From NCBI RefSeq assembly GCF_023250475.1, contig NZ_JAHFAQ010000001.1, positions 134 to 64,133 on the forward strand: 64,000 nt of DNA, given 5' to 3'. How positions within the stretch are numbered: the first letter of the stretch is position 1; every line of letters begins with the position of its first letter. Origin of the DNA: Sulfuricurvum sp. GTDB taxonomy: Bacteria > Campylobacterota > Campylobacteria > Campylobacterales > Sulfurimonadaceae. The notes under the pieces are model-generated. The model did no database searches, was not told the DNA's origin, and worked only from the letters and a program-made list of their open reading frames with translations. This document shows, one piece after another, positions 1 to 64,000 of this stretch. A program made the translations under genes and the position numbers.

Positions 1-451
1 TGTTTTTACTGCGAATGATATTGCAAGAATGAGTGAAGTTCAATTTGTTTCTGATCTTATTTATAGTTTAATTAATGGTCTCTCCGGTTATAGCGCATCG
101 TATTTAGACAATATGTATAAAATGTATGATGAAAGTTTCCCACAAATGGATGAAATTAGTAATCAATTAGATTTTATTTTCGATTTTGCTGCTTCTATAA
201 ATCCTGAGAAAATTTCCGACACTATTTTTAATAGACAACCAATATTTTTCTCACTTCTTTATGTCATTCATACCAAACAAACATTATCAATAAAAAAAGT
301 TGAACAAGCCATAATCGAAATTGACGAAAGATTTAGTTCTGATATAAATAAATCTGATGAAGATATTAACTTTTACAATGCTTGTTCTTCTACAACACAA
401 GGTATTGCATCACGTAGAATTCGGCATTCTTATATTCTTAGTTTCATGTAA
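1..451 (+). CDS. 5'-truncated protein, probably the C-terminal part of a DUF262 (ParB-like/GmrSD N-terminal) family protein
   Basis: Frame is open from the window start (VFTANDIARMSEVQFVSDL...). The segment resembles C-terminal regions of DUF262 proteins and the gene is 2 nt upstream of a HEPN gene. The DUF262 domain itself is not in the window. Confidence 0.5.
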   Translation, partial: VFTANDIARMSEVQFVSDLIYSLINGLSGYSASYLDNMYKMYDESFPQMDEISNQLDFIFDFAASINPEKISDTIFNRQPIFFSLLYVIHTKQTLSIKKVEQAIIEIDERFSSDINKSDEDINFYNACSSTTQGIASRRIRHSYILSFM

Positions 452-453
452 TT

Positions 454-1068
454 ATGCCTACTCCACAGTTATCTATTACGTTACGCAATGCGAATAATAT
501 CATTGATAAATTAGAAGATTATCGCAATCAATCACAAAGCCTTGATGTAAAGTACCAGTATTTTATTTCTGAAATGATCATGCTTAGGCTTTTTGGAGCT
601 TTTGAAGATTCAATATCTCAAATTGCTTTTAAATTAGCTTCCGGAGCTAGTTATACAAATGGGCTATCTCCTACTCTCAATATCAGAGCCAGTAATATAG
701 CTTCGGCAAGAGCATTATTTTTGCAACATGGAAGACCTAAAGCTATCCAAAATTTAAAATGGACACAAGCAAAACATATATCAGATAGTGTCAAATATGT
801 CATTCCGACAACAGAAAAATTTATTCAAAATGTACAATTCCACGGACGTATCATCAATGAGATGAGAATCATCCGGAATGTATTAGCGCATAGTTCAACA
901 AGTGCAAAAGCAGAATTTAAAACTTTAATACGGCAAACATATGGAGCACAATTACCTATTACAACTGGAACTTTTCTTACATCTACACGGCGTACATCAA
1001 TACCAAATTTACAAAAATATCTTTTGTCAACAAAAATCATTTTAAATGATATGACAAAAGGTACATAA
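454..1068 (+). CDS. HEPN-domain protein (MAE_28990/RiboL-PSP-like), putative RNase
   Basis: Rx4H motif RNVLAH (874-891) near the C-terminus, N-terminal conserved-Glu helix (LRLFGAFEDSI), all-helical 204 aa. Confidence 0.7.
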   Translation: MPTPQLSITLRNANNIIDKLEDYRNQSQSLDVKYQYFISEMIMLRLFGAFEDSISQIAFKLASGASYTNGLSPTLNIRASNIASARALFLQHGRPKAIQNLKWTQAKHISDSVKYVIPTTEKFIQNVQFHGRIINEMRIIRNVLAHSSTSAKAEFKTLIRQTYGAQLPITTGTFLTSTRRTSIPNLQKYLLSTKIILNDMTKGT

Positions 1069-1332
1069 CTACTTAATCAAATTCAATGCTTCATTTATTC
1101 TACCAATATCCTTAACCTCAATATTATATAGTATATAAATTGTCACATCTTCATCACTTGGGGGGCTGGGGGTGAAGCGTTGCGTAACCCTCCAGTAAAG
1201 CGGAGCGTTGATCTCTTAACGCACTACTCAAACACTTGCAGATCATTCGGGGGTCGATCACTTCGCATCCTTGGAAGTTTAACCCCTCGTTCTCATTGAT
1301 AATCATCAGACTTTTATTTAAGATAATATTAT

Positions 1333-1348
1333 TAATATCTAGATATTA
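1333..1348. repeat. Perfect 16-bp palindrome TAATATCTAGATATTA
   Basis: Read directly; lies in the non-coding island interval. Confidence 0.8.
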
Positions 1349-1400
1349 GTGCTTTTATCTTATGTAATTCTTATTAGGCGCGAGAGCCGCCGACGGGGTT

Positions 1401-1436
1401 CCCTGCGCTCGCGCAGGGGCAAAGGCGCGAAGCGCC
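1401..1436. other. Two adjacent GC-rich hairpins, the second containing the GCGAAGC mini-hairpin; possible origin (sso/oriT-like) structure
   Basis: CCCTGCG-ctcg-CGCAGGG (1401-1418) and GGCGC-gaa-GCGCC (1424-1436) in an otherwise AT-rich region. Function is inferred. Confidence 0.45.
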
Positions 1437-1534
1437 CTTGTCAACTTATCAAAAGTTTACAGACATTTTTCTAATCTATACTTTATCTACATCGTCTAAA
1501 ACCCTTGTGTTTACGATATTTACAAGCTATTATT

Positions 1535-1558
1535 GTATGTGTAAACGTATGTGTAAAC
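1535..1558 (+). repeat. Tandem 12-bp direct repeat GTATGTGTAAAC x2, candidate operator
   Basis: Exact repeat 13 nt upstream of the small RHH-like ORF; inverted GTTTAC copies at 1455 and 1509. Confidence 0.7.
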
Positions 1559-1571
1559 AAAAAGGTTATAT

Positions 1572-1742
1572 ATGTCAAGCTCTGAAAGATTAGATAGGTA
1601 CATAAAAAATAAGAAAAAATCGGGTCAAAAAAGAGTTTCTTTTTTTGTTGATGAAAAGGTTTGGAAGTATTTTAAAAAAAATGCATCTACAAAAAATATG
1701 ACAATAAATGAATATTTAAAACATATTCTAAATTTTAAATAA
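1572..1742 (+). CDS. 56-aa ribbon-helix-helix (CopG/Arc-like) DNA-binding protein, not in the ORF track
   Basis: Manual translation: MSSSERLDRYIKNKKKSGQKRVSFFVDEKVWKYFKKNASTKNMTINEYLKHILNFK. Strand RVSFFV followed by two helices; AAGG RBS upstream. Confidence 0.65.
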   Translation: MSSSERLDRYIKNKKKSGQKRVSFFVDEKVWKYFKKNASTKNMTINEYLKHILNFK

Positions 1743-1855
1743 TATTCATCTATTTCACATAAACTACATATTCTAAGATTTTCTTTATTTTAATATTGCC
1801 TATTCAACATCAAATGTGTATAATCGTTCTTACATGATTAACATAAAGGTTTAAT

Positions 1856-2914
1856 ATGGATTTTCAAATTGAAATCAAAGAGTTGGCCGAACGAGTTGCA
1901 AAATTAAAACCAAATATTTTGACAGAAGAGTCGACAAAACACTCTTTAATCATGCCATTTTTAAAAACCCTTGGATATGATGTATTTGACCCTACTGTAG
2001 TTGTCCCAGAATTTACAGCTGATATTGGACATAAAAAAGGTGAAAAAGTTGATTATGCTATTCTAAATGATGGAAAACCAATTATCCTTATTGAAGCAAA
2101 ACACCATACTGCAAACCTAGATAATCATAATAGTCAATTGCTAAGATACTACACAGTTACTGAAGCAAAATTCGGTATTCTTACCAATGGCATTGAATAC
2201 CGTTTCTTCACTGATTTAGATATAGTCAATAAAATGGATGATAAGCCATTTCTAACCATAAATCTTGAATCTCTTAAAGATAAACATATTAAAGACTTAG
2301 AGCAGTTTGCAAAAGATTCAATGAATATAGATCAAATATTGAGCATGGCAGGACGTAAAAAATATGTGAGTGAATTGCAATCTATTTTCAAAAAAGAGAT
2401 CAAAGACCCTTCCGATGATTTTGTTAAATTCTTTGCTAAAAAGATGACCGATAAAATGCTAACTCAAACAGTAGTCGAAGAGTATAAAACATTATGCAAA
2501 CTCGCATTTTCTGATATTGTCAATGAACTTGTATCGGACAAAATTAGCTCTTTGCAAGCAGGATTTATAGCGGAAGTTTCAAGTGCAGAAGAAGAGCAAC
2601 AACAAGATGATAAAAATACAATTGTAACTACTGAAGAAGAGCTTGAAGGATATTACATCGTAAAATCTATGCTAGGTGAAGTATGTCCAATAGCTGATAT
2701 AACATATAGAGATAATGCCTCATACTTTAATGTGCTCTATAAAAATAACTCATGGAAGTGGATTTGTCGTTTACACTTCAATTCAAAGCAAAAATATATA
2801 TCATTTCCTCTTGAAGATAAAAAAGAAGAAAAAATTGCTATCTCTAAAGTAGAGGATATCTATTCATTTAGAGATCGGCTGAAAGAAATTGTCACGAAAT
2901 ATACGTCAAATTAA
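1856..2914 (+). CDS. Type I restriction enzyme R N-terminal (HSDR_N) domain protein, COG4748-like PD-(D/E)xK nuclease
   Basis: EE.TK..LI.PFL..LGYDVFDP..V.PEF.AD...KKGEKVDYAI...IEAK motif and TNGIEYRF; no helicase domain. Confidence 0.8.
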   Translation: MDFQIEIKELAERVAKLKPNILTEESTKHSLIMPFLKTLGYDVFDPTVVVPEFTADIGHKKGEKVDYAILNDGKPIILIEAKHHTANLDNHNSQLLRYYTVTEAKFGILTNGIEYRFFTDLDIVNKMDDKPFLTINLESLKDKHIKDLEQFAKDSMNIDQILSMAGRKKYVSELQSIFKKEIKDPSDDFVKFFAKKMTDKMLTQTVVEEYKTLCKLAFSDIVNELVSDKISSLQAGFIAEVSSAEEEQQQDDKNTIVTTEEELEGYYIVKSMLGEVCPIADITYRDNASYFNVLYKNNSWKWICRLHFNSKQKYISFPLEDKKEEKIAISKVEDIYSFRDRLKEIVTKYTSN

Positions 2915-2931
2915 ATTTTAAAGGAAATAAA

Positions 2932-3117
2932 ATGAATGAGATTAAAGTCCAAGATGCAGAAAATAAAATTTGTCCATTTATGAGCAAGGCAGCATTAGAT
3001 GAAAAAAATCATCAATTTAAACTTTGTACAGCGTACTGTCAAACAACAAGTTGTATGGCTTGGCATGATACTTATAATGGCGGTGTATGTCTTTTAGTTT
3101 CTAGTAATTCATTATAA
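2932..3117 (+). CDS. Small Cys-rich hypothetical protein (mobile-element type)
   Basis: 61 aa with AAGG(A) RBS; pattern CPF...C...C...CMAW...GGVC. Confidence 0.55.
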   Translation: MNEIKVQDAENKICPFMSKAALDEKNHQFKLCTAYCQTTSCMAWHDTYNGGVCLLVSSNSL

Positions 3118-3126
3118 TTACTTCAA

Positions 3127-3145
3127 TAGGGCGTTAAATGCCCTA
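3127..3145 (+). terminator. Stem-loop downstream of the 61-aa ORF
   Basis: TAGGGC-gttaaat-GCCCTA, 9 nt after the stop; no clear U-tract. Confidence 0.35.
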
Positions 3146-3296
3146 CCCAAACATAAAAACTCTGCATTCATAATCTGTACAATGTTCGATGAAGATTCAT
3201 CTCTACAAAAATTAATTACATTCCAATTTACTTTGATTTTTTATCTCTGAATGATAAAATGCAAGCTATGGAGTTTCTGTCCGAAAGGACAAATCT

Positions 3297-4355
3297 ATGG
3301 CTAACATCCGTATTCGTTACGGAAATATACATATTGACTATATGGTTGATGGAGAACGTAAACGTAAGTCTACTGGTCTGCCTAACACTAAGGCAAATCG
3401 TGAGCTTGTTGAGCGATCCGTTATTCCTAAACTCGTTGGTATGATTGCTACTGGTGAAATTCATCGAAATAAGCCTAAAAACTTTGGGTATTACTTCAAT
3501 GAATTTTTAAAGACTAAGAACATTAACCGTTCTTTTAATTCAAAACTTCCTCATTGGAAAAAGTTAAACGAAACGTTTAAAGATATCAATATAGACAAGA
3601 TAACTCGCTTTAATATTAAACGGTATCTTTTGGATATGCCGATTAAGAATAATTCAAAGGGCGTCTATAAATCTGCATTACAAGAGATCTTTGAAATTGC
3701 TATTGACGATGAAGTGATCGTTAATAACCCTGCTGTAAATATCCGTTTAAAATCGGATCACAAGCAGAAAATAGACTTTTTTACAAAAGAGGAAGTCAAT
3801 ATTTTGCTCGAAAATGCTGAGGACGTTATGTTGGCTTATCTTATGATAGCTTTCAATACTGGTCTACGCCCTGAGGAGATTCTAGGTTTACAATGGGGAG
3901 ATATTTCGGATACACATATTAATATAAAACGGGTTCGTACTCGTGGACGTATAGATCATCCGAAAACTCGAAACTCTATTCGCTCTGTTCCCTACCCTGC
4001 TTTCATTATGGATAGTATTAAATCTATCTATAGTGGATCTATATTTATATTTGGGGATATTGACGATTCAACGGGTTTACGTTGTCCGTGGCGGAGCTTG
4101 TTAAAAAAGACCGGTCTTGGAAAAAGGAAGTTGTATAACACTCGTCATACGTTTGCGACGATCATGCTTCAAGATAGGATTGTGAGTATTAATGAACTGG
4201 CAGGTTTATTGGGACACTCAACACCTAAAATTACTCTTTCGCATTATGCTTCTGTGATCGAAGCAAAAACGATTGATTTGGGTATAAATTTCGATTTGTT
4301 TGGCACGTTTTCGTCACGCCAAAAAAATCAAGGTCTTTCAAACATCGTTAAATAG
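3297..4355 (+). CDS. Tyrosine recombinase / phage-type integrase
   Basis: Catalytic motifs TGLRPEE (R), KT (K), YNTRHTFA (H-x-x-R variant), LGHS and Tyr (HYA); N-terminal arm-binding-like region (YMVDGERKRKSTGL). Confidence 0.92.
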   Translation: MANIRIRYGNIHIDYMVDGERKRKSTGLPNTKANRELVERSVIPKLVGMIATGEIHRNKPKNFGYYFNEFLKTKNINRSFNSKLPHWKKLNETFKDINIDKITRFNIKRYLLDMPIKNNSKGVYKSALQEIFEIAIDDEVIVNNPAVNIRLKSDHKQKIDFFTKEEVNILLENAEDVMLAYLMIAFNTGLRPEEILGLQWGDISDTHINIKRVRTRGRIDHPKTRNSIRSVPYPAFIMDSIKSIYSGSIFIFGDIDDSTGLRCPWRSLLKKTGLGKRKLYNTRHTFATIMLQDRIVSINELAGLLGHSTPKITLSHYASVIEAKTIDLGINFDLFGTFSSRQKNQGLSNIVK

Positions 4356-4370
4356 GCGCTTTCAAGGAAA

Positions 4371-4700
4371 GTAGGTACAACGTAAGCCGGGTTCTGGATA
4401 AAGTGATAATTAATCTACTGCCTAGATTACTCTAGGCCTCTAGCGAAACAATAGCGATGTAGGACGCTAACCATCTGTTTCTTGCTGCGCGGTTGGGTTT
4501 ACATAGCTCTCTTAGTTGCCTAAGAGACTGGTGGGCTCTTACCCCGCCGTTTCACCCTTACCTCTTTCGAGGCGGTATACTCTCTGTTGCACTATCCCTC
4601 ATGTTACCATGGCCATCCGTTAGATGGAACCGTGTCCTACGGCAGCCCGGACTTTACCTCTTGGGATTACTAGTTCCAAGCTATCACCTGTTGTACCTGC
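4371..4700 (-). ncRNA. rnpB: RNase P RNA (bacterial type A)
   Basis: Minus strand carries GAGG(U)AAAGUCCGGGC, AGUGCAACAGAGAG, GGGUGAAACGG.GGUAAGAGCCCACC and the 3' CAGAACCCGGCUUAC; termini AGGUACAAC/GUUGUACCU pair as P1. Confidence 0.95.
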
Positions 4701-4716
4701 GTAATTATAGGGGATA

Positions 4717-6675
4717 TTAGATTAATTCCCCATCAGCGTTAATCACACCATTATTCTTTTGGAGCAACTCAAAAAAGGCTTTTTCGGGAATCGGTTTGGA
4801 AAAATAGTACCCTTGATAAAATTCGCATCCGCGTTCCTTGAGATACTCCATTTGATACTCCTCTTCAACCCCTTCGGCGATTACGCGCAGATTGAGGGTC
4901 TGTCCCATCGCGATAATCGTATTGAGCAAAATAGTTTCGTTCTTTTGGGTGCATGAGATATCGTCTACGAAACTTTTATCGATCTTTAATGAGTCTATCG
5001 GAAATTGGCGCAAATAGGACAATGAGGAGTACCCGGTTCCGAAGTCGTCCATACAGATATAGACACCAAGCGCTTTTATTTTTTTCAAAATCTCCAACGT
5101 TACCTCAAGATAATCCAACATAACGCTTTCGGTAATTTCAATTGCCAGCAAGCTTGGATCGATTCTATTGATTCGAACTGCCTCTTTAATCTCACCGTAC
5201 AAATTGAGATTTTGGAATTGCCGTGTGGATACATTACACGAGACATGAATCCCCTTATATCCGGCATCTTGTATCCGTTTGATGGCACGCGCCGTTTCTT
5301 CGATAATCCATGTACCGAGTTTTAAAATGAATCCGGTATTCTCGGCGATATAGATAAAATGATCGGGAGCTATCATCCCTTTTTCATAGTGATTCCATCG
5401 GAGCAGCGCTTCGGCACCTATAATTTTTCCGCTTTCAATATGAATTTTAGGCTGATAATAGAGTTCAAATTCTTCCTCTTCAAATGCCCGGTGCATATCA
5501 TTGGCAATGGCGACCTCTTCGTGTACTTTATTATTCAACGTTGTCGTAAAAAAGCTGAACTGGTCCCGTCCTTCCCCTTTTGCCTTATACATTGCGATAT
5601 CTGCGAATTTCATCAGTTCATTGATCTCTTTGGAATCATCCGGATAGATGGAAACTCCGATACTGGTAGAGAGACGAAGAAAATGGCTTTGGATACTCCA
5701 TTCATGATGAAACGCATTAAGAATTTTAGAGAGTACCGGTTCGATCGTCGTCGTCTCAATAAAATCGCTCAGTACAATAATAAACTCATCACCGCCGATA
5801 CGTGCGACAATGTCATTTTCACGAATAATTGATTTTAGTTTATCGGCGACCGATTTTAAAAGTTCATCTCCCACATTATGTCCGAGGGTATCGTTGATAT
5901 TTTTAAAATGGTCCAGATCCAAAAACAGTACGGCAAATTTTCGATCGTAACGATTAGCATTGGCTACCATCAGTTTTAACTGTGTATACAGACTATGACG
6001 ATTCGGCAGTCCCGTTAGAGAATCGTGAAGCGAAGCAAAACTAAGCTCTTCATTTAAGCCCATTACCTTATTCTCAGAACGGTTGAGTTCAATTGCGTAT
6101 TCAACCTGCAATTTCACAATGTATCCGATTACCAAAGTCTCGGCAATAACAAATATACCGTGTAATAGGACAATGTCTATTCCGCAACCGTAATTAAATA
6201 CCATCACCGGCATACCGAAAAGGGATACTTCATGCAGTTGTAAAAAATTAAAGACAAAATGGTGGAGTATCGTTGTAGCGGCAGCGACAACAATCGGAAT
6301 GATATCTTTATACAAAGAGAGGATGGCAAGTGCGATAAAAACATGAAAATGCATCTCGATACGCCCGAGATGCTGCTGAATATAAATCAAGGAAAAAAGC
6401 ATCATCCCCACACCCACCAAGGCCCGCATCACTTGCGTCCCTTTGAAAGTGCGGTAGGCCATCAGCAGAACGAGAGTAATAAGCCCTCCCCCTACAAAAC
6501 CGTACAAATACGTGTCATAACTGAGGGATGTGACAAAAGTTGCAATGATCCACTGAATAACGATCAGTACCAACATTACTTTATCGGCATGCAGAAAATG
6601 GTCGGTGAAATTTTTTTGAGCGAATTGAGGGATTTTCGGAAATCGGAAGAAATTATCCAAAGTTGTATGGATCAT
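4717..6675 (-). CDS. Membrane-bound diguanylate cyclase/phosphodiesterase (His-rich TM domain + GGDEF + EAL)
   Basis: GGDEF, RxxD I-site, EAL and DDFGTGYSS intact; N-terminal TM helices with EMHFH and HH. Confidence 0.9.
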   Translation of the reverse strand: MIHTTLDNFFRFPKIPQFAQKNFTDHFLHADKVMLVLIVIQWIIATFVTSLSYDTYLYGFVGGGLITLVLLMAYRTFKGTQVMRALVGVGMMLFSLIYIQQHLGRIEMHFHVFIALAILSLYKDIIPIVVAAATTILHHFVFNFLQLHEVSLFGMPVMVFNYGCGIDIVLLHGIFVIAETLVIGYIVKLQVEYAIELNRSENKVMGLNEELSFASLHDSLTGLPNRHSLYTQLKLMVANANRYDRKFAVLFLDLDHFKNINDTLGHNVGDELLKSVADKLKSIIRENDIVARIGGDEFIIVLSDFIETTTIEPVLSKILNAFHHEWSIQSHFLRLSTSIGVSIYPDDSKEINELMKFADIAMYKAKGEGRDQFSFFTTTLNNKVHEEVAIANDMHRAFEEEEFELYYQPKIHIESGKIIGAEALLRWNHYEKGMIAPDHFIYIAENTGFILKLGTWIIEETARAIKRIQDAGYKGIHVSCNVSTRQFQNLNLYGEIKEAVRINRIDPSLLAIEITESVMLDYLEVTLEILKKIKALGVYICMDDFGTGYSSLSYLRQFPIDSLKIDKSFVDDISCTQKNETILLNTIIAMGQTLNLRVIAEGVEEEYQMEYLKERGCEFYQGYYFSKPIPEKAFFELLQKNNGVINADGELI

Positions 6676-7253
6676 TTTTTCTCCTTTCGGAGTTGTAAGA
6701 TATCGTTACTCAACATTTCACGGTTTAACGGATGCATTGTATAAATAGATTTTAAAACCAGTGTACCATCTTTTTGCTTCTCAACTAAATACAAATGATC
6801 ACTGTGATCGATTTCGGTAGGCTCACGCATGCTTTTTGAAAAGAAAACGCCCAACTCTCTATCGATGCTCATCAGCTCTTTTTGGGATAAGTACACCCCT
6901 CTAAACATCGGATTAAATGATTTGGCGAATAGTTCAGGCTGATCCGGCTCTACTTCCGGCATCAAATTGACAAATGTCACTCCGACGGATCCCTTAAAAG
7001 CTGCAAACTCTTTTGAATCGTATAAATCGTCTAATTGAACTAAAATCGGTGTACATACTTTCACGCATCCCACATATCCGAAAAACACCAACATTAAGTC
7101 GTTGTTATATCCTTGCAGATACGGCGCATCAAGCTTTTTATTAATAATCATTTTACCGGTAGAGCGGTTTGCAAACAGTGTGGATTGAACGGCTGGAATG
7201 ACAAGAATCAGTAGAAAAAAGAACAAAATGCCAAGCATTGTTTTTTTAGTCAT
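6672..7253 (-). CDS. SCO1/SenC family copper chaperone
   Basis: FFGYVGCVKVCTP (CxxxC) and conserved His in IDHSDHLYL; N-terminal anchor. Confidence 0.85.
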   Translation of the reverse strand: MTKKTMLGILFFFLLILVIPAVQSTLFANRSTGKMIINKKLDAPYLQGYNNDLMLVFFGYVGCVKVCTPILVQLDDLYDSKEFAAFKGSVGVTFVNLMPEVEPDQPELFAKSFNPMFRGVYLSQKELMSIDRELGVFFSKSMREPTEIDHSDHLYLVEKQKDGTLVLKSIYTMHPLNREMLSNDILQLRKEKK

Positions 7254-7387
7254 TTTGTTCTGCTTTCTTGACTTTGTATTTTTGTTTCAACACGTACAAT
7301 CCATGCTATTTAATAGTAACACAAAAGGTTTGAAACAGAGAAAATTTTTGAAATAAAAAGATAGCGCGGAGTTAAGAGATACTATTT

Positions 7388-7405
7388 TTCCCGCCAAAGC
7401 GGGAA
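7388..7405 (-). terminator. Hairpin after oorC
   Basis: TTCCCGC-caaa-GCGGGAA just downstream of the stop; lacks a U-tract on the minus strand. Confidence 0.4.
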
Positions 7406-7413
7406 GAGATGAC

Positions 7414-7977
7414 TTACATCCCAATTTTAGCTTTAGCTTCTTTGGCGTATTTGATACCCAAATCCCATGCTTTGTTATTCACTTCATGCACTTTTTTCGG
7501 AACTTTTGAAAGCATAACTTCTTTCAATGTTTCCGGCTCGAGTACACCGGTAAATTCATTGGTAATACCCAATGCAACAACCGATTGGGTAATAACGTTA
7601 CCCACTTCTTCTTTGGCAATGGTGATGATCGGAATCTCGACAATAATCCATTTTTGACGGTCTTCTTCGGTTGGATGAACCAAGTTTGGCTCAACGACGA
7701 TGATTCCGCCCGGTTTGACACCGTTTTTGAACTGTTGGTAGCTCACGTTCGCAACCGAGAGCATGAAATCGATCTCACCCTCATTGGCATACGGGTAAAA
7801 AATCTCATTGTCATCGAGGGTAATATCAACAACCGTTGCTCCGCCGCGAACTTGTGACGTATAGGTAGCCGTTTTAAGCCCGTGGCCTCCCATTTTAATC
7901 TTGGCAGCCGCCATAATCTCACCGGCGAGAAGAACCCCTTGTCCACCGACGCCTGTAAATCGTATCGTATGTCTCAT
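7414..7977 (-). CDS. oorC: 2-oxoglutarate:ferredoxin oxidoreductase gamma subunit
   Basis: RFTGVGGQGVLLAG, YTSQVRGG; operon context. Confidence 0.92.
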   Translation of the reverse strand: MRHTIRFTGVGGQGVLLAGEIMAAAKIKMGGHGLKTATYTSQVRGGATVVDITLDDNEIFYPYANEGEIDFMLSVANVSYQQFKNGVKPGGIIVVEPNLVHPTEEDRQKWIIVEIPIITIAKEEVGNVITQSVVALGITNEFTGVLEPETLKEVMLSKVPKKVHEVNNKAWDLGIKYAKEAKAKIGM

Positions 7978-7986
7978 GGTTTCTCC

Positions 7987-8841
7987 TTAGATTTTTTTCG
8001 CAAAGTCATCTTGCGTGATTTTGCCGCGTTTGCCTTGTGCCGCTTCGATGACCATCTCATACATGTCACAATACTCAGCTTGCTCAACTTCACGCAATAC
8101 ACCCGTAGGGAATTTATTCATTTGTTCTTCAGCAGGAAGTGCTTCCCATTTTTTCAACGGAACAGTGATACTGTCGATCCAAGCAAGATTTTCCATAGCA
8201 CTCAACATTTTGTTTTTACGACCAAGGTTGATATGGCAGTTAGACATAATGTCGAAGAAAGAGAACCCTTTATGAGAGAACCCTTTGACAAGCACTTTTT
8301 CCAATTTTTTCGGATCAAGCATCGTTTCACGCGCTACGAATGACGCACCCGCACCGATGGCAAGTTTGCACGCATCAAACGTCGGATCGATGTTCCCGTT
8401 TTGCGCCGATACACACCACATACCCTGCGGAGTCGTCGGAGAGATTTGAGAATTTGTCAAACCATAAATAAAGTTATTGATAAGAATGAAATTCAAATCG
8501 ATGTTACGACGACAGCCGTGGATCGTATGATTACCCCCGATTGCCAAACCGTCACCGTCTCCGGCAACCACGATAACGTGTGCATCCGGACGAGTCAATT
8601 TGATCCCCGTAGCATACGCAATCGTACGACCGTGTGTCGTGTGTACCGTATTACAGTTGATGTATGAGCTAAAGCGACCTGAGCATCCGATACCGGAAAC
8701 GACACATACTTTGTCCATATCCCAGCCCATTTTGTCGATAGCACGGATAACCGACTTAAGGATAACACCATCCCCACAGCCCCAACACCAAAGTGTCGGC
8801 ATTTTATCTACACGTAAATATTGATCGTAATTGAAAGCCAT
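7987..8841 (-). CDS. oorB: 2-oxoglutarate:ferredoxin oxidoreductase beta subunit
   Basis: WCWGCGDG, SGIGCS, TPP motif GDGD...GGNH. Confidence 0.93.
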   Translation of the reverse strand: MAFNYDQYLRVDKMPTLWCWGCGDGVILKSVIRAIDKMGWDMDKVCVVSGIGCSGRFSSYINCNTVHTTHGRTIAYATGIKLTRPDAHVIVVAGDGDGLAIGGNHTIHGCRRNIDLNFILINNFIYGLTNSQISPTTPQGMWCVSAQNGNIDPTFDACKLAIGAGASFVARETMLDPKKLEKVLVKGFSHKGFSFFDIMSNCHINLGRKNKMLSAMENLAWIDSITVPLKKWEALPAEEQMNKFPTGVLREVEQAEYCDMYEMVIEAAQGKRGKITQDDFAKKI

Positions 8842-9992
8842 TAGAACATCTCCTTAACTTTTGCTACCATTTCAAGTGGTGCGATTGGACGACCGTTTGC
8901 TTTGTGAAGCGTACCGAAATCGCTGCGTCCCATTACACGTTCAATCTCTTTGAGGTATTGACCCATATTGAGTTCCGTCACGAAAATTTTGTCAAATTTC
9001 TGACCGATCTCTTTGAGCTTTTTAGCCGGACTCGGCCACAATACGATTGGTCTGAAAAGACCCGCTTTGATCCCGTCGTTACGGAGTTTCATAACCGCCT
9101 CTTTCGCACCGCGAGAGATACTTCCATAAGCGATCATACATACTTCTGCGTCGTCCATCATAAATTCTTCATAATCGGCTTCATCATCCAAACCGTCGTT
9201 TTCTGCCGCAACCGTGTTGATTTTACCGACAAGACGCTCGATATTGAATTGGCATTGTGCCGCATCTTCCGTCGGGAAACCTGTCGGTCCGTGATGAAGT
9301 CCCGTAAAGTGGAAACGGTACCCTTCAAACATAGGATTGAGGACTGCCGCTTCGTTCATCGGAACATCGTACGGACGGTAATCTTCCGGTTTTCCGTCAA
9401 AACGTTTACGATTAACGATTGAAGCTTTGACCTCTTCGAGATCCGGGAGCATCGCTTTACCGTGCATATGACCTACCGTCTCATCCAAAAGGACGAATAC
9501 CGGAGTCATGTATTTCTCAGCCAAATTAAATCCGCGTACGGTTTGTGTGTAACACTCTTCAAGTGATCCCGCACACAGCGTGATAGAAGCATAGTCACCG
9601 TGGGTCGGATATTGCGCCTGACCGATGTCCGCTTGGGATACACGAGTCGGAAGACCGGTCGATGGACCTCCGCGCATTACGTTCACGATAACCAACGGTA
9701 CTTCAGCAATAAACGCCAAACCGATTTGTTCCGCCTTAAGAGAAATCCCCGGACCTGACGTTGCCGTCATCGATTTTGTACCCGCCATAGATGCACCGAG
9801 GGCAACGGAGATACCCGCGATTTCATCTTCCATTTGGATGAATTTTCCGCCGACAGTCGGTAGAAGATCGGACATCTCATGCATTACTTCCGATGATGGA
9901 GTAATCGGATATCCGCCGAAAAACATACAACCCGCATCAAAAGCACCGAGTGCTGATAATTCGTTACCTGTTGAAATTACTTCTCTTGCCAT
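8841..9992 (-). CDS. oorA: 2-oxoglutarate:ferredoxin oxidoreductase alpha subunit
   Basis: GYPITPSSE, QMEDEIA, TSGPG, RGGPSTGLPT. Confidence 0.93.
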   Translation of the reverse strand: MAREVISTGNELSALGAFDAGCMFFGGYPITPSSEVMHEMSDLLPTVGGKFIQMEDEIAGISVALGASMAGTKSMTATSGPGISLKAEQIGLAFIAEVPLVIVNVMRGGPSTGLPTRVSQADIGQAQYPTHGDYASITLCAGSLEECYTQTVRGFNLAEKYMTPVFVLLDETVGHMHGKAMLPDLEEVKASIVNRKRFDGKPEDYRPYDVPMNEAAVLNPMFEGYRFHFTGLHHGPTGFPTEDAAQCQFNIERLVGKINTVAAENDGLDDEADYEEFMMDDAEVCMIAYGSISRGAKEAVMKLRNDGIKAGLFRPIVLWPSPAKKLKEIGQKFDKIFVTELNMGQYLKEIERVMGRSDFGTLHKANGRPIAPLEMVAKVKEMF

Positions 9993-10321
9993 TACTTCAC
10001 TCCTGCTTGGTCTAGTGACATATACTTATTAGCGATAATAGCCGCTTGACGCGCTTTTGCTTCATCGGTGAGTTTTGCAAATTTATAATCTGCTTTATCT
10101 GCAACATAAATAGCAAAGTCAGGACATGTGAGTTCGCACTCATTACAGCCGATGCAACTCTCCGGATGATTGATCGAGATCATAGCACCCAAGGTTGATG
10201 TCGGCTCATAACGCATACCGAGTACACCCGATGGACATACCGATACACAAATATCACATGCTTTACAGTTATCGGTATTTACCCATACAGGGACGTTACC
10301 GGGATTGGTCGTTTTAAACAT
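9992..10321 (-). CDS. oorD: 2-oxoglutarate:ferredoxin oxidoreductase delta subunit (2x[4Fe-4S])
   Basis: CKACDICVSVCP and CIGCNECELTCP. Confidence 0.9.
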   Translation of the reverse strand: MFKTTNPGNVPVWVNTDNCKACDICVSVCPSGVLGMRYEPTSTLGAMISINHPESCIGCNECELTCPDFAIYVADKADYKFAKLTDEAKARQAAIIANKYMSLDQAGVK

Positions 10322-10344
10322 CTGTTCTCCTCACAATTTTGAAA

Positions 10345-10644
10345 TTAATCTGATTCTTTATCTGTTGAAAATTTACCAACGGCACAAGAGACAAAACTCT
10401 TGAGCTTGAGTGCGGCGTTATCCATTACACCCTCTTCATCACCCGCCAGAGGATAACCGAGGCTTCTTAAGATTGCCTTAACTTGTGCTGATTGCGCTTC
10501 GTCCAGAATTTCTACTGTTACTTTACGAGGCTCGCACGAAAGATCCACGTTGATCTCATTAAATCCTGCTTCTTTGAGAGCTTTCGTAATTGTGTTGGCA
10601 CACCCGCCGCAACGTACATTGGCGACCTCAAAGATATGTGTCAT
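10345..10644 (-). CDS. Heavy-metal-associated (HMA/CopZ-like) domain protein
   Basis: VRCGGCANTI (CxxC) plus C-terminal KSFVSCAVG tail. Confidence 0.85.
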   Translation of the reverse strand: MTHIFEVANVRCGGCANTITKALKEAGFNEINVDLSCEPRKVTVEILDEAQSAQVKAILRSLGYPLAGDEEGVMDNAALKLKSFVSCAVGKFSTDKESD

Positions 10645-11525
10645 TATTTTTTCAACTTTCCCATTACTTCCGCAATGGCTTTGCCGATATCTGCCGGAGA
10701 GACAACGACTTTGACACCCGCCGCTTCAAGCGCCGCCATTTTTTCGGCTGCCGTTCCCGCACCGCCGGAGATAATTGCTCCGGCATGCCCCATACGTTTT
10801 CCCGCAGGTGCCGTCTGACCCGCGATAAAAGCAACAACCGGTTTGGTAATATGCTCTTTAATGTACGCCGCCGCTTGGATCTCCAAGTCTCCGCCGATCT
10901 CACCGATCATAACGATCGCATGCGTTTCCGGATCCGCTTCGAACATCGGAAGGAGTTGTTTGTAGCTCAAACCGATGATCGGGTCACCGCCGATACCGAC
11001 CGCTGTGGTGATACCGAATCCCTCTTTAACGACTTGGTTCGCAGACTCATACGTCAACGTCCCTGATTTAGAGATAAGTCCGATGTTCCCTTTTTTGAAA
11101 ATGAATCCCGGCATGATTCCGATTTTGCACTCATCCGCCGTGATAATTCCCGGACAGTTCGGCCCGATAGTCATCATATCTTTTTTAACCGCATACGCTT
11201 TTGCAAACATCATATCTTTTACGGGTGCCCCTTCGGTAATAATAACCGCAAGGCTGATCCCCGCATCTGCCGCTTCCATAACCGCATCGGAGACGAATGC
11301 CGGCGGAACGAAAATCATCGAGACCGTAGCACCGGTAGCACGTACTGCTTCTTCTACCGTATTAAATACCGGTTGACCAAGGTGCTCTTGTCCACCCTTG
11401 CCCGGTGTAACACCGCCGACAATTTTGGTGCCGTATGCGATACACTGTTCTGCGTGAAATGTACCCTCTTTACCTGTGAAACCTTGAACGATAACTTTTG
11501 TATCTTTATTAACCAAAATAGACAT
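10644..11525 (-). CDS. sucD: Succinyl-CoA synthetase alpha subunit
   Basis: [27 protein letters not shown] (phospho-His). Confidence 0.96.
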
Positions 11526-11528
11526 TAA

Positions 11529-12698
11529 TTACTCTCCCTTAGCTGCTGCAACGGCTTTACGCGCACCGTCTGCAAGATCGGTTGCCGCTACAATGTTAGC
11601 GATACCGGCATTGTTTAAAATCTCTGCCGCTTCGATAGCATTCGTGCCGTCAAGTCGTACTATAACCGGTACGTTTACGTTGGTGATTTTTGTTGCTTCG
11701 ATAATCCCGTTGGCAACACGGTCACAACGGACGATTCCGCCGAAGATGTTGACGAAAATCGCTTTGACGTTCGGGTCTTTAAGGATAATTTCAAACCCTT
11801 TGGCCACCGTTTCTGCGCTTGCCGAACCGCCGACGTCAAGGAAGTTGGCCGGTTTGCCACCCTCGTAGTTGATGGTATCCATTGTTCCCATAGCAAGTCC
11901 CGCACCGTTAACCATACAACCGACGTCACCGTCAAGTTTGATGTAGCTTAGGCCGAATTTGCCCGCTTCGATCTCCGTCGGCTCTTCTTCACTCAAATCA
12001 CGCATCTCATTAACCTGAGATTGACGATAAAGGGCGTTGTTGTCAAATCCCATTTTTGCATCGAGTGCCAAGAATTTGCCGTCACCCGTTTTGACCAACG
12101 GATTGATTTCGATCATCTCCGCATCGTGATCCATGTAAACTTTATAAAGGGCAGACGCAAATTTGATAAAGGTATTGATCTCTTCCACCGGAAGACCCAA
12201 ACCAAATGCTAATTTACGTCCGTGAAAGCTTTGGAAACCTGTCAACGGATCGATCGAAACTTTGATAATTTTTTCAGGAGTATTGTGTGCAACCTCTTCA
12301 ATCGCCATACCGCCCTCAGTGGATGCCATCATGATCGGCATTTTAAGTGCACGATCAAGCAAGAGTCCGAGATAGTACTCTTTTTTGATATCGGCACCCT
12401 CTTCGATATAGACTTTTTGAACCAATTTACCCTCAGGGCCTGTTTGGTGCGTTACGAGCTGCATGCCCAAGATTTGAGCTGCCATTTCACGTACTTCAGA
12501 CGTTGATTTGGCAAGTTTGACACCGCCCCCTAAACCGCGTCCGCCCGCATGGATTTGAGCTTTGACAACCCAGATATTTCCGCCGAGTTCTTGAGCCGCT
12601 TTAACCGCCTCATCGGGTGTAAACGCAATGTGTCCGCGCAAGGTCGGTACATTGTATTTTTTGAATAATTCTTTAGCTTGATATTCGTGAATATTCAT
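11529..12698 (-). CDS. sucC: Succinyl-CoA synthetase beta subunit
   Basis: [39 protein letters not shown]. Confidence 0.96.
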
Positions 12699-12718
12699 TA
12701 ATTCCTCCTGTTATAAGT

Positions 12719-14110
12719 TTACGCTATAGGTCTTGTCATCTCTTCAGGGATGACGTATTTGTCGAACTCTTCGGCACTCAGGAGACCGAGTTTGATGGCG
12801 GTTTCTTTCAGTGTAGAGTTCTCTTTATGTGCTGTTTTAGCAATTTTTGCCGCATTTTCATACCCGATGTACGGGTTCAATGCCGTTACGAGCATCAATG
12901 AGTTGTTCAAATACGCATCAATCTGATCACGCACCGGCTCAATCCCTACCGCACAGTTATCGTTGAATGAAACGATTGAATCGGCCAATAAACGTACCGA
13001 TTGCAAGAAGTTATAGGCGATTACCGGTTTGAATACGTTCAGCTCAAAATTACCTTGGCTCGCCGCAAAACCGATACAGGCATCGTTCCCCATAACTTGG
13101 CACGTCACCATCGTCACCGCTTCCGATTGCGTCGGATTGACTTTACCCGGCATGATGGATGAACCCGGCTCGTTTTCAGGGATCGTAATCTCACCGATAC
13201 CGCAGCGTGGACCGCTCGCCAACCAGCGAACATCGTTCGCGATTTTCATCATATCCGCAGCAAGAGCTTTGAGGGCACCGTGAGCGAACACAAGAGCGTC
13301 ATGAGAGGTCAACGCATGGAACTTATTCGGTGCCGTAACGAAGGTATGACCCGTAAGCTCCGTTAGTTTTGCCGCTACGCGTTCTCCCAACTCAGGATGT
13401 GCATTCAATCCCGTTCCGACCGCTGTACCGCCAAGAGCAAGTTCACGAACCGACTCAAGAGAATCTTTCGCCATTTTTTCACATTTGTTAAGCATCTCTA
13501 CCCAACCGCTGATCTCTTGACCGAGAGTGAGCGGTGTTGCGTCTTGAAGGTGGGTACGTCCGATTTTGACGATATCACTAAATACTTCAGACTTTGCTTG
13601 CAACGTTTTACGTAAATGATCGATGGCAGGCAATAGACGCGTTTCTACCGCAATAACCGCTGCTACATGCAATGCCGTCGGATAGGTATCGTTCGAGCTT
13701 TGAGATTTGTTGACATCGTCATTCGGGTGAACCAATTTTTGAGTACGGAAATCACCGCCGAGGATTTCGGTTGCACGGCTTGCCAAAACTTCATTGTTGT
13801 TCATGTTTGACTGCGTACCTGAACCCGTTTGCCATACCACGAGAGGATAATGTGCATCCAATTTACCAGCTAACATCTCGTCTGCCGCCTGAGCAATCGC
13901 ATCCGCTTTTTCTTTACTCAACATTCCAAGATCGCAATTGACCAAAGCAACCGCTTTTTTAAGGTATGAAAATGCTCTTGTAATTTCATACGGCATTTTC
14001 TCTTCACCGATTTGGAAGTTCTCCAGTGAACGCTGTGTTTGCGCTCCCCAGTAAGTGTCATTCGGTACCCGAACTTCACCCATCGTATCTTTTTCGATGC
14101 GATAACTCAT
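12719..14110 (-). CDS. fumC: Class II fumarate hydratase
   Basis: [13 protein letters not shown] signature, [19 protein letters not shown]. Confidence 0.96.
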
Positions 14111-15069
14111 TATTTGGCTCCTTCAAAAAATTTATTGGTATTCAACGTATCGATCAACCCTTGAACCGAGGCACACGATGCAGCAAACATCGCTTTCTCT
14201 GTCTCATTCAGGGTGACCTCAATGATTTTTTCAGCACCGTTAGCTCCGAGCATGACCGGAACACCGCTCACAACATTGCTAAATCCGTATTCACCCTCAA
14301 GATAAACGGCACACGGATGGATTTGTTTGGTATCTTTCAAAATCGCTTCAACCATAATAGCCGTCGCTTTTGCCGGTGCATAGTAAGCGGATCCGGTTTG
14401 AAGAAGCGCTACGATCTCTGCTCCCCCTTTTCGGGTTCGCTGTACGATCTCTTCGATCTCATCATGACTCAAAACATCCGACAAAGGGACACCGGCGACG
14501 GTAGAATAGCGAGGCAACGGAACCATGTCATCCCCGTGACCGCCCATAACCGAGGCACGGATCTGCCCTCCGCCGTATCCGAGTTTTTCTTGGATAAATG
14601 CCGCCATACGCGCACTGTCCAACACTCCCGCCATGCCGATAACACGGCTGCGGTCAAATCCGCTTTCGCGTAATGCCACATAGGTCATAGCATCCAACGG
14701 ATTTGAAACCATGATCACGATCGCATTCGGAGAGTATTTTGCAACACCTTCGATCACCTCACGAGTTACTTTGGCATTGATCATTAGCAGATCATCACGG
14801 CTCATACCCGGTAAACGTGGGCTTCCCGCAGTAATAACGACAACATCGCAATCGGTCAAATCTGCCATACTCTCGGCAACCTTGACCGTAGAGTGCGATC
14901 TTACCGCTGCAGCGGCTTGAGACATATCCAACGCTTTGCCTTTGGCTATCTCAATTTTATTATCACGCAAGATGATTTCATGACAAGAGCCAAGCATTGC
15001 AAGCGAGTAGGCTATCGTCGATCCGACATTTCCCGCCCCTACGATTCCAACGCGTTTTCCGTTTATCAT
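14110..15069 (-). CDS. mdh: Malate dehydrogenase (LDH-like)
   Basis: [22 protein letters not shown]. Confidence 0.93.
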
Positions 15070-15165
15070 TTCCTGCTCCTTGTATTATTGCTATTACCCT
15101 CTCCAGAAGAAGATAATTACAAGACGATCTAATCGCCTTTTATCTATAGAGAAAACTCTGCAGAT

Positions 15166-15192
15166 AAAAAACGATCCCGGCGAACCGGAATC
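15166..15192 (-). terminator. Intrinsic terminator after icd
   Basis: Minus strand GATTCCGG-TTCG-CCGGGATC followed by GTTTTTT. Confidence 0.75.
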
Positions 15193-15199
15193 TAAGTAG

Positions 15200-17395
15200 T
15201 TAGATTGCGCTAATGATAGCGTTCAATGTTGCACTCGGACGCATTGCAGCGGTCACTTTCGCAACATTCGGATGATAGTATCCGCCGATATCTTGCACTT
15301 TACCTTCTACCGAGAGAAGTTCTTCCATGATTTTAGCTTCATTTTCACTCAACGACGCAGCAACAGAAGCAAATTTTTCAGCAAGAGAAGCGTCTACTGT
15401 TTGCTCGGCAAGCGCTTTTGCCCAATATTGTGCCAAGAAAAAGTGGCTTGCTTTGTTATCCGGCTCCCCCGCTTTACGTGAAGGCTCTTTGTTGTTATCC
15501 AAATACGCCGCATTTGCTTCATCTAAAGCTGCTGTAAGTGCAGTCAATTTGTTATCTTTTTTCGTTTTGTTGATGTGACGCAGTGACTCAGCAAGAGCCA
15601 AGAACTCACCCAATGAATCCCAACGGAGGTGACCCTCATTTACAAATTGCTCAACGTGTTTCGGAGCTGATCCGCCCGCACCGGTTTCAAATAATCCACC
15701 ACCTGCAAGAAGAGGAACGATGGAGAGCATTTTTGCTGACGTTCCAAGCTCAAGGATTGGGAACAAGTCCGTCAAATAGTCACGAAGAACGTTTCCGGTA
15801 GCAGAAATGGTATTCTGACCAGCACGTACACGTTTCAAAGAGAACGCCATCGCTTTTTCAGGTGCCAAAATGTGGTACTCAATTCCATTTTTGTTGAACT
15901 CAGGAAGGTAAGCGTTCACTTTTTTGATGATTTCAGCATCGTGAGCACGTTTTTCGTCCAACCAGAAGACTACCGGAACGTTTTCAATCTCTGCACGCTC
16001 AACCGCAAGACGTACCCAGTCTTTGATCGGGATATCTTTTGCACGAGACATACGCCAGATATCACCTTTTTCTACGTTGAAGCTCATCAATACGCCACTG
16101 TCATCAGTTACAGAGACAACACCGTCTTCAGCAATTTCGAATGTAGTCGGGTGTGAACCGTACTCTTCCGCTTTTTGAGCCATTAGCCCGACATTCGATA
16201 CTGAACCCATTGTGGTTACATCGAATTGACCGTTTTTCTTACAATCTTCGATGATTTCAGAATACATCGTTGCATAACAACGATCCGGAATAGTTACAAC
16301 ACACTGTTCAACTTTTCCTGCCGGATTCCACATTTTACCGCCATCACGTACCACAACCGGTAATGAAGCATCAATAATTACATCGTTTGATGCGTGTAAA
16401 TTCGTAATCCCTTTGTCAGAATCAACCATTGCCATTGCCGGTTGAGTCGGATATACTGCCATAATAGCCGCTTCAATCTCTGCTTTTTTATCCGCTGGAA
16501 GTTTTGCCAATTTTTTGTACAAATCACCAAGTCCGAGATTAGGATTAACACCGATCTCTTTAAATTCTGCTGCGTATTTTTCAAACACGTCTTTGAAGAA
16601 TACACTAACAGCATGACCGAACATAATTGGGTCAGAAACCTTCATCATCGTAGCTTTAAGATGGATTGACCAAAGGATGTTTTTCTCTTTCGCTTCGGCG
16701 ATAGATTCTCCCAAGAATGCACGAAGTGCTTTTGCAGACATGAATGTACCGTCAAGAACCTCTTTGTCAACTGCATTGATCTCTTTGAGTACTTTACCGT
16801 TGAGGGCAATCGTTACTTTACCGTCACCTTTTTTCGTTACCGACTGCTCATTCGCGAAGAAATCGCCGCTGTTCATGTGAGCTACGCGAGTACGAGAGCC
16901 CTCATCCCACGCACGAAGTTTATGCGGGTTTTTCTTAGCAAAGTTTTTAACCGCAACCGCAGCGCGGCGGTCTGAATTACCTTCACGAAGAACCGGATTA
17001 ACCGCAGAACCGAGACAGGTTGCATAACGTGCTTGTATCTCTTTTTCTTCATCTGTTTTTGGCTCTTCCGGATAATTAGGAAGATCGTAACCTTGACCTT
17101 GAAGCTCTTCAATACACGCTTTAAGCTGTGGAATTGAAGCCGAAATATTTGGAAGCTTGATGATATTGCCATCAGGCTCAGTTGCAATAACACCCAATTG
17201 TGCAAGATTATCGGGAATGCGCTGCGCATCACTCATACGTTCTGGGAATGTAGCGATAACGCGACCTGCAAGTGAAATATCACTTGTTACAACTTCAACG
17301 CCTGCGGCTTGTGTGAATGCATTTACGATAGGAAGTAGCGAATATGTCGCTAATGCCGGTGCTTCATCAATTACTGACCAAATGATTTTTGCCAT
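15200..17395 (-). CDS. icd: Monomeric NADP-dependent isocitrate dehydrogenase
   Basis: [44 protein letters not shown]; 731 aa. Confidence 0.96.
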
Positions 17396-17495
17396 CAGGT
17401 TCTCCTGTTATTTTTTTTATGCAAGCATCATAACACTTACGGAGAAATTTTTACTGTTTGAAACACCAATAGGAGCAAAAAGTTGGCAATATGTT

Positions 17496-18461
17496 TCATT
17501 TTGTAGCATTTACTATGTTTTGATGGTGTGTAGAAAAGTAACTACTATAGACATGCTCACCGTTTTTGCCTCGAACGAAATAGAGGTAATCGGTATGCTT
17601 TGGATTAAGTGCCGCATCAATCGCTTCTTCTGAAACATTGCATACGGGAAATTCCGGTAAACCCTTGTTTTTATACGTATTATAGGGACTTAAGTCGGTT
17701 CGTATTCGGCGTGCCGTTACTTTCTGATGGGAAAATTCTCCGTAATTCAATGTCCCGTCCATCTGCAGACGCATCCCTTTTTTAATTCGGTTGTCGATGA
17801 CCGAGCTGACAAACGGCATATCGGATAATGATGCGGCTTCTTTTTGTATTACGGATGCTTTTGTTACAATTTGTAACCATTTAGCACTATCCGATTGCAA
17901 ATGATACATTGCAGCCATCTTTTTCATTTTTTTGTTAGATTCGTTTAATAAATGTACGATCAATTGTTCTTCACTGAATTCATTGGGAATGCTGTAGGTC
18001 TCAGGGGCAAAATTTCCCTCTTTCAAGCGGGCATGAAGATCATAGGCTTGATGAAGTTTTCCAAGGTCCAATGAAAGTTCCTCTGCAACCTGCTTTAAAA
18101 AGATCTCCGTTGTTTCCCCCGGAATCAAAGTAACCGCTCGGCTTACAGCCTTTGCGGTTGTGAGTCGGTAGAGATACTCTATCCGGGTCATATTCACATC
18201 TTTGATATCAATCCATCCTTGCTGAGGCTGCCCTAGCAGACGCAAAATAAAGGCATCAATCTTATGGACATTTACCCCTTCGCTTTGGAGGTGTGATATA
18301 CTTTTAAATACGGAACCTTTCGGTATATAAACGATTTTCGGTGATGTAACGGTAGAGAATAGGTAAGTCATGAAAGATATAATCGTCACCAAAATAATTC
18401 CGAAAACCCATAAGAGCGTTTTACTTTTTTTAGTCTTTACTTTTTTTCTTGGCTTTTTCAC
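17496..18461 (-). CDS. mltG: Endolytic transglycosylase MltG
   Basis: ASVIQKE, NRIKKGMRLQMDGT, SPYNTYK.KGLP, YLYFV; start codon uncertain. Confidence 0.9.
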   Translation of the reverse strand: MKKPRKKVKTKKSKTLLWVFGIILVTIISFMTYLFSTVTSPKIVYIPKGSVFKSISHLQSEGVNVHKIDAFILRLLGQPQQGWIDIKDVNMTRIEYLYRLTTAKAVSRAVTLIPGETTEIFLKQVAEELSLDLGKLHQAYDLHARLKEGNFAPETYSIPNEFSEEQLIVHLLNESNKKMKKMAAMYHLQSDSAKWLQIVTKASVIQKEAASLSDMPFVSSVIDNRIKKGMRLQMDGTLNYGEFSHQKVTARRIRTDLSPYNTYKNKGLPEFPVCNVSEEAIDAALNPKHTDYLYFVRGKNGEHVYSSYFSTHHQNIVNATK

Positions 18462-21400
18462 GTTTGTCGCTTTGCTAGAGGGATTTAGTATTGATCACCT
18501 GACATTAGGTGGGGTCAAAGTTGAGAAATTATACCTAAAATGGGACAATTCCCTTCAGATAAAAGCTTCGAAATTAGATTTCAGCAACCTAAAAAGCAGC
18601 GAAACTCCCCTAAATCTTCAGCCCCTCGCTAAGCTTCCCCGCTATCTCCACTGGATTGAAGGCTGGGTAGAATCAATCGACATAGAGACCATTGCCTATA
18701 AAGATTTCACTGCTTCTTTGCATTACCGAAAAGGGGCGATCGGAAAAGTAATTTTAGGGGATTCAACGAGCCGAAGCGAAGGGACATTTGCGCTCAACGA
18801 AACCGATTTTAACCTCACTCTCCCATCCTATACTATCAATGATGCCAATTTGTCAGCCCATCTGCATATTAATCTTCTTAATCAGCATATTCACTCTCAG
18901 ATAAGGGTTAACCTTCCGAAAACACCCCTGATTACCCTCAATATTTCAGGGGATTCTGATCTGATCCGTTTTAATGCATACACGAAAAGTCCATTGACAA
19001 CTATCAAACCGTTAGTTGATTTTTTCAAGCTTGATCCCGATGTTGTTCCCTGGATTGTCGATTACACCCAAGCTTCCTCTCTCCATCTTGCTCGGCTATA
19101 CGGTACTTTCCATTACAAAAACCCCAAAGAGCTGATTCAAAATCTCGTTGCGGATGCTACCGTTGTGGACGGAGGATATACCTTTGCAGAAGGGTTTGAA
19201 CCTATCCGAGCGCCTCGAATCGATCTACATTTTAGTAAAGGCAAACTCCACATAGTACCGAGAAACGGTACTTTTTATAACCTTCCGACCGAACAGAGCC
19301 GCGTTGTAATCGATTTCACCGCACCGCATACCTTTCTTAATGCCTATATTCAAACCAAGCATGCCAAACTCAATGATCCCATCTTATCCCTCTTGGCTTT
19401 CTACGATATCCGTTTGCCGATTAAGCAGCTCAAAGGGGAGTGTGCCGTTGATTTGAATCTATCCGTAAATCTGCATACCCTCGATACCACCGGCAAAGGG
19501 TCGTTCATCCCTACCCCTTCGGAACTCCTTCTCGATCAAATCGCACTCAAAACCGATGGAGGGATCGTTAAAGTAGACCGTACGCATGTAACTTTTGAAA
19601 ACTTTATCGCCCACTACGGTAACAATATAGCGGATGCTCACGTCAATGGTGAATACGATGCCCATACGCAAAGAGGTGCCGTCGCGATCAATGCATACGC
19701 GCTCTCACCTGCAGACGGGCTGAGTCTTTTTAATCCTAAAGATCCGATACGCGTTGCCTATATCATTGCCCCAAGCGGAGATACCTTAAGTGTCGAGCAA
19801 TCTCAATGGAACCTTTTGGGAGAAAAATTAACCATCGAACGCTTTCAGGCACCGTTTGATTATCATCGTGCCTCCTCGGCTATCAGCTCCGTCCCCTTTC
19901 TCCTCTCCGGCAGCGTCAAAGGAAAAATCGATGCTGCCTTTGACGGCGTGAAAAAACAAAGTGACATCAAAATACGCTTCAATGAATTCAAACTCGGCGA
20001 AGTCGAACTCCATCAGCCGCTTTTTGATATTGACCTGCATTACGGCAACGAAACGACAAAATTGCAGATTAAAAGTGCCTCAGCCTGGTCGGTTCATCAG
20101 CTCCCTTTATTGGTATCGCCTTTCAGTGCGACTCTTAAGAATGAGACTATCGCATTTGATAAAATAGAAACCGTTCTCGGTGACCTTTTCAAAGGAAATT
20201 TTACCGGAACCTACCGCCTCGATACCCATAAAGGAACCATACATCTAAGCAATATGATTCCCATCGCTCCGAAATTGACCCCTATTATCGAGTCCAAAGA
20301 ATCGATCAGTTTAATCGTCGATGCGAAAAACGATCCCATACAGATTGATGCTCCAGAACTTAAAGCCCATTTTACGACGATACCTAAGGGGTGGAAAATT
20401 GCGCTGAACGATATTTCGCTCCTCTCTAAAAAATCTCCTATTTTACGCCTCTACAACATTAATAACGGTTATTTAAATCTTTACTATACCGGAGAGAGCT
20501 CCCGCTATCTTTTCAACGGTGAAATAGACTATCTTTATCCTCTTATGATCATGAATGATACGCCGGTATCGCATTACCGATTTAGCGGTTCCCACCAAAA
20601 CGAAAATACTCAGATACGGGTAAACGACCGTATAACGATCAATCACTCTCCGGAAAATATTTACATCCGGGCCAACAATACGGGTCTTAATCTCCCAATT
20701 TTATTTAAATTTTTGGCTGCACACAAAGAAGAATCTGATCAATCTTCAAAAACTGACGCATCAACGCCTATCCGTATTCACGCAACCAATTCCTATTTGT
20801 ATTTGATGAAGGAGAGAAAGATCGTTACCGATATGTTGGATGCGACATTGATAGATGACAATTTCGATGCATCGCTACAGCACATGAGCGGATCAGCCAT
20901 ACTTAAAATACGAGACAACCTTTTTTCAATCGACGGTAGTGGTTTTAATGACAAATTCATGGAGCACCTTTTTGCTCTCAGTGATTTTAGCGGAGGGACA
21001 TTTTCTTTTGAAGCTAAAGGGAAAACAGATTCATTCGACGGATTAATGCGGGTGGAAAATACTATTTTGAAAGATTATAAGGTACTAAATAACGTATTGG
21101 CATTTGTGAATACCGTCCCATCTCTTGCCACTTTTTCTCTGCCGAACTACAATTCAAAAGGGTTGCCGGTAAAAGAGGGGTATGCCCATTTCGGGTATCA
21201 GAAAGGGATTGTATCCGTAGATAATTTCACCTTGAACTCACCGGAAATGAAAATCACCGGAAGCGGACGGGCTGATCTTAATTCCAATCAGTTGGAAGGG
21301 GCTATGACTCTGAAAACCGATTTAGGCTCAACGCTGGGGAAAGTACCGATGGTAGGATATATTCTCCTCGGTGACGACGGATCGCTCTCGACGACATTGA

Positions 21401-21537
21401 CCCTCACCGGAAAGCTCGATGATCCGAAAATCAGTACCGCTCTTGCCAAAGAGATCGTAACCGCACCGTTTAACATCCTAAAGCGGACACTGGCCTACCC
21501 TTTTTTATGGATGATGGACGATAAGAAGAAAAAATAG
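18370..21537 (+). CDS. YhdP/AsmA-like (DUF3971/AsmA_2) envelope protein
   Basis: 1055 aa, N-terminal TM, beta-rich body, C-terminal LG.VP.VGYILLG.DG motif. Confidence 0.8.
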   Translation: MKDIIVTKIIPKTHKSVLLFLVFTFFLGFFTFVALLEGFSIDHLTLGGVKVEKLYLKWDNSLQIKASKLDFSNLKSSETPLNLQPLAKLPRYLHWIEGWVESIDIETIAYKDFTASLHYRKGAIGKVILGDSTSRSEGTFALNETDFNLTLPSYTINDANLSAHLHINLLNQHIHSQIRVNLPKTPLITLNISGDSDLIRFNAYTKSPLTTIKPLVDFFKLDPDVVPWIVDYTQASSLHLARLYGTFHYKNPKELIQNLVADATVVDGGYTFAEGFEPIRAPRIDLHFSKGKLHIVPRNGTFYNLPTEQSRVVIDFTAPHTFLNAYIQTKHAKLNDPILSLLAFYDIRLPIKQLKGECAVDLNLSVNLHTLDTTGKGSFIPTPSELLLDQIALKTDGGIVKVDRTHVTFENFIAHYGNNIADAHVNGEYDAHTQRGAVAINAYALSPADGLSLFNPKDPIRVAYIIAPSGDTLSVEQSQWNLLGEKLTIERFQAPFDYHRASSAISSVPFLLSGSVKGKIDAAFDGVKKQSDIKIRFNEFKLGEVELHQPLFDIDLHYGNETTKLQIKSASAWSVHQLPLLVSPFSATLKNETIAFDKIETVLGDLFKGNFTGTYRLDTHKGTIHLSNMIPIAPKLTPIIESKESISLIVDAKNDPIQIDAPELKAHFTTIPKGWKIALNDISLLSKKSPILRLYNINNGYLNLYYTGESSRYLFNGEIDYLYPLMIMNDTPVSHYRFSGSHQNENTQIRVNDRITINHSPENIYIRANNTGLNLPILFKFLAAHKEESDQSSKTDASTPIRIHATNSYLYLMKERKIVTDMLDATLIDDNFDASLQHMSGSAILKIRDNLFSIDGSGFNDKFMEHLFALSDFSGGTFSFEAKGKTDSFDGLMRVENTILKDYKVLNNVLAFVNTVPSLATFSLPNYNSKGLPVKEGYAHFGYQKGIVSVDNFTLNSPEMKITGSGRADLNSNQLEGAMTLKTDLGSTLGKVPMVGYILLGDDGSLSTTLTLTGKLDDPKISTALAKEIVTAPFNILKRTLAYPFLWMMDDKKKK

Positions 21538-21555
21538 CCACATATCTGCCCTATT

Positions 21556-22269
21556 TTATTCACCGCTAAAAAGCTGAATACTCCAAAATACTAAAAATCC
21601 CGCAAAAAGCCAAAGCGTCGAAGAAGGTTTCTCTTCGATCACGTGAGCTTCCACCAAAAGCTCATCCGTTACCAGGTACAGCAACGCCGCGACACCGAAA
21701 GCGAGAATTGCGCTGATAACGCTGGTCGATGCGCCCGATAAAAGGTAATTACCGAGTAAGGTACATGTCAATACGACTCCTGCCAATGCCGCCGTCATAA
21801 TGACGACACGCCATCCTTTAATCGTATTCGAGACCAGCGATAATCCTAAAAACAGCAGCTCGACCGACAGACCCAACGCCAAAATCACCCCAGTATTTCC
21901 TCCTGCGGCAAATCCGGCACCGATAATAAATCCGTCCACCGCAACATCAATAAAGGTTGCGGCAATCAGTCCGTAATTGAAAGACTCCTCTCCCGAATGA
22001 CTCTCACGCAATTCCAGACGCATGCTCCAGAGTTTCATACCATACATCATCAATCCGCCGAAGGTAAATGAAGCGATAAGAATCCAGGCCGGAGCATGCT
22101 CACGGCCGATTTCAGGCAAAACTTCCACAGCCAAAGCCGCTAAGACGACTCCCGCCGCAAAATGTTGAATCAAACTGCGCATTTGATGTGTGGGGCTCCA
22201 GAAAACGGCCAAAAGACCTCCCATAGAAGCAACGATAGCAGGAATAAACATAGCCATAAACGGTGTCAT
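21556..22269 (-). CDS. ZIP family metal transporter (divergent)
   Basis: Eight TM-like segments, QHFAAGVVLAAL.VEVLPE, DGFIIGAGF. Confidence 0.75.
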   Translation of the reverse strand: MTPFMAMFIPAIVASMGGLLAVFWSPTHQMRSLIQHFAAGVVLAALAVEVLPEIGREHAPAWILIASFTFGGLMMYGMKLWSMRLELRESHSGEESFNYGLIAATFIDVAVDGFIIGAGFAAGGNTGVILALGLSVELLFLGLSLVSNTIKGWRVVIMTAALAGVVLTCTLLGNYLLSGASTSVISAILAFGVAALLYLVTDELLVEAHVIEEKPSSTLWLFAGFLVFWSIQLFSGE

Positions 22270-22292
22270 AGTACTCTTTTCAATTGTAATTT

Positions 22293-23498
22293 TTATGCTG
22301 TAAGAATGGAAAAACAGTGCTCTTCGTTTTCATACTTGTACGTCAACGAGAAACCGTGCTTAGCGACAATCTTACTCACGATATTAAGTCCCAAGCCGAA
22401 CCCTTGGGTCGTGCGCGAACTTTCCTGTCGGGTAAACGGTGTCAGAAAATAGTTGAATTCTCTCTCTAGCGGTTGAGCATGATTATAAACACTGATGCGA
22501 TTCGTAGTAACATCCAGAGCTATCGGAAACCGATCGGAATACTTCAATGCGTTATCAAGCAGATTTTTCAATGCCAAAGAGAGGTACTGCAAATCTCCCG
22601 TCAAAATAAAATTGTCTTTGATAGTAACCGACAGATTGGATTCGTCGATAAGATAGAGTTTTGAAAGGGCTTCCATTACCAGGGTTTCAGCACTGAATCT
22701 ATCCGATCGTATGATATCCGTAGCTTGAAGTTTTTCAATCTCCAATAGCTCCTGTGTCAATTGATCAAGCTCTTTAAACGAATGCTTCAGTGTCTCGCGG
22801 ACTTTTGAATCCTCTAGCTGCTCCAGTGCAAACAATCCCCGCGCAATAGGGGTACGCAACTCATGCCCCACATCGCGCAGAAGTTCTTGGCGTGATTGAA
22901 TCAGGTTCTCGATGGTTTGCGCCATTTCGTTATAGCTGCGTGCCACTTCCCCTATCTCATCGTGAGTCTCTATCGCACTGCGGCTGCGATATTCTCCCTT
23001 CGCAAATCGCCGCATACTCGCGGTAATCGAATGCAATGGAGACAACATACGCAAGATTAGAATGAAAATGACGGATAACACAACGATATCGGCAATAACC
23101 AGAGCATTAAGAATCCACCCCTCTCTCAATCCCTCTTGGAGTGTCGTATCCCGCAGATAGATATTATCTTCAAAATAGCGTATATGGAGGATATACTCTC
23201 CCCCCTCGGCTTTAAGAATCTCAAATAATCCGAAAGTGTGCGATTGACGCATAATCACCTGTTTGGTAACGACAGAGTCTATTTTTACCAAATTCAATGT
23301 CCGAAATTTATCTTCAAGTTCATTGGGAGAAGATGTTGCCATCCATCTGAATATTTTCCGGCCGTCAAGGAGATATTTTTGGAGAACGATCGACTCATAT
23401 TTTTCGGTATTGATGGTATCGATCTTGTATCCTATACCTACCATAAGTGTCAAACTTATAAGGAATAAAATAGTGATTTTGGTAAAAATTGACATCAT
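22293..23498 (-). CDS. Sensor histidine kinase (HAMP-HisKA-HATPase)
   Basis: DVGHELRTP, NLLDNALKY, GFGLGL. Confidence 0.92.
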   Translation of the reverse strand: MMSIFTKITILFLISLTLMVGIGYKIDTINTEKYESIVLQKYLLDGRKIFRWMATSSPNELEDKFRTLNLVKIDSVVTKQVIMRQSHTFGLFEILKAEGGEYILHIRYFEDNIYLRDTTLQEGLREGWILNALVIADIVVLSVIFILILRMLSPLHSITASMRRFAKGEYRSRSAIETHDEIGEVARSYNEMAQTIENLIQSRQELLRDVGHELRTPIARGLFALEQLEDSKVRETLKHSFKELDQLTQELLEIEKLQATDIIRSDRFSAETLVMEALSKLYLIDESNLSVTIKDNFILTGDLQYLSLALKNLLDNALKYSDRFPIALDVTTNRISVYNHAQPLEREFNYFLTPFTRQESSRTTQGFGLGLNIVSKIVAKHGFSLTYKYENEEHCFSILTA

Positions 23499-24170
23499 TT
23501 ATCCCGTAAATTTATAGCCGATGCCCCATACCGATTTAATGTATCGGGGTTCTTTGGCATCATCACCGATTTTGAGACGAATATTGCTGATATGCATATC
23601 GATGGTACGGTGTTTCGTCTCATCTCCGAGTCCTAATGCGCCGATAATCTGATCACGTGAGAGATTTTTCCCCTTATTTTTAGCCAACAGCACGAAAATA
23701 TCAAATTCGATCCGTGTCAAATCAATCGGATACCCTTCCAACATAACCGATTTGCTCGATTCATCAATCGTAAAATCCGATACTACCAACTCGTTTTTAC
23801 GTCCGTAGCGGCGTAATACCGCTTCAATCCGCAGGACAAGCTCGCGGGGTTCATAGGGTTTGTCAAGATAATCATCGGCACCCAGATCGTAGCCGTAGAT
23901 TTTGTTTCCGATATCAGTACGGGCGGAGGAGATGATAATAGGGATATCAAGCTGGCTTTTGATCATTTTCGCCACATCGAATCCATCCATCCCCGGAAGC
24001 ATCAAATCCAAAACGACGATGTCATATACCTCTTTCTTTTCCAGCAAACACTCCAGCGCCCTTTTCGGATCAGCATATCCGTGTGCTTCAAATCCGTACG
24101 ATTCCAAAAATGAAAGGATCAATTCTTGAAGAGCAAGATCGTCTTCGATCAAAAGAACTTTTTTACTCAA
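23499..24170 (-). CDS. OmpR-family response regulator
   Basis: IEDD, LDLMLP, KPY, winged-helix RTIDMHISNIR. Confidence 0.93.
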   Translation of the reverse strand: MSKKVLLIEDDLALQELILSFLESYGFEAHGYADPKRALECLLEKKEVYDIVVLDLMLPGMDGFDVAKMIKSQLDIPIIISSARTDIGNKIYGYDLGADDYLDKPYEPRELVLRIEAVLRRYGRKNELVVSDFTIDESSKSVMLEGYPIDLTRIEFDIFVLLAKNKGKNLSRDQIIGALGLGDETKHRTIDMHISNIRLKIGDDAKEPRYIKSVWGIGYKFTG

Positions 24171-24546
24171 TCTCCCACTCCTCCAGATGACGGATAAAAC
24201 GACGCTTTTGCTCAGGGGTCAGAATCGTATGTATCCGCTCAAGCAATCTAGCTCGAATCTCTATTGAACCCTTCTGCATCTCTAAACTTTTCGCTCGAAA
24301 CGTCTCCGAGTCAAACGAAGCATTCAGAAATAAGGCATTAAGATCCTCACGCGTTCTCTCGCTTTGATGATGGTAGCGTCGATACGCATATTGGTACTCT
24401 TTCATCGCCTCTTCGAGCGAACGATGCTGCTGCTTTGTCAGCCCTAAATCATGCAAATCCATCGGGAAACGGTGATCATCGTCGGCGTAAACAGAATTGG
24501 TGCTTGATAAAAAGATTAACGTAACAAAAATCGCTATCCACTTCAT
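24163..24546 (-). CDS. Spy/CpxP (LTxxQ) family periplasmic protein
   Basis: Signal peptide, LGLTKQQ and ILTPEQK. Confidence 0.8.
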   Translation of the reverse strand: MKWIAIFVTLIFLSSTNSVYADDDHRFPMDLHDLGLTKQQHRSLEEAMKEYQYAYRRYHHQSERTREDLNALFLNASFDSETFRAKSLEMQKGSIEIRARLLERIHTILTPEQKRRFIRHLEEWEIE

Positions 24547-24559
24547 TTTACCCTCTTGG

Positions 24560-25663
24560 TTATAGTGCTTTTATGGCATTGTCTTCGATTGTTCCCTGCT
24601 CTACATCACCATGACAAGCCTTACAATTCGCTCGACTTTTGACATGAGCGCTTTTAAAAACATCATCAGGAATATTTTTATGTCTCTTTTTCCAAAATGG
24701 TGTTTGTGTCATTGCTATCATATCGCGATTTTCAATCGATTGCATCATTTTGAGTGACATCTCCTGAGATGAGCTCTGTGCAGAATGTTTAATCAAATAG
24801 TCTAAAACGGTTTGATGATCCGCGGAATCGAGCGATGCGTCATCCCCGAAATGGTTGGAGAGGTTCCCCATAAGTTTGCTCCATGACTCTTTTGGCAAAA
24901 GCGTAGGGGGATAAAGAGTATGGCAGGAGCCGCATTCGTTCACAAATACAGGATTCTCCTGCTTATAGTCTATTTTTTGATTGTATCCCGCGATAAGCGG
25001 GTTATTGGGGACGCTGAGCGTATAAATAAGCACTGCGATCGTACCGCCGATTCCGATAAGCGCGACGATCTTTTGGGACCATGAAAGCAGCGCGCTTTCC
25101 CCCTCCATGTTTTTATGCCCGTCGATAATCGAATTGAGGGTACGGTCATCTTTGTGCAAAAACCGATCTACCAATACTCCCCCAACATGTGCCGCAATCA
25201 AAATCCACAAAAGATTGACAAAGAACTCGTGAATCTCTTCAAACCACTCCATATTATGAGAGAGTCCTGTATGTAAAAATGCCAGTACCCCTCTATTTTC
25301 CGTTATCCCATACGCAAGCATCCCGCTGATCACGGCAAAAACGACCGTAACCAACATTGCCACCATCACAAAACTGGCGGCCGGATTGTGACCGGCATAA
25401 CGGCGTGTCGGGCTCAAGAGATTCAATAGATACTCTTTTAGCGCATCCGTACGAAGAGCTAGATCACTGAAACGGGAATATTTTGGACCTATAATCCCCC
25501 AAACGATCCGAAACACGACCAGTACACCGACGGCACTCCCGATCGCGACATGCAATGAAAGCCAGCGATCTTCAAGTGAGGCGATCCAGGCACCGAGAAT
25601 CAATGCAACAAACAGCCCGTGAAATACCCGTGTAGGAAGGGTCCAAACGTATACCCGTTTCAT
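24560..25663 (-). CDS. Cytochrome b (Ni-hydrogenase type) fused to diheme cytochrome c
   Basis: WTLPTRVFH, GHNP, TM His residues; C-terminal CGSCH and CKACH with W..LM..L.NHFG.DA. Confidence 0.87.
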   Translation of the reverse strand: MKRVYVWTLPTRVFHGLFVALILGAWIASLEDRWLSLHVAIGSAVGVLVVFRIVWGIIGPKYSRFSDLALRTDALKEYLLNLLSPTRRYAGHNPAASFVMVAMLVTVVFAVISGMLAYGITENRGVLAFLHTGLSHNMEWFEEIHEFFVNLLWILIAAHVGGVLVDRFLHKDDRTLNSIIDGHKNMEGESALLSWSQKIVALIGIGGTIAVLIYTLSVPNNPLIAGYNQKIDYKQENPVFVNECGSCHTLYPPTLLPKESWSKLMGNLSNHFGDDASLDSADHQTVLDYLIKHSAQSSSQEMSLKMMQSIENRDMIAMTQTPFWKKRHKNIPDDVFKSAHVKSRANCKACHGDVEQGTIEDNAIKAL

Positions 25664-25668
25664 AATAA

Positions 25669-26205
25669 TTATTCCCAGCTGCCGTAATTCGGAATACGGA
25701 TTTCACGCTCGCGATAGCTTCCGCTGGCGGCTTTCGTATGACATGACGCACAATTGGCAAAACTTTTGACATCGGCTTGGGTCACCATTTTTTTAGGTAT
25801 CTCACGATGTTCATGTTTAAAGTTAGGTGTTTCAGAGATACGCATAGCGATTTCTCCCCCCATACCGGTCATACGATCATTTTTAGATGCATGAGATACC
25901 AAATAATTTTGTATCGTTTTGTGATCGCTTGGATCAAGCGTTGCATCCGTACCGAAATGGTTATTCAATGAATTCATCGTTTTATCCCACGACCGTTTCG
26001 GTAAAAACTCAGGCTGATAGGCGAAATGGCAGGCTCCGCACTCTTTTTGATAGAGGAGTACGGTTGCTTTTTCTTGTTTGCTCATTGGCTTCGCTACGAA
26101 GCTTGAAGCATGATGTTCGTGCTCTTCATGCTCATCTTCGGCATAAAGATAAACCCCTCCGGCTAATAATAGAGCCGCTACGGATAAGTTTAATAATTTT
26201 CTCAT
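25669..26205 (-). CDS. Diheme cytochrome c (DHC)
   Basis: Signal peptide, CGACH, HFGTDA, CASCH. Confidence 0.88.
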   Translation of the reverse strand: MRKLLNLSVAALLLAGGVYLYAEDEHEEHEHHASSFVAKPMSKQEKATVLLYQKECGACHFAYQPEFLPKRSWDKTMNSLNNHFGTDATLDPSDHKTIQNYLVSHASKNDRMTGMGGEIAMRISETPNFKHEHREIPKKMVTQADVKSFANCASCHTKAASGSYREREIRIPNYGSWE

Positions 26206-26220
26206 CGGATATCCTTTAGG

Positions 26221-26628
26221 TTAATTTTTCATAATATAGGTGAGTACGTCACCTTTTTCTTGAGCCGACCCTTCACGGGCATACACGTCCATGAAGTTAC
26301 GCTTGAGCCATTTGTTCACCTCTTTGGTGCTGGTAAGACGCTGCGGATTTGCACGCGGAGAGAGAGGATCAATCACTTTTCCGGTGAGAGAGTTTTTTCC
26401 ATTATTCGATAAATTCGTGGTATGGCAGCTCGTACACGCCATCGGTTTGCCTTGTTTTCCGGTGTGGGTCGAGGTAAATATCTCTTTTCCTCTTGCCGCA
26501 TCAAATCCACTGAAAGAGCTATTTTCAGCTTTTGCCGTTTTTGAGAGTTCATTCATATATTGAACCACTTCGGGTGATGCCGCCATAAGCGACATCGAGA
26601 ACATCCATACGATTGCGAGGTATTTCAT
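26221..26628 (-). CDS. DUF1924 / SHP-like monoheme cytochrome c
   Basis: Signal peptide, CTSCH, I.PLSPRANPQRLT, EKGDVL.Y. Confidence 0.82.
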   Translation of the reverse strand: MKYLAIVWMFSMSLMAASPEVVQYMNELSKTAKAENSSFSGFDAARGKEIFTSTHTGKQGKPMACTSCHTTNLSNNGKNSLTGKVIDPLSPRANPQRLTSTKEVNKWLKRNFMDVYAREGSAQEKGDVLTYIMKN

Positions 26629-26694
26629 AACCTGCCTCCTGTTATTTGATGCTCAAATGTTACGGCAAAGATGTCAATCTGTTGTGGGCACTCT

Positions 26695-26712
26695 CTTGAC
26701 ACTTTCTTGACA
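26695..26712. promoter_or_regulatory. 11-bp-spaced direct repeat CTTGACA-N4-CTTGACA, candidate OmpR-family operator for the SHP/DHC operon
   Basis: Read directly about 70 nt upstream of the 26628 start; extra TGTCAA at 26672. Regulator assignment is inferred. Confidence 0.4.
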
Positions 26713-26713
26713 T

Positions 26714-26740
26714 TAAATATTTATCCCTCAATACCGATAT
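26714..26740 (+). promoter_or_regulatory. Sigma28 (FliA)-type promoter
   Basis: TAAA-N15-ACCGATAT upstream of the YjfB-like gene. Confidence 0.65.
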
Positions 26741-26769
26741 ATAAACAATCCCATACAGGAGGTTACAAA

Positions 26770-26943
26770 ATGGATCCAATTAGTAGCGGTTCGGGGACTG
26801 GTGTTGAGATTTACGCGATGAAAAAAGCGATGGAAGTTCAAGGTCAAGGAATAATGAAAGTGTTAGAGAGTGCTATCCCCTCTTCTGATCTCTCAGGTTC
26901 AGGGCTTACCGGTCTAGGTCAAAAGCTCGATATCAAAGGATAA
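26770..26943 (+). CDS. YjfB-family putative motility protein (57 aa)
   Basis: AGGAGG RBS; IYAMKKAMEVQ...LE...GLGQKLDIKG. The ORF-track start at 26671 is likely too far upstream. Confidence 0.7.
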   Translation: MDPISSGSGTGVEIYAMKKAMEVQGQGIMKVLESAIPSSDLSGSGLTGLGQKLDIKG

Positions 26944-26948
26944 TAATT

Positions 26949-26969
26949 TACAGCTATCGTATAGCTGTA
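26949..26969. terminator. Hairpin between convergent genes (bidirectional terminator candidate)
   Basis: TACAGCTAT-cgt-ATAGCTGTA. Confidence 0.55.
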
Positions 26970-26977
26970 GTTATCCC

Positions 26978-28174
26978 CTATTCATTTCTCAGAACCGTTA
27001 ATACATCGACTTCAGAAGCTTTTTTGGCAGGATACCATGCGGAGAGCAATACAATCACAAATGCTCCGATAATAATGGAGAAAAAATCAATAACACTCAA
27101 ATCAAGCGGCAGGGTTGAAGTCGGATAAACATCGGTCGGAAGAGAAATAATATCAAATGTGCCCAATATCCACATCCCTAGAAAGCCTAAAAGAGCCCCC
27201 GTTGTAATCCCTAAAACCCCAATCACAATTCCCAGTACTAAAAATATTTTCTTCACCTCTTGCTTAGACGCCCCCAACGAAATGAGAAGAGCAATTTCGC
27301 TTCGGCGGTTCATGACCGTCATCAGCAGCGAAGAGATGATATTGATCGCGGCAATCAGAATAATAAGCATCAAAACGATAAAAAGGGACATTTTTTCCAT
27401 TTTCAATGCGGCAAAAAAATTGCCGTTGTCTTCCCACCAGCCGCGTATCGATACCGTATCAGGCAAAGCAGCGGATACGCGGGCAATATCGGTTTCAGGA
27501 TTAAGAGAGTGGACATGGATACCGTCATAAAGATTTTCGGGAATACCCAAAATGCGCTGCAGTGCACTCAGTGAGGTGTATGAAAACCCTTTGTCGTAGG
27601 CACTGAGCCCCGAATTGAAGGTCGAGACGACATTAAAGCGTTTGATTTTCGGAGTCAATGCCAAACCACCCGGCTCCATTTGCGTAAAAATATAGGTGAG
27701 TTTCTCTCCGAATGCGAGAGAAAACTCATCTTTGAGTGATTTGCCAACCATCACTTCAAAGTTTTTCGGTATCCCCCCCTGCAGCCCTTCGGCAACGATC
27801 CGGTTTACTTTTGCTTCTTGAGCAAAATCGACTCCAAAGAGATATCCACCCTCCATCTGATCACCGCTTCGTGATAATACGGCAGAAGTAACGTAAGGAC
27901 TAAACGATAAATCGGGGAATTTTTCCCGCAGTTGCTCGAGCAAAGCGCTATCACATGTCGCATAGAATTTCGGTTGAATGGTGAGTGGGTAGTTCATCAC
28001 GGTAAGCTTTTTTTTGAACTCGTTATCAAAACCGTTCATAAGCGCCATCGCGATTATCAGAACCATGACCCCCAGTGCGATTCCGGAGAATGCAAGGAGT
28101 GCGGAGAGGAAAATAAAAGGCTGCTCTTTGTCAAAGCGCAAAAACCGTTTGACAAGATAAGAGACAATATTCAA
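26978..28174 (-). CDS. lolE: Lipoprotein-releasing ABC transporter permease LolC/E
   Basis: [17 protein letters not shown], MacB/FtsX-type C-terminus, YPAKKAS; adjacent to secA and lolA. Confidence 0.85.
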
Positions 28175-30738
28175 GAGGCAAATACCCCTTTTTTCGGTCC
28201 AGATTTCCCACAGCAGTTTTTATATTTGAGTCCGCTTCCGCATGGGCAATCATCATTACGGGCAATTTTCTTCTCATCCGCATCATGCTCTTGGTGATTG
28301 AGGCTCATTCGAAACGCTTCTTGCTTTTTCTCTAACTCCAACTGACGAGCAAACGCTTCGGCCTCTTCTTCCACATTATCCACTTTGAAACGGATAACAT
28401 GGAGAGTTTTAATCGTATCGTATTTGATCGTCTCGACCAGTTCGCTAAAGAGGTTATAACTCTCTTTTTTGTATTCGACCAACGGATCTTTTTGGTTGTA
28501 AGCGCGTAAACGGATCCCCGTTTTCATACTGTCCATTTGGTAGAGATGTTCACGCCACGCGGTATCGAGTGTTTTAAGATAAATTTCCCGCTCGATTTCA
28601 CTTCGGAGTTTGTCGTCGACAACCGCCATTTTTTCATCATACTGTGTTTTCAATGTACTGAGTAACGTATGCTGAATCGCATCAAACGATTTCTGAGTAA
28701 ACAACGCGGTATCAATATCCGCGTTCAGCTCCTCTTTAATCGTTAGTACAAGACGATCAATATCCATCTCCTCTTCGGGGATTCCTTCAAATATACCGCA
28801 GAAGGCCAGCGTACGATTAACGTATTCGCTGCGGATGAGATCAATTTTATCCGCGACATTGTACGTAGAGTCAAGCAATTCACCGCGGAATTTGTAAACG
28901 ATTTTACGCTGTTCGTTGGCAACATCATCGTATTCAACAATATTTTTTCGCCCCTCAAAGTGCATACTTTCCACTTTTTTCTGCGCTTTTTCAACCGCAC
29001 GGGTCACCATCGACGATTCAATGTACTCACCGTCTTCAACACCCAAACGCTCCATGATCGATTTGATTTTGTCCGAGCCGAAGATACGGAGGAGATTGTC
29101 TTCGAGAGAGAGATAAAACTGAGACGTTCCCGGATCACCCTGACGCCCTGCTCGCCCGCGAAGCTGATTATCGATACGACGGTTTTCGTGACGTTCGGTT
29201 CCGAGGATATAAAGTCCGCCGAGAGCTTTGATCTCATCACTGACTTTGATATCAACCCCGCGTCCGGCCATATTGGTTGCGATTGTCACCGCCCCTTTTG
29301 CTCCGGCGTTTTTGATAATTTCAGACTCTTGAGTATGGTTTTTTGCGTTCAAGACGGTATGGGGAATTTTTTCACCTTTGATAAGGTGATGAAGTTTTTC
29401 TGATTTCTCAATCGAGGCGGTACCGATCAATATCGGCTGACCTGCGGCATGAAGCTCTTTAACCTTGGCAATAACGGCTGCAAACTTTTCCGCTTCCGTT
29501 TTATAGATTAAATCGTTCAAGTCTTGTCGGATAACCGTGACATTCGTCGGGATAGAGATTACATCAAGGTTGTAGATTTGTGCGAATTCGGTCGCTTCGG
29601 TTTGCGCTGTTCCCGTCATACCTCCGATTTTGCCGTACATACGAAAATAGTTTTGGTAGGTGATATCGGCCAGAGTTTGGGTCTCTTCTTTAATAATGAC
29701 CCCCTCTTTCGCTTCCAGAGCCTGATGCAGCCCCTCAGAGTATCGGCGCCCTTCGCTTAGACGTCCCGTAAACTCATCGACGATAACGATTTGCCCCTCT
29801 TGAATAACGTAATCAACATCGATCTCAAAAATAAAATTTGATTTTAACGCTTGGTCAAGATGGTGCGAAAGTGCCGAATTTTCGATGCTGTAAAGGTTGT
29901 CAACACCAAAAAGCTCTTCCGCACGGCTGATCCCCTCTTCTGTGATGAGGATAAGACGATCTTTCTCATCAACGGTAAAGTGCTCATCTTTAACCAACGC
30001 TTTGGCTACCGCATCGGCACGGGTATAGTTTTCAAGCGTACGGTTGGTCGGCCCTGAAATGATAAGCGGCGTACGGGCTTCATCGATCAAAATCGAGTCA
30101 ACTTCATCGACGATAACGTACGCGTGTCCACGCTGTACCATATGGTCGCGCGAGTAAGTCATATTGTCACGGAGGTAATCGAAGCCAAACTCATTGTTCG
30201 TACCGTAGGTAATGTCACATCCGTATTGATCTCGTTTGTTGGCGGGGTTGTACCCCTCTTCGACCAAAATCCCCGTCGAATACCCTAGAAAAGAGTAAAG
30301 CTCAGACATCTGCGTTCCATCACGAGAGGCCAAGTAATCATTCACCGTAACAACATGAACACCTTTGCCGCTCATAGCATTTAGGGCAACCGCTAATGTT
30401 GCGACAAGGGTTTTACCCTCACCGGTTTTAATCTCGGCGATTCGCCCCTCGTGGAGTACCATACCGCCGATAAGCTGAACGTCAAAATGACGCATACCGA
30501 GGATACGTTTGCTCGCCTCGCGGGTAATCGCGAATGAATCAACCAATACGTCATCTAATGTTTTCGTGTTGCTGAGCACCGACGCTTTAAGAGCTTGAAA
30601 AGCTTGCTGCAACGCTTCGTCACTCATGGCACTGAAATAAGATTCGCGGGCATTGATAGCCTCGACGTTTTTACGATATTTTTTGACTTCTCGATCGTTT
30701 TTGGTACCGAAGATTTTTCCGACAAGCGATTGGAGCAT
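28171..30738 (-). CDS. secA: Preprotein translocase SecA
   Basis: [48 protein letters not shown]. Confidence 0.97.
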
Positions 30739-30856
30739 TAAAAGCCTTCATTATGAACAGTATTGAAAAAGTTGGTGATTTTAGCATACGAAAACTATTG
30801 TTTTGGTAAATGAGCATAGGGTACAATACGACATTCACTCCATTCAAGGATATTAT

Positions 30857-31372
30857 GTGCGTTTTTTACCCGTCTTATTTCTCTTTGCCCTGAGTCTTTT
30901 TGCTTCACCGAAGGAGATAACTTCATTTAACTCGAAATTTGTACAGACTATTATCGATGACAACAACAAAAAGATCACCTATTTTGGTGAGCTGTGGGCA
31001 AGCAAGCCTCAAAATGCCCTTTGGTCCTATCAAAAACCGATTCAAAAAAGTGTTTATATAAGCGGATCGAAAATTACAGTCATCGAACCTCAAATTGAGC
31101 AAGTCACCTTGCGGACGCTTGATGATGAGATCGATTTTTTGCAGATTATCCAAAAAGCGAAAAAAGTGGACGAAGACAAATATACGGCAACGGTAAAAGG
31201 GCAAATATATACGGTTCTATTTAAAAACGGACTCCTCGCTTCCATCTCCTATAAAGACAGCTACGATAACCGCGTCAGTATCCAATTTACCAATCCGGTG
31301 CAAAACAAACCGATCGAATCCGGACGATATAAACCCGCTATCCCCGAAGGTTTTGATATTATTAAAGATTAA
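30857..31372 (+). CDS. lolA: Outer-membrane lipoprotein carrier LolA
   Basis: GTG start after AAGGA; signal peptide; F.QTI, KP...W.Y.KP, IEPQIEQVT. Confidence 0.8.
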   Translation: MRFLPVLFLFALSLFASPKEITSFNSKFVQTIIDDNNKKITYFGELWASKPQNALWSYQKPIQKSVYISGSKITVIEPQIEQVTLRTLDDEIDFLQIIQKAKKVDEDKYTATVKGQIYTVLFKNGLLASISYKDSYDNRVSIQFTNPVQNKPIESGRYKPAIPEGFDIIKD

Positions 31373-31395
31373 TTGATGTTACCCATTAGTTACTA

Positions 31396-31422
31396 TAAAG
31401 GCTCTATGCTTTTGGCCGAGTA
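31396..31422 (+). promoter_or_regulatory. Sigma28 (FliA)-type promoter
   Basis: TAAA-N15-GCCGAGTA upstream of the EF-hand gene. Confidence 0.65.
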
Positions 31423-31461
31423 AGAATTTTTTTTCTTGCTACACCCGACAAGGAGCATACC

Positions 31462-32169
31462 ATGACAGTTAGTTCTAACTACAGTGCGTATTCGTCTTAC
31501 AGTTCTTCCGGGGCATCTTCGTCACAGAAATCGTCTAAACCGAGTTTTGAGGACATGGCTCAACAACTATTGAGCTCTTTAGATACGGACGGAAACAGCA
31601 GTGTTGACTCAGCAGAATTCAGTGCGGCAGCGCAAGCGCTTGCATCCAGTTCAAACAGTTCTGGTTCTAGCGGCAGTTCCAGTACGAGCAGCACCTCGGC
31701 AGCAGATATTTTCAATAAGCTGGATTCCAACGGCGACGGCGGATTAAGTACGGATGAGTTTATGGCTGCACTTAAAAATTCAAAACCGCAGAAAGGAGAA
31801 GAAGGGGACAGACCGCCGCCACCATCTGGCGGAATGCCTCCTCCCCCTCCTCCAAGCGATTCAACATCCTCTTCATCGGACAGTGAAAGTGTCGATAAGA
31901 TTTTTTCCGCTCTGGATACGAATCAAGACGGTTCTATCAGTGCGGATGAATTTGCAGCACTTTTTGAAAAAGATTCTGCGGACAGTTCAAATACATCATC
32001 ACAAACCGGTACTTCTACATCGGCGCAAACAACTGCTTCGACAACAGAGACAGCCTCTCAAGACGTATTTAAAAATATGCGAAATGATATGCTTCAAAAA
32101 ATTCTCTCCTACTATGGCAGCAATGCCTCTTCGAGCAACTCCACTTCACTTTTAAGCGTCAGCGCTTAA
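31462..32169 (+). CDS. Ser/Pro-rich EF-hand calcium-binding protein
   Basis: Loops DTDGNSSVDSAE, DSNGDGGLSTDE, DTNQDGSISADE; AAGGAG RBS; no Sec signal. Confidence 0.8.
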   Translation: MTVSSNYSAYSSYSSSGASSSQKSSKPSFEDMAQQLLSSLDTDGNSSVDSAEFSAAAQALASSSNSSGSSGSSSTSSTSAADIFNKLDSNGDGGLSTDEFMAALKNSKPQKGEEGDRPPPPSGGMPPPPPPSDSTSSSSDSESVDKIFSALDTNQDGSISADEFAALFEKDSADSSNTSSQTGTSTSAQTTASTTETASQDVFKNMRNDMLQKILSYYGSNASSSNSTSLLSVSA

Positions 32170-32174
32170 ATATT

Positions 32175-32192
32175 CATGCCCTTATGGGCATG
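32175..32192 (+). terminator. Hairpin after the EF-hand gene
   Basis: CATGCCC-ttat-GGGCATG followed by TTACTT. Confidence 0.5.
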
Positions 32193-32231
32193 TTACTTAA
32201 TATTTACTATCCCGCCGATATAATCGATTTT

Positions 32232-32900
32232 ATGATACAGATTTTGATGATTGAAGATGACGACGAACTCGCACAGTTGCTTAAATCACGTCTTCAAAAA
32301 GATGATATTGACGTGACTATTGCCTTAACGCCGTTGGAAGGGTTGAGCCTTTTTCAAACACGCACTTTTGACCTGCTGGTACTTGATCTCTCGCTGCCCC
32401 AAATGGACGGAATGGAAATTTGCCGTCTCATCCGCCAAGAGAGTGACATTCCGATCATTATCTCATCGGCACGCTCCGATTTACGGGATAAAATGATGGG
32501 GTTTTCGCGCGGTGCGGACGACTATCTTCCCAAGCCTTACGATCCGCAGGAACTTATTTTTCGAATCGATGCCATTATGCGCCGCATTCATCCCACGCTT
32601 CCCAAAAAATCATTCCCGTTTGAAATTGATGAGCTTAGACATGAAATAACACGTCACGGATCGGTTCTGCGGCTGACACCGGCCGAATACGATATTGTCT
32701 CGTATATGATCAAAAAAGAGCGTTACGCCATTTCACGAGAAGAGCTGCTGATGAATATCGGCTCAATCAAATACGAAAGCAGTCTTAAAAGCATCGATGT
32801 CATCATGGGACGTATCCGCCAAAAAATCGGCGATGATCCGAAAAATCCCTCATATATTATCTCCGTACGGGGTGTAGGGTATAAATTTGTCAATGAATAA
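32232..32900 (+). CDS. OmpR-family response regulator
   Basis: IEDD, LDLSLP, KPY, winged-helix; start adjusted to ATG 32232. Confidence 0.9.
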   Translation: MIQILMIEDDDELAQLLKSRLQKDDIDVTIALTPLEGLSLFQTRTFDLLVLDLSLPQMDGMEICRLIRQESDIPIIISSARSDLRDKMMGFSRGADDYLPKPYDPQELIFRIDAIMRRIHPTLPKKSFPFEIDELRHEITRHGSVLRLTPAEYDIVSYMIKKERYAISREELLMNIGSIKYESSLKSIDVIMGRIRQKIGDDPKNPSYIISVRGVGYKFVNE

Positions 32901-34143
32901 GCACTCCATTTTAAATCTTATCGCCCTTTTCTTTCTCCTGATATTTGCCTTGATTAATGGCCTCTTTTGGATCGCTCATGTCCATTTCACCAAAGAGGCG
33001 GAAGGGGATCGGATGCGCCGTTTTGCTTTGGCGGAACGTCTTATCCATCACGGAAGCGGAAGCTTTGACGCGGAACTGAAACAGTTGATGATTGCCCCTT
33101 CTTCCCTCTCAGGCGATTTCCTGCAGTTCCACGGAAATCAAATAGCGGTGTTTCCCTTCGGAAAGATGATCGAGTATAAAGGTAAAGTCTATTTTCTCAA
33201 AACTCCTCCCCCAATGCCGCCGTTTGATCGCCCTCCACCGATGTTTAATTCCGGATTTCTCCCACCGCCGCCGTTTGAGAATTTTTCCTCCGTCGTGCTG
33301 GAAGATCTCAAAGTACAATCAACGTGGATGAGTTGGGCGGTATTTCTCTCAATTGATCTGCTGATTTTGCTTTTTTTCGGCTTCATTCTCAAAAAACTCA
33401 CCCCCCTGCACCGCCTCAAAAATGCGATCATCGAATTTAAAGAGGGGGATACCCATCTGGATGTACCGATAGAGGGAAAGGATGAGATATCCCAAATCAC
33501 CCATGAGTTCAACCACGCATTAGAGAAAATCGCATCGATGAAAGAGGCGCGAGCCCTCTTTTTGCGAAATATCCTCCATGAGCTGAAAACACCGATTATG
33601 AAAGGTGCCCTCACCACCGATTGCCTTGAACGCTCACCCGATCAGGAGCGGCTGAAACGGATATTTAATCGGATGAATTATCTCTTAGGAGAGTTTTCGA
33701 CGATGGAGCGCTTCAGCAGCGGTGAAATGACCATCAATCCCCAAGAATACCGATTTGTCGATCTTCTCGATCATACATGCGATATTTTGATGTGCGATAA
33801 AAAAAACATTACGCTCAAGGGGGAAGATTCCGCCCTTATTATTAACGTCGATTTTGAACTTTTTGCGATCGCATTGAAAAATCTCCTCGATAACGCATTT
33901 AAATATTCCGAGAGTAAGCCTACCATCATTATTCTAGCCCACGCAATCGAAATATGCAGTCTCGGAGACCCCCTGCCTGAGGAAAATCGAACCTTTACGA
34001 AACCCTTTAACCGCAGCTATGAAAGCTCCATGACCGGCTTGGGACTAGGTCTTTATATCACCCACTCTATTTTTCAAAAACATGGGTATAATCTTCTCTA
34101 TCACCACGACTCTGGGCTAAACTGTTTTCGTATTGTTTTATAA
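32893..34143 (+). CDS. Sensor histidine kinase with Pro-rich periplasmic segment
   Basis: ILHELKTP, NLLDNAFKY, GLGLGL; HAMP domain. Confidence 0.9.
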   Translation: MNKHSILNLIALFFLLIFALINGLFWIAHVHFTKEAEGDRMRRFALAERLIHHGSGSFDAELKQLMIAPSSLSGDFLQFHGNQIAVFPFGKMIEYKGKVYFLKTPPPMPPFDRPPPMFNSGFLPPPPFENFSSVVLEDLKVQSTWMSWAVFLSIDLLILLFFGFILKKLTPLHRLKNAIIEFKEGDTHLDVPIEGKDEISQITHEFNHALEKIASMKEARALFLRNILHELKTPIMKGALTTDCLERSPDQERLKRIFNRMNYLLGEFSTMERFSSGEMTINPQEYRFVDLLDHTCDILMCDKKNITLKGEDSALIINVDFELFAIALKNLLDNAFKYSESKPTIIILAHAIEICSLGDPLPEENRTFTKPFNRSYESSMTGLGLGLYITHSIFQKHGYNLLYHHDSGLNCFRIVL

Positions 34144-34187
34144 ATAAATATTTTATCCCTAGAATTAGAAACTATTAAAGGGGATTT

Positions 34188-34970
34188 ATGTTGAAACGAT
34201 CTTTATTGCTCATACCTCTTTTAAGTGCCGCCTCTCTTTACGGCTCCAATTATTCGGTCTCGGTGAGTGCCGACACCACAAAATTCGACTATGCCGAAAC
34301 TGATAGCAGCGGGAATTTACTTGATATCGAAAAAGCCGGCTACGGCCATATCAATGGCTTCAGTACCAGTCTAAACCCTCGCTACAACGGCATATATATC
34401 AGCGCATCTTACGCCAAGGGTAATACCGACTATGTCGGCGGAACGAACTTAAACCCTATTTACGGCTCTTACCGTACTACCACGACGAATGAAGTCGGTA
34501 ATTATACTTTCGGATACAAAGCAACAGCACTGCTTGATCCGCGCAGCGGGTGGGAAATGCCCGTTACCATCGGCCTCGGATATCGCCGATGGCTCCGTCA
34601 GTTGCACAGCAATGCGGGTGTCACAGGATATGATGAGCTCTATGACTGGGGATATTACGATGCCGGAATCGGGCTGCATTATGCCGTCTCTTCCAAAATC
34701 TCACTCGGCGTCGATGCCAATTATCGAAAAGCATTCAATGCTCAAATGTATGAAAATTCCAACGGCTACACTTTTAATCTCAAAAATGTGTACGGCTACA
34801 AAATTGCCGTTCCGTTTGAAATAGCCATCACTCCGACAATAAGCACATTTTTTTCCTACAATTATGAGTATTGGAATATCGGTGCTTCAAATACTATCGG
34901 AGGATATCTTGAACCCGACAGCGAAACCAAGAATGAAACGCTATCGCTTGGACTAAAGTTTAAATTTTAA
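34188..34970 (+). CDS. Outer-membrane beta-barrel protein
   Basis: Signal peptide, alternating aromatic strands, C-terminal ..LGLKFKF. Confidence 0.75.
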   Translation: MLKRSLLLIPLLSAASLYGSNYSVSVSADTTKFDYAETDSSGNLLDIEKAGYGHINGFSTSLNPRYNGIYISASYAKGNTDYVGGTNLNPIYGSYRTTTTNEVGNYTFGYKATALLDPRSGWEMPVTIGLGYRRWLRQLHSNAGVTGYDELYDWGYYDAGIGLHYAVSSKISLGVDANYRKAFNAQMYENSNGYTFNLKNVYGYKIAVPFEIAITPTISTFFSYNYEYWNIGASNTIGGYLEPDSETKNETLSLGLKFKF

Positions 34971-35000
34971 TACGCTTTATAAGTGCACACGGTATCGATA

Positions 35001-35450
35001 TTAGACTTTGACATCAACCGGTCCTGAATGTAAAGCATCTAATTTGACAAGCACTTCAAGCACTTGTTTATTATTTTGCAGACTTTGAGTGTCACCGAGT
35101 TTTTTATTCATCTCCATACGCGCTTTGAATTCAGAAATCAGATCATAGTTTCCATTACTGTCAGGTGCTGTAAGCATGGCTGAGCCTACACCCATTTGGC
35201 TGGGATCAAAAGATAAAATTGCATGCTCTTTTAGGCTAATATTACCCGAATCATAAAGTTCCTGAGACAGGGAAACAGTTGCATCAAGACTCATAGAATG
35301 AACATTGTAGTTCTGAGCCGTGGTATAAATTCTTTCCGAAGAGACAGCTGTTTCTAATACATTTTGGCTTTCAGATCGCTGTTTCTGTTGTCTGGTTGCT
35401 GAATATAGTTCCGACGAAGTGGTTACTTGCAATGCCCCAATTGTATTCAT
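35001..35450 (-). CDS. Hypothetical protein
   Basis: 149-aa ORF with AGGAGA RBS and a sigma54-type promoter. Confidence 0.7.
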   Translation of the reverse strand: MNTIGALQVTTSSELYSATRQQKQRSESQNVLETAVSSERIYTTAQNYNVHSMSLDATVSLSQELYDSGNISLKEHAILSFDPSQMGVGSAMLTAPDSNGNYDLISEFKARMEMNKKLGDTQSLQNNKQVLEVLVKLDALHSGPVDVKV

Positions 35451-35478
35451 TGATGTCTCCTATAATTGGCAAATTTCA

Positions 35479-35495
35479 AGCAATATTTATTCCAA
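35479..35495 (-). promoter_or_regulatory. Canonical sigma54 (-24/-12) promoter
   Basis: TTGGAATAAATATTGCT = GG-N10-GC, with the -12 GC about 30 nt upstream of ATG 35450. Confidence 0.7.
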
Positions 35496-35599
35496 ACTAA
35501 TTTTAGATAAGATACTTTTTGGAATCAACAAAAAATGAGGGGGTAGTGGAGAACTAATGTATCTCTAAAATGAAGGTCACTACATACTTAAAGTTTAAA

Positions 35600-35959
35600 T
35601 GCTGTGCGTATGATATAAAGATTTTTTCAACGACTTATTTCATCTCTTCAAAATGTACGAGTTAGCATATATTTTAGTCTGTTCTAAAGTCAATCGTCCA
35701 GTTAAATCCAATAATCCAATCTCATTAAGGGTCATTCCACTTTTCTACTCTCTTCATATGTCCAAAATATGATCCGTTAATTATCCATTCAGTACCAATC
35801 TCCGGCATATTGATTCGAAGAATGTATTGGATAGTCCATTCGTCCCGATATTTTGGAATGAACAATCTCGTTAATAGAAATAATACACCGTCGTTCATCG
35901 GTAGCAAGCAAGGTGATAAAAACCGATAATGACATCAGCAAAATGATTTTATGTTTCAT
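35600..35959 (-). pseudogene. Degenerate paralog of the 35963-37069 gene
   Basis: ATG 35959 gives a signal-peptide-like MKHKIILLMSLSVFITLLA..., then YAGDWY*MDN*RIIF (cf. VAWLDNDRVIF in the neighbour) with in-frame stops; distal end uncertain. Confidence 0.45.
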
Positions 35960-35962
35960 CGA

Positions 35963-37069
35963 CTATTCATCTCCTTCGCATAGATTGATCATTTGAATGG
36001 TGCTCTCATTTTTAACGCGTGGACCATCTGTGTGTTTGTAGGCAATTTTGCATCCATCGGGGGATACCGCCAAACCTCGGTGAATATTGTCCAGTCCAGA
36101 ACGTTCATTCCCCACATACCAGTCGTTGAGCCGTACGACCTGTTCTCCGCGAACTAGGTAGGCTCCACTATAAATCTTACCGGGAGGCAGGACATTAGCC
36201 TGTTCGTTGACAACAACGATCCCTTTTTTAGTGATAGCAGCTCGACTGGTGTATTTGTTCCACCAGTAGGCATAAGGGAGCGGATAGTTCTCTAAAGTTC
36301 CATCAGGATGTAGAAATATCAACTCATCTGGACGGCTTGGGAGTTTACCGACCTTGCTTGCTCCAAAAAACATCATCTTAATGATATAGGTATTTGCCCA
36401 CTCATCCCACCAAACCCCTTGGACATCATTAATCGTCAGCGGTAAACCGATCCGTTTCCCATCAGGTCGGATAACCCCTACAGGCGTTGAAGGGCGGGGA
36501 TCATTCCGATCTTTTTTCCATCCTAAATCAATCACCCCGTCTTGATCACGTAACGGATAAGTCCAGTTTGGGGTATCAGGTTTGAATGGTGGAGCATTAT
36601 ATTCAAGACACGTATGTCTGTCATTATGTCTTGTAATAGGGTCTCCGTTCTGCCAAAAACGTTTAACTTTCTCTTTATGTTCAAATCCATTGAATCCATA
36701 AGCACTTTCTTGGGATTGCTCTCCATCGTTATAATATATACTTGAATATCCATTATGCGAACACCACAACATCCCATCATGATAGGGAATAATTTTGTCT
36801 TTTTTCGTATCCCAGATAACGGTCTCTCCATTAAAAACAAACGGCTTAGCTGCTTGCATCTGCAAAAACGGCTCTCCTTTTTTCAGACGGGTAAAGATTA
36901 CCCGGTCATTATCCAACCATGCCACCACACTAGCGCAGTCGGTACACACCTCTTCACCGCTTTTATGGATTGTATACGAATAATCTTTTGTCGGGAACGG
37001 ACCGCTAAATTCGAAGGCGTATCCGTAACAGCCTAATCCAAAAAGAATTAGCCGAAATAATGTTTTCAT
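35963..37069 (-). CDS. Exported hypothetical protein, beta-propeller/TolB-like; immunity-protein candidate
   Basis: Signal peptide, WLDNDRVIF, C-terminal GLAVSPDGCKIAY; GGAGG RBS. Confidence 0.7.
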   Translation of the reverse strand: MKTLFRLILFGLGCYGYAFEFSGPFPTKDYSYTIHKSGEEVCTDCASVVAWLDNDRVIFTRLKKGEPFLQMQAAKPFVFNGETVIWDTKKDKIIPYHDGMLWCSHNGYSSIYYNDGEQSQESAYGFNGFEHKEKVKRFWQNGDPITRHNDRHTCLEYNAPPFKPDTPNWTYPLRDQDGVIDLGWKKDRNDPRPSTPVGVIRPDGKRIGLPLTINDVQGVWWDEWANTYIIKMMFFGASKVGKLPSRPDELIFLHPDGTLENYPLPYAYWWNKYTSRAAITKKGIVVVNEQANVLPPGKIYSGAYLVRGEQVVRLNDWYVGNERSGLDNIHRGLAVSPDGCKIAYKHTDGPRVKNESTIQMINLCEGDE

Positions 37070-37308
37070 TTTGAATTCCCCTCCTGCGACAGATTTAAAG
37101 CCAACGCATAATTCCCGCCGGTCTGGACAAACCCAAGCCGCCTGAGGAATTTATCGGTCTTATCGATATGTGTACCGCTCTTGACTCCGGCAGAGAGTTC
37201 CTCTGCTCCCCGATTTTCCGCCCCTCCGACAAAATGACGCAAACTCTTTAGCATATTAAAACGACGATAAACAAAGTAAAATCCATCTAAATTCCCCTGA
37301 AAAGTCAC
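37066..37308 (-). pseudogene. Probable 3' remnant of a larger gene translationally coupled to the downstream gene
   Basis: Stop overlaps the next ATG (ATGA) and the ORF contains the next gene's RBS; no good RBS of its own; abuts a very AT-rich stretch. Confidence 0.4.
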
Positions 37309-37667
37309 AATACAAAAATAAATATTAAATACTTTAACTAGATTAAGATCATAAAATAGTTATATATAATTACATTTTACACATATGAATTATTTTTTAT
37401 TGGAATATAATTTTTCAAAACATCCGTAAACAGGGGAAAGAATATTAAAATATTATTAATTAATATAATATAACTATTAATTTTAATATTTTATCAATAT
37501 GTAACCATTTGAAATATTTTTGCTAAAAATATGTATCCTCATCTAATAATCAAAATTTAAATGATTCGTAACAACCAATGCCGCAAACTGGCTATAAAAC
37601 CGATCATTTTAGAAAAGTTTGACCCTTTTTCACTATAATCTCTGCTGATAATATGAAGCAGAGGAAA

Positions 37668-38888
37668 ATGATGTCAACACCGTATTTAGAAACTCATCCC
37701 GATGAACGGGGATATTTTGGAAAATTTGGAGGTTCGTTTATCCCTCCTGTCCTCGAAGAACCTTTTGCCCAAATCACTCAGGCGTATCAGGAACTCAAAC
37801 ATTCCCCGGAGTTCATCAAGGAACTCAAATACGTACGTAAACACTATCAGGGACGCCCTACTCCCGTGACATTTGCGAAAAATTTAACAGAGTACTGCGG
37901 GGGGGCCAAAATTTACCTCAAACGTGAAGACCTTAACCACACCGGAGCACACAAACTCAACCACTGTATGGCCGAAGTTATACTGGCTAAACACCTTGGC
38001 AAAAAAAAGGTTATCGCCGAAACGGGTGCAGGACAGCATGGTGTCGCTTTAGCGACGGCAGCGGCTTATTTCGGTTTGGAATGCGAGATTCATATGGGGG
38101 AAGTCGACATTGCCAAAGAGCATCCGAATGTCGTTCGGATGAAAATTCTCGGGGCTAAAGTCGTCCCGGCAACTCACGGGTTAAAAACCCTTAAAGAGGC
38201 TGTAGATTCGGCATTCGATGCCTATGTCAAAGATCCGATCAATGCGATTTACTGCATCGGCTCCGTGGTAGGTCCCCATCCGTTTCCGATGATGGTGCGC
38301 GACTTTCAGTCCGTAATCGGATTCGAGGCAAAAGAGCAATTTGATGAGTTCGAAGGGAAGCTTCCCGATAATATCGTCGCTTGCGTCGGAGGAGGCTCAA
38401 ATGCAATGGGGATCTTTGCCGCGTTCATCGACGATACCGATGTCAATCTTTACGGAGTTGAACCGCTTGGGAAAGGGGAAAAACTCGGGGAACACGCCGC
38501 GACATTGACGTATGGAGAAGAAGGGATTATGCACGGCTTTAATTCCATTATGCTCAAAGATGCTGAAGGAAATCCTGCACCCGTCTATTCAATCGGATCA
38601 GGAATTGATTATCCCTCCGTCGGACCGGAACACGCCTATCTCAATCAAAGCGGACGAAGCAAAATAGGATTATGCAATGACGAGGAAGCTGTCGACGCAT
38701 TTTACAAGCTTTCCCAGTTAGAGGGGATAATCCCCGCTCTTGAATCCGCCCATGCGGTAGCGTTTGCTATGAAGCTTGCAAAAACGTTGGATAAAGATAA
38801 GACCATTTTGGTAAATTTGAGCGGTCGAGGGGACAAAGATATTGATTATGTCATTGAAAACTATCCCGTTCCTCATGCGAAATTTTGA
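37668..38888 (+). CDS. trpB: Tryptophan synthase beta subunit (stand-alone)
   Basis: [17 protein letters not shown] (PLP Lys), [23 protein letters not shown]; start adjusted to the ATG after GAGG. Confidence 0.93.
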
Positions 38889-38928
38889 TACTGTTATGTA
38901 ACTTTGCCCAAAGAGGGATCAACACTTT

Positions 38929-39210
38929 ATGAAAGGTGCTATTTTTCTATTTATCATTTTTAATCTTATTACCTTCGTTGTATTTGCTCTTGATAAATTT
39001 CTAGCTCGTACAAATCGAAAACGCATAAGTGAAAAAACGCTGCTGACACTGGCAATAGCCGGTGGAAGTGTTGGCGCCGTTTTCGCACAAAAACTGGTTC
39101 GTCACAAAACGCGTAAATTTAGATACATTTTATGGGTGATTTTGGTTATTCAATTTATTGTTTTTGAAACACTTTGGTATTACTTTCCGATATTAGCCAA
39201 AGCCGTTTGA
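38929..39210 (+). CDS. DUF1294 membrane protein
   Basis: DK..A.....RISEKTL...A..GGS.GA.......RHKTRK. Confidence 0.85.
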   Translation: MKGAIFLFIIFNLITFVVFALDKFLARTNRKRISEKTLLTLAIAGGSVGAVFAQKLVRHKTRKFRYILWVILVIQFIVFETLWYYFPILAKAV

Positions 39211-39224
39211 AGTTTTTATAACAC

Positions 39225-39266
39225 TTGACCTTCGTCAATTTCTTCCATTCACTATCTTGATATACT
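39225..39266 (+). promoter_or_regulatory. Class II Crp/Fnr-family (NssR/DNR-like) box plus extended -10 of nnrS
   Basis: TTGAC-cttc-GTCAA (39225-39238) and TGaTATACT (39258-39266); box centre falls at -41.5 relative to the predicted TSS 39273. Confidence 0.75.
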
Positions 39267-39292
39267 CCCGCATACTTTACAAGGGATCACCA

Positions 39293-40495
39293 ATGGCTGC
39301 CTTTTCAACGACTCCTATACCTAAAAAACAAAACTATTTTTTATCTCAGCCCCATCAACCGTTTTTCGTATTCGGACTTTTATGGGCAATTGTCTCTATG
39401 GTACTCTTTACCCTTTCTCATAAAGGGGTCATCTCCCTCAGCATAAGCGAAAACGAGTTTCATCTCTATTCTCTTGCCTTTATCGTTTTTGCCCAATTCT
39501 TTCACGGCTTTTTATTTACGACCTTTCCCCGCTTTTGTACCGCTATGGCCATCCCGAAAGAGGTCTATATCCGAATCGTTTGGCTCTATCAAATCGCCGC
39601 CGTACTCTTTTTTGTCGGTTCGCTTTTGTCGGAATGGATGGTTTTATTTTCGATGGTTGCTGTTTTGTTTGCCCATGCTATGGCGATATTTACCCTCCAT
39701 TGGGTCTATAAAATCGGGCAATCTCCGTTAAAACAAGACCCTTATTGGGTCTTGGTCGCCCACGGTATCGCGATCACAACCCATCTCTTTTGGATTATCG
39801 CTTACGGTATCAGTTTGATATGGGATTTCCAGGGGTGGTTCCCGATCCTCGTACCGATTCTCGTGAACTTCTTTCTCGTGTTTCTTACCTTCGCCGTCGC
39901 GCAGAGAATGATCCCTTTTTTCAGCCATTCGCAGGCATCTAAGCCCAAATATTTTGTGGAGACGATATTCGGTGCATTAATTGCCAAAACCCTCTTTGCC
40001 GTATTTGCTTTCACAGCGGGCGAAGCCGTTGTAGGGATTCTCCTCGCACTCTATCTGTTTCGCGAATTTTTACGCTGGAAACTGCATCCGTTTCAATCCC
40101 CTGCGATTCTTTGGGTACTTCATTTAGCCCTGTTTTGGTTGCCGATAGGATTTCTCATCGGATCATTGACCCAAATAGCCGAAATGATGTATGGAGTAAG
40201 TTTTTTATTCGCGGAAATCCATCTGCTCGTTTTGGGCTTTTTAACTACCGTACTGATCGGATTCGGAACGCGTGTGACACTGGGACACTCCGGACAGCCT
40301 CCTCACGCTGATCCCTTAGCCATTGCGCTGTTTTGGTGGACGCAACTCCTCGTCCTTGTCCGTTTCGCCCTCTCTGTCGATACGGCATTCGGTGCTGCCC
40401 ACGGATGGCTTTTTGATGCTGCGGCGTTCGGATGGATTGTTTTGTTTGTCGTATGGGGCGGACGGTATGGAAAAACGCTTATATTCGGGAAGTAG
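39293..40495 (+). CDS. nnrS: NnrS family heme/copper membrane protein
   Basis: QPHQPFF, HLYSLAF..F..FFHGFLFTTFP, RMIPFFS, HLLVLGF, RVTLGHSG; start adjusted to ATG 39293. Confidence 0.85.
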   Translation: MAAFSTTPIPKKQNYFLSQPHQPFFVFGLLWAIVSMVLFTLSHKGVISLSISENEFHLYSLAFIVFAQFFHGFLFTTFPRFCTAMAIPKEVYIRIVWLYQIAAVLFFVGSLLSEWMVLFSMVAVLFAHAMAIFTLHWVYKIGQSPLKQDPYWVLVAHGIAITTHLFWIIAYGISLIWDFQGWFPILVPILVNFFLVFLTFAVAQRMIPFFSHSQASKPKYFVETIFGALIAKTLFAVFAFTAGEAVVGILLALYLFREFLRWKLHPFQSPAILWVLHLALFWLPIGFLIGSLTQIAEMMYGVSFLFAEIHLLVLGFLTTVLIGFGTRVTLGHSGQPPHADPLAIALFWWTQLLVLVRFALSVDTAFGAAHGWLFDAAAFGWIVLFVVWGGRYGKTLIFGK

Positions 40496-40620
40496 AGATA
40501 GAACTTTCTATTAGAAAATCTAATATTCTTAAACTTTATCCCTACCTTGCAATTCCAATGCACTCTTAATACGATCAGTGCTAAAACATACATTGAAAAT
40601 ACCTCCCGAGGAGAGTTTTC

Positions 40621-41481
40621 ATGAAACGGATTATAAATATTTATACCGAACACAAAAACAGTGTTCAATTTTACCTCCGCAGTACAATGGAGAGTTTTCA
40701 TCCCCTCTCAAACAACGCTCAAGATATGCGCCGTTTTTTCGAATCTGAAAAATCGGCGGAAGTTATCTATGCCGTCAATGAAACATTTACACAATTTACC
40801 CCCAGCTATGGGAGAAACTACATCGATGAAAATCGCAACGGAACCGACAAATCTTTTTATTTTAAATGGGTCAGTTTTAGCGAAGAGCCGATCCACATCA
40901 GCAACCCTTATCTCCACCACGTTACGGGCTTACCGACACTAACCGCTGTAAAAATGGAAAACAACCGCTATATTGTGACCGATTTCGATATGCTAAAGCT
41001 CCTTGAAGAGCTTCGTCTAATCGAACATAACAGTGCGTATGAACAAATCAACCGGTTTGTGATGGGAAGCGGCGGATTGTTACTGGGAATCGTTTCTGTC
41101 TTTTTAATCTTTTACGGAGCCTATATTTTCTTCCAAATGCTTATCTCCCCCTATAGCGGGGAAGCGGTAATGCATCAAATTTTTACCTCTATCATCTCGA
41201 TTACGATCGGACTCGCCATTTACGATTTGGCAAAAACCCTTATTGAGAATGAGGTTTTATTTAAAACGTTCAACTACGGAAACGATTTGCAGAACAAAGC
41301 CCTCAGCAAATTCTTGACCTCCATCATTATTGCCCTCTCGATTGAGTCGCTAATGGCGGTATTCAAAATTGTACTTGATGATTACAGCAAGCTCATTAAC
41401 GCCTTTTATCTCATCATCGGCGTAACGCTCCTCATTGTGGGAACCGGAGTTTACAATCGTCTTTCCAATCAGACCAAGTGA
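40621..41481 (+). CDS. PDC-like sensor domain plus four-TM membrane protein (UPF0114/YqhA-like)
   Basis: ISNPYLHHVTGLPTLTAV cache-like segment; ..SKFLTSIIIALSIESLM.VFK. Confidence 0.6.
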   Translation: MKRIINIYTEHKNSVQFYLRSTMESFHPLSNNAQDMRRFFESEKSAEVIYAVNETFTQFTPSYGRNYIDENRNGTDKSFYFKWVSFSEEPIHISNPYLHHVTGLPTLTAVKMENNRYIVTDFDMLKLLEELRLIEHNSAYEQINRFVMGSGGLLLGIVSVFLIFYGAYIFFQMLISPYSGEAVMHQIFTSIISITIGLAIYDLAKTLIENEVLFKTFNYGNDLQNKALSKFLTSIIIALSIESLMAVFKIVLDDYSKLINAFYLIIGVTLLIVGTGVYNRLSNQTK

Positions 41482-41561
41482 ATTCGATTGTTAGATTAAT
41501 ATCTGTTATAATCCTATAAGTGCTGAATAATAATTCACAATAAAGGGTAAAGGCTCATTTC

Positions 41562-43499
41562 ATGAAAGCTTTAAAAAGCTCATTTAGCGAATACTTTGCC
41601 AAAAGACGGATACAACAAACCCCGTATTATCTCATTGCATTGTTAACCTTCAATATGATCGTGGTGGTTATGATCACCATAGCCATTTTATACAATCTTG
41701 GTTTTGAACGGCAAAAAAACCGTCTTATCGAACTGGTAGAGACGCAGGCGGTGATGATTAATGTCGTGGCCAAACAAGAGCTTTTACTCCATAGAAACCT
41801 CCCTCCCCTACTGGAAAAACAGCTTGCTGAAAATATCATTCAAAAAGTTACGAACGCTCACTATCGGTACGGAGGATTTGAAAAAACAGGTGAGTTCACC
41901 CTCGGAAAGCATCAAGGTGACGAGATTCAGTATCTTATCAAACAGCGCCATTTCAATATGAAAAAGCCTACCGCTATTCCTTGGAATTCCAAACTCGGGG
42001 AACCGATGCGTCGAGCACTCAAAGGGGAAAAAGGGACGGCGGTAACCTTCGATTATCGGGGGGCAATCGTTTTGGCCGCATATGAGCCGATTAAAGATTT
42101 AGAATGGGGGATTGTCGCCAAAATAGATCTCTCTGAGATTCGCGCCCCCTATATCGAAGCGGCTCAGTACGCGCTGGGACTAACGATTTTACTGGCACTG
42201 ATCGGGAGTCTTATTTTTTGGTATTTTCTTCACCCCTTAGTCAAAGATATCGAAGATTCACGCCATTTCAACCGTATGCTGATTGACAGTTCCTCCACAG
42301 GATTGGCTTTATGCTCATTAGAGGGGAAAATTATCGATGCCAATAAAAGTTTTTTAAAAATCGTCGCCCTTTCAACCAAACGGATACGAGAGTTAACCTA
42401 TTTTGACCTTATAGCAGACACCCTTGTCGAGTTTGAAAGAGGACAATTTTACTCACTTAAACAAAACGGCCGTATCGACCCGTATGAAAGCCTCTACATC
42501 GGTAAAAATTCAGAACCTATCCCCGTCAAAATATCCGGTAAACTCATCTCCATCAAAGGACTGCCGTATGTGTGGCTGAGCGTTGATAATATAAAAGAGT
42601 ATAAAATTCGTGAATCAGAGCTTTTGTTATCGGATGCGGTCTTTCACAGTACCTCCGAAGTGATCTTCATCACCGATACCTCCAAAAATATTATCAAAGT
42701 CAATGAAGCATTTAGCGCAGTAACCGGATTTAGCGAAGAGGATGTCTTGGGGAAAAATCCCCGAATTTTGAAATCGGGAAAACATGACCGTCCATTTTAT
42801 GATGAGATGTTTCAGACGATCAATACGACGGGTAAATGGCGCGGTGAAATATGGAATAAACGAAAAAACGGGGAGCTTTTCCCCTCATTGCAAAGTATTT
42901 CGGCGATTCATGATGAAACGGGGAAACTTATCCGCTACGTTGCGGTACTGAGTGATATCACCGTTCAAAAAGCGTATGAACAGCAGCTCCTTATCGATTC
43001 GCATCATGATGTTTTGACAGGATTGCCAAACCGGCTATTTTTTAACCAAATGCTCACGCAAACCCTTGCCCGAGCGGAACGGGGCGACAAAATATTTGCC
43101 CTCTTTTTTATCGATCTCAATCAGTTCAAAGAGGTCAATGATACTCACGGGCATGAATGCGGAGATATACTCTTAAAAACAATCGCAGTCCGGTTACGGG
43201 ACAATATACGTACAGATGATTTTGTCGCTCGTCTGGGAGGCGATGAGTTTACCATCATTTTTGAATCCGTCAAATCCAAAAAAGAAGCGATCATGGTCGC
43301 AAAAAATCTTCTCAATAAAACAAAAGAGCCTATTTTAATTAACAATTGCGATATCACCCCTTCCATCAGCATCGGTATCGCTTTTTATCCCGAGCACGGC
43401 AAGGATGCTGAAACACTGCTCAAATACGCCGATAAAGCGATGTACCATGCCAAGCATCAGACAACCGAGCATTACACCCTGTGCAATGATATAGACTAA
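41562..43499 (+). CDS. Diguanylate cyclase (periplasmic cache-like + 2 PAS + GGDEF)
   Basis: Two TM, PAS (VNEAFSAVTGF, WRGEIWNKRKNG), HDVLTGLPNR, RTDD..RLGGDEF. Confidence 0.9.
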   Translation: MKALKSSFSEYFAKRRIQQTPYYLIALLTFNMIVVVMITIAILYNLGFERQKNRLIELVETQAVMINVVAKQELLLHRNLPPLLEKQLAENIIQKVTNAHYRYGGFEKTGEFTLGKHQGDEIQYLIKQRHFNMKKPTAIPWNSKLGEPMRRALKGEKGTAVTFDYRGAIVLAAYEPIKDLEWGIVAKIDLSEIRAPYIEAAQYALGLTILLALIGSLIFWYFLHPLVKDIEDSRHFNRMLIDSSSTGLALCSLEGKIIDANKSFLKIVALSTKRIRELTYFDLIADTLVEFERGQFYSLKQNGRIDPYESLYIGKNSEPIPVKISGKLISIKGLPYVWLSVDNIKEYKIRESELLLSDAVFHSTSEVIFITDTSKNIIKVNEAFSAVTGFSEEDVLGKNPRILKSGKHDRPFYDEMFQTINTTGKWRGEIWNKRKNGELFPSLQSISAIHDETGKLIRYVAVLSDITVQKAYEQQLLIDSHHDVLTGLPNRLFFNQMLTQTLARAERGDKIFALFFIDLNQFKEVNDTHGHECGDILLKTIAVRLRDNIRTDDFVARLGGDEFTIIFESVKSKKEAIMVAKNLLNKTKEPILINNCDITPSISIGIAFYPEHGKDAETLLKYADKAMYHAKHQTTEHYTLCNDID

Positions 43500-44761
43500 A
43501 ACTCCCCTCCTCCGCGAACGATGTCCATACCGTATTTATCTCTCATCGTTGTCAATGCTTCCGTAAGACTGCGCATTTTCGTATCGTTTTGTATTTCAAG
43601 GAGGTTGAAACTTTTCGGATCATGATGGATAAACTTGGTGGCACTCATAGCGATATAGCGGATACCGCTGTGGGGATAAATATCCAATTCTCTGAATTTC
43701 TCTAGGGTGAAAGATTGCAGAAATGTTTCGTTAAACAAACGATAAAGGGTGTACTGTTTCTTCGAATTTCCCCAGTTCTCATATCCCAATGAAAACGAAT
43801 ACGTTGTCGGATTGACTCCCAGTTTCATAATGGTATGACTCCAATGGCGCACCAGAATATGGATACGGCGGAAAAGTTCATCTCTATCGTGAACCGGATG
43901 ATCCATGGAGCGTGATATCCCTATCCCTTTGCGCGATCGGCTCGGTTGTACACTTTCATTGTCCTCACCTCTGAACCGTCCATAAAGTTCCCTGCTCTGA
44001 GTTCCCCAAGATTGAATCAACGTCTCCGATCTCCATGCGTCACCGATGCTTTTGATACCGTAACGCTCCATTTTAAGCGAAAACGCTTTTCCGACACCGG
44101 GGAATTCGCCGATGGGAATGTCTTTGACAAAGGATTCTATCTCATGGTTATGAATAACGCGAACGCCGTAAGGTTTAGCCGATGACGTCGCCAGTTTGGC
44201 AATCCATTTTGAACGGCTTGCTCCGATGGATACGGGCAATTTGAACTCTATACTAATTTGATTTTGGAGATGTCGTACAAACTCATAGGTGTCGGCTTCG
44301 TCGATCCATCCTCGAAGATCGCCGAACATCTCATCGATACTGTACTGTTCCATTACGGGTACGGCGGTAGAGAGGTACTCCATCAATTCATGGCTCATCG
44401 TATGGTAGAGCAGATGGTTAGGAGGGAGGAGAATAAGATGGGGACAGAGACGGAGAGCTTCATGAACGCTCATGGCGGTTTTTATCCCGTAAGCGCGCGC
44501 TTCATAGCTTGCGGTCGTGATAATCCCCCGCATCTTATCTCCATCTTTAAAATAATGGCGGCTGTCGTGTTCCGCATGAAAGAGCGAAGGGACAAAAGCT
44601 CCCGTATTCAAAGTCATCAGTTTTTTGTTACGGGAGGGATTTTTATCAAAGATAAACGGATCGCCTCGCCCCCCTACGGCCACACACTTTCCGTTCAATG
44701 AGGAGTTGTGAACCCGTTCGCACGAAGCAAAAAAACAGTCAAGATCTAAATGGATAATCAT
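43496..44761 (-). CDS. dinB: Y-family DNA polymerase (Pol IV-like)
   Basis: IHLDLDCFFAS, TASYEARAYG, YSIDE, SKWIAKLA. Confidence 0.88.
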   Translation of the reverse strand: MIIHLDLDCFFASCERVHNSSLNGKCVAVGGRGDPFIFDKNPSRNKKLMTLNTGAFVPSLFHAEHDSRHYFKDGDKMRGIITTASYEARAYGIKTAMSVHEALRLCPHLILLPPNHLLYHTMSHELMEYLSTAVPVMEQYSIDEMFGDLRGWIDEADTYEFVRHLQNQISIEFKLPVSIGASRSKWIAKLATSSAKPYGVRVIHNHEIESFVKDIPIGEFPGVGKAFSLKMERYGIKSIGDAWRSETLIQSWGTQSRELYGRFRGEDNESVQPSRSRKGIGISRSMDHPVHDRDELFRRIHILVRHWSHTIMKLGVNPTTYSFSLGYENWGNSKKQYTLYRLFNETFLQSFTLEKFRELDIYPHSGIRYIAMSATKFIHHDPKSFNLLEIQNDTKMRSLTEALTTMRDKYGMDIVRGGGEF

Positions 44762-44829
44762 AGAGCGGATAATAGAGCGATTTTCTCAAAAAGCTCCATT
44801 CCCTGTCAGATTGACATATTAAATCCGTT

Positions 44830-46095
44830 CTAAAGCAGCTCTAATTTATACAGAAACAACCGCTCTTTATACGAGGGGATATCGAGTTCCTGACGGTATT
44901 TGGCGATCACACGGCGTACCATTTTGACTCCGAAACGCTCTTCGATCATCTCATGAAGCGTTTTATCGCTAAAGGGGTCATCTTTATTCTCACTGGATAC
45001 GAGACGTTTCAGAAAATGTTTGATCTCCGATGTGGAGACTTCGCCGATCGAGTTGGAAAAAAAGTCTTTAAACGCATACAGTCCCCGCTCAGTTTGGATA
45101 TATTTATCGGCAATTGCACGGGAAATCGTCGATTCGTTGAATCCCAGTTCATCCGCAACATCCTGAAGACGGAGAGGCTTGAGTTCTCCCCCCATAAAAA
45201 AGCCGTACTGCTTCTCAATAAGAACCAATGCGACATTGTAAAGGGTCGCTTTGCGCAGGTCGAGTAGTTTGACAAGTTCCCGCGCTTCTTTGAATTTTTG
45301 GCGGGCAAAGTTATCGTATTTATCGATCATATTCACCTGCAAATCGGGATAAAATGCATGATTGATACGGATATTCAGTTCCGACCCCGCAAATTCGACA
45401 AACAGATCGGGGGTAATCTGCGTTTCCGGTTCCATATATTCCAAAGCAGGCGGATTTCGAAGATGCTGCAACACCGATTTGGCGTCATGCAAGCGTGGAT
45501 GGTTGATAAATTTCTCCATCTTGTCAAACTGCAAGATCATCGCCCCCAGCAAGATACTCAATTCATCATCCAAATCATAATCGCTGAGTTGAAATAAAAA
45601 CGACTCCTTATAATCGACCGCTCCGACACCCGAAGGCTCCAAATGGGCGAATCGCTGACGAACTCTTTCTACGGTATAAGCATCGGTATCGCACTGCTGC
45701 GCCACCTCTTCCACCGATCCCTCGAAATACCCTTCATCATTAATATAGTAGACAATCTGACGGGCAATCTTTTGCGATATAGGGGTCGGAAACAGCGGCG
45801 CTACAATCTGTTCATCAAGTTTTTCATAAAGAGAGGCGGAAGAGATACTGAGCCATTCGATCTGATCGCTTGAAGCGTTGGAAACATAGTTTTGAAATGC
45901 ACCGTAGGCCGAAGTGCCTCCAACGCCGGAATTGGACTCTTCAAAACCCGACTTGACTTCCAAACAAGGGTTTTCGTTCGTAATAACTTGCAGGTGTTTT
46001 TCGAGATCGTTCAGAGAGCATTGCAGCAACGGCAACCACGTCTGCATCGATAATCTTGGTAATTGTTTTTGTTTATAAGAGAGTGTTGTTTGCAT
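44830..46095 (-). CDS. rpoN: RNA polymerase sigma-54 factor (divergent RpoN box)
   Basis: WLPLLQ, ENP.LE, EPSGVGA, PLRLQDVADELGFNESTISR, RRVIAKYR; start adjusted to ATG 46095. Confidence 0.92.
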   Translation of the reverse strand: MQTTLSYKQKQLPRLSMQTWLPLLQCSLNDLEKHLQVITNENPCLEVKSGFEESNSGVGGTSAYGAFQNYVSNASSDQIEWLSISSASLYEKLDEQIVAPLFPTPISQKIARQIVYYINDEGYFEGSVEEVAQQCDTDAYTVERVRQRFAHLEPSGVGAVDYKESFLFQLSDYDLDDELSILLGAMILQFDKMEKFINHPRLHDAKSVLQHLRNPPALEYMEPETQITPDLFVEFAGSELNIRINHAFYPDLQVNMIDKYDNFARQKFKEARELVKLLDLRKATLYNVALVLIEKQYGFFMGGELKPLRLQDVADELGFNESTISRAIADKYIQTERGLYAFKDFFSNSIGEVSTSEIKHFLKRLVSSENKDDPFSDKTLHEMIEERFGVKMVRRVIAKYRQELDIPSYKERLFLYKLELL

Positions 46096-46235
46096 AATAA
46101 TCCGCCTAAATAAATACACACTTACACAATCAAATGCATATTTTGTTCTTATGGAAAGTATAGGCTTTTTTTAAGCAGTATTATGATCAAAAAATAGGCA
46201 GTTTCTATTCGTGGTGAGCGTATCGAAATATGGTA

Positions 46236-46293
46236 GTCATGCTGAACTGGATTCAGCATCTCATATTAGACCCCGAATCAAATTCGGGGTGAT
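46236..46293. repeat. REP-like element: two inverted GTCA-led palindromic units
   Basis: GTCATGCTGAActggaTTCAGCATCT and AGACCCCGAATcaaATTCGGGGTGAT (reverse orientation), 6 nt apart. Confidence 0.7.
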
Positions 46294-46323
46294 ACTATGA
46301 ATCATCAATATGATGAAGAGGTA

Positions 46324-46614
46324 TTAGTATTTAATGCGTACCAATCCATTTGGTGCGACGACTTTCATCTGACAAGCAAGACGGGCTTTAGGGTTGCTTT
46401 CATTAAGCGTTTTAAGTACCGCTTTCTCTTTATCCGTTGTAGGGCTCATATACTCCATACCGGATTCGATCATTACGACACAGGTACCGCATTCGCCGTC
46501 ACGGCATCCGAACGGAAGTGCACTACCTGAAGCTTCAACGATATCTTGGATCGTTTTGCCCGGTATGACGTTGATCGCCAAAAAGTCATTCATAATTTCT
46601 ACACGTGTTGTCAT
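46324..46614 (-). CDS. [2Fe-2S] ferredoxin, nif-associated
   Basis: FGCRDGECGTC...RLACQ. Confidence 0.88.
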   Translation of the reverse strand: MTTRVEIMNDFLAINVIPGKTIQDIVEASGSALPFGCRDGECGTCVVMIESGMEYMSPTTDKEKAVLKTLNESNPKARLACQMKVVAPNGLVRIKY

Positions 46615-46702
46615 CCCAACTCCTTTTATACGATTATGATATTAGCCGCAAGGGCACCAATTCTTCATGATACTATATGCAAAAATCTCAGAAAAGAGCG
46701 TT

Positions 46703-47149
46703 CTATTCCCCCTCTTCGTGAGATTGCGCCGCTTTTTCAGCGGCTTTCTTGGCGCGGTGTTCTTTGATCCATCGTAGTTCTTCGGCGACCTCATCATAGC
46801 CGTCATCCTCAAGAGCGCTCTCCAGCTCCCCTTCACGGCATCCGAATATCAGCCCCTCTTCGATGAAATTGACTTCATAAACCCGTATCGTCTGCAAAAA
46901 ATCACCGATGGCACGAACGTATCCTTCGGCACCCGCTTCAACAAGAGTCTCGCCGACCCCCGCATGAGGATAGGTTCCGTCATTACGGATCGTTTTGGTC
47001 AATCGCACCCTCTGACCGACTCGATAAAGAGAAAGGATCTCGTCTTTGGTCGACATTTTGTAGAGATTGGTTTTCCGCGATGCCTCATCAATCGGCATAT
47101 TCTCTTCAGAAAGTGACGGTGTTTTGGCTGACACAGGCGTGGACTCCAT
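46703..47149 (-). CDS. nifZ: Nitrogen fixation protein NifZ
   Basis: GQRVRL.K.IRNDGTYP...GE.LV..G.EGYV..IG.FLQ...VY.V.F.....GCREGEL. Confidence 0.88.
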   Translation of the reverse strand: MESTPVSAKTPSLSEENMPIDEASRKTNLYKMSTKDEILSLYRVGQRVRLTKTIRNDGTYPHAGVGETLVEAGAEGYVRAIGDFLQTIRVYEVNFIEEGLIFGCREGELESALEDDGYDEVAEELRWIKEHRAKKAAEKAAQSHEEGE

Positions 47150-47480
47150 GACTGACCTCCTCTACGCTGCTACAGCTGCTTGATGTGGAACAGGTACCGC
47201 AAGCGCTCGGCTTGTCGAACATTTCCCAGACATCGGCGGCTGATGGGCTATAGCCGTTTTCAAAATTTTTGTAAACGGTAATAAGGGCGAATTTATAATA
47301 TTCGAGCAATTTTTCATCGTTTATGAAATCATGCCCTTTGGCTTTTTCCACTAACTCTCCGAATTTTTTCATCATATGAAAACGTTTTACCTGAACCAAA
47401 CGCTCATCGTATGCAAGATCGAAAAAATCAAAAAAATCTTCGGTATCGGTGATTTTTTGAAATTCAGCTAACGTTCCCAT
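47106..47480 (-). CDS. nifW: Nitrogenase-stabilizing protein NifW
   Basis: EDFFDFF.L.YD...V.VKR.H..KKF. Confidence 0.8.
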   Translation of the reverse strand: MGTLAEFQKITDTEDFFDFFDLAYDERLVQVKRFHMMKKFGELVEKAKGHDFINDEKLLEYYKFALITVYKNFENGYSPSAADVWEMFDKPSACGTCSTSSSCSSVEEVSHGVHACVSQNTVTF

Positions 47481-47490
47481 AACACTCTCC

Positions 47491-48006
47491 TTATAATCCC
47501 ATCTCGCTTTTGAGCTGGGTTGCCCAACCGAGAACTCTCTCTTCGGTCAAATCTTCCTGATTGACATCATCAATCCCTAATCCGCAAAACTTTCCGTCCC
47601 GTTCTGCCAGTGAAAATTCATAGTCGTATCCGCTGGTTGGAATAAATCCGTGTGCTTCGGATCCGAGCGAGACAAAAAGATCGTGCATTTTCCCCAATGC
47701 ACTCAAAAAATGTTCGCCATGCGTCTTTTGATCGCCCGCACCGAAAAAGGCCACTTTTTTACCGCTCAAGTCGGGACGTTCGTTATCCAGTTCATAGAGA
47801 GGGTCAACCCAGTCACGCTGAGGATCCCCTTGTCCCCATGTAGACGAACCGAGGATCAATACGTCGAAATCTTCAAATTGATCGATTCCGTCAAAATCCT
47901 CTTCCATATCGATCAGTTCCGCACCTTTGAACTGCTCTGCCAAAAGCTCTGCCGCTCCACGCGTCACACCGCTGCTGCTACCGAAAAAAATTCCAACTTT
48001 TGCCAT
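47491..48006 (-). CDS. Long-chain flavodoxin (NifF/FldA-like)
   Basis: GIFFGSSSGVT, GSSTWGQGD, FFGAGD, GLGIDDVNQ. Confidence 0.9.
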   Translation of the reverse strand: MAKVGIFFGSSSGVTRGAAELLAEQFKGAELIDMEEDFDGIDQFEDFDVLILGSSTWGQGDPQRDWVDPLYELDNERPDLSGKKVAFFGAGDQKTHGEHFLSALGKMHDLFVSLGSEAHGFIPTSGYDYEFSLAERDGKFCGLGIDDVNQEDLTEERVLGWATQLKSEMGL

Positions 48007-48016
48007 TGTTTACTCC

Positions 48017-48469
48017 TTACCCTTGTTGTATGCACGGTTTGTATTGTTCATAAATCTCAATTGCGCTTGAGAGTGATTTATCTCCGTCTTCGAAGAGTGC
48101 ATCTAGCGTTCGATAACTGAAGCGATGCGCATCTTTAAAATATTTGTTGACGATACAGATACGATCGGCAATGACCGCACATCGTCCGAATCCCTCATGG
48201 CTCATCTCCATAATGACGTTACAGACAACTCCCGTTTTACGCTCGAAAGACAATGCGATCGCTTTATAGATCATCTTGATATCGTTGATCATCATCTCGT
48301 CGATGTCGGCAATCAAAGGAACCAGTTTGATCTCTTCTTTGGTCTTAACATATTTTTTGACCAACAACTCTTCATCACCTATTCTCGCCCAGTTTCCGAA
48401 CTGATCGAGGGCGCGGATCTGACGAACGATCTCAAGACCGAAATCACTTAATTTTGTTTCTGCTTCCAT
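48017..48469 (-). CDS. NifX-associated nitrogen fixation protein (DUF269)
   Basis: QIRALDQFGNW, FER.TG, HEGFGR, DAHRFSY; start adjusted to ATG 48469. Confidence 0.85.
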   Translation of the reverse strand: MEAETKLSDFGLEIVRQIRALDQFGNWARIGDEELLVKKYVKTKEEIKLVPLIADIDEMMINDIKMIYKAIALSFERKTGVVCNVIMEMSHEGFGRCAVIADRICIVNKYFKDAHRFSYRTLDALFEDGDKSLSSAIEIYEQYKPCIQQG

Positions 48470-48494
48470 AATTGGATCCTTGTTTATGTATCGT

Positions 48495-48947
48495 TTATTC
48501 GCCCTCGGCCCAGCGATCCTGTCGCACATCGTGTTCGGTTTGCATTTGCATGATGTTTTTAATCCACGGCGGAGGATTGCCGTTAATCATGGTCACTAAG
48601 TTTTTAAGGACGTCTTCGATCCGCGTCATATCATTTGCTTTCATCGGATGAATCCCCGCACGTATCACTTTTGCCGCAGCGGTTCCGCCGATGCTTTCCG
48701 AATACATGATATTAACTCCCTTGAGGGCACGAACACGATAATCGGTTTTGTCATCATCTTCCGGTTCCGTGCTGTCGGTTTTAATCACTTCTGAGAGTTC
48801 AAATCCCTCTTTGGAAACGTTGTACACAACAAACTCTTTGGCTCCGCCGAAATGGGCATTGATCTCTTCCATATCTTTCGTCGCAAAAGCGACTTTTAAA
48901 GCATTTTTCATTTTCGTATCCCCTTCAATCGTAATTTTAGTGTTCAT
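48495..48947 (-). CDS. nifX: FeMo-cofactor carrier NifX
   Basis: KVAFAT.D...INAHFGGAK.F..Y, IGGTAAAKV..AGIHP, NPPPW. Confidence 0.9.
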   Translation of the reverse strand: MNTKITIEGDTKMKNALKVAFATKDMEEINAHFGGAKEFVVYNVSKEGFELSEVIKTDSTEPEDDDKTDYRVRALKGVNIMYSESIGGTAAAKVIRAGIHPMKANDMTRIEDVLKNLVTMINGNPPPWIKNIMQMQTEHDVRQDRWAEGE

Positions 48948-50235
48948 GCTTGACCTTCCTCAATTCGTTAGCGATCTCGAATAAAAAGTACGTGCTTCCT
49001 TCATACAGTTGATCGTTTTTGAGCTGGTTCCCTAACTCTTCATAGTTCGGGAATCCTCGGATAACGAGCGCCGTATTCTCTACACTATGCAAGATTCGTT
49101 CTGCATGAAAATTACTGATGACCATATCTGCCCCTTCAAAAAATCGTTCTGCATCTTCCAAATCTCCGACGAAAACATTTTCCGCTTCAATGGTGTGGAG
49201 AACATCGCTAAATGTCGTAGACACCGCTGCGGTGATCGTTCCACCGACACTGCGTATGAGTGCGCACATTCCCGAGAGCATATCGGGCTCTCCCGTAATA
49301 ACGAAGTGGGAAGTACCGATAAGAAAATGGGAATCGAGCATTGCATCCTGCAATCGGGCACGCCATCGTTTAATCAACGGTTTCGGCTCAGAGTGTCGTA
49401 TTTTCATGAGCGCACTTACAAAATTGTCACACCCCTCCAACCCCATCACATGATCGAAATGGAGATGCTCGATAAGGGGATTCTTTTTTTGCAAAGCAAG
49501 CGCCGATTTTTTCATAGAAGCACCAAGTGAGACAACAACCGAAGAGGTTGCGAGATCACGTATCTGTTCCACCGTAATCCCGCCGTTTGAGAGTTTCCCC
49601 TGCCCCTCTTCCCAGTATCCGTCGAGGGAAGTAGAGAGATCGGGAAGCGCATACGTTTCAAAACCGAAATCCTCACAAAAACATTTGAGTTTTTCGATCT
49701 CTATAGGCTGCATACTCAGATGAGGCAACAGTACGAGTTTATTCGGTTTTATTCCGGTGGCGGCTTCGGTGATTTGCTCGATCATTGCGGTGACGGTGAG
49801 TGACCATCCGCTCTCCATCCCCCCCTCATAATCGGGAGTATTGACGAATACATAGGGGATTTCGATGTGCATCCCCACACCCCGAACATCATCCCCTTTC
49901 GTCTCCGTCAGTCCCGTCGTGTGCAGACCGATCATGGACGGTTTGAGATTTTTTTCTTTGGACTGAATATTCTCTATCGCCATAAGGATCGAATAATCAC
50001 CGCCGTCGAGAACGGCGGTGATATCGCTGACCGAAGTGTTACGCACGGCGATGGGTTCGTTGAAATGACGTGTGAAGAAAACTTTGGTGTACGAGGCACA
50101 CCCTTGTGCGCCGTGCATGAGGGGCATGCAATCTTTTACCCCTAAAAATGCGAGGGTTGCCCCCATCGGCTGGGAGTGCTTGATCGGATTGACTTGAAGT
50201 GGTTTATGCTCATGACGAGAGAGGGAGAATTCCAT
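48937..50235 (-). CDS. nifN: Nitrogenase FeMo-cofactor scaffold NifN
   Basis: NPIKHSQPMGA, HGAQGCASY.KVFFTRHFNEPI, TTGLTETKGDD. Confidence 0.93.
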   Translation of the reverse strand: MEFSLSRHEHKPLQVNPIKHSQPMGATLAFLGVKDCMPLMHGAQGCASYTKVFFTRHFNEPIAVRNTSVSDITAVLDGGDYSILMAIENIQSKEKNLKPSMIGLHTTGLTETKGDDVRGVGMHIEIPYVFVNTPDYEGGMESGWSLTVTAMIEQITEAATGIKPNKLVLLPHLSMQPIEIEKLKCFCEDFGFETYALPDLSTSLDGYWEEGQGKLSNGGITVEQIRDLATSSVVVSLGASMKKSALALQKKNPLIEHLHFDHVMGLEGCDNFVSALMKIRHSEPKPLIKRWRARLQDAMLDSHFLIGTSHFVITGEPDMLSGMCALIRSVGGTITAAVSTTFSDVLHTIEAENVFVGDLEDAERFFEGADMVISNFHAERILHSVENTALVIRGFPNYEELGNQLKNDQLYEGSTYFLFEIANELRKVKHEH

Positions 50236-50260
50236 GGCAACTCCTTGTTAAAAGGAGTAT

Positions 50261-50277
50261 TGCAAGAAGTGTGCGAG
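50261..50277 (-). promoter_or_regulatory. Non-canonical sigma54-like promoter of nifN
   Basis: CTCGCACACTTCTTGCA: CG-N10-GC in place of GG-N10-GC; 16/17 identical to the nifE motif. Confidence 0.65.
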
Positions 50278-50292
50278 AAGGCTTATTCTAGG

Positions 50293-51123
50293 CTACAGTG
50301 TTTTCTCTCCATAGATATGAACATCTCTCTGCGGATAAGGGATTGTTACCTTCGCATCATTGAGCGCTTTGTAAATCGCCATATTGACCTCATACTGCGT
50401 TTTGAAATAACTTCTCGTCGGAACCCAGTAACGCATCCCGATCTCGACGGCGCTATCTCCGAACTTCTGTATCCCCACAACCGCTTTGTTCTCACCCGAA
50501 AGGCTATCAAAAGCGTCGATTACCCGCTTGATAAGCTCGATCGCTTTTTCGGCATCATCATTATACGAAATGCCGACACTCGATTCGACGATTCGGTAAT
50601 CGAACGAGTTGACGATCACCTCTCCGATCATATTTTTATTGGGGATCGTAATCAGCTCTTCATCTTCGGTTCGAAGTGTCGTATACCCCAGTTTGATCTC
50701 TTCGACGATACCGTAGACTTTATTGACCAAGATCGTATCGCCGAGTTTAAAGGGGCGGGTGATCACCAAGGAGATCCCCGCTGCGAAGTTGGCAACCGTC
50801 CCCTGCAAAGCCAAACCTGCCGTCAGAAAAATAGCACCAACCGCTGCGACAAAAGGGGCGATAGATATGCCGAGCTTCCCGATCGCTATAATAAACATCG
50901 CACCGAATACCAGAATACGGACGACATTAGCTGCGAATTTGCCCAAAGTTGCATCAAAATCGTGCGTACTGAAAAATCGGATTAAAACAGTATAGATGTA
51001 CTTCGAGAGAAACCATCCGATGGTGACGATGATAACGGCACCGATAATTTGAAAACTGTAATTCGTCAAAAACTCTATACTCAGTTCATAAAACTGTTGA
51101 ACGTAATGCAATTCCTGATTCAT
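50293..51123 (-). CDS. Small-conductance mechanosensitive channel (MscS family)
   Basis: GLALQGTVANFAAGI..VITRPFKLGD, IPNK, V.ISY.DD, IPYPQRDVH. Confidence 0.9.
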   Translation of the reverse strand: MNQELHYVQQFYELSIEFLTNYSFQIIGAVIIVTIGWFLSKYIYTVLIRFFSTHDFDATLGKFAANVVRILVFGAMFIIAIGKLGISIAPFVAAVGAIFLTAGLALQGTVANFAAGISLVITRPFKLGDTILVNKVYGIVEEIKLGYTTLRTEDEELITIPNKNMIGEVIVNSFDYRIVESSVGISYNDDAEKAIELIKRVIDAFDSLSGENKAVVGIQKFGDSAVEIGMRYWVPTRSYFKTQYEVNMAIYKALNDAKVTIPYPQRDVHIYGEKTL

Positions 51124-51171
51124 AGTATCTCCTTGACAATCAAAAAGAATATTATGCCCAATTATTTCTCT

Positions 51172-52530
51172 CTACATCTCCCACGGAGCCGGTTTTCCGA
51201 CATTGGCAAAAACAGGATTACGGAACGCGTATTTCAAATCTTCCGCGAGATTGAGCAATCCGCCGTATCCGCCGTAGCTCGTTTTCTTCTCCTGATTGAC
51301 ATCAATAAAGGAGATTTTTTTCTTGATCGCCGTATAGAGACTTCGCCCTCCCGCTAGGAGAATATGTGCCCCTGTAGAATCGATAATTTTTCCCTGCTCG
51401 GAAGCGGGCTTTGTCATCAAAACACCGTTCTCCCCCAAATATTCGCGCGCTTTATCAATATCATCCTGTGTCGATTTGGCAACACTCGTCGCTACCACTT
51501 CGATCCCCAAATCCTGCAACCCCGAAGCAATCGACCACGCTTTGTTTCCGCCGGTATTGAGAACCGCTTTTTTCCCGCTAAAGAGGGCTTTGTACGGAGC
51601 CAATTTCACTTCCAAAGCCGCCTCTTCCTCCGCGATCACGGCTTCGGCACGCGCAATGAGTTCAGGAGATCCCAAAGCGTTCACGATCTCTCGGATAGCA
51701 AACGATGTATCACGCTTGCCGTAAAACGACACCGATATCCACGGGATACCGTACTGCTCCTCCATTTTACGAGTCAACGTAATAAGCGATTTGGCGCAGA
51801 CGATAACATTGAGTTTGGCACGATGTGCCATGCGGATATCGCCTACCCGACCGTCACCGCTTAGTGAGCTGAGGATACGGATGCCGATCTTCTCAAAAAT
51901 AGGTAAATACTGCCACATATCCCCTGTTACGTTGTAATCACCGATAAGATTGATATCGTAAGGGGTTGTTTTTTCAGGCTCTTTCGTACCGATCAGATGT
52001 TCCAATACCGCTTCCCCGGCTAGACGTGAACCGAGATTTTTGCTTCCGACAAAACCTGCCGCATGAACCGGAACGACGGGAATCCCGTGTTTTTCACTTG
52101 CTCTCTTACAGGTCATATCGATATCATCTCCGACAAGTGCCGTTACACACGTCGAATAAACGAAAATTGCTTCGGGACGATAGTTTTCCATAATATAATC
52201 GATCGATGCGTCCAAACGCTTGTCCCCGCCGAATATGACGTCATTGGTCGTGATCCCAGTGGTAAATCCCATCTGGGTATGATCTCGTCCGGGATACGAC
52301 GTTTTTGTCTCACGAGTCTCCCATGATGCTCCCAGACACGTTTGGGGGCCATGAACAAGATGAATGGCATCCGAATATGGGAAAAGGGAAATTTGGGCAC
52401 CGTCAAAAGCGCATCCCCCTGCGGCAAGTCCCGGTTTAGGCTTATCGCACCCCTCTCCCGGTTTTTTCTCTTTGCTGTGTGAACAGGCGCTCTCATTCAT
52501 AAGTTCTTTAATTTTCGCGCGGCTGACCAT
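51172..52530 (-). CDS. nifE: Nitrogenase FeMo-cofactor scaffold NifE
   Basis: GGCAFDGAQI, VHGP..C, YSTCV.AL.GDD, SKNLGSRLAGEA, INLIGDYN. Confidence 0.93.
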   Translation of the reverse strand: MVSRAKIKELMNESACSHSKEKKPGEGCDKPKPGLAAGGCAFDGAQISLFPYSDAIHLVHGPQTCLGASWETRETKTSYPGRDHTQMGFTTGITTNDVIFGGDKRLDASIDYIMENYRPEAIFVYSTCVTALVGDDIDMTCKRASEKHGIPVVPVHAAGFVGSKNLGSRLAGEAVLEHLIGTKEPEKTTPYDINLIGDYNVTGDMWQYLPIFEKIGIRILSSLSGDGRVGDIRMAHRAKLNVIVCAKSLITLTRKMEEQYGIPWISVSFYGKRDTSFAIREIVNALGSPELIARAEAVIAEEEAALEVKLAPYKALFSGKKAVLNTGGNKAWSIASGLQDLGIEVVATSVAKSTQDDIDKAREYLGENGVLMTKPASEQGKIIDSTGAHILLAGGRSLYTAIKKKISFIDVNQEKKTSYGGYGGLLNLAEDLKYAFRNPVFANVGKPAPWEM

Positions 52531-52563
52531 AGGATACTCCTAAAGCTGAAGTATCCTTTCCAA

Positions 52564-52580
52564 TGCAAGAAGCGTGCGAG
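52564..52580 (-). promoter_or_regulatory. Non-canonical sigma54-like promoter of nifE
   Basis: CTCGCACGCTTCTTGCA, CG-N10-GC, 34 nt upstream of the ATG. Confidence 0.65.
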
Positions 52581-52589
52581 CAGAGGCTT

Positions 52590-53195
52590 TTACATTCGTT
52601 TAGTGGCGGTTACCAGAAATATCGGATAGTTTTTGTTCTCTTTCTCAACGCTATGGGCATGATGAAATCGGACATGATCAAATCCCGCTTTTTCAATCGT
52701 TTCACGCAATATCTCTCTCTCAAATCCCAAATGGTAGACTCCCTCATTTCCATGGGAATGGAAAGTTCCGTCTTCCGCTTCAAGATCGGCAATTGCGATA
52801 AATCCGTCTGGTTTGAGATGGTCGTGAAATGCGCTGAATAAAGCTGCCGTGTCTTGGACATGATGCATCGCCATTGAGCTGACAATCCCGTGAAACTGTT
52901 TTTCCAAAGCCTCTTCGCAAATATTTTGACAAATCGCTTCCACATACATATTTTCGGTATTTTTACTCTCCAGCTGCTCCAGCATCTTTTCGGAGAGATC
53001 GACGCCGGCAACACTTTTGACCATCGGAGCGATTTTAAAACTAAGCAGCCCCGTCCCCGCACCGAAATCCAAAATATTCATATGATTTAATAAAGCGATT
53101 CGGCTCGTAATGGTTTGAAAGACGGCTTGGGCGATATTTTGGCGCATATCTCCCTGATCCCATCCCACGGCGGCTTGGTTAAAACGTTCACTCAT
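52590..53195 (-). CDS. Class I SAM-dependent methyltransferase
   Basis: LDFGAGTG, GVDLS, SSMAMHH, IADL..EDGTFH. Confidence 0.88.
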   Translation of the reverse strand: MSERFNQAAVGWDQGDMRQNIAQAVFQTITSRIALLNHMNILDFGAGTGLLSFKIAPMVKSVAGVDLSEKMLEQLESKNTENMYVEAICQNICEEALEKQFHGIVSSMAMHHVQDTAALFSAFHDHLKPDGFIAIADLEAEDGTFHSHGNEGVYHLGFEREILRETIEKAGFDHVRFHHAHSVEKENKNYPIFLVTATKRM

Positions 53196-53337
53196 CTTTG
53201 ACTCTTTATCGTAGGTATTTATAATGTGTATTATAAAGCATATCCATTAATATAGATACCGTAAACTTTTCTTTATGATTACGAGAGTACCATATTATAA
53301 GAATCATTTAAAATCTTCGAAATAACAGGAGAATCAG

Positions 53338-53760
53338 ATGGGACACAATGGAAAGTTTATTATTGTTGCAGATATGAGTGAACTGAAAAGTTATGAAGTA
53401 AAGTGGATCAGCGGAACGGATCGCTATCATTTGGATCTTAAGTACGATTTAGACTACATTGACGGACGTCAAGCTATCAGTAAACAACTCAGTGACGATC
53501 GAGGCCGATTCGGTCACGACAGCGGTGATGATTACGGGATAGAGCACGAAAGCGAACAGCGTTTGATTCGTCATATCGCAAACGATATCTCTGCATTTTT
53601 ATCTGATGTTCCGGAAAGTTCCTGTTATCTTGCATTTCCCGCAAAGCATCACAAAGAGCTGACGGAAGCCCTCTCCGAAACCGCCCGCAAAGCATTGGCA
53701 AAAAATATTGCGGCCGATCTCATTAACTGTCCTGCAGAGGATTTGCTCTCTCATTTTTGA
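53338..53760 (+). CDS. Host attachment protein (AtsE/baeRF12-like)
   Basis: IIVAD...L..Y, SDDRGRF, helical C-terminus with ..IAADL; AGGAG RBS. Confidence 0.65.
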   Translation: MGHNGKFIIVADMSELKSYEVKWISGTDRYHLDLKYDLDYIDGRQAISKQLSDDRGRFGHDSGDDYGIEHESEQRLIRHIANDISAFLSDVPESSCYLAFPAKHHKELTEALSETARKALAKNIAADLINCPAEDLLSHF

Positions 53761-53797
53761 GTATTCATGAACACTAAACGGGAAACGGGTCTGACGA

Positions 53798-54220
53798 TCA
53801 CCCTTCCCCTCCGTTCATCTTTCCTCTCATCTTTTTAATATTCCCGTGCTTCGTCTTGCTGTCCATCCGCCGTTTCTGCGAATTGCGGGTCGGTTTGGTC
53901 GCTTTACGTTTTTTTTGCGTCACCATAACACTTTTAATAAGTTCTTTGAGCCGCTCCAATGCCGCGTCTTTGTTCTCTTCCTGACTCCTCGATTCTTGGG
54001 ATTTGATATTGATCATCCCCGCTTTGGTGATCCGATGATCGGCCAATTCCAAAAGACGCTCTTTATAGAGGTCCGGAAGCGTTGAAGCGTTGATATCAAA
54101 GCGTAAATGGATTGCCGTAGATACCTTGTTGACATTCTGCCCGCCAGAGCCCTGAGAGCGGATCGCCGTAATCTCGATCTCGGTATCGGGGATCGTGATC
54201 GTATTTGAAATAATCAGCAT
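53798..54220 (-). CDS. arfB: Alternative ribosome rescue peptidyl-tRNA hydrolase
   Basis: RSQGSGGQNVNKVST, RSQEENK, basic tail RKATKPT.....RR. Confidence 0.92.
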   Translation of the reverse strand: MLIISNTITIPDTEIEITAIRSQGSGGQNVNKVSTAIHLRFDINASTLPDLYKERLLELADHRITKAGMINIKSQESRSQEENKDAALERLKELIKSVMVTQKKRKATKPTRNSQKRRMDSKTKHGNIKKMRGKMNGGEG

Positions 54221-54301
54221 ACTATAGATTTTCCTCCCCTTTTTACCGTTTTTTTGTTATCATCAATGATAGTTAAATTTTTGTTAAAAAAGGGGCATAT
54301 C

Positions 54302-54640
54302 ATGAGTACACGACACGATCTGGATCTCAAAGCATTCGAAGCGATCCTCAAAACAGAAAAAGCAAAAATAGAAAAAAATATTTCTCTCACCAAAGCGGAG
54401 CTAAACGGCATTGTAAACGAAGATGAAATCGATGATATAGAAGACATGGCAGGACTTGAAATCAACAATACAACCGACCAAGCGCTTTTGCAAAAGTTGG
54501 AAGCGGAGATGGCCGAAATCAATGCGGCACTCAACAAAATCGCACTGGGGAGCTACGGTATTTGTGAAAGAACCGGTAAACCAATCCCTGTTGCGAGATT
54601 AAATGCCAACCCTACGGCACGAACCGTCGTAGGCGAGTAA
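54302..54640 (+). CDS. DksA/TraR-like protein with degenerate (1-Cys) zinc site
   Basis: DIEDMA (DxxDxA) tip; GSYGICERTGKPIPVARL.ANPTART; start adjusted to ATG 54302. Confidence 0.8.
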   Translation: MSTRHDLDLKAFEAILKTEKAKIEKNISLTKAELNGIVNEDEIDDIEDMAGLEINNTTDQALLQKLEAEMAEINAALNKIALGSYGICERTGKPIPVARLNANPTARTVVGE

Positions 54641-54650
54641 AAGAGTTACG

Positions 54651-55124
54651 ATGCCGTATCCTGATCATTTACATAACCATTTAAGCCAAATTGCCGAAAA
54701 AATGGGGATCGATCCCGCAGAAATGACGGTGGTAAAAATGTCGCCCGGTTCGGATGAACGGCACCGGCAGCTTGAACTGTTGCAAGGAGGCTGGAATCAA
54801 GAACAGCCGTGGATCATTGTTGATGAAGAGGATCAGGTGTATGCTTTGACCTCTGTCGAATCTATATCCAAGATCGTACGACTGCTAAGTGTTAGTCAAA
54901 GCGAAAATTTTCAGCATAAACTTGAAAAAGCGATTTGGCAACAATTGCCGATCGACTTTGAGGATGTATGGGAAGTGGCGATGGATCGGATTCGGACAAT
55001 GGCTCGTACACAGTCCGACAGTACAATCGTCAGCATCGATTTGGATTGGCTTGTGAACGAAATAAAGCAAAAGTATCCGAATCTTTTTTATCATCTCGAT
55101 CAGATACTGAGACAAAAAGAATAA
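54651..55124 (+). CDS. DUF2603 family protein
   Basis: PW..VDE, LEKAIWQQLPIDFEDVW.VAM, IK.KYPNLF. Confidence 0.75.
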   Translation: MPYPDHLHNHLSQIAEKMGIDPAEMTVVKMSPGSDERHRQLELLQGGWNQEQPWIIVDEEDQVYALTSVESISKIVRLLSVSQSENFQHKLEKAIWQQLPIDFEDVWEVAMDRIRTMARTQSDSTIVSIDLDWLVNEIKQKYPNLFYHLDQILRQKE

Positions 55125-55144
55125 ATAGACTACGGAGAAATCAC

Positions 55145-55768
55145 ATGCATAGCAATCAACAGCTTATTGATCATCTGATTGCCTCAGGAGTTCTCCGTTC
55201 TCTTTCTCTGATCAACGCCTTCAAAAAATGCGACCGTATTGATTTTGTCCCCGAAGAGTTTCGTCCGTATGCATACGAAGACCGTCCTTTGCCGATCTCA
55301 AATGGGCAAACGATATCCCAGCCCTACACCGTTGCGATTATGCTGGAGCTTCTCCAACCGCACAGCGGTGACAAAGTATTGGATATCGGTTCCGGATCGG
55401 GGTGGACGACGGCGCTTTTAGCCACAACAGTAGGAGAATCGGGATTTGTTGAGGGGATTGATATTATCCCTTCCCTTGTTGAATACGGGAAAGAAAACTT
55501 ACAGACGGCAGGTATATACAATGCTTCCATTAGCTTGATCGATTCTCAAATTCTCGGAAAACCGGGACGACGGTATGACCGTATCCTTGTCTCTGCAAGC
55601 GCACCCGAAATGCCAAGGGCTCTGTTCGATCAACTCAAATCGGGTGGGACACTCGTCATCCCTGTACAAAACAGTATTTGGCGCCTCACCAAACATGAGG
55701 ACGAAACCTTTGACGCCTATGAGCTCCCCGGGTTTGTTTTTGTCCCTCTTATCGGCTCAAAAACATGA
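55145..55768 (+). CDS. pcm: Protein-L-isoaspartate O-methyltransferase
   Basis: AYEDRPLPI..GQTISQPYTVA, VLDIGSGSGW, FVFVPL; start adjusted to ATG 55145. Confidence 0.88.
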   Translation: MHSNQQLIDHLIASGVLRSLSLINAFKKCDRIDFVPEEFRPYAYEDRPLPISNGQTISQPYTVAIMLELLQPHSGDKVLDIGSGSGWTTALLATTVGESGFVEGIDIIPSLVEYGKENLQTAGIYNASISLIDSQILGKPGRRYDRILVSASAPEMPRALFDQLKSGGTLVIPVQNSIWRLTKHEDETFDAYELPGFVFVPLIGSKT

Positions 55769-58284
55769 GGGCAAAAACCGAATGGGTTGGATTGAGCAGT
55801 AATGAAGCAATAGCTAAACGAATGCAATACGGCTCCAATGTACTCCCCGAAACGGAACCTAAAAAATTCTCCCGTATTCTGATAGACGTCATTAAAGAAC
55901 CGATGTTTTTGATGCTGCTAATCGCCGGAACGATCTATCTGGCGTTAGGGGACAAAGCAGAAGCTTTTTTTCTATTAACCTTTGTCTTTGCCGTTATAGG
56001 TATGACGCTGTTTCAAGAGCACAAAACGCAGCGTGCGCTGGAATCACTGCGCGATCTTTCCGCTCCCCGTGCGTTGGTGATTCGAGACGGTGTAGAGATC
56101 CGTATTCCAGGACGAGAGGTGGTTCAAGGCGATCTGATGGTTCTGCACGAAGGAGATCGTATCGCCGCCGATGCGCGGCTGCTGGAAGGGCAATTATCGG
56201 TCGATGAATCACTCCTGAGCGGAGAATCGGTGCCGGTGAACAAAGCAGCCGAAGGGTTGTTATTTGCCAGTACCGTAGTCACCAAAGGAGTCGGGTTCGC
56301 GAGAGTCCATGCTGTCGGAATAGATACGGCCATCGGGCATATAGGTCAATCGCTGAGCAGAACCGAAGAGAGCGTATCCGCTCTGCAAAAAGATTCCCGA
56401 TCCCTTATCCGCGTGCTAAGCCTGATCGCTGTAGGGGTGGCATGTTCGCTAATCCTTGTTAATTGGGGGTTGAATCACCTTTCATTGCTAGAAAGTCTTC
56501 TCTCCGGAATCGCTCTGGCAATGGCTATCCTTCCCGAAGAGATCCCCGTCATTCTGACTGTATTTTTGGCTCTCGGTGCTTGGCGCATCACGAAAATAAA
56601 GGTACTGACCCGCCGTGTATCCGCGGTAGAAGCGTTAGGGGCGATCACTATCCTCGCCGTAGATAAAACCGGAACATTGACTCAAAACCGGATGCAGATT
56701 GCCGAATTATCAGCAGAGGATAGAACGTTTAGTACCGACCAAGAAAACAAACTTCCTGAAATATTTCACTCATTAGTCGAATTTGCTATTCTCGCAACCC
56801 CTACTGATCCGTATGATCCGATGGAAAAAGCGATCCAATCGTTTGGACATGCACACTTAGTAGGCACGGAACATCTTCATGATGAGTGTAATCCCGAGTT
56901 TCATTACGAGCTCTCGGCAGACATTATGGCGATGACCCGGGTCTATTCGGACATCGATCCCTCATTGCACCTCCTCGCGACGAAAGGTTCTCCCGAAGCC
57001 ATCATCGATTTGTGCCATCTCTCGGAAACCAGACGCCGTGATATCCAATCTCAGGTTGAAGATATGGCTTCTCGCGGTCTGCGGGTATTGGGGATAGCCA
57101 GAGGCGAGCTGGAAGCGACTGAATCGGAGCCGATTTGGCCCAAAAGCCAACATGATTTTGATTTTATTTTTTTGGGGCTTATCGGCTTTATGGATCCGCC
57201 GCGTCCCGAAGTTTCTACCACACTCACCGAATGCCGAAATGCCGGGATACGCGTGCTTATGCTGACGGGAGATCATCCGGCTACGGCACGTGCTATCGCA
57301 CGACAGGTGGGATTGTCTGATCGCCCTAACGTGATCACAGGCGATGAAATTTCGAGACTGAACGATGAAACTTTACTCGTATGGCTTCAAGAGTGCGATA
57401 TCTGCGCCCGTATGCAGCCCGAACAAAAACTCCGCCTAGTTCGGCTGTTGCAGCAAAACGGCGATACCGTGGGAATGACCGGCGACGGCGTCAACGATGC
57501 ACCGGCACTGAAAGCGGCGGATGTAGGGATTGCCATGGGCGAGCGGGGAACCGATGTGGCGCGTGAAGCGGCCGCCATTGTCTTATTAAATGATAGTTTT
57601 GCCAGTATTGTCGCCGCAATCCGGCAAGGGAGAACTATCTATGACAATATTACCAAAGCGACCCGTTTTACCTTTGCCGTCCATATCCCTATCATTGCTC
57701 TAACACTGATACCTGCACTGCTGCAATGGCCGACGTTGCTGATGCCGCTTCATATCGTACTGCTTGAACTGCTAATCGATCCTGCCTGTGCCGTTGTTTT
57801 TGAAGCGGAAAGCGCAGCAAAAAACATTATGAAGCGTCCGCCGCGCCATTTGAGCACAACCCCTTTTAGTAGAAAAAACATAGGATATGCATTGATTCAG
57901 GGAGCGGGAATCGCACTTATCTTGCTGATCCGTTATCTCCAATTGCTGCAGATGGGATGGATGATCCATTCCATTCAAAGCACCCTATTTACAGCGCTGG
58001 TTTTTGCCTTATTTCTGCTGGTACTAGTCAACAGCGATTTTGCCGATTCCATCCCATTTAGTTTTAATCGAGCCAATCCGATGCTGATTTATATGTTTGG
58101 AGGAGTAATAGGGCTGCTTGCGGTAGTATTATTGATTCCCGTTTTGCGGGATATGCTCGGGTTTGCTCAACTTACCCTCTCTCACATCAGCGGAGCGGGG
58201 GTACTCTTTGGTATTTGCGGAATATGGCTATTGCTGATGCAGGGGATACATAACCGTTGGTTAGAGCCAAACACCGTCAATTGA
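55765..58284 (+). CDS. Cation-translocating P-type ATPase (P2-like)
   Basis: LSGES, PEEIP, DKTGTLT, TGDH, MTGDGVNDAPALK. Confidence 0.92.
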   Translation: MRAKTEWVGLSSNEAIAKRMQYGSNVLPETEPKKFSRILIDVIKEPMFLMLLIAGTIYLALGDKAEAFFLLTFVFAVIGMTLFQEHKTQRALESLRDLSAPRALVIRDGVEIRIPGREVVQGDLMVLHEGDRIAADARLLEGQLSVDESLLSGESVPVNKAAEGLLFASTVVTKGVGFARVHAVGIDTAIGHIGQSLSRTEESVSALQKDSRSLIRVLSLIAVGVACSLILVNWGLNHLSLLESLLSGIALAMAILPEEIPVILTVFLALGAWRITKIKVLTRRVSAVEALGAITILAVDKTGTLTQNRMQIAELSAEDRTFSTDQENKLPEIFHSLVEFAILATPTDPYDPMEKAIQSFGHAHLVGTEHLHDECNPEFHYELSADIMAMTRVYSDIDPSLHLLATKGSPEAIIDLCHLSETRRRDIQSQVEDMASRGLRVLGIARGELEATESEPIWPKSQHDFDFIFLGLIGFMDPPRPEVSTTLTECRNAGIRVLMLTGDHPATARAIARQVGLSDRPNVITGDEISRLNDETLLVWLQECDICARMQPEQKLRLVRLLQQNGDTVGMTGDGVNDAPALKAADVGIAMGERGTDVAREAAAIVLLNDSFASIVAAIRQGRTIYDNITKATRFTFAVHIPIIALTLIPALLQWPTLLMPLHIVLLELLIDPACAVVFEAESAAKNIMKRPPRHLSTTPFSRKNIGYALIQGAGIALILLIRYLQLLQMGWMIHSIQSTLFTALVFALFLLVLVNSDFADSIPFSFNRANPMLIYMFGGVIGLLAVVLLIPVLRDMLGFAQLTLSHISGAGVLFGICGIWLLLMQGIHNRWLEPNTVN

Positions 58285-58366
58285 AAGATTGACGAGTTGG
58301 TGACAAATTGATCAAGGCAACCATACCGATCATGAAAGTCCCTATAGCATTCTCTGATTTTTAGCT

Positions 58367-60001
58367 CTATGTTCTAAATTGCTTCAACTGAGCATTCAGA
58401 TTTTCGCTCATCTCATCAAGATTTTTTGACGTATCGGCTATTTGTTCCACACTGACGGCATTGGAAGCCGAAGAGACGTTGATAGACTGGAAAAGTGCCG
58501 ATACGCTGTTGATCGCCGTTTTGGCACGTTCCGATTCTTTGGCCGTTATTTCAACTTTTTCTTTGGCCTTTGACATCGTCTCAACCGTCGTCATGATAAC
58601 GTCTTGAACCGATTTGGACGATTCGGAAGTCGCCTGAATCGCTTTGGCGTTGATCTCCATCTTTTCTCCGGCGTCATTGATCGATTGAAGGATAATTTGA
58701 ATGGTCGAATTGATCTCCAAGAGACTTTTTTGGGTACGTTCCGCCAATTTACGCACTTCATCGGCAACAACCGCAAAACCGCGTCCGTGTTCACCTGCAC
58801 GGGCAGCTTCGATTGCCGCATTCAATGCCAAAAGGTTGGTTTGATCGGCGATATCACCGATAATTGTCAGAATCGACTGGACTTGAACCGCCTCTTGGGA
58901 AAGCCGTTCCAAATCCTCCGCCAACTCACTCTCGGCTTGTGAACTGTGCTGAATATTATCATCCATACAGGCAATTTTCTCTTTGGCTTCTTGCAACATC
59001 GTATTGGCGTTTTCGATCTCTTTAACCATTTGCATCGACTGCAACGTCGTTGATTCGATAATTTTTTCGACGTTTATTAGTTCGTGCTGATTGACGACAA
59101 TCTCGTTCGCATTTTTTTCGATCCGCTTACCGATATCCAAAGATGTCGAACTCAGTTCAGCCGCCGTCTCACCGTTTTTTAGTGAGATGTTTTTAATATC
59201 TCTCATCACTTTTTGCATCGTGTCAAGAGATTCATTAATGTTCAATGCCGCAGCTGAAATCTCGTCTTTTCCGCTAATAGCAATACGATGCGTTAAATTT
59301 CCGTTCAGAAGTTCATTCGCCAATACCGACATCGAACCGATTTTCTTCAAGATGATCTGAATCGATTGATACACGATAACAATGACACCGATAAAAATAA
59401 CCGTAAAGAGGACAAAAAGCTTCACACTTTCGGTTTTCAAAAGATCCGATGCTTTTGTTTCATTGCTTTGGGCGTATTCGTTGGAAAGGACGACAATTTC
59501 ATCAACCGCTTTACGGTGCTCGAAATAAGCCTCTTTAAGTTCTCCCGATGCCAGAGAAGAAGCATAACTCAAATCACCCGAACGGATCGCGGGTATGTAT
59601 TTTTTCTCCAGTATCTCATAATATTTCATGGCGGGTGCATACGCTTTGTCGATCATCAGGGGACGGATTTTATCATGATGGAGGTTGTCTACCCAATATT
59701 GGTGGCGCTGTTTATACTCGTCCTGAAGCCGATTGAGTGTTTTAATAAATTCGGCGAGTTCCACACTGTTTTTGGTTTGAAGCATTTCCAAACTGACCAA
59801 ACGTGTCTCGATAATGTACTCAGGGGGAGGAAGGATGTCAGCGATCAGATCTTTCGTCTGGACGATCTCGTGATAAAGTTCTCCGTTAATTTTGATAGCG
59901 CTCATAGCCATGTATGAAAAGAGTGCGAATAGTGAAAAACCTGCCGCAAAAATTACGGCAGACATCCATAATCTCGCTTTAATTGTCAATGATTGAAACA
60001 T
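58367..60001 (-). CDS. Methyl-accepting chemotaxis protein
   Basis: Two [44 protein letters not shown]. Confidence 0.95.
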
Positions 60002-60086
60002 TACGAATTGCCTTTTTATTAAACATTTTTTCGGAAGTATACCGCTCTAATGTTGCAAAAGGATCGCAAATTGCTTAAAAAAGATA

Positions 60087-61112
60087 CTAACGCCAAATCC
60101 CCTCAATTGAGGTGACGCAGTAAGGGCAGTTAGTGAGATTGACAAGACGATTGGTGACAAATTGACCGATGTGGCCATGCCGATCTATGACCGGTTTATG
60201 ACAAGTCGGACAATAGGTCGATTCACGCGATTCATCATCGATATTGCCGACGTAAACGTATTTCAATCCCGCCTCTTTGCCTATTTCGTAGGCACGACGA
60301 AGGGTTGATGGCGGAGTACGGGGAGTATCTATCATCTTGTACATAGGATGAAAAGCACTGATATGCCACGGCATTGAGGGATCAAGCGATGCCTGAAACT
60401 CGGCAATGGCACGGATCTCATCTTCTGAATCGTTATATCCCGGAATAAGGAGTGTCGTCGTTTCGATCCATATCCCTTTTTTGTGGGCATACTCAATCGT
60501 ATCGAGTACCGGCTTGAGCGAAGCGCCGCAGATATCTTTGTAAAACGACTGACTGTACCCTTTGATATCGATATTCATCCCATCCAGATACGGGGCAATC
60601 GTATCGATTGCTTTATGGGTCTCATAGCCGCTGGTGACATAGATATTTTTCAATCCCGCCTCATGGGCAAGGCGGGCGGTATCATAGGTGTATTCGAAAA
60701 AAACAACCGGTTCGTTATAGGTATAAGCGATACTTTGGCATCCGTATTCAAGAGCTAGATCAACTGCCTTCTGAGGGGAAAGCGAACTCCCGATAATATC
60801 GTGATGATGCTCTTTTGGGTACTGGGAAATATCGGCATTTTGGCAAAATTTACACGAAAAATTGCAGCCGACCGTTCCGAACGAAAAGACCTGTGAGCCC
60901 GGTAAAAAATGAAACATCGGTTTTTTTTCGATCGGATCAACATTAACCGCAGCCGCAAGGCCGTAGGTGAGGAGATAAAGTTCTCCGTTTTCTACTTTAC
61001 GAATACCGCAGACTCCGTATTCACCCTCACCGAGTTTACAGTGCTGATTACATGCTTCACATGCAATCCTTCCGTCTTCAAGTTTGTGTGAGAGCCATGC
61101 AACGGAAGACAC
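60087..61112 (-). CDS. AmmeMemoRadiSam system radical SAM enzyme
   Basis: DPIEKKP.FHF.PG, GCNFSCKFCQN..ISQ, YTYNEP, PWHISAFHP.Y. Confidence 0.88.
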   Translation of the reverse strand: MSSVAWLSHKLEDGRIACEACNQHCKLGEGEYGVCGIRKVENGELYLLTYGLAAAVNVDPIEKKPMFHFLPGSQVFSFGTVGCNFSCKFCQNADISQYPKEHHHDIIGSSLSPQKAVDLALEYGCQSIAYTYNEPVVFFEYTYDTARLAHEAGLKNIYVTSGYETHKAIDTIAPYLDGMNIDIKGYSQSFYKDICGASLKPVLDTIEYAHKKGIWIETTTLLIPGYNDSEDEIRAIAEFQASLDPSMPWHISAFHPMYKMIDTPRTPPSTLRRAYEIGKEAGLKYVYVGNIDDESRESTYCPTCHKPVIDRHGHIGQFVTNRLVNLTNCPYCVTSIEGIWR

Positions 61113-61114
61113 AA

Positions 61115-61543
61115 CTATTTGACCTTAATCTGTTTTACAGATTCCCCTTTCGTCTCTTTTTTAGGGAGGGTAATTTCTAAGACACCGTCTTTATTCTCGG
61201 CATGAACATTTTCGGCATCCACGTTTGATGGGAGGGTAAAACTTCGCGTAAAGCTGCCGAAACTGCTTTCACACTGATAATAATCCTCTTTTTTAACCTC
61301 TTTTTTCTCTTTTCGCTCCCCTTTAAGGGTCAAAATACCGTTTTCGACCTTCACACTGATGTCCTCTTTTTTGACACCGGGAAGATCGACGTCAATGTGG
61401 TAAGCAAACTCCCCTTCTCTCGTGTTTACGGAGGGGGTAAAGCTTGAAAAAAGATTTTTCTTCAGATCAGGTGAAAAGGCTCCGTTTATCCGCTCTTCCA
61501 ATGTACGCAACTCTTTAAACGGATCAAATCGTGTTAACAACAT
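61115..61543 (-). CDS. Hsp20/alpha-crystallin small heat-shock protein
   Basis: P.VN.RE, DLPGV.KEDI, FGSF.RSF.LP, A...DGVLEI.LPK; start adjusted to ATG 61543. Confidence 0.92.
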   Translation of the reverse strand: MLLTRFDPFKELRTLEERINGAFSPDLKKNLFSSFTPSVNTREGEFAYHIDVDLPGVKKEDISVKVENGILTLKGERKEKKEVKKEDYYQCESSFGSFTRSFTLPSNVDAENVHAENKDGVLEITLPKKETKGESVKQIKVK

Positions 61544-61654
61544 GGTAAATCCTTTACAGCGTAATTTTACAGAGACGCAACCGCACTTTTCAGTCAATCT
61601 CTGCTTGCAATAATTTTAATACCATGCACATTAAACAATACATTAAAAAACAAA

Positions 61655-63775
61655 TTAAATTAGTATATCTCTTAAACTCAGCCCTACTTTCCCTTTGGGA
61701 ACATCCACCTCGACAACACGAATAGCTAAGAGCTGTTGATTGACACTGAGTACCTCAAGAGGATGCGAAATCCGCTTCTCGCTCATCTGGGAAATATGAA
61801 TCAATCCGTCGTTTTTGAGTCCGATATCGACAAATGCACCGAAATCGGCAATGTTTCGGACAACCCCTGAGACAATGGAACCCTCACGCAGTTCTTTAAT
61901 ATCGGTGAGATCGGAACGAAACATAATGGGAGGCAAACTCTCGCGCGGATCAAACCCCGGTTTTCGCAGCTCCGCGATGATATCGCTGAGCGTCGCTTCC
62001 CCTATCCCCAACTCCTGTGCGATAGAGGGGAGCATCTCTTTAGAAATCGAGGAGAGATCATGACGTTTTATCAACGCATTTGCCGCTTCATAACTCTCGG
62101 GATGGACACCCGTGTTATCCAACACGCTTTTCCCCTCCCGTATCCGAAAGAATCCCGCACACTGCTCGTACGCTTTCGCCCCCAGCCCTTTGACTTTGAG
62201 GAGCTCTTGTTTGGAGGTAAACGGACCGCTCTTTTCGCGATACTCCACAATCGCCTGAGCAACTTTTGCCCCTACCCCTGCGACATAGGAGAGGAGTGAG
62301 ACCGAAGCACTGTTAGGATCGACCCCGATACGGTTGACCAGATCCTCGGTGACACTGCCGAGCTTCTTCTCCAAGAGCTTTTGATCGACGTCGTGCTGAT
62401 ATTGCCCAACCCCGAGTGATTTGGGATCGATCTTCACCAGTGCCGCCATTGGATCACGCAGACGCTGGGCAATCGAAATCGCTCCCCGAATCGTTACATC
62501 AAGCTGCGGATACTCTTCTTGGGCGATTTTGGAGGCGGAGTAGACCGATGCCCCCGCTTCGGAAACGACGGTATAAGAGAGATTTAGCCCCTCTTCACGG
62601 TTTAACCTCGCAAAAAATTCCTGTGTCTCCCGTGACGCAGTGCCGTTGCCGATAGCGACGGCATTAATTCCGTAACGTTCACACAGCTGCTTTACGACTT
62701 TTGCACTCTTTTCATAGTCATTCACGGGCGGTGTCGGATAGATTACGGCGTGATCGAGATACATACCGTTTTCATCCACTACGGCAAGTTTGCACCCCGT
62801 CCGATACGCCGGATCGGCTCCCAAAATAGAACGCTTCGTGACGGGAGGAGACCCTAGAAGCTGTGAGAGGTTTTTACCGAACGTATTGATCGCCTGAAGA
62901 TCGGATTTCTCTTTGACCATCGCATGAACTTCCCGCTCCAACGAGGGGAAAAGGAGGCGTTTGAAGCCATCGAGATAACTCGCCAACAGCAGCGTCTGAG
63001 AGCTTTTGGCATGGCGCGGAATACGGTAGTTCTTAATCGTATTCTCCACCCGATCCATATCGAGGGTAATCTTGACGCTCAACTCTTTTTCACTCACTCC
63101 ACGCATGATTGCGAGATAACGATGAGAAGGGATAGCGGATATTTTCTCCGTTTTCCCTGCGAGTTTGGCGAATAATCCCTCTTCTTTGAGCCCTTTTGTC
63201 CCCTTAATCTCAAACGAAGAGTAATCGAGTATCTGACGGCGCCAGTGGTCGCGCTCACGCGGATCGTCGCTGTAGCGCTCCGCCACAATATCCTGAGCCC
63301 CCTTGATCGCTTCATCGCGTGAGACAATAGAGCCTTTGATAAACGCATCCGCACGTTTCGAGAATTCTCCCAACTCTAACTGCGCACGCTCCAGCAAATC
63401 CGCTAACGGCTCCAATCCTGCCGCTATGGCAGCACCCGCACGGGTATTTTTCTTCTCTTTAAAAGGGCGGTAGATATCTTCGACCTCTTGCAACGTTGAC
63501 GCGTTGTTCAGGCGTGAGCGAAGTTCACCGCTCAACTCAGAACGCTCCGCGATAAGACGGGAAACCTCCTCTTTACGATCCAACAGTTTTTTCGAGTAGC
63601 CATAGATATTTTCAAACTCACGCAGCTGCTCGTCGGTAGCACCCCCCGTCATCTCTTTGCGGTAGCGGGCGATAAAAGGGATCGTGGAACCCTCTTCGAG
63701 GAGCTTTAGGATATTAGTAACGGTTTTGGCAGTAAGTCCCGTCTTTTGAGAAATTAGGTCGATAAGAGGATTCAT
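61655..63775 (-). CDS. tex: Tex/YhgF transcription accessory RNA-binding protein
   Basis: TIPFIARYRKE.TG, GADPAYRTGCK, EAGASVYSAS, HPESY, C-terminal S1 domain. Confidence 0.92.
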   Translation of the reverse strand: MNPLIDLISQKTGLTAKTVTNILKLLEEGSTIPFIARYRKEMTGGATDEQLREFENIYGYSKKLLDRKEEVSRLIAERSELSGELRSRLNNASTLQEVEDIYRPFKEKKNTRAGAAIAAGLEPLADLLERAQLELGEFSKRADAFIKGSIVSRDEAIKGAQDIVAERYSDDPRERDHWRRQILDYSSFEIKGTKGLKEEGLFAKLAGKTEKISAIPSHRYLAIMRGVSEKELSVKITLDMDRVENTIKNYRIPRHAKSSQTLLLASYLDGFKRLLFPSLEREVHAMVKEKSDLQAINTFGKNLSQLLGSPPVTKRSILGADPAYRTGCKLAVVDENGMYLDHAVIYPTPPVNDYEKSAKVVKQLCERYGINAVAIGNGTASRETQEFFARLNREEGLNLSYTVVSEAGASVYSASKIAQEEYPQLDVTIRGAISIAQRLRDPMAALVKIDPKSLGVGQYQHDVDQKLLEKKLGSVTEDLVNRIGVDPNSASVSLLSYVAGVGAKVAQAIVEYREKSGPFTSKQELLKVKGLGAKAYEQCAGFFRIREGKSVLDNTGVHPESYEAANALIKRHDLSSISKEMLPSIAQELGIGEATLSDIIAELRKPGFDPRESLPPIMFRSDLTDIKELREGSIVSGVVRNIADFGAFVDIGLKNDGLIHISQMSEKRISHPLEVLSVNQQLLAIRVVEVDVPKGKVGLSLRDILI

Positions 63776-64000
63776 TGGTTTCCTGAAGATTTTGCATTTT
63801 TGGCGGCGAGTTCACGCGCTTTGTCTTTTTTGCTCTTCCCTTTTCCTTTGACCGAGTCGGGGCCTTTTACTTTGGGCGGCGGAGTTCCTGCGAGTTCAAA
63901 CCCCTCTATCTGCTCACGCGGAAGTTTGATAGAGGAGCGTTTTTCAATCAGGGCAAAATGATCGCGCTCAGCAAATCCGATAAATGAAATCGCAAGACCC
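63772..64000 (-). CDS. C-terminal fragment of a DEAD/DEAH-box RNA helicase (5' end outside window)
   Basis: Manual translation GLAISFIGFAERDHFALIEKRSSIKLPREQIEGFEL...KGKGKSKKDKARE...*; stop overlaps the tex ATG. Confidence 0.7.
   Translation of the reverse strand, partial: GLAISFIGFAERDHFALIEKRSSIKLPREQIEGFELAGTPPPKVKGPDSVKGKGKSKKDKARELAAKNAKSSGNQ

Follow-up and report, generated by a model that had tools for sequence, protein, structure and literature searches.

The locus lies in the window, by which we mean the whole 64 kb stretch of Sulfuricurvum DNA that was analysed. Its genes and sites, all on the minus strand, are as follows.

52590-53195, minus: methyltransferase (MTase) gene (Pfam)
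52564-52580, minus: putative promoter PnifE, CTCGCACGCTTCTTGCA, with TCGCAC-N5-TTGC at 52565-52579, 33 nt before the nifE ATG (PWM score 21.9)
51172-52530, minus: nifE (PF00148)
50293-51123, minus: MscS-type mechanosensitive channel gene, an insertion that separates nifE from nifN (PF00924/PF21082/PF05552)
50261-50277, minus: putative promoter PnifN, CTCGCACACTTCTTGCA, with TCGCAC-N5-TTGC at 50262-50276, 25 nt before the nifN ATG (PWM score 23.3)
48937-50235, minus: nifN (PF00148)
48495-48947, minus: nifX (PF02579)
48017-48529, minus: NifX-associated DUF269 gene (PF03270/TIGR02935)
47491-48006, minus: flavodoxin gene, fld (PF00258)
47106-47480, minus: nifW (PF03206)
46703-47149, minus: nifZ (PF04319)
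46324-46614, minus: 2Fe-2S ferredoxin gene, fer2, the last nif-cluster gene before rpoN (PF00111)
46135-46151, minus: sigma-54-like site TAAGAACAAAATATGCA, candidate rpoN promoter, 39 nt before the rpoN ATG (PWM score 13.1)
44830-46095, minus: rpoN, nif-island paralog, with a 421-aa product if read from the ATG at 46095 (PF00309/PF04963/PF04552)
44893-44916, minus: RpoN-box codons, RRVIAKYR (translation)
43496-44761, minus: dinB (Pfam)
35478-35495, minus: flagellar-type GG site TTGGAATAAATATTGCTT before an orphan 149-aa ORF at 35001-35450 (sequence)

The original prediction placed rpoN directly after the nif cluster on the same strand and without its usual lptB neighbour, and the Pfam annotation agreed with both statements. 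The gene order was nifE-mscS-nifN-nifX-DUF269-fld-nifW-nifZ-fer2-rpoN, rpoN was flanked by fer2 and dinB, and no lptB or other ABC ATPase gene was annotated among its neighbours. There was also no NifA gene in the window. The NifE of the window was 82-95% identical to the NifE of 80 Campylobacterota loci. The position of the MscS gene differed between related loci.

The activator-interacting, core-binding and DNA-binding domains were all present in the window RpoN (Pfam), which scored 319 against the TIGR02395 cutoff of 277. Its score for the epsilon-type equivalog NF004602 was 486.8, below the cutoff of 506, while the housekeeping RpoN described below passed. As had been read from the sequence before, its RpoN box was RRVIAKYR (codons 44916-44893), and the valine aligned with T457 of ARRTVAKYR in the solved sigma-54 structures. 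T457 hydrogen-bonds the -24 DNA, and the double substitution T457A/V458C in Klebsiella sigma-54 abolishes DNA binding (PMC2715252). Moreover, the -24 element can be re-targeted by RpoN-box changes (PMC12096077). The threonine had been called near-invariant, which proved too strong, although it is common: of 137 diverse RpoNs whose box could be recognised, 118 had T as the third residue, about 10 had S, 6 had V and 3 had A.

The supposition that this gene is a second RpoN paralog was borne out by a housekeeping RpoN with the box RRTIAKYR, which was found linked to tsaE-lptB in Sulfuricurvum, including S. kujiense DSM 16994 and MAGs. An RRT-type copy beside lptB had been named in advance as support for this view. 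The housekeeping RpoN was 43% identical to the window RpoN, and the two 8-residue boxes differed only at T/V. The tsaE-lptB-rpoN context was found at loci L092, L093, L094, L170, L175, and L176. The L170 protein clustered at 90% identity with the RpoN of S. kujiense DSM 16994 (WP_013459815.1), together with proteins from MAG contigs 188,555 bp and 979,657 bp long, and nif-type RpoNs (L006; P0436) were found on contigs of these same sizes. Four samples, of which one was 100% identical to the window, contained contigs collinear with the housekeeping locus. The depths of these contigs were 9-11, 8-9.5, 6-7, and 39-46, compared to 8.7-10.6, 8.4-10, 5.5-7.2, and 40-46 for the window-locus contigs in the same samples. 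Judging from the equal contig sizes and depths, both rpoN types appear to lie on one contig in two Sulfuricurvum genomes.

An rpoN embedded among nif genes is not particular to this genome; the trait extends through the whole family and further, and many sulfur-oxidising Campylobacterota have the arrangement. The nifE...fer2-rpoN synteny was seen in about 50 of the 80 NifE loci (Sulfuricurvum, Sulfurimonas, Sulfurovum, and Sulfurospirillum-like). Complete genomes of Sulfurimonas (CP147915, CP147914, CP147918, and CP182225) had rpoN in the middle of the nif cluster, followed by genes for P-II, nifU, nifT, NifA, and nifQ, and the activator was a bona fide NifA (TIGR01817 score 537.6, cutoff 528.85). 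NifA is encoded within the nif cluster of relatives. In the identity matrix, RpoNs of different clades were 38-46% identical, and members of the nif-linked clade shared 53-79% with one another. The neighbour-joining tree gave a bootstrap of 100 to the nif-linked core and 87 to the housekeeping clade, and the window RpoN fell in the nif-linked clade with a bootstrap of 100. The box threonine was absent throughout this clade, being replaced by S in Sulfurimonas and Sulfurovum, by V or L in Sulfuricurvum and by A or V elsewhere, while all RpoNs of the housekeeping clade kept RRT.

The two nif promoters were said to read TCGCAC at -24, and both sites were indeed intergenic, one immediately preceding nifE and the other nifN. 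TCGCAC-N5-TTGCA matched exactly twice in the 64 kb, compared with 0.04 matches expected by chance, and two matches were reached in 0 of 100 shuffles. A third match to TCGCAC-N5-TTGC at 57911 lay inside a P-type ATPase ORF without the trailing A, and was therefore treated as chance. The score of the site before rpoN was the third best in the window. Transcription starts were predicted near 52553 (PnifE), 50250 (PnifN), and 46124 (rpoN site). The TGT-N10-ACA enhancer was not found within 250 nt of these three promoters. Sigma-70-like matches were no commoner than chance and did not identify a basal rpoN promoter. In RNA runs holding the locus, the contig coverage was flat and showed no 5' ends.

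The nif promoters of loci in the nif-linked RpoN clade fit YTNGNAY-N5-WTGCA. The sigma-54 hallmarks (second G, spacing, TTGCA) were all kept apart from the first base of the "GG", a degenerate position that was C in the window. All loci examined had this form before nifE; its distance from the ATG was mostly 31-37 nt, although the flanking genes differed, and about 60-90 nt in a minority. In 55/55 distinct nifE sites, the sigma-54 spacing was exact and G, A, and TGCA were invariant. The nifN site was found in 22 loci with an insertion between nifE and nifN, and only where these two genes were separated. The orthologous site upstream of rpoN (typically CTAGAACAAAATATGCA) had a PWM score of at least 14 in 29 related loci, and the same form also preceded nifN, rpoN, nifU, P-II, nifH, and hemerythrin-like genes.

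The first -24 base was compared with the box class. It was C at 21, A at 12, T at 1 and G at 0 sites in RRV genomes, and C at 6, A at 8 and G at 0 sites in RRL genomes, so that the V and L classes together had G at 0/48. In RRS genomes it was A at 60, C at 17, and G at 13 (13/90), and the difference in G between V+L and S was significant (Fisher p = 0.004). The nif-linked RpoN of Arcobacter, with the box RRT, had GG at 4/4 nif sites; since it keeps both Thr and GG, nif linkage needs no altered recognition. RRS genomes mixed GG, AG, and CG in one nif regulon, as in L084 (nifU CTGGAAC, rpoN TTAGAAC), which indicates that the nif RpoN tolerates G; the first -24 base may be unread rather than re-specified. 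These comparisons indicate that a graded box/promoter association does exist, and that it rests on very few independent lineages or evolutionary events. There is thus a broader co-variation, but the proposed co-evolution of T-to-V with GG-to-CG was too narrow, because the clade carries S, V, L, and A, and its promoters have C, A, and sometimes G even within one genome.

A normal GG-N10-GC site had also been noted, and it was present at 35478-35495, 27 nt before the 149-aa ORF. TTGGAATAAATATTGCTT agrees with GGaa-N6-tTGCTt, the consensus of flagellar sigma-54 promoters in C. jejuni (PMC3847290), and is presumed to be a target of the housekeeping RpoN. TGGAAC-N5-TTGCTT of the same type was found before flgL in Sulfuricurvum loci L007 and L033. 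GG was kept in all three flagellar-type sites. The -11 base also differed, being A in the nif promoters and T in the flagellar promoters.

Taken as a whole, these data are best explained, with somewhat better than even confidence, by a two-sigma-54 system of which the window rpoN is the nif-island member. Since the nif-side RpoN lost the Thr and the neighbouring nif promoters are without GG, the RRV RpoN and its promoters look like a transcription channel that arose naturally and is in part reserved for nitrogen fixation. In this system, a housekeeping RpoN (RRTIAKYR) is retained, and classical TGGAAC-N5-TTGCTT promoters precede flagellar genes such as flgL. RNA polymerase with the nif-type RpoN would bind the NG-type promoters, which a NifA-type enhancer-binding protein would open under nitrogen limitation. 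Because rpoN itself carries such a candidate promoter, the factor may boost its own production; the nifU2-rpoN operon of Rhodobacter capsulatus offers a parallel. As GG is presumably required by the housekeeping RRT RpoN, the CG/AG promoters would be left largely to the nif paralog. At least in one direction, nif expression would then be insulated from the flagellar sigma-54 pool, and insulation of nif from the flagellar GG regulon is plausible.

A single general-purpose RpoN that moved next to nif and serves both flagellar GG and nif CG promoters is scarcely credible. The 75% identity of the window RpoN to Sulfurimonas RpoN looked like ordinary orthology before the housekeeping copy was found, and the window itself held no support for this explanation. 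It is contradicted by the tsaE-lptB-linked RRT copy in S. kujiense and Sulfuricurvum MAGs, by the depth matches in four samples, one of them identical to the window, by the contigs of matching size in two genomes, and by the NF004602 scores, which fall on opposite sides of the cutoff. It is also very improbable that TCGCAC-N5-TTGCA marks sites of another nif regulator or promoter remnants inactivated by GG-to-CG, with nifE and nifN transcribed from elsewhere. In favour of this reading, the canonical GG is absent, the transcription starts are predictions, and read-through into nifE is conceivable because the same-strand methyltransferase gene is only 59 nt away. Against this, spacing and G, A, and TGCA are invariant in the nifE sites, which in most loci lie 31-37 nt from the ATG, the element precedes nifN only where an insertion separates it from nifE, it recurs before nifH, nifU, P-II, and rpoN in relatives, and Arcobacter has canonical GG sigma-54 promoters at the orthologous positions.

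A genuine second sigma-54 without orthogonality deserves more weight, though we consider it rather unlikely. Here neither paralog would discriminate the first -24 base in these AT-rich organisms, T-to-S/V/L/A would be neutral drift, and specificity would come only from NifA versus FlgR, the -12/-11 region (TTGCA versus TTGCTT) and the timing of each sigma. The mixture of GG, AG, and CG in one regulon of RRS genomes agrees with this, as do the four residues at the Thr position within one clade, which suggest weak constraint. In addition, Cereibacter sphaeroides RpoN1/RpoN2 owe their specificity to the -11 base and the cognate activator rather than to -24 (PMC11999139), and nif and flagellar promoters here differ at -11 too. 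However, pure drift should leave some GG among the 48 sites of V/L genomes, RRT is kept in all housekeeping-clade RpoNs, and GG is kept in 3/3 flagellar-type and 4/4 Arcobacter nif sites. Furthermore, the loss of binding in T457A/V458C (PMC2715252) indicates that changes here are not neutral for a factor that reads GG.

The two-sigma-54 reading has precedents, both for a nif-specific RpoN and for a NifA-controlled rpoN (PMC11999139; PMC6925177). Nearest to it are RpoN1/RpoN2 of Cereibacter sphaeroides and the nifU2-rpoN operon of Rhodobacter capsulatus. As cited in PMC11999139, C. (Rhodobacter) sphaeroides likewise has several sigma-54 paralogs in one genome (Poggio et al., 2002, 2006), of which RpoN1 is nif-linked and works with NifA while RpoN2 is dedicated to flagellar genes, and differences in promoter sequence contribute to specificity. 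There, the discriminating features are the -11 base and a paralog-specific activator, compared with the first G of -24 and the box Thr here, besides A versus T at -11. C. sphaeroides belongs to the Alphaproteobacteria and our locus to the Campylobacterota, so the duplications are independent, and the paralog roles here are predicted. In the nifU2-rpoN superoperon of R. capsulatus, rpoN also lies among nif genes under a NifA/RpoN-dependent promoter, so that under nitrogen limitation the sigma factor boosts its own production (Cullen et al., 1994; PMC6925177). R. capsulatus differs in having only one rpoN and canonical GG promoters, and in the window, where the sigma-54-like site is directly before rpoN, auto-activation is a prediction.

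Unlike the window locus, rhizobial rpoN2 copies are not known to depart from the canonical RpoN box or from GG promoters. As here, this second copy travels with the nif or symbiosis island (R. etli prxS-rpoN2; Mesorhizobium loti symbiosis island), and it is NifA-controlled (PMC6925177; PMC3538637). The engineered sigma-54 variants R456H/Y/L also pair a change in the RpoN box with a change of GG to create a private promoter set, and this orthogonal system was used to drive a nif cluster (PMC12096077). In the engineered system R456 and the second G were changed (GG to GA/GC/GT), whereas in the natural one RR and the second G are retained and the changes fall on T457 and the first G. Measurements established orthogonality for the R456 variants (PMC12096077), and in Sulfuricurvum it is predicted. 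Finally, the housekeeping Sulfuricurvum RpoN and the flgL promoters fit the Campylobacter/Helicobacter flagellar regulon (GGaa-N6-tTGCTt; lptB-rpoN; FlgRS), while the window RpoN stands apart from it in another clade, without the lptB neighbour, without the Thr and among nif genes.

In the window, rpoN lies directly downstream of a nif gene cluster on the minus strand. The genes of this region were assigned with Pfam and NCBIfam models and are listed below from upstream to downstream.

Genes of the nif region of the window
52590-53195, minus strand, SAM methyltransferase gene
51172-52530, minus strand, nifE
50293-51123, minus strand, MscS channel gene, inserted between nifE and nifN
48937-50235, minus strand, nifN
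48495-48947, minus strand, nifX
48017-48529, minus strand, NifX-associated DUF269 gene
47491-48006, minus strand, flavodoxin gene
47106-47480, minus strand, nifW
46703-47149, minus strand, nifZ
46324-46614, minus strand, 2Fe-2S ferredoxin gene
44830-46095, minus strand, rpoN
43496-44761, minus strand, dinB

The window rpoN does not adjoin lptB; its neighbours are the ferredoxin and nif genes upstream and dinB downstream. No nifHDK, nifB or nifA was found anywhere in the 64-kb window. The stretch between the ferredoxin gene and the promoter-like site of rpoN contains two stem-loops (46289-46271 and 46257-46241). The terminator scan reported nothing at 46241-46289, and neither stem-loop is followed by a T-run; they could serve as separators of the nif operon from rpoN.

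The encoded protein has all sigma-54 domains, namely the activator-interacting PF00309 (E = 1.6e-6), the core-binding PF04963 and the DNA-binding PF04552 with its HTH. Its TIGR02395 score was 319.1 compared to a cutoff of 277.35, and its C-terminal 156 aa aligned with solved sigma-54 chains at E ~1e-26. In the alignment to the solved structures, the RpoN box encoded by 44893-44916 reads RRVIAKYR and places V opposite T457 of ARRTVAKYR. PROSITE signature 2, cited in the original prediction as R-R-T-[IV]-[ATN]-K-Y-R, does not match this box, which has V for Thr and fits at the remaining positions. Moreover, the score for the epsilon-type sigma-54 equivalog NF004602 was 486.8, below the cutoff of 506, and the housekeeping RpoN of a Sulfuricurvum metagenome locus (L170) scored 602.9. 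Homologs with 86-95% identity to the window RpoN carry the label Sulfuricurvum sp., and one groundwater metagenome carries the window locus without any difference.

The RpoN proteins of these bacteria formed two lineages. Thr was absent from the box in all of the closest 120 homologs of the window RpoN, which were of the RRS (92), RRV (21) and RRL (7) classes, each class being named after the residue at the T457 position. A profile search with more distant Campylobacterota RpoNs returned Helicobacter, Hydrogenimonas, Sulfurospirillum and unlabelled proteins, all with RRTI[T/A]KYR, and RRT-type rpoN genes were found in the classical tsaE-lptB-rpoN context at six loci (L092, L093, L094, L170, L175, and L176). 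Identity between the nif-linked and housekeeping groups was 38-46%, and inside the nif-linked group it was 53-79%. A neighbour-joining tree that included outgroups supported the nif-linked core with a bootstrap of 100% and the RRT housekeeping clade with 87%, and placed the nif-linked RRT protein of Arcobacter as a weakly supported (51%) sister of the latter. The homologs listed for a Sulfurimonas RpoN query, which was aimed at RpoNs of non-diazotrophs, were nif-linked ones only. The 75% identity to Sulfurimonas RpoN was dropped as proof of a single housekeeping ortholog, since every close homolog is embedded in a nif cluster.

A housekeeping copy was found in Sulfuricurvum itself. L170, from a JGI metagenome, has the order S4-trpD-tsaE-lptB-rpoN and the box RRTIAKYR. 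In four runs that contain the window locus, contigs were collinear with L170 over ~13 kb, rpoN included, at ~84-85% nucleotide identity. The depths of these contigs were 9-11, 8-9.5, 6-7, and 39-46, compared to 8.7-10.6, 8.4-10, 5.5-7.2, and 40-46, respectively, for the window-locus contigs. The L170 RpoN falls in a 90%-identity cluster with the RpoN of Sulfuricurvum kujiense DSM 16994 (ADR33618.1 / WP_013459815.1) and 'MULTISPECIES [Sulfuricurvum]' entries. Two members of this cluster are on contigs of 188,555 and 979,657 bp. The first size is that of NZ_JAUYFF010000008.1 (L006), which carries a nif-type RRV RpoN 96% identical to that of the window, and the second is that of a JGI contig carrying the nif-type protein P0436. 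The identical sizes suggest that housekeeping and nif-type rpoN share one contig in two genomes. Taken with the depth match in the four samples, they make it very likely that these Sulfuricurvum genomes have two rpoN genes each. The two paralogs are 43% identical, and their eight-residue boxes differ at one position (MVRRVIAKYR vs MVRRTIAKYR). A comparison through the protein P0351 of the WGS accession prefixes of MAG contigs with housekeeping-type and nif-type genes gave no match. The P0373/L093 copy (GC 46%) was rejected as the Sulfuricurvum housekeeping gene, having no close relative in the metagenome scan, and the P0390/L170 group was taken as the real one; L155, tried as a closer reference than L170, was more distant. 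The original prediction had proposed that the window rpoN may be a second paralog, to be supported by an RRT-type copy beside lptB. Such a copy was found in Sulfuricurvum, very probably in the same genome, and its clustering with the S. kujiense RpoN, the shared contig sizes and the four-sample depths all speak for the prediction.

The nif-linked position of rpoN is conserved. A NifE scan of species-representative genomes gave 80 loci from Sulfuricurvum, Sulfurimonas, Sulfurovum, and Sulfurospirillum-labelled MAGs, and the order nifE-(insert)-nifN-nifX-DUF269-fld-nifW-nifZ-fer2-rpoN was present in essentially all loci long enough to show it (~50). Within the nif region of four complete Sulfurimonas genomes and of a 1.1-Mb JGI contig, rpoN has a central position and is followed by genes for P-II, nifU, an aldo-keto reductase, a FAD protein, nifT, NifA, and nifQ; this NifA scored 537.6 with TIGR01817 (cutoff 528.85). 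The P-II, nifU, aldo-keto reductase and FAD genes also stand 3' of rpoN in many Sulfuricurvum relatives, and the dinB gene beside the window rpoN is therefore a local rearrangement. The diazotrophic Arcobacter ellisii (L091, CP032097) shares this nifEN...fer2-rpoN synteny and has nifHDK immediately past it, and its nif-cluster rpoN has a canonical RRT box and GG promoters. The flagellar RpoN/FlgRS system has been reported as lost in Arcobacter (PMC9321776), and the nif-linked rpoN may be the sole sigma-54 of the A. ellisii cell.

Two distant Campylobacterales loci (L089 and L090) encode an RpoN of 43% identity with the box RRSITKYR, followed by aldo-keto reductase, FAD protein and NifT genes. 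These are the genes that follow the nif-linked rpoN in Sulfurimonas, and there is no nifEN upstream. The neighbours have diverged to the same degree, and rpoN-AKR-FAD-nifT therefore seems to be an ancient block. In the tree, the nif-linked RpoNs of Sulfurovum are placed among the Sulfurimonas and Sulfuricurvum ones, and the NifE distance from the window is about equal (82-87%) in Sulfurimonas, Sulfurovum and Sulfurospirillum-like loci. These sequence relationships hint that the nif island may have moved between genera along with its sigma factor.

The motif TCGCAC-N5-TTGCA occurs exactly twice in the window, at 52564-52579 (PnifE) and 50261-50276 (PnifN), compared to 0.04 expected, and 0 of 100 shuffles gave two. 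The sites lie 33 and 25 nt before the start codons of nifE and nifN, respectively, with a good ribosome-binding site after each. A weight matrix built from related nifE sites had only three matches in the window, which were PnifN (23.3), PnifE (21.9), and the following site before rpoN.

Sigma-54-like site before rpoN (PrpoN)
46135-46151, minus strand, TAAGAACAAAATATGCA, weight matrix score 13.1, 39 nt before the rpoN ATG

None of the three sites reads GG-N10-GC: spacing and GC are exact, and the dinucleotide is CG in PnifE and PnifN and AG in PrpoN. Of the extended consensus TGGCAC-N5-TTGCW, 10 of the 11 specified positions are matched. Other GG-N10-GC registers near nifE and nifN did not fit, since the neighbouring GG...GC pairs are spaced by 8 or 13. 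By the usual convention, in which the C of GC is -12, transcription is predicted to start at ~52553 (nifE), ~50250 (nifN), and ~46124 (rpoN).

In the related loci, one C-T-N-G-[C/T/A]-A-[C/T]-R-N3-N-[T/A]-T-G-C-A site was present upstream of nifE in every locus examined, mostly 31-37 nt and in a minority ~60-90 nt before the ATG. All 55 distinct nifE sites have the second G, an A two bases after this G, and the TGCA; at the first-G position, 32 of them have C, 15 A, 6 G, and 2 T. Matrix sites in these loci stood before nifE (82), rpoN (at least 29, typically CTAGAACAAAATATGCA) and nifN (22), as well as before nifU, the P-II gene, a hemerythrin-like gene, small Cys-rich ORFs, and nifH. A separate nifN promoter, ~25 nt before the ATG, was found only where an insert separates nifE from nifN (22 loci) and not where the two genes abut, so the promoter seems to have been duplicated, or retained, together with the insertions. 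GG-N11-GC sequences before nifN in L006, L016, L026, and L027 were rejected because their spacing is off by one. The orthologous Arcobacter sites are canonical GG sites (nifE TGGGAAT..., nifX, nifH and a FeMo-co protein gene GTGGAAC/T...). The exact spacing, the fixed position despite differing flanks, the restriction to nif-cluster genes and rpoN, and the canonical GG of the orthologous Arcobacter sites argue strongly that these elements with a variable first G (NG elements) would be working sigma-54-type promoters of the nif regulon.

The flagellar-type sites of Sulfuricurvum keep GG and end in TTGCTT. Such sites stand, for example, before flgL at two Sulfuricurvum loci (L007 and L033; FlgL by TIGR02550) and once in the window.

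Flagellar-type sigma-54 site of the window
35478-35495, minus strand, TTGGAATAAATATTGCTT, before a 149-aa ORF

This site fits perfectly to the Campylobacter flagellar consensus GGaa-N6-tTGCTt (PMC3847290). All sequence observations of the original prediction, namely the position of rpoN, the missing lptB neighbour, RRVIAKYR, the TCGCAC sites and the GG site, were confirmed. The ORF at 35001-35450, downstream of the GG site, is one of three (260, 149, and 368 aa) in 34188-37069 that had no Pfam or NCBIfam match, and it may belong, so far unnoticed, to the flagellar/housekeeping sigma-54 regulon. Elsewhere in the window, a tyrosine integrase gene (3297-4355) adjoins a gene (1856-2914) that covers just the N-terminal domain of a type I restriction R subunit, and 1856-4355 may be the edge of an integrated element. 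A central-carbon block at 7414-17395 encodes a four-subunit 2-oxoacid:ferredoxin oxidoreductase, succinyl-CoA synthetase, fumarase, malate dehydrogenase, and monomeric isocitrate dehydrogenase, in keeping with the metabolism of a reverse-TCA autotroph.

The box classes were then compared for the base that takes the place of the first G, with this variable base masked in scoring and only distinct sites counted.

Base at the first-G position of nif-type sites by RpoN-box class
RRV: C 21, A 12, T 1, G 0
RRL: C 6, A 8, T 0, G 0
RRS: C 17, A 60, T 0, G 13
RRA: C 1, A 3, T 1, G 0
Arcobacter RRT: C 0, A 0, T 0, G 4/4

The V and L classes differed from the S class in this base (Fisher p = 0.004, a value that ignores shared ancestry, with most GG sites coming from Sulfurovum). 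These counts, together with the GG of the Sulfuricurvum flagellar-type sites, give a graded pattern in which Thr goes with GG, Ser mostly with AG and sometimes with CG or GG, and Val or Leu with CG or AG and never with GG. The original prediction had coupled a T-to-V change with a GG-to-CG change. The exact V-CG pairing was too restrictive, for CG is common in nifE promoters of RRS Sulfurimonas, and RRV genomes have AG before rpoN and P-II. The pattern is consistent with the broader idea that the hydroxyl residue and the first G were lost together. At the level of sequence, this co-variation hints that the nif-linked paralog may be needed for nif expression and may not be exchangeable for the other one. 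Three residues, T457 among them, have been proposed to form hydrogen bonds with the -24 DNA, and Klebsiella sigma-54 with the double substitution T457A/V458C has no DNA binding and no activity in vivo (PMC2715252). The base contacts are made by R455 and R456, and a change of R456 re-targets the second G (PMC12096077, PMC7175178). These studies give the idea of a paired loss a mechanistic basis.

Regulatory elements around the promoters were also searched. No NifA enhancer TGT-N10-ACA lies within 250 nt upstream of the three promoters of the window. In relatives, a GACA-N4-TGTC dyad was present 10-200 nt upstream of nif-type promoters in 15 of 175 regions compared to 0.6 expected; it may be an enhancer in some lineages, and it is absent near the three promoters of the window. 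A basal promoter of rpoN was not identified, because sigma-70-like matches occurred only at chance level. As for transcripts, contig coverage of the locus was flat in runs labelled 'METAGENOMIC RNA-Seq', which probably contain DNA, and true metatranscriptomes of the source sample contained none of the locus. In one RNA-labelled wastewater run (X4), a contig joins 52553 to 50261 with 10 extra letters, giving the order MscS-promoter-nifE. The join runs through both promoter copies, and MscS is also upstream of nifE in L004, L006, and L015; it probably reflects a strain with another gene order, or recombination between the repeated promoters.

From the sequence comparisons, we consider it likely that nifE, nifN, and rpoN are transcribed from the NG elements, with a NifA from another part of the genome as the activator. 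The site before rpoN would, somewhat less certainly, make the nif sigma factor auto-amplifying, as in the nifU2-rpoN superoperon of R. capsulatus, where the initial supply comes from a weak constitutive promoter (PMC6925177). Whether the RRT housekeeping sigma factor is unable to use CG and AG promoters, so that nif would be insulated from the flagellar sigma pool, we judge to be close to an even question. In the other direction, the nif sigma factor is probably not blocked at -24 of the GG flagellar promoters, given that GG nif promoters are in use in RRS genomes. A block in this direction would have to arise from the -12/-11 region (TTGCA vs TTGCTT) and the cognate activators, the same source of specificity as in C. 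sphaeroides (PMC11999139). Our most tentative proposal, which we think possible and rather less than evenly likely, is a natural orthogonal sigma-54/promoter pair in Campylobacterota: an old Thr-less RpoN of a nif island for which the first G is dispensable, and CG and AG sites that the co-resident RRT sigma factor could not read. The nif genes, NifA, their own auto-amplified sigma factor and its matching promoters could then pass between genera as one self-contained, insulated unit. Such an RpoN would be the first naturally occurring sigma-54 whose -24 specificity has changed, and the natural counterpart of the engineered R456 variants.

The -24 GG and the RpoN box are regarded as the most constant features of sigma-54 biology. 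To our knowledge, genome-wide promoter scans, recent regulon surveys included, require GG; therefore, all nif promoters of these bacteria would escape them. The data place a second sigma-54 in the nif cluster of a whole lineage of chemolithoautotrophic diazotrophs that are dominant in the environment (Sulfuricurvum, Sulfurimonas, and Sulfurovum); this sigma factor has a changed DNA-reading residue, and the matching promoters are without the first G. Should the pair prove functionally private, it would account for how nitrogenase expression can be separated from flagellar sigma-54 control, offer a ready natural orthogonal sigma/promoter set with which nif clusters could be brought into other hosts, and make the contribution of T457 to GG recognition directly testable.

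Three points appear to be new, namely the conservation of the module among diazotrophic Campylobacterota, the systematic exchange of Thr in the RpoN box, and the promoter class without the first G; no description of them was found in the open-access literature, and one may exist elsewhere. No open-access paper was found that treats rpoN, nifA, and Campylobacterota together, and papers on diazotrophic Sulfurimonas give P-II, NifA, and AraC as the regulators of the nif cluster and do not mention rpoN (PMC12029903, PMC11474244). The kind of system is already known, since Alphaproteobacteria offer well-described cases both of rpoN genes linked to nif and controlled by NifA and of functionally specialised RpoN paralogs (PMC6925177, PMC11999139), and a survey found several rpoN copies in ~5% of genomes (PMC12316311). 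The arrangement resembles the RpoN1 type of C. sphaeroides in that the window rpoN is physically linked to nif genes and in that, judging from contig sizes and depths, Sulfuricurvum has a separate paralog for other regulons.

Follow-up and report, generated by a model that had tools for sequence, protein, structure and literature searches.

Two near-identical 17-mers upstream of nifE and nifN in the 64-kb stretch of Sulfuricurvum DNA analyzed here (the window) are very probably functional RpoN (sigma-54)-dependent promoters, to which we refer as PnifE and PnifN. Both carry C where the sigma-54 consensus has the first G of its GG doublet. Judging from orthologous loci, this missing G is a trait of nif promoters across a family of sulfur-oxidizing bacteria and no local defect. 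No publication on sigma-54 promoters or on the regulation of nif genes in Sulfurimonadaceae was found in a search of the literature.

Sequence and setting of the two motifs

PnifE (CTCGCACGCTTCTTGCA, positions 52564 to 52580) and PnifN (CTCGCACACTTCTTGCA, positions 50261 to 50277) lie on the minus strand and, as the first-pass annotation had reported, are identical at 16 of 17 bases, the sole difference being G versus A at base 8. The similarity runs on for a few bases (AAGCCT) upstream of both. Aligned to TGGCAC-N5-TTGCA, each reads TCGCAC-N5-TTGCA, which confirms the exact −24/−12 spacing with C at the first G position that had been claimed. The −24 element TCGCAC of PnifE occupies 52579 to 52574, positions 52578 and 52577 being C(−25) and G(−24), and its −12 element TTGCA occupies 52568 to 52564; in PnifN, positions 50275 and 50274 are C(−25) and G(−24), and GC(−13/−12) is at 50263 to 50262. 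The GC doublet stands within TTGCW, as TTGCA, in both motifs and is kept at 80/80 orthologous sites, and the 10 bp between the doublets are the same in PnifE, PnifN and all relatives. Since both read CG at −25/−24, we class them as variant, not canonical, sigma-54 promoters.

PnifN ends 25 nt before the nifN ATG (50235), as first counted, and 33 nt intervene between PnifE and the nifE ATG (52530), one base fewer than the 34 given earlier. When up to 3 mismatches were allowed, the 17-mer had two sites only in the 64 kb (0.24 expected), namely, PnifE and PnifN; at least two matches occurred in 1 of 100 shuffles. No sigma-70-type promoter was found on the nif strand, and TTGCA lies too near the ATG in both cases to serve as a −35 element.

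The genes described here are all on the minus strand. They comprise nifE (51172 to 52530; NCBIfam TIGR01283, 520.7 bits, cutoff 505.1), an MscS-type mechanosensitive channel gene between nifE and nifN (50293 to 51123; NF047602/NF007662 matches) and nifN (48937 to 50235; NCBIfam TIGR01285, 381.7 bits, cutoff 326.8), the first gene of a downstream nif operon. The rest of that operon (46324 to 48947) encodes, by NCBIfam and Pfam matches, nifX, a NifX-associated protein, a flavodoxin, nifW, a NifZ-domain protein and a 2Fe-2S ferredoxin, in an order kept in about 200 related loci. A SAM-dependent methyltransferase gene (52590 to 53195) ends 9 nt before PnifE and is not part of the promoter; the gene at this place varies among relatives and the promoter element stays. 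No sigma-70 promoter or terminator for the MscS gene was detected on its strand, and this gene is therefore probably cotranscribed with nifE.

Proteobacteria have classical NifA/sigma-54 nif promoters (for example, those of Klebsiella nifH and nifE) that read TGG-N8-TTGCA, with TGT-N10-ACA some 80 to 150 bp upstream. PnifE and PnifN resemble them in the genes served, the −24/−12 architecture and spacing, TTGCA, A(−22), C(−21) and short leaders; they differ in the first G, which is C here and A elsewhere in the family, and in the absence of TGT-N10-ACA. The first of the two Gs is regarded as almost invariant and as important to sigma-54 binding, which counts against reading the motifs as functional promoters. 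Wild-type sigma-54 is stated to prefer GG (PMC12096077).

If the motifs are promoters, the contacts of sigma-54 RNA polymerase would be with G(−24), A(−22), C(−21) and TTGCA (−15 to −11). The sigma factor would in the simplest case be encoded by rpoN, 4 kb downstream. The closed complex would then wait until a NifA-type AAA+ activator opened it under nitrogen limitation. We infer that transcription would start about 12 nt after GC, i.e., near 52553 for nifE and near 50250 for nifN, and that PnifE would drive nifE and probably also the inserted MscS gene.

The −25 position in related nif loci

Conservation of the motif in orthologous loci, proposed earlier as a check, argues strongly for functional −24/−12 promoters. 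An element of the form N-V-G-N-A-Y-N5-(T/A)TGCA occurs at the same place in 80/80 related nifE loci, in most of them approximately 30 to 37 nt before the ATG and in a few 60 to 80 nt before it, and a copy precedes nifN at every split locus (see below). Mapped onto the NifE tree, no changes were seen at G(−24), A(−22), T(−14), G(−13), C(−12) and A(−11); position −25 changed 16 times, similar to the spacer positions (14 to 28 changes). The invariant positions are thus those kept by the sigma-54 consensus, −25 excepted; C(−27) and T(−26) are also strongly conserved.

Sulfurovum-labeled nifE loci have canonical TGGCAC or TGGTAC at the orthologous site, which establishes homology to canonical sites in related genomes. 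Sulfuricurvum/Sulfurimonas-like loci have TCG.AC or TAG.AC there, and G at −25 was present in 0/33 Sulfuricurvum-like nifE sites. The pattern extends to other nif promoters. For nifH, TAGAAC/GAGAAC was observed in 9 Sulfurimonadaceae-like loci versus TGGAAC-type sites in 15 other Campylobacterota loci, and at nifU, rpoN and a P-II gene the orthologous promoters alternate between G and A at −25 among close relatives. A single nif island in the complete genome of an isolate combines AGGTAC (nifE), TGGAAC (nifU), GGGAAT (P-II), AAGAAC (nifN) and TAGAAC (rpoN). The suggestion that the shared C-for-G deviation is meaningful and not decay is hence favored by these comparisons, non-G at −25 being the usual state in the family. 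Because C or A replaces the first G at Sulfuricurvum/Sulfurimonas-like nif promoters generally, only the second G would be required there.

Regulon predictions lean on the GG of the −24 element, which is treated as a fixed sigma-54 signature. In this family of environmentally abundant sulfur-oxidizing diazotrophs, predicted promoters at nifH, nifE, nifN, nifU and other genes have C or A for the first G, and motif scans would for that reason overlook nitrogen-fixation control in these bacteria. The family offers a natural test case for which sigma-54 protein-DNA contacts are dispensable, and the idea can be tested directly in cultured relatives whose genomes are complete, Sulfurimonas sp. HSL-1656 among them.

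Separately, the window contains a GG-type site, TTGGAATAAATATTGCT (35495 to 35479), located 28 nt before an orphan 149-amino-acid ORF that has no Pfam match; a search of 185,579 species genomes gave no relatives of this ORF.

The nif-island RpoN and the predicted activator

An rpoN gene with its ATG at 46095 (44830 to 46095, minus strand; TIGR02395, 319 bits, cutoff 277) lies 4 kb downstream of the motifs and is the presumed reader of both. Its product aligns with solved sigma-54s over regions I to III and has an RpoN box (VRRVIAKYRQ); against the Campylobacterota RpoN equivalog NF004602 it scores 486.9 bits, just under the cutoff of 506. A degenerate −24/−12-like site, ATAAGAACAAAATATGCA (46135 to 46152, minus strand), precedes its ATG by 39 nt, and relatives have CTAGAAC/CTGGAAC-N5-(T/A)TGCA before rpoN. 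Nif-specific RpoN paralogues are known from Rhodobacter (R. capsulatus nifR4 and R. sphaeroides RpoN1). The arrangement here is similar in that rpoN is embedded in the nif cluster, in relatives apparently with its own sigma-54-type promoter before it; it differs in that GG and non-GG promoters share one island and in that the status of rpoN as a paralogue is putative.

The recognition helix reads VRRVIAKYR, compared to ARRTVAKYR in solved sigma-54s. Both RpoN-box arginines are kept in this rpoN family, and the residue that is T in 119/137 representative sigma-54s is V, L or S. We tentatively propose, as an idea with somewhat less than an even chance of being correct, that in Sulfurimonadaceae, and in part in Sulfurovaceae, the specificity of the nif-island RpoN for the −24 element is naturally relaxed or shifted, to V-G instead of G-G, and that this is linked to the lost threonine (ARRTVAKYR to VRR[V/L/S]IAKYR). 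Among RpoN-box residues, only “457” shows a correlation with −25 usage, and this correlation is weak. A change in the RpoN box was rejected as the cause of the −25 variation, since both arginines are retained and GG-type Sulfurovum and CG-type Sulfurimonas loci share an identical box. Were the proposal true, closed complexes at nif promoters could be weaker, and these promoters might escape firing by FlgR, the flagellar activator that acts independently of an enhancer; should there be a second RpoN, the nif and flagellar regulons could instead be divided between two sigma-54s.

Orthogonal sigma-54/promoter pairs have been engineered with R456H/Y/L (Nucleic Acids Res 2025, PMC12096077), and according to that study no natural alternative to GG pairing is known. 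PnifE and PnifN are like these pairs in having an altered −24 element that works with a sigma-54, here putatively. The engineered pairs alter the second G and the arginine reading it, whereas in our case the first G varies and both arginines are retained.

A stronger version, in which the rpoN beside nif is a nif-dedicated paralogue whose −24 preference has moved off GG, insulating the circuit from a second, flagellar RpoN reading TTGGAAC-type sites, appears unlikely to us. It would agree with the near absence of G at −25 in Sulfuricurvum-like nifE sites, with the V/L/S substitution and subcutoff equivalog score noted above, and with the fact that rpoN of this family is always in a nif neighborhood (∼130 distinct related loci). 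Well-known Sulfurimonas isolates are also missing among the rpoN relatives, though RpoN/FlgRS has been reported for flagellated Campylobacterota (PMC9321776). However, GG, AG and CG forms swap at orthologous promoters of close relatives, and the complete isolate genome carries GG and AG forms in one nif island, so that the same sigma factor must accept G too. The retained arginines and the box common to GG-type and CG-type loci also speak against a dedicated paralogue, and no second rpoN was found in a scan with peptide patterns specific to this rpoN family. No flagellar rod or hook genes were detected by PROSITE-type signature in any fetched locus.

Turning to the activator, the reported lack of a NifA upstream site held within the 300 bp upstream of either promoter, where TGT-N10-ACA was absent; among orthologous nifE promoters it occurred upstream of 3/80, the same as background (0.05 per 300 nt). 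K-mer enrichment upstream of nifE promoters found nothing, and neither the nifH-type block ATTCYTACAAWTTTGT nor the TGACAA..TTGTCA palindrome is present near nifE or nifN. The 200 to 300 bp upstream of PnifE and PnifN yielded no activator binding site, a point against the promoter reading.

No NifA-like gene is present in the 64-kb window. As in classical nif systems, relatives (L085, L192, L201, L297 and L298), including a complete Sulfurimonas isolate genome, encode a NifA homologue (GAF, AAA+ and HTH_8) in their nif islands. This homologue falls slightly short of the NifA equivalog cutoff and, unlike classical activators, has GAFTDA in place of the usual GAFTGA in its sigma-54-contact loop; the location of rpoN inside the nif cluster is a further difference from classical systems. 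The earlier suggestion of a nonstandard activator is thus not supported as to class, which is probably standard because relatives encode a NifA-like protein, but retains support from the missing classical site and the GAFTDA loop.

Sigma-54 flagellar promoters of Campylobacter and Helicobacter (TTGGAAC-N5-TTGCTT) are activated by FlgR, which acts without an upstream enhancer. A FlgR-like enhancer independence would fit the absence of a detectable activator site at PnifE and PnifN. The flagellar system shares with ours the phylum, a short RpoN (∼420 amino acids), a GAFTDA-type activator loop and frequent A at −23; its promoters keep GG and serve flagellar genes, whereas those considered here precede nitrogen-fixation genes and have C or A at −25.

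It is very improbable that the motif is instead a site for another DNA-binding regulator, or an RNA-level element acting through leader hairpins over the ribosome-binding sites. Stable hairpins do overlap the stretch between motif and ATG (nifE, −13.3 kcal/mol, z = −3.9; nifN, −7.4 kcal/mol, z = −3.2), but their arms are downstream of TTGCA, and the invariant bases and spacing fit the sigma-54 consensus (−25 aside) and not these arms. Several relatives keep the motif without a hairpin, consensus folding of the nifE leaders gave no common structure, and no Rfam family was found in the region. The motif is, moreover, nonpalindromic, and sister taxa have a textbook TGGCAC-N5-TTGCA at the same place.

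The probable promoter copy at split nifEN loci

A copy of the element before nifN was present in 17/17 loci with split nifE and nifN (gap of at least 700 bp between the genes) compared to 0/40 loci with abutting genes (Fisher P = 7 × 10−15). The cargo at the junction varies among relatives (MscS, TetR/YceI, others or none), and the promoter and leader before nifN remain the same. These observations suggest that nifEN was an ancestral unit later split by insertion, in the window by that of the MscS gene. PnifN would be needed because of this split, restarting transcription for nifN-nifX through ferredoxin, and a split nif operon would thus have been mended by a second promoter copy.

That the nifN copy is a functionless passive by-product, brought in, for example, by an MscS cassette or by chance duplication, is hardly credible despite the close identity of the two copies and its extension into AAGCCT, since the same promoter and leader stand before nifN whatever the cargo, the copy was never found where nifE and nifN are adjacent, and nifN-X-W-Z would without PnifN rely on read-through across foreign genes.

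The RNA-labeled runs covering the region (X1 to X4) are assembled Logan contigs of “metagenomic RNA-Seq” libraries, with flat depth across genes and spacers and no accumulation of read ends. An apparent joint from 52553 to 50261 in run X4 proved to be a mapping effect: the nifE promoter of a related strain has the A variant of the nifN copy.

Paired putative promoter elements before nifE and nifN

The minus strand carries, in order, a methyltransferase gene, PnifE (the predicted sigma-54-type promoter motif before nifE), nifE, an MscS-type channel gene, PnifN (its counterpart before nifN), nifN, nifX, genes for a NifX-associated protein and a flavodoxin, nifW, genes for a NifZ-domain protein and a 2Fe-2S ferredoxin, rpoN and dinB (NCBIfam and Pfam assignments). 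No nifHDK, nifA or flagellar genes were found within the 64-kb window. The 17-mers of PnifE (52580-52564, minus strand, in the context ...TAAaagcctctgCTCGCACGCTTCTTGCAttggaaaggatacttcagctttaggagtatcctATG) and PnifN (50277-50261, minus strand, in the context ...TAGcctagaataagccttCTCGCACACTTCTTGCAatactccttttaacaaggagttgccATG) differ by one base, confirming the near-identity described in the first-pass annotation. As also claimed there, the spacing is exact and the single mismatch of each to TGGCAC-N5-TTGCW is a C for the first G (position -25). Allowing up to three mismatches, the 17-mer matched in only two places in 64 kb (0.24 expected), and 1 of 100 shuffled windows reached two matches.

Scanning one genome per prokaryotic species for NifE yielded 80 loci; they belong to Sulfuricurvum, Sulfurimonas, Sulfurovum and related MAGs, and the nearest is 95% identical. 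The conservation at orthologous loci that had been proposed as a check was found throughout: an element of the form [N][V]G[N]A[C/T]-N5-[T/A]TGCA lies just 5' of the nifE start in 80/80 loci, the genes further upstream vary, and no other k-mers upstream of nifE were enriched in this set. The extraction pattern itself fixed G-24, A-22 and GCA (-13 to -11) and allowed only two or three letters at each of -21, -15 and -14; a match in every locus is nevertheless far beyond chance, at a rough expectation of ∼0.02 per 130 nt. By parsimony on the NifE tree, there were no changes at -24, -22, -14, -13, -12 and -11, 6 to 9 at -27, -26 and -15, and 16 at -25, compared with 14 to 28 at spacer positions. 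Given this conservation and these change counts, the nifE element is a footprint in which the bases that never vary match the sigma-54 consensus, with the classical first G as the single exception; that position evolves like a spacer base.

The element before nifN was present in all 17 loci in which nifE and nifN are separated by 0.7 to 4.5 kb of other genes and in none of the 40 in which they abut (gap of ≤68 nt; Fisher's exact P = 7e-15). Together with its presence at every nifE locus, this supports the earlier reading that the shared deviation is functional. Since the intervening cargo varies (MscS at some loci, other genes elsewhere, and TetR plus YceI in one complete Sulfurimonas isolate genome), the promoter belongs to nifN rather than to the insert. 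The nifN element mostly ends 24 to 26 nt from the ATG; in three split loci (L003, L013 and L024) an extra ∼75-nt insert, ∼110 nt before nifN, separates the two. This insert, which may be a small mobile element, holds a GC-rich hairpin and TGGCAC-N6-TTGC, a spacing one base too long for a sigma-54 site. Within this family, insertions recur at the nifE|nifN junction, which is a hot spot for them (loci L001 to L080 and L297; window cargo, 50293-51123), and relatives with adjacent nifE and nifN have a paralogous MscS gene upstream of the methyltransferase gene. A contig of run X4 (Logan contigs of "metagenomic RNA-Seq" libraries) seemingly joined 50261 and 52553; we rejected a rearrangement, as the joint is best explained by a related strain's nifE promoter with the A variant, mapped on the nifN copy.

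Leader hairpins

We found neither a sigma-70-type promoter nor a terminator between genes on the minus strand, and no Rfam family matched in the region. Stable hairpins, in which an anti-Shine-Dalgarno stretch pairs with the ribosome-binding site, cover the ribosome-binding sites of nifN (50240-50258, minus strand; -7.4 kcal/mol, z = -3.2) and nifE (52531-52557, minus strand; -13.3 kcal/mol, z = -3.9). The hairpin arms are located 3' of TTGCA, and several relatives that keep the motif lack them; the hairpins do not account for its conservation. A transcript from the predicted sigma-54 start would lose the 5' arm, entirely for nifN and mostly for nifE, so that only read-through RNA would be masked. 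Many relatives, though not all, share the hairpin, with one compensatory case (CTCTCC/GGAGAG in L042).

The -25 base and the sigma factor

At nifE, the -25 base was C in 21, A in 10, T in 2 and G in none of the Sulfuricurvum-like loci; C in 30, A in 8 and G in 1 (a doubtful pick, L072) of the other Sulfurimonadaceae-like loci; and G in 6 (TGGCAC/TGGTAC) and A in 2 of the Sulfurovum-labelled ones. The 17 nifN sites had C (14) or A (3). Upstream regions of nifH, taken from a second scan with a NifD query, showed TAGAAC or GAGAA[C/T]-N5-(T/A/G)TGCA in nine Sulfuricurvum/Sulfurimonas-type loci and (T/C/G)GGAAC-type sites or TGGCTA in fifteen Sulfurovum, Arcobacteraceae, Sulfurospirillum and Campylobacteraceae loci. 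Proteobacterial control loci had TGGCAC wherever the promoter lay within the 150 nt examined. Sites of like form also precede nifU, the P-II gene, rpoN, hemerythrin-like genes and small conserved ORFs. A and G alternate at orthologous sites of close relatives (cTAGAACGGGATATGCA versus tTGGAACGGGATATGCA before the P-II gene, for example), and one island of the complete Sulfurimonas sp. HSL-1656 genome combines AGGTAC (nifE), AAGAAC (nifN), TAGAAC (rpoN), TGGAAC (nifU) and GGGAAT (P-II). Given this alternation and coexistence, one sigma factor must accept G, A and C at -25, which argues against a strictly orthogonal code. The window motifs lack the textbook GG, and so, in general, do nif promoters across a whole bacterial family. 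We infer that the PnifE and PnifN elements still work like a sigma-54 promoter. The variant touches a supposedly invariant sigma-54 contact and is testable in cultured relatives. According to a 2025 study, R456 reads the second G and no natural alternative to GG pairing is known (PMC12096077).

Region I, the core-binding domain, the HTH and the RpoN box of the rpoN product all aligned to solved sigma-54 proteins. The box reads VRRVIAKYRQ, compared with ARRTVAKYRE in E. coli, Klebsiella and Aquifex, and retains both arginines. At the residue that follows them, Sulfuricurvum-type loci have V or L and Sulfurimonas/Sulfurovum-type loci have S. This residue is T in 119/137 representative sigma-54s, with exceptions clustering among the nearest relatives. 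In Klebsiella sigma-54, exchanging residues 457/458 for Ala/Cys in a double replacement abolishes DNA binding (PMC2715252). G at -25 occurred at 3/66 predicted sites in V/L-type versus 19/96 in S-type loci, rough counts from overlapping loci. This is no more than a correlation. GG-type Sulfurovum and CG-type Sulfurimonas loci have an identical RpoN box.

In every related locus examined, rpoN (window, 44830-46152; loci L161 to L298) lies within the nif neighborhood. Two scans with peptide patterns specific to this rpoN family, and so covering its close relatives, found all copies with readable flanks adjoining nifN...ferredoxin or P-II/nifU. According to a comparative study, every member of the Campylobacterota that has the F3 flagellar type carries RpoN and FlgRS (PMC9321776). 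In relatives, rpoN has a CTAGAAC/CTGGAAC-N5-TGCA site of its own upstream, suggesting that sigma-54 boosts expression of the gene that encodes it when nitrogen is being fixed; the window copy of this site is degenerate (ATAAGAAC..ATGCA, 46152-46135).

The putative activator and its candidate sites

Upstream of nifH, L085 encodes a 545-aa protein with the domains GAF, Sigma54_activat, AAA-lid and HTH_8, which scores 507.9 against the NifA equivalog (cutoff, 528.85). A Sulfuricurvum MAG has a 77% identical fragment at a distance of 5 kb from rpoN, and the nif island of a Sulfurimonas isolate genome (L297) has the same gene. The sigma-54-contact loop of this family's NifA homologue (L085:421-2058, L192:10374-11261 and L297:19114-20709, all minus strand) is GAFTDA, not GAFTGA, a substitution also described in FlgR, which activates flagellar genes in Campylobacterota (PMC3162934).

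The classical NifA site TGT-N10-ACA occurred at background frequency only. Relatives repeatedly have a palindrome of the type (T)GACAA-N1-2-TTGTCA, or ACAAATTTGT, upstream of nifH and nifW and in the nifU/P-II interval. Their nifH, nifW and nifU/P-II promoters have, 30 to 100 bp upstream, a conserved block CTGCA..ATTCYTACAAWTTTGT, TTGTC boxes and palindromes such as TGACAATTTTGTCA (nifH, L082 to L090 and L104; L297, ∼8100 and ∼11700), which are candidate replacements for the NifA site. In the window, none of these was found close to either PnifE or PnifN. FlgR in Helicobacter acts from solution, and the predicted activator could reach PnifE and PnifN in the same way or from a distant site. From sequence comparison, we infer dependence of both promoters on sigma-54 and NifA, with predicted starts near 52553 (nifE) and 50250 (nifN).

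Elsewhere in the window, an orphan ORF (35001-35450, 149 aa) without a Pfam match or relatives in species genomes has a Campylobacter-type canonical site, TTGGAATAAATATTGCT (35479-35495, minus strand), 28 nt on its 5' side.
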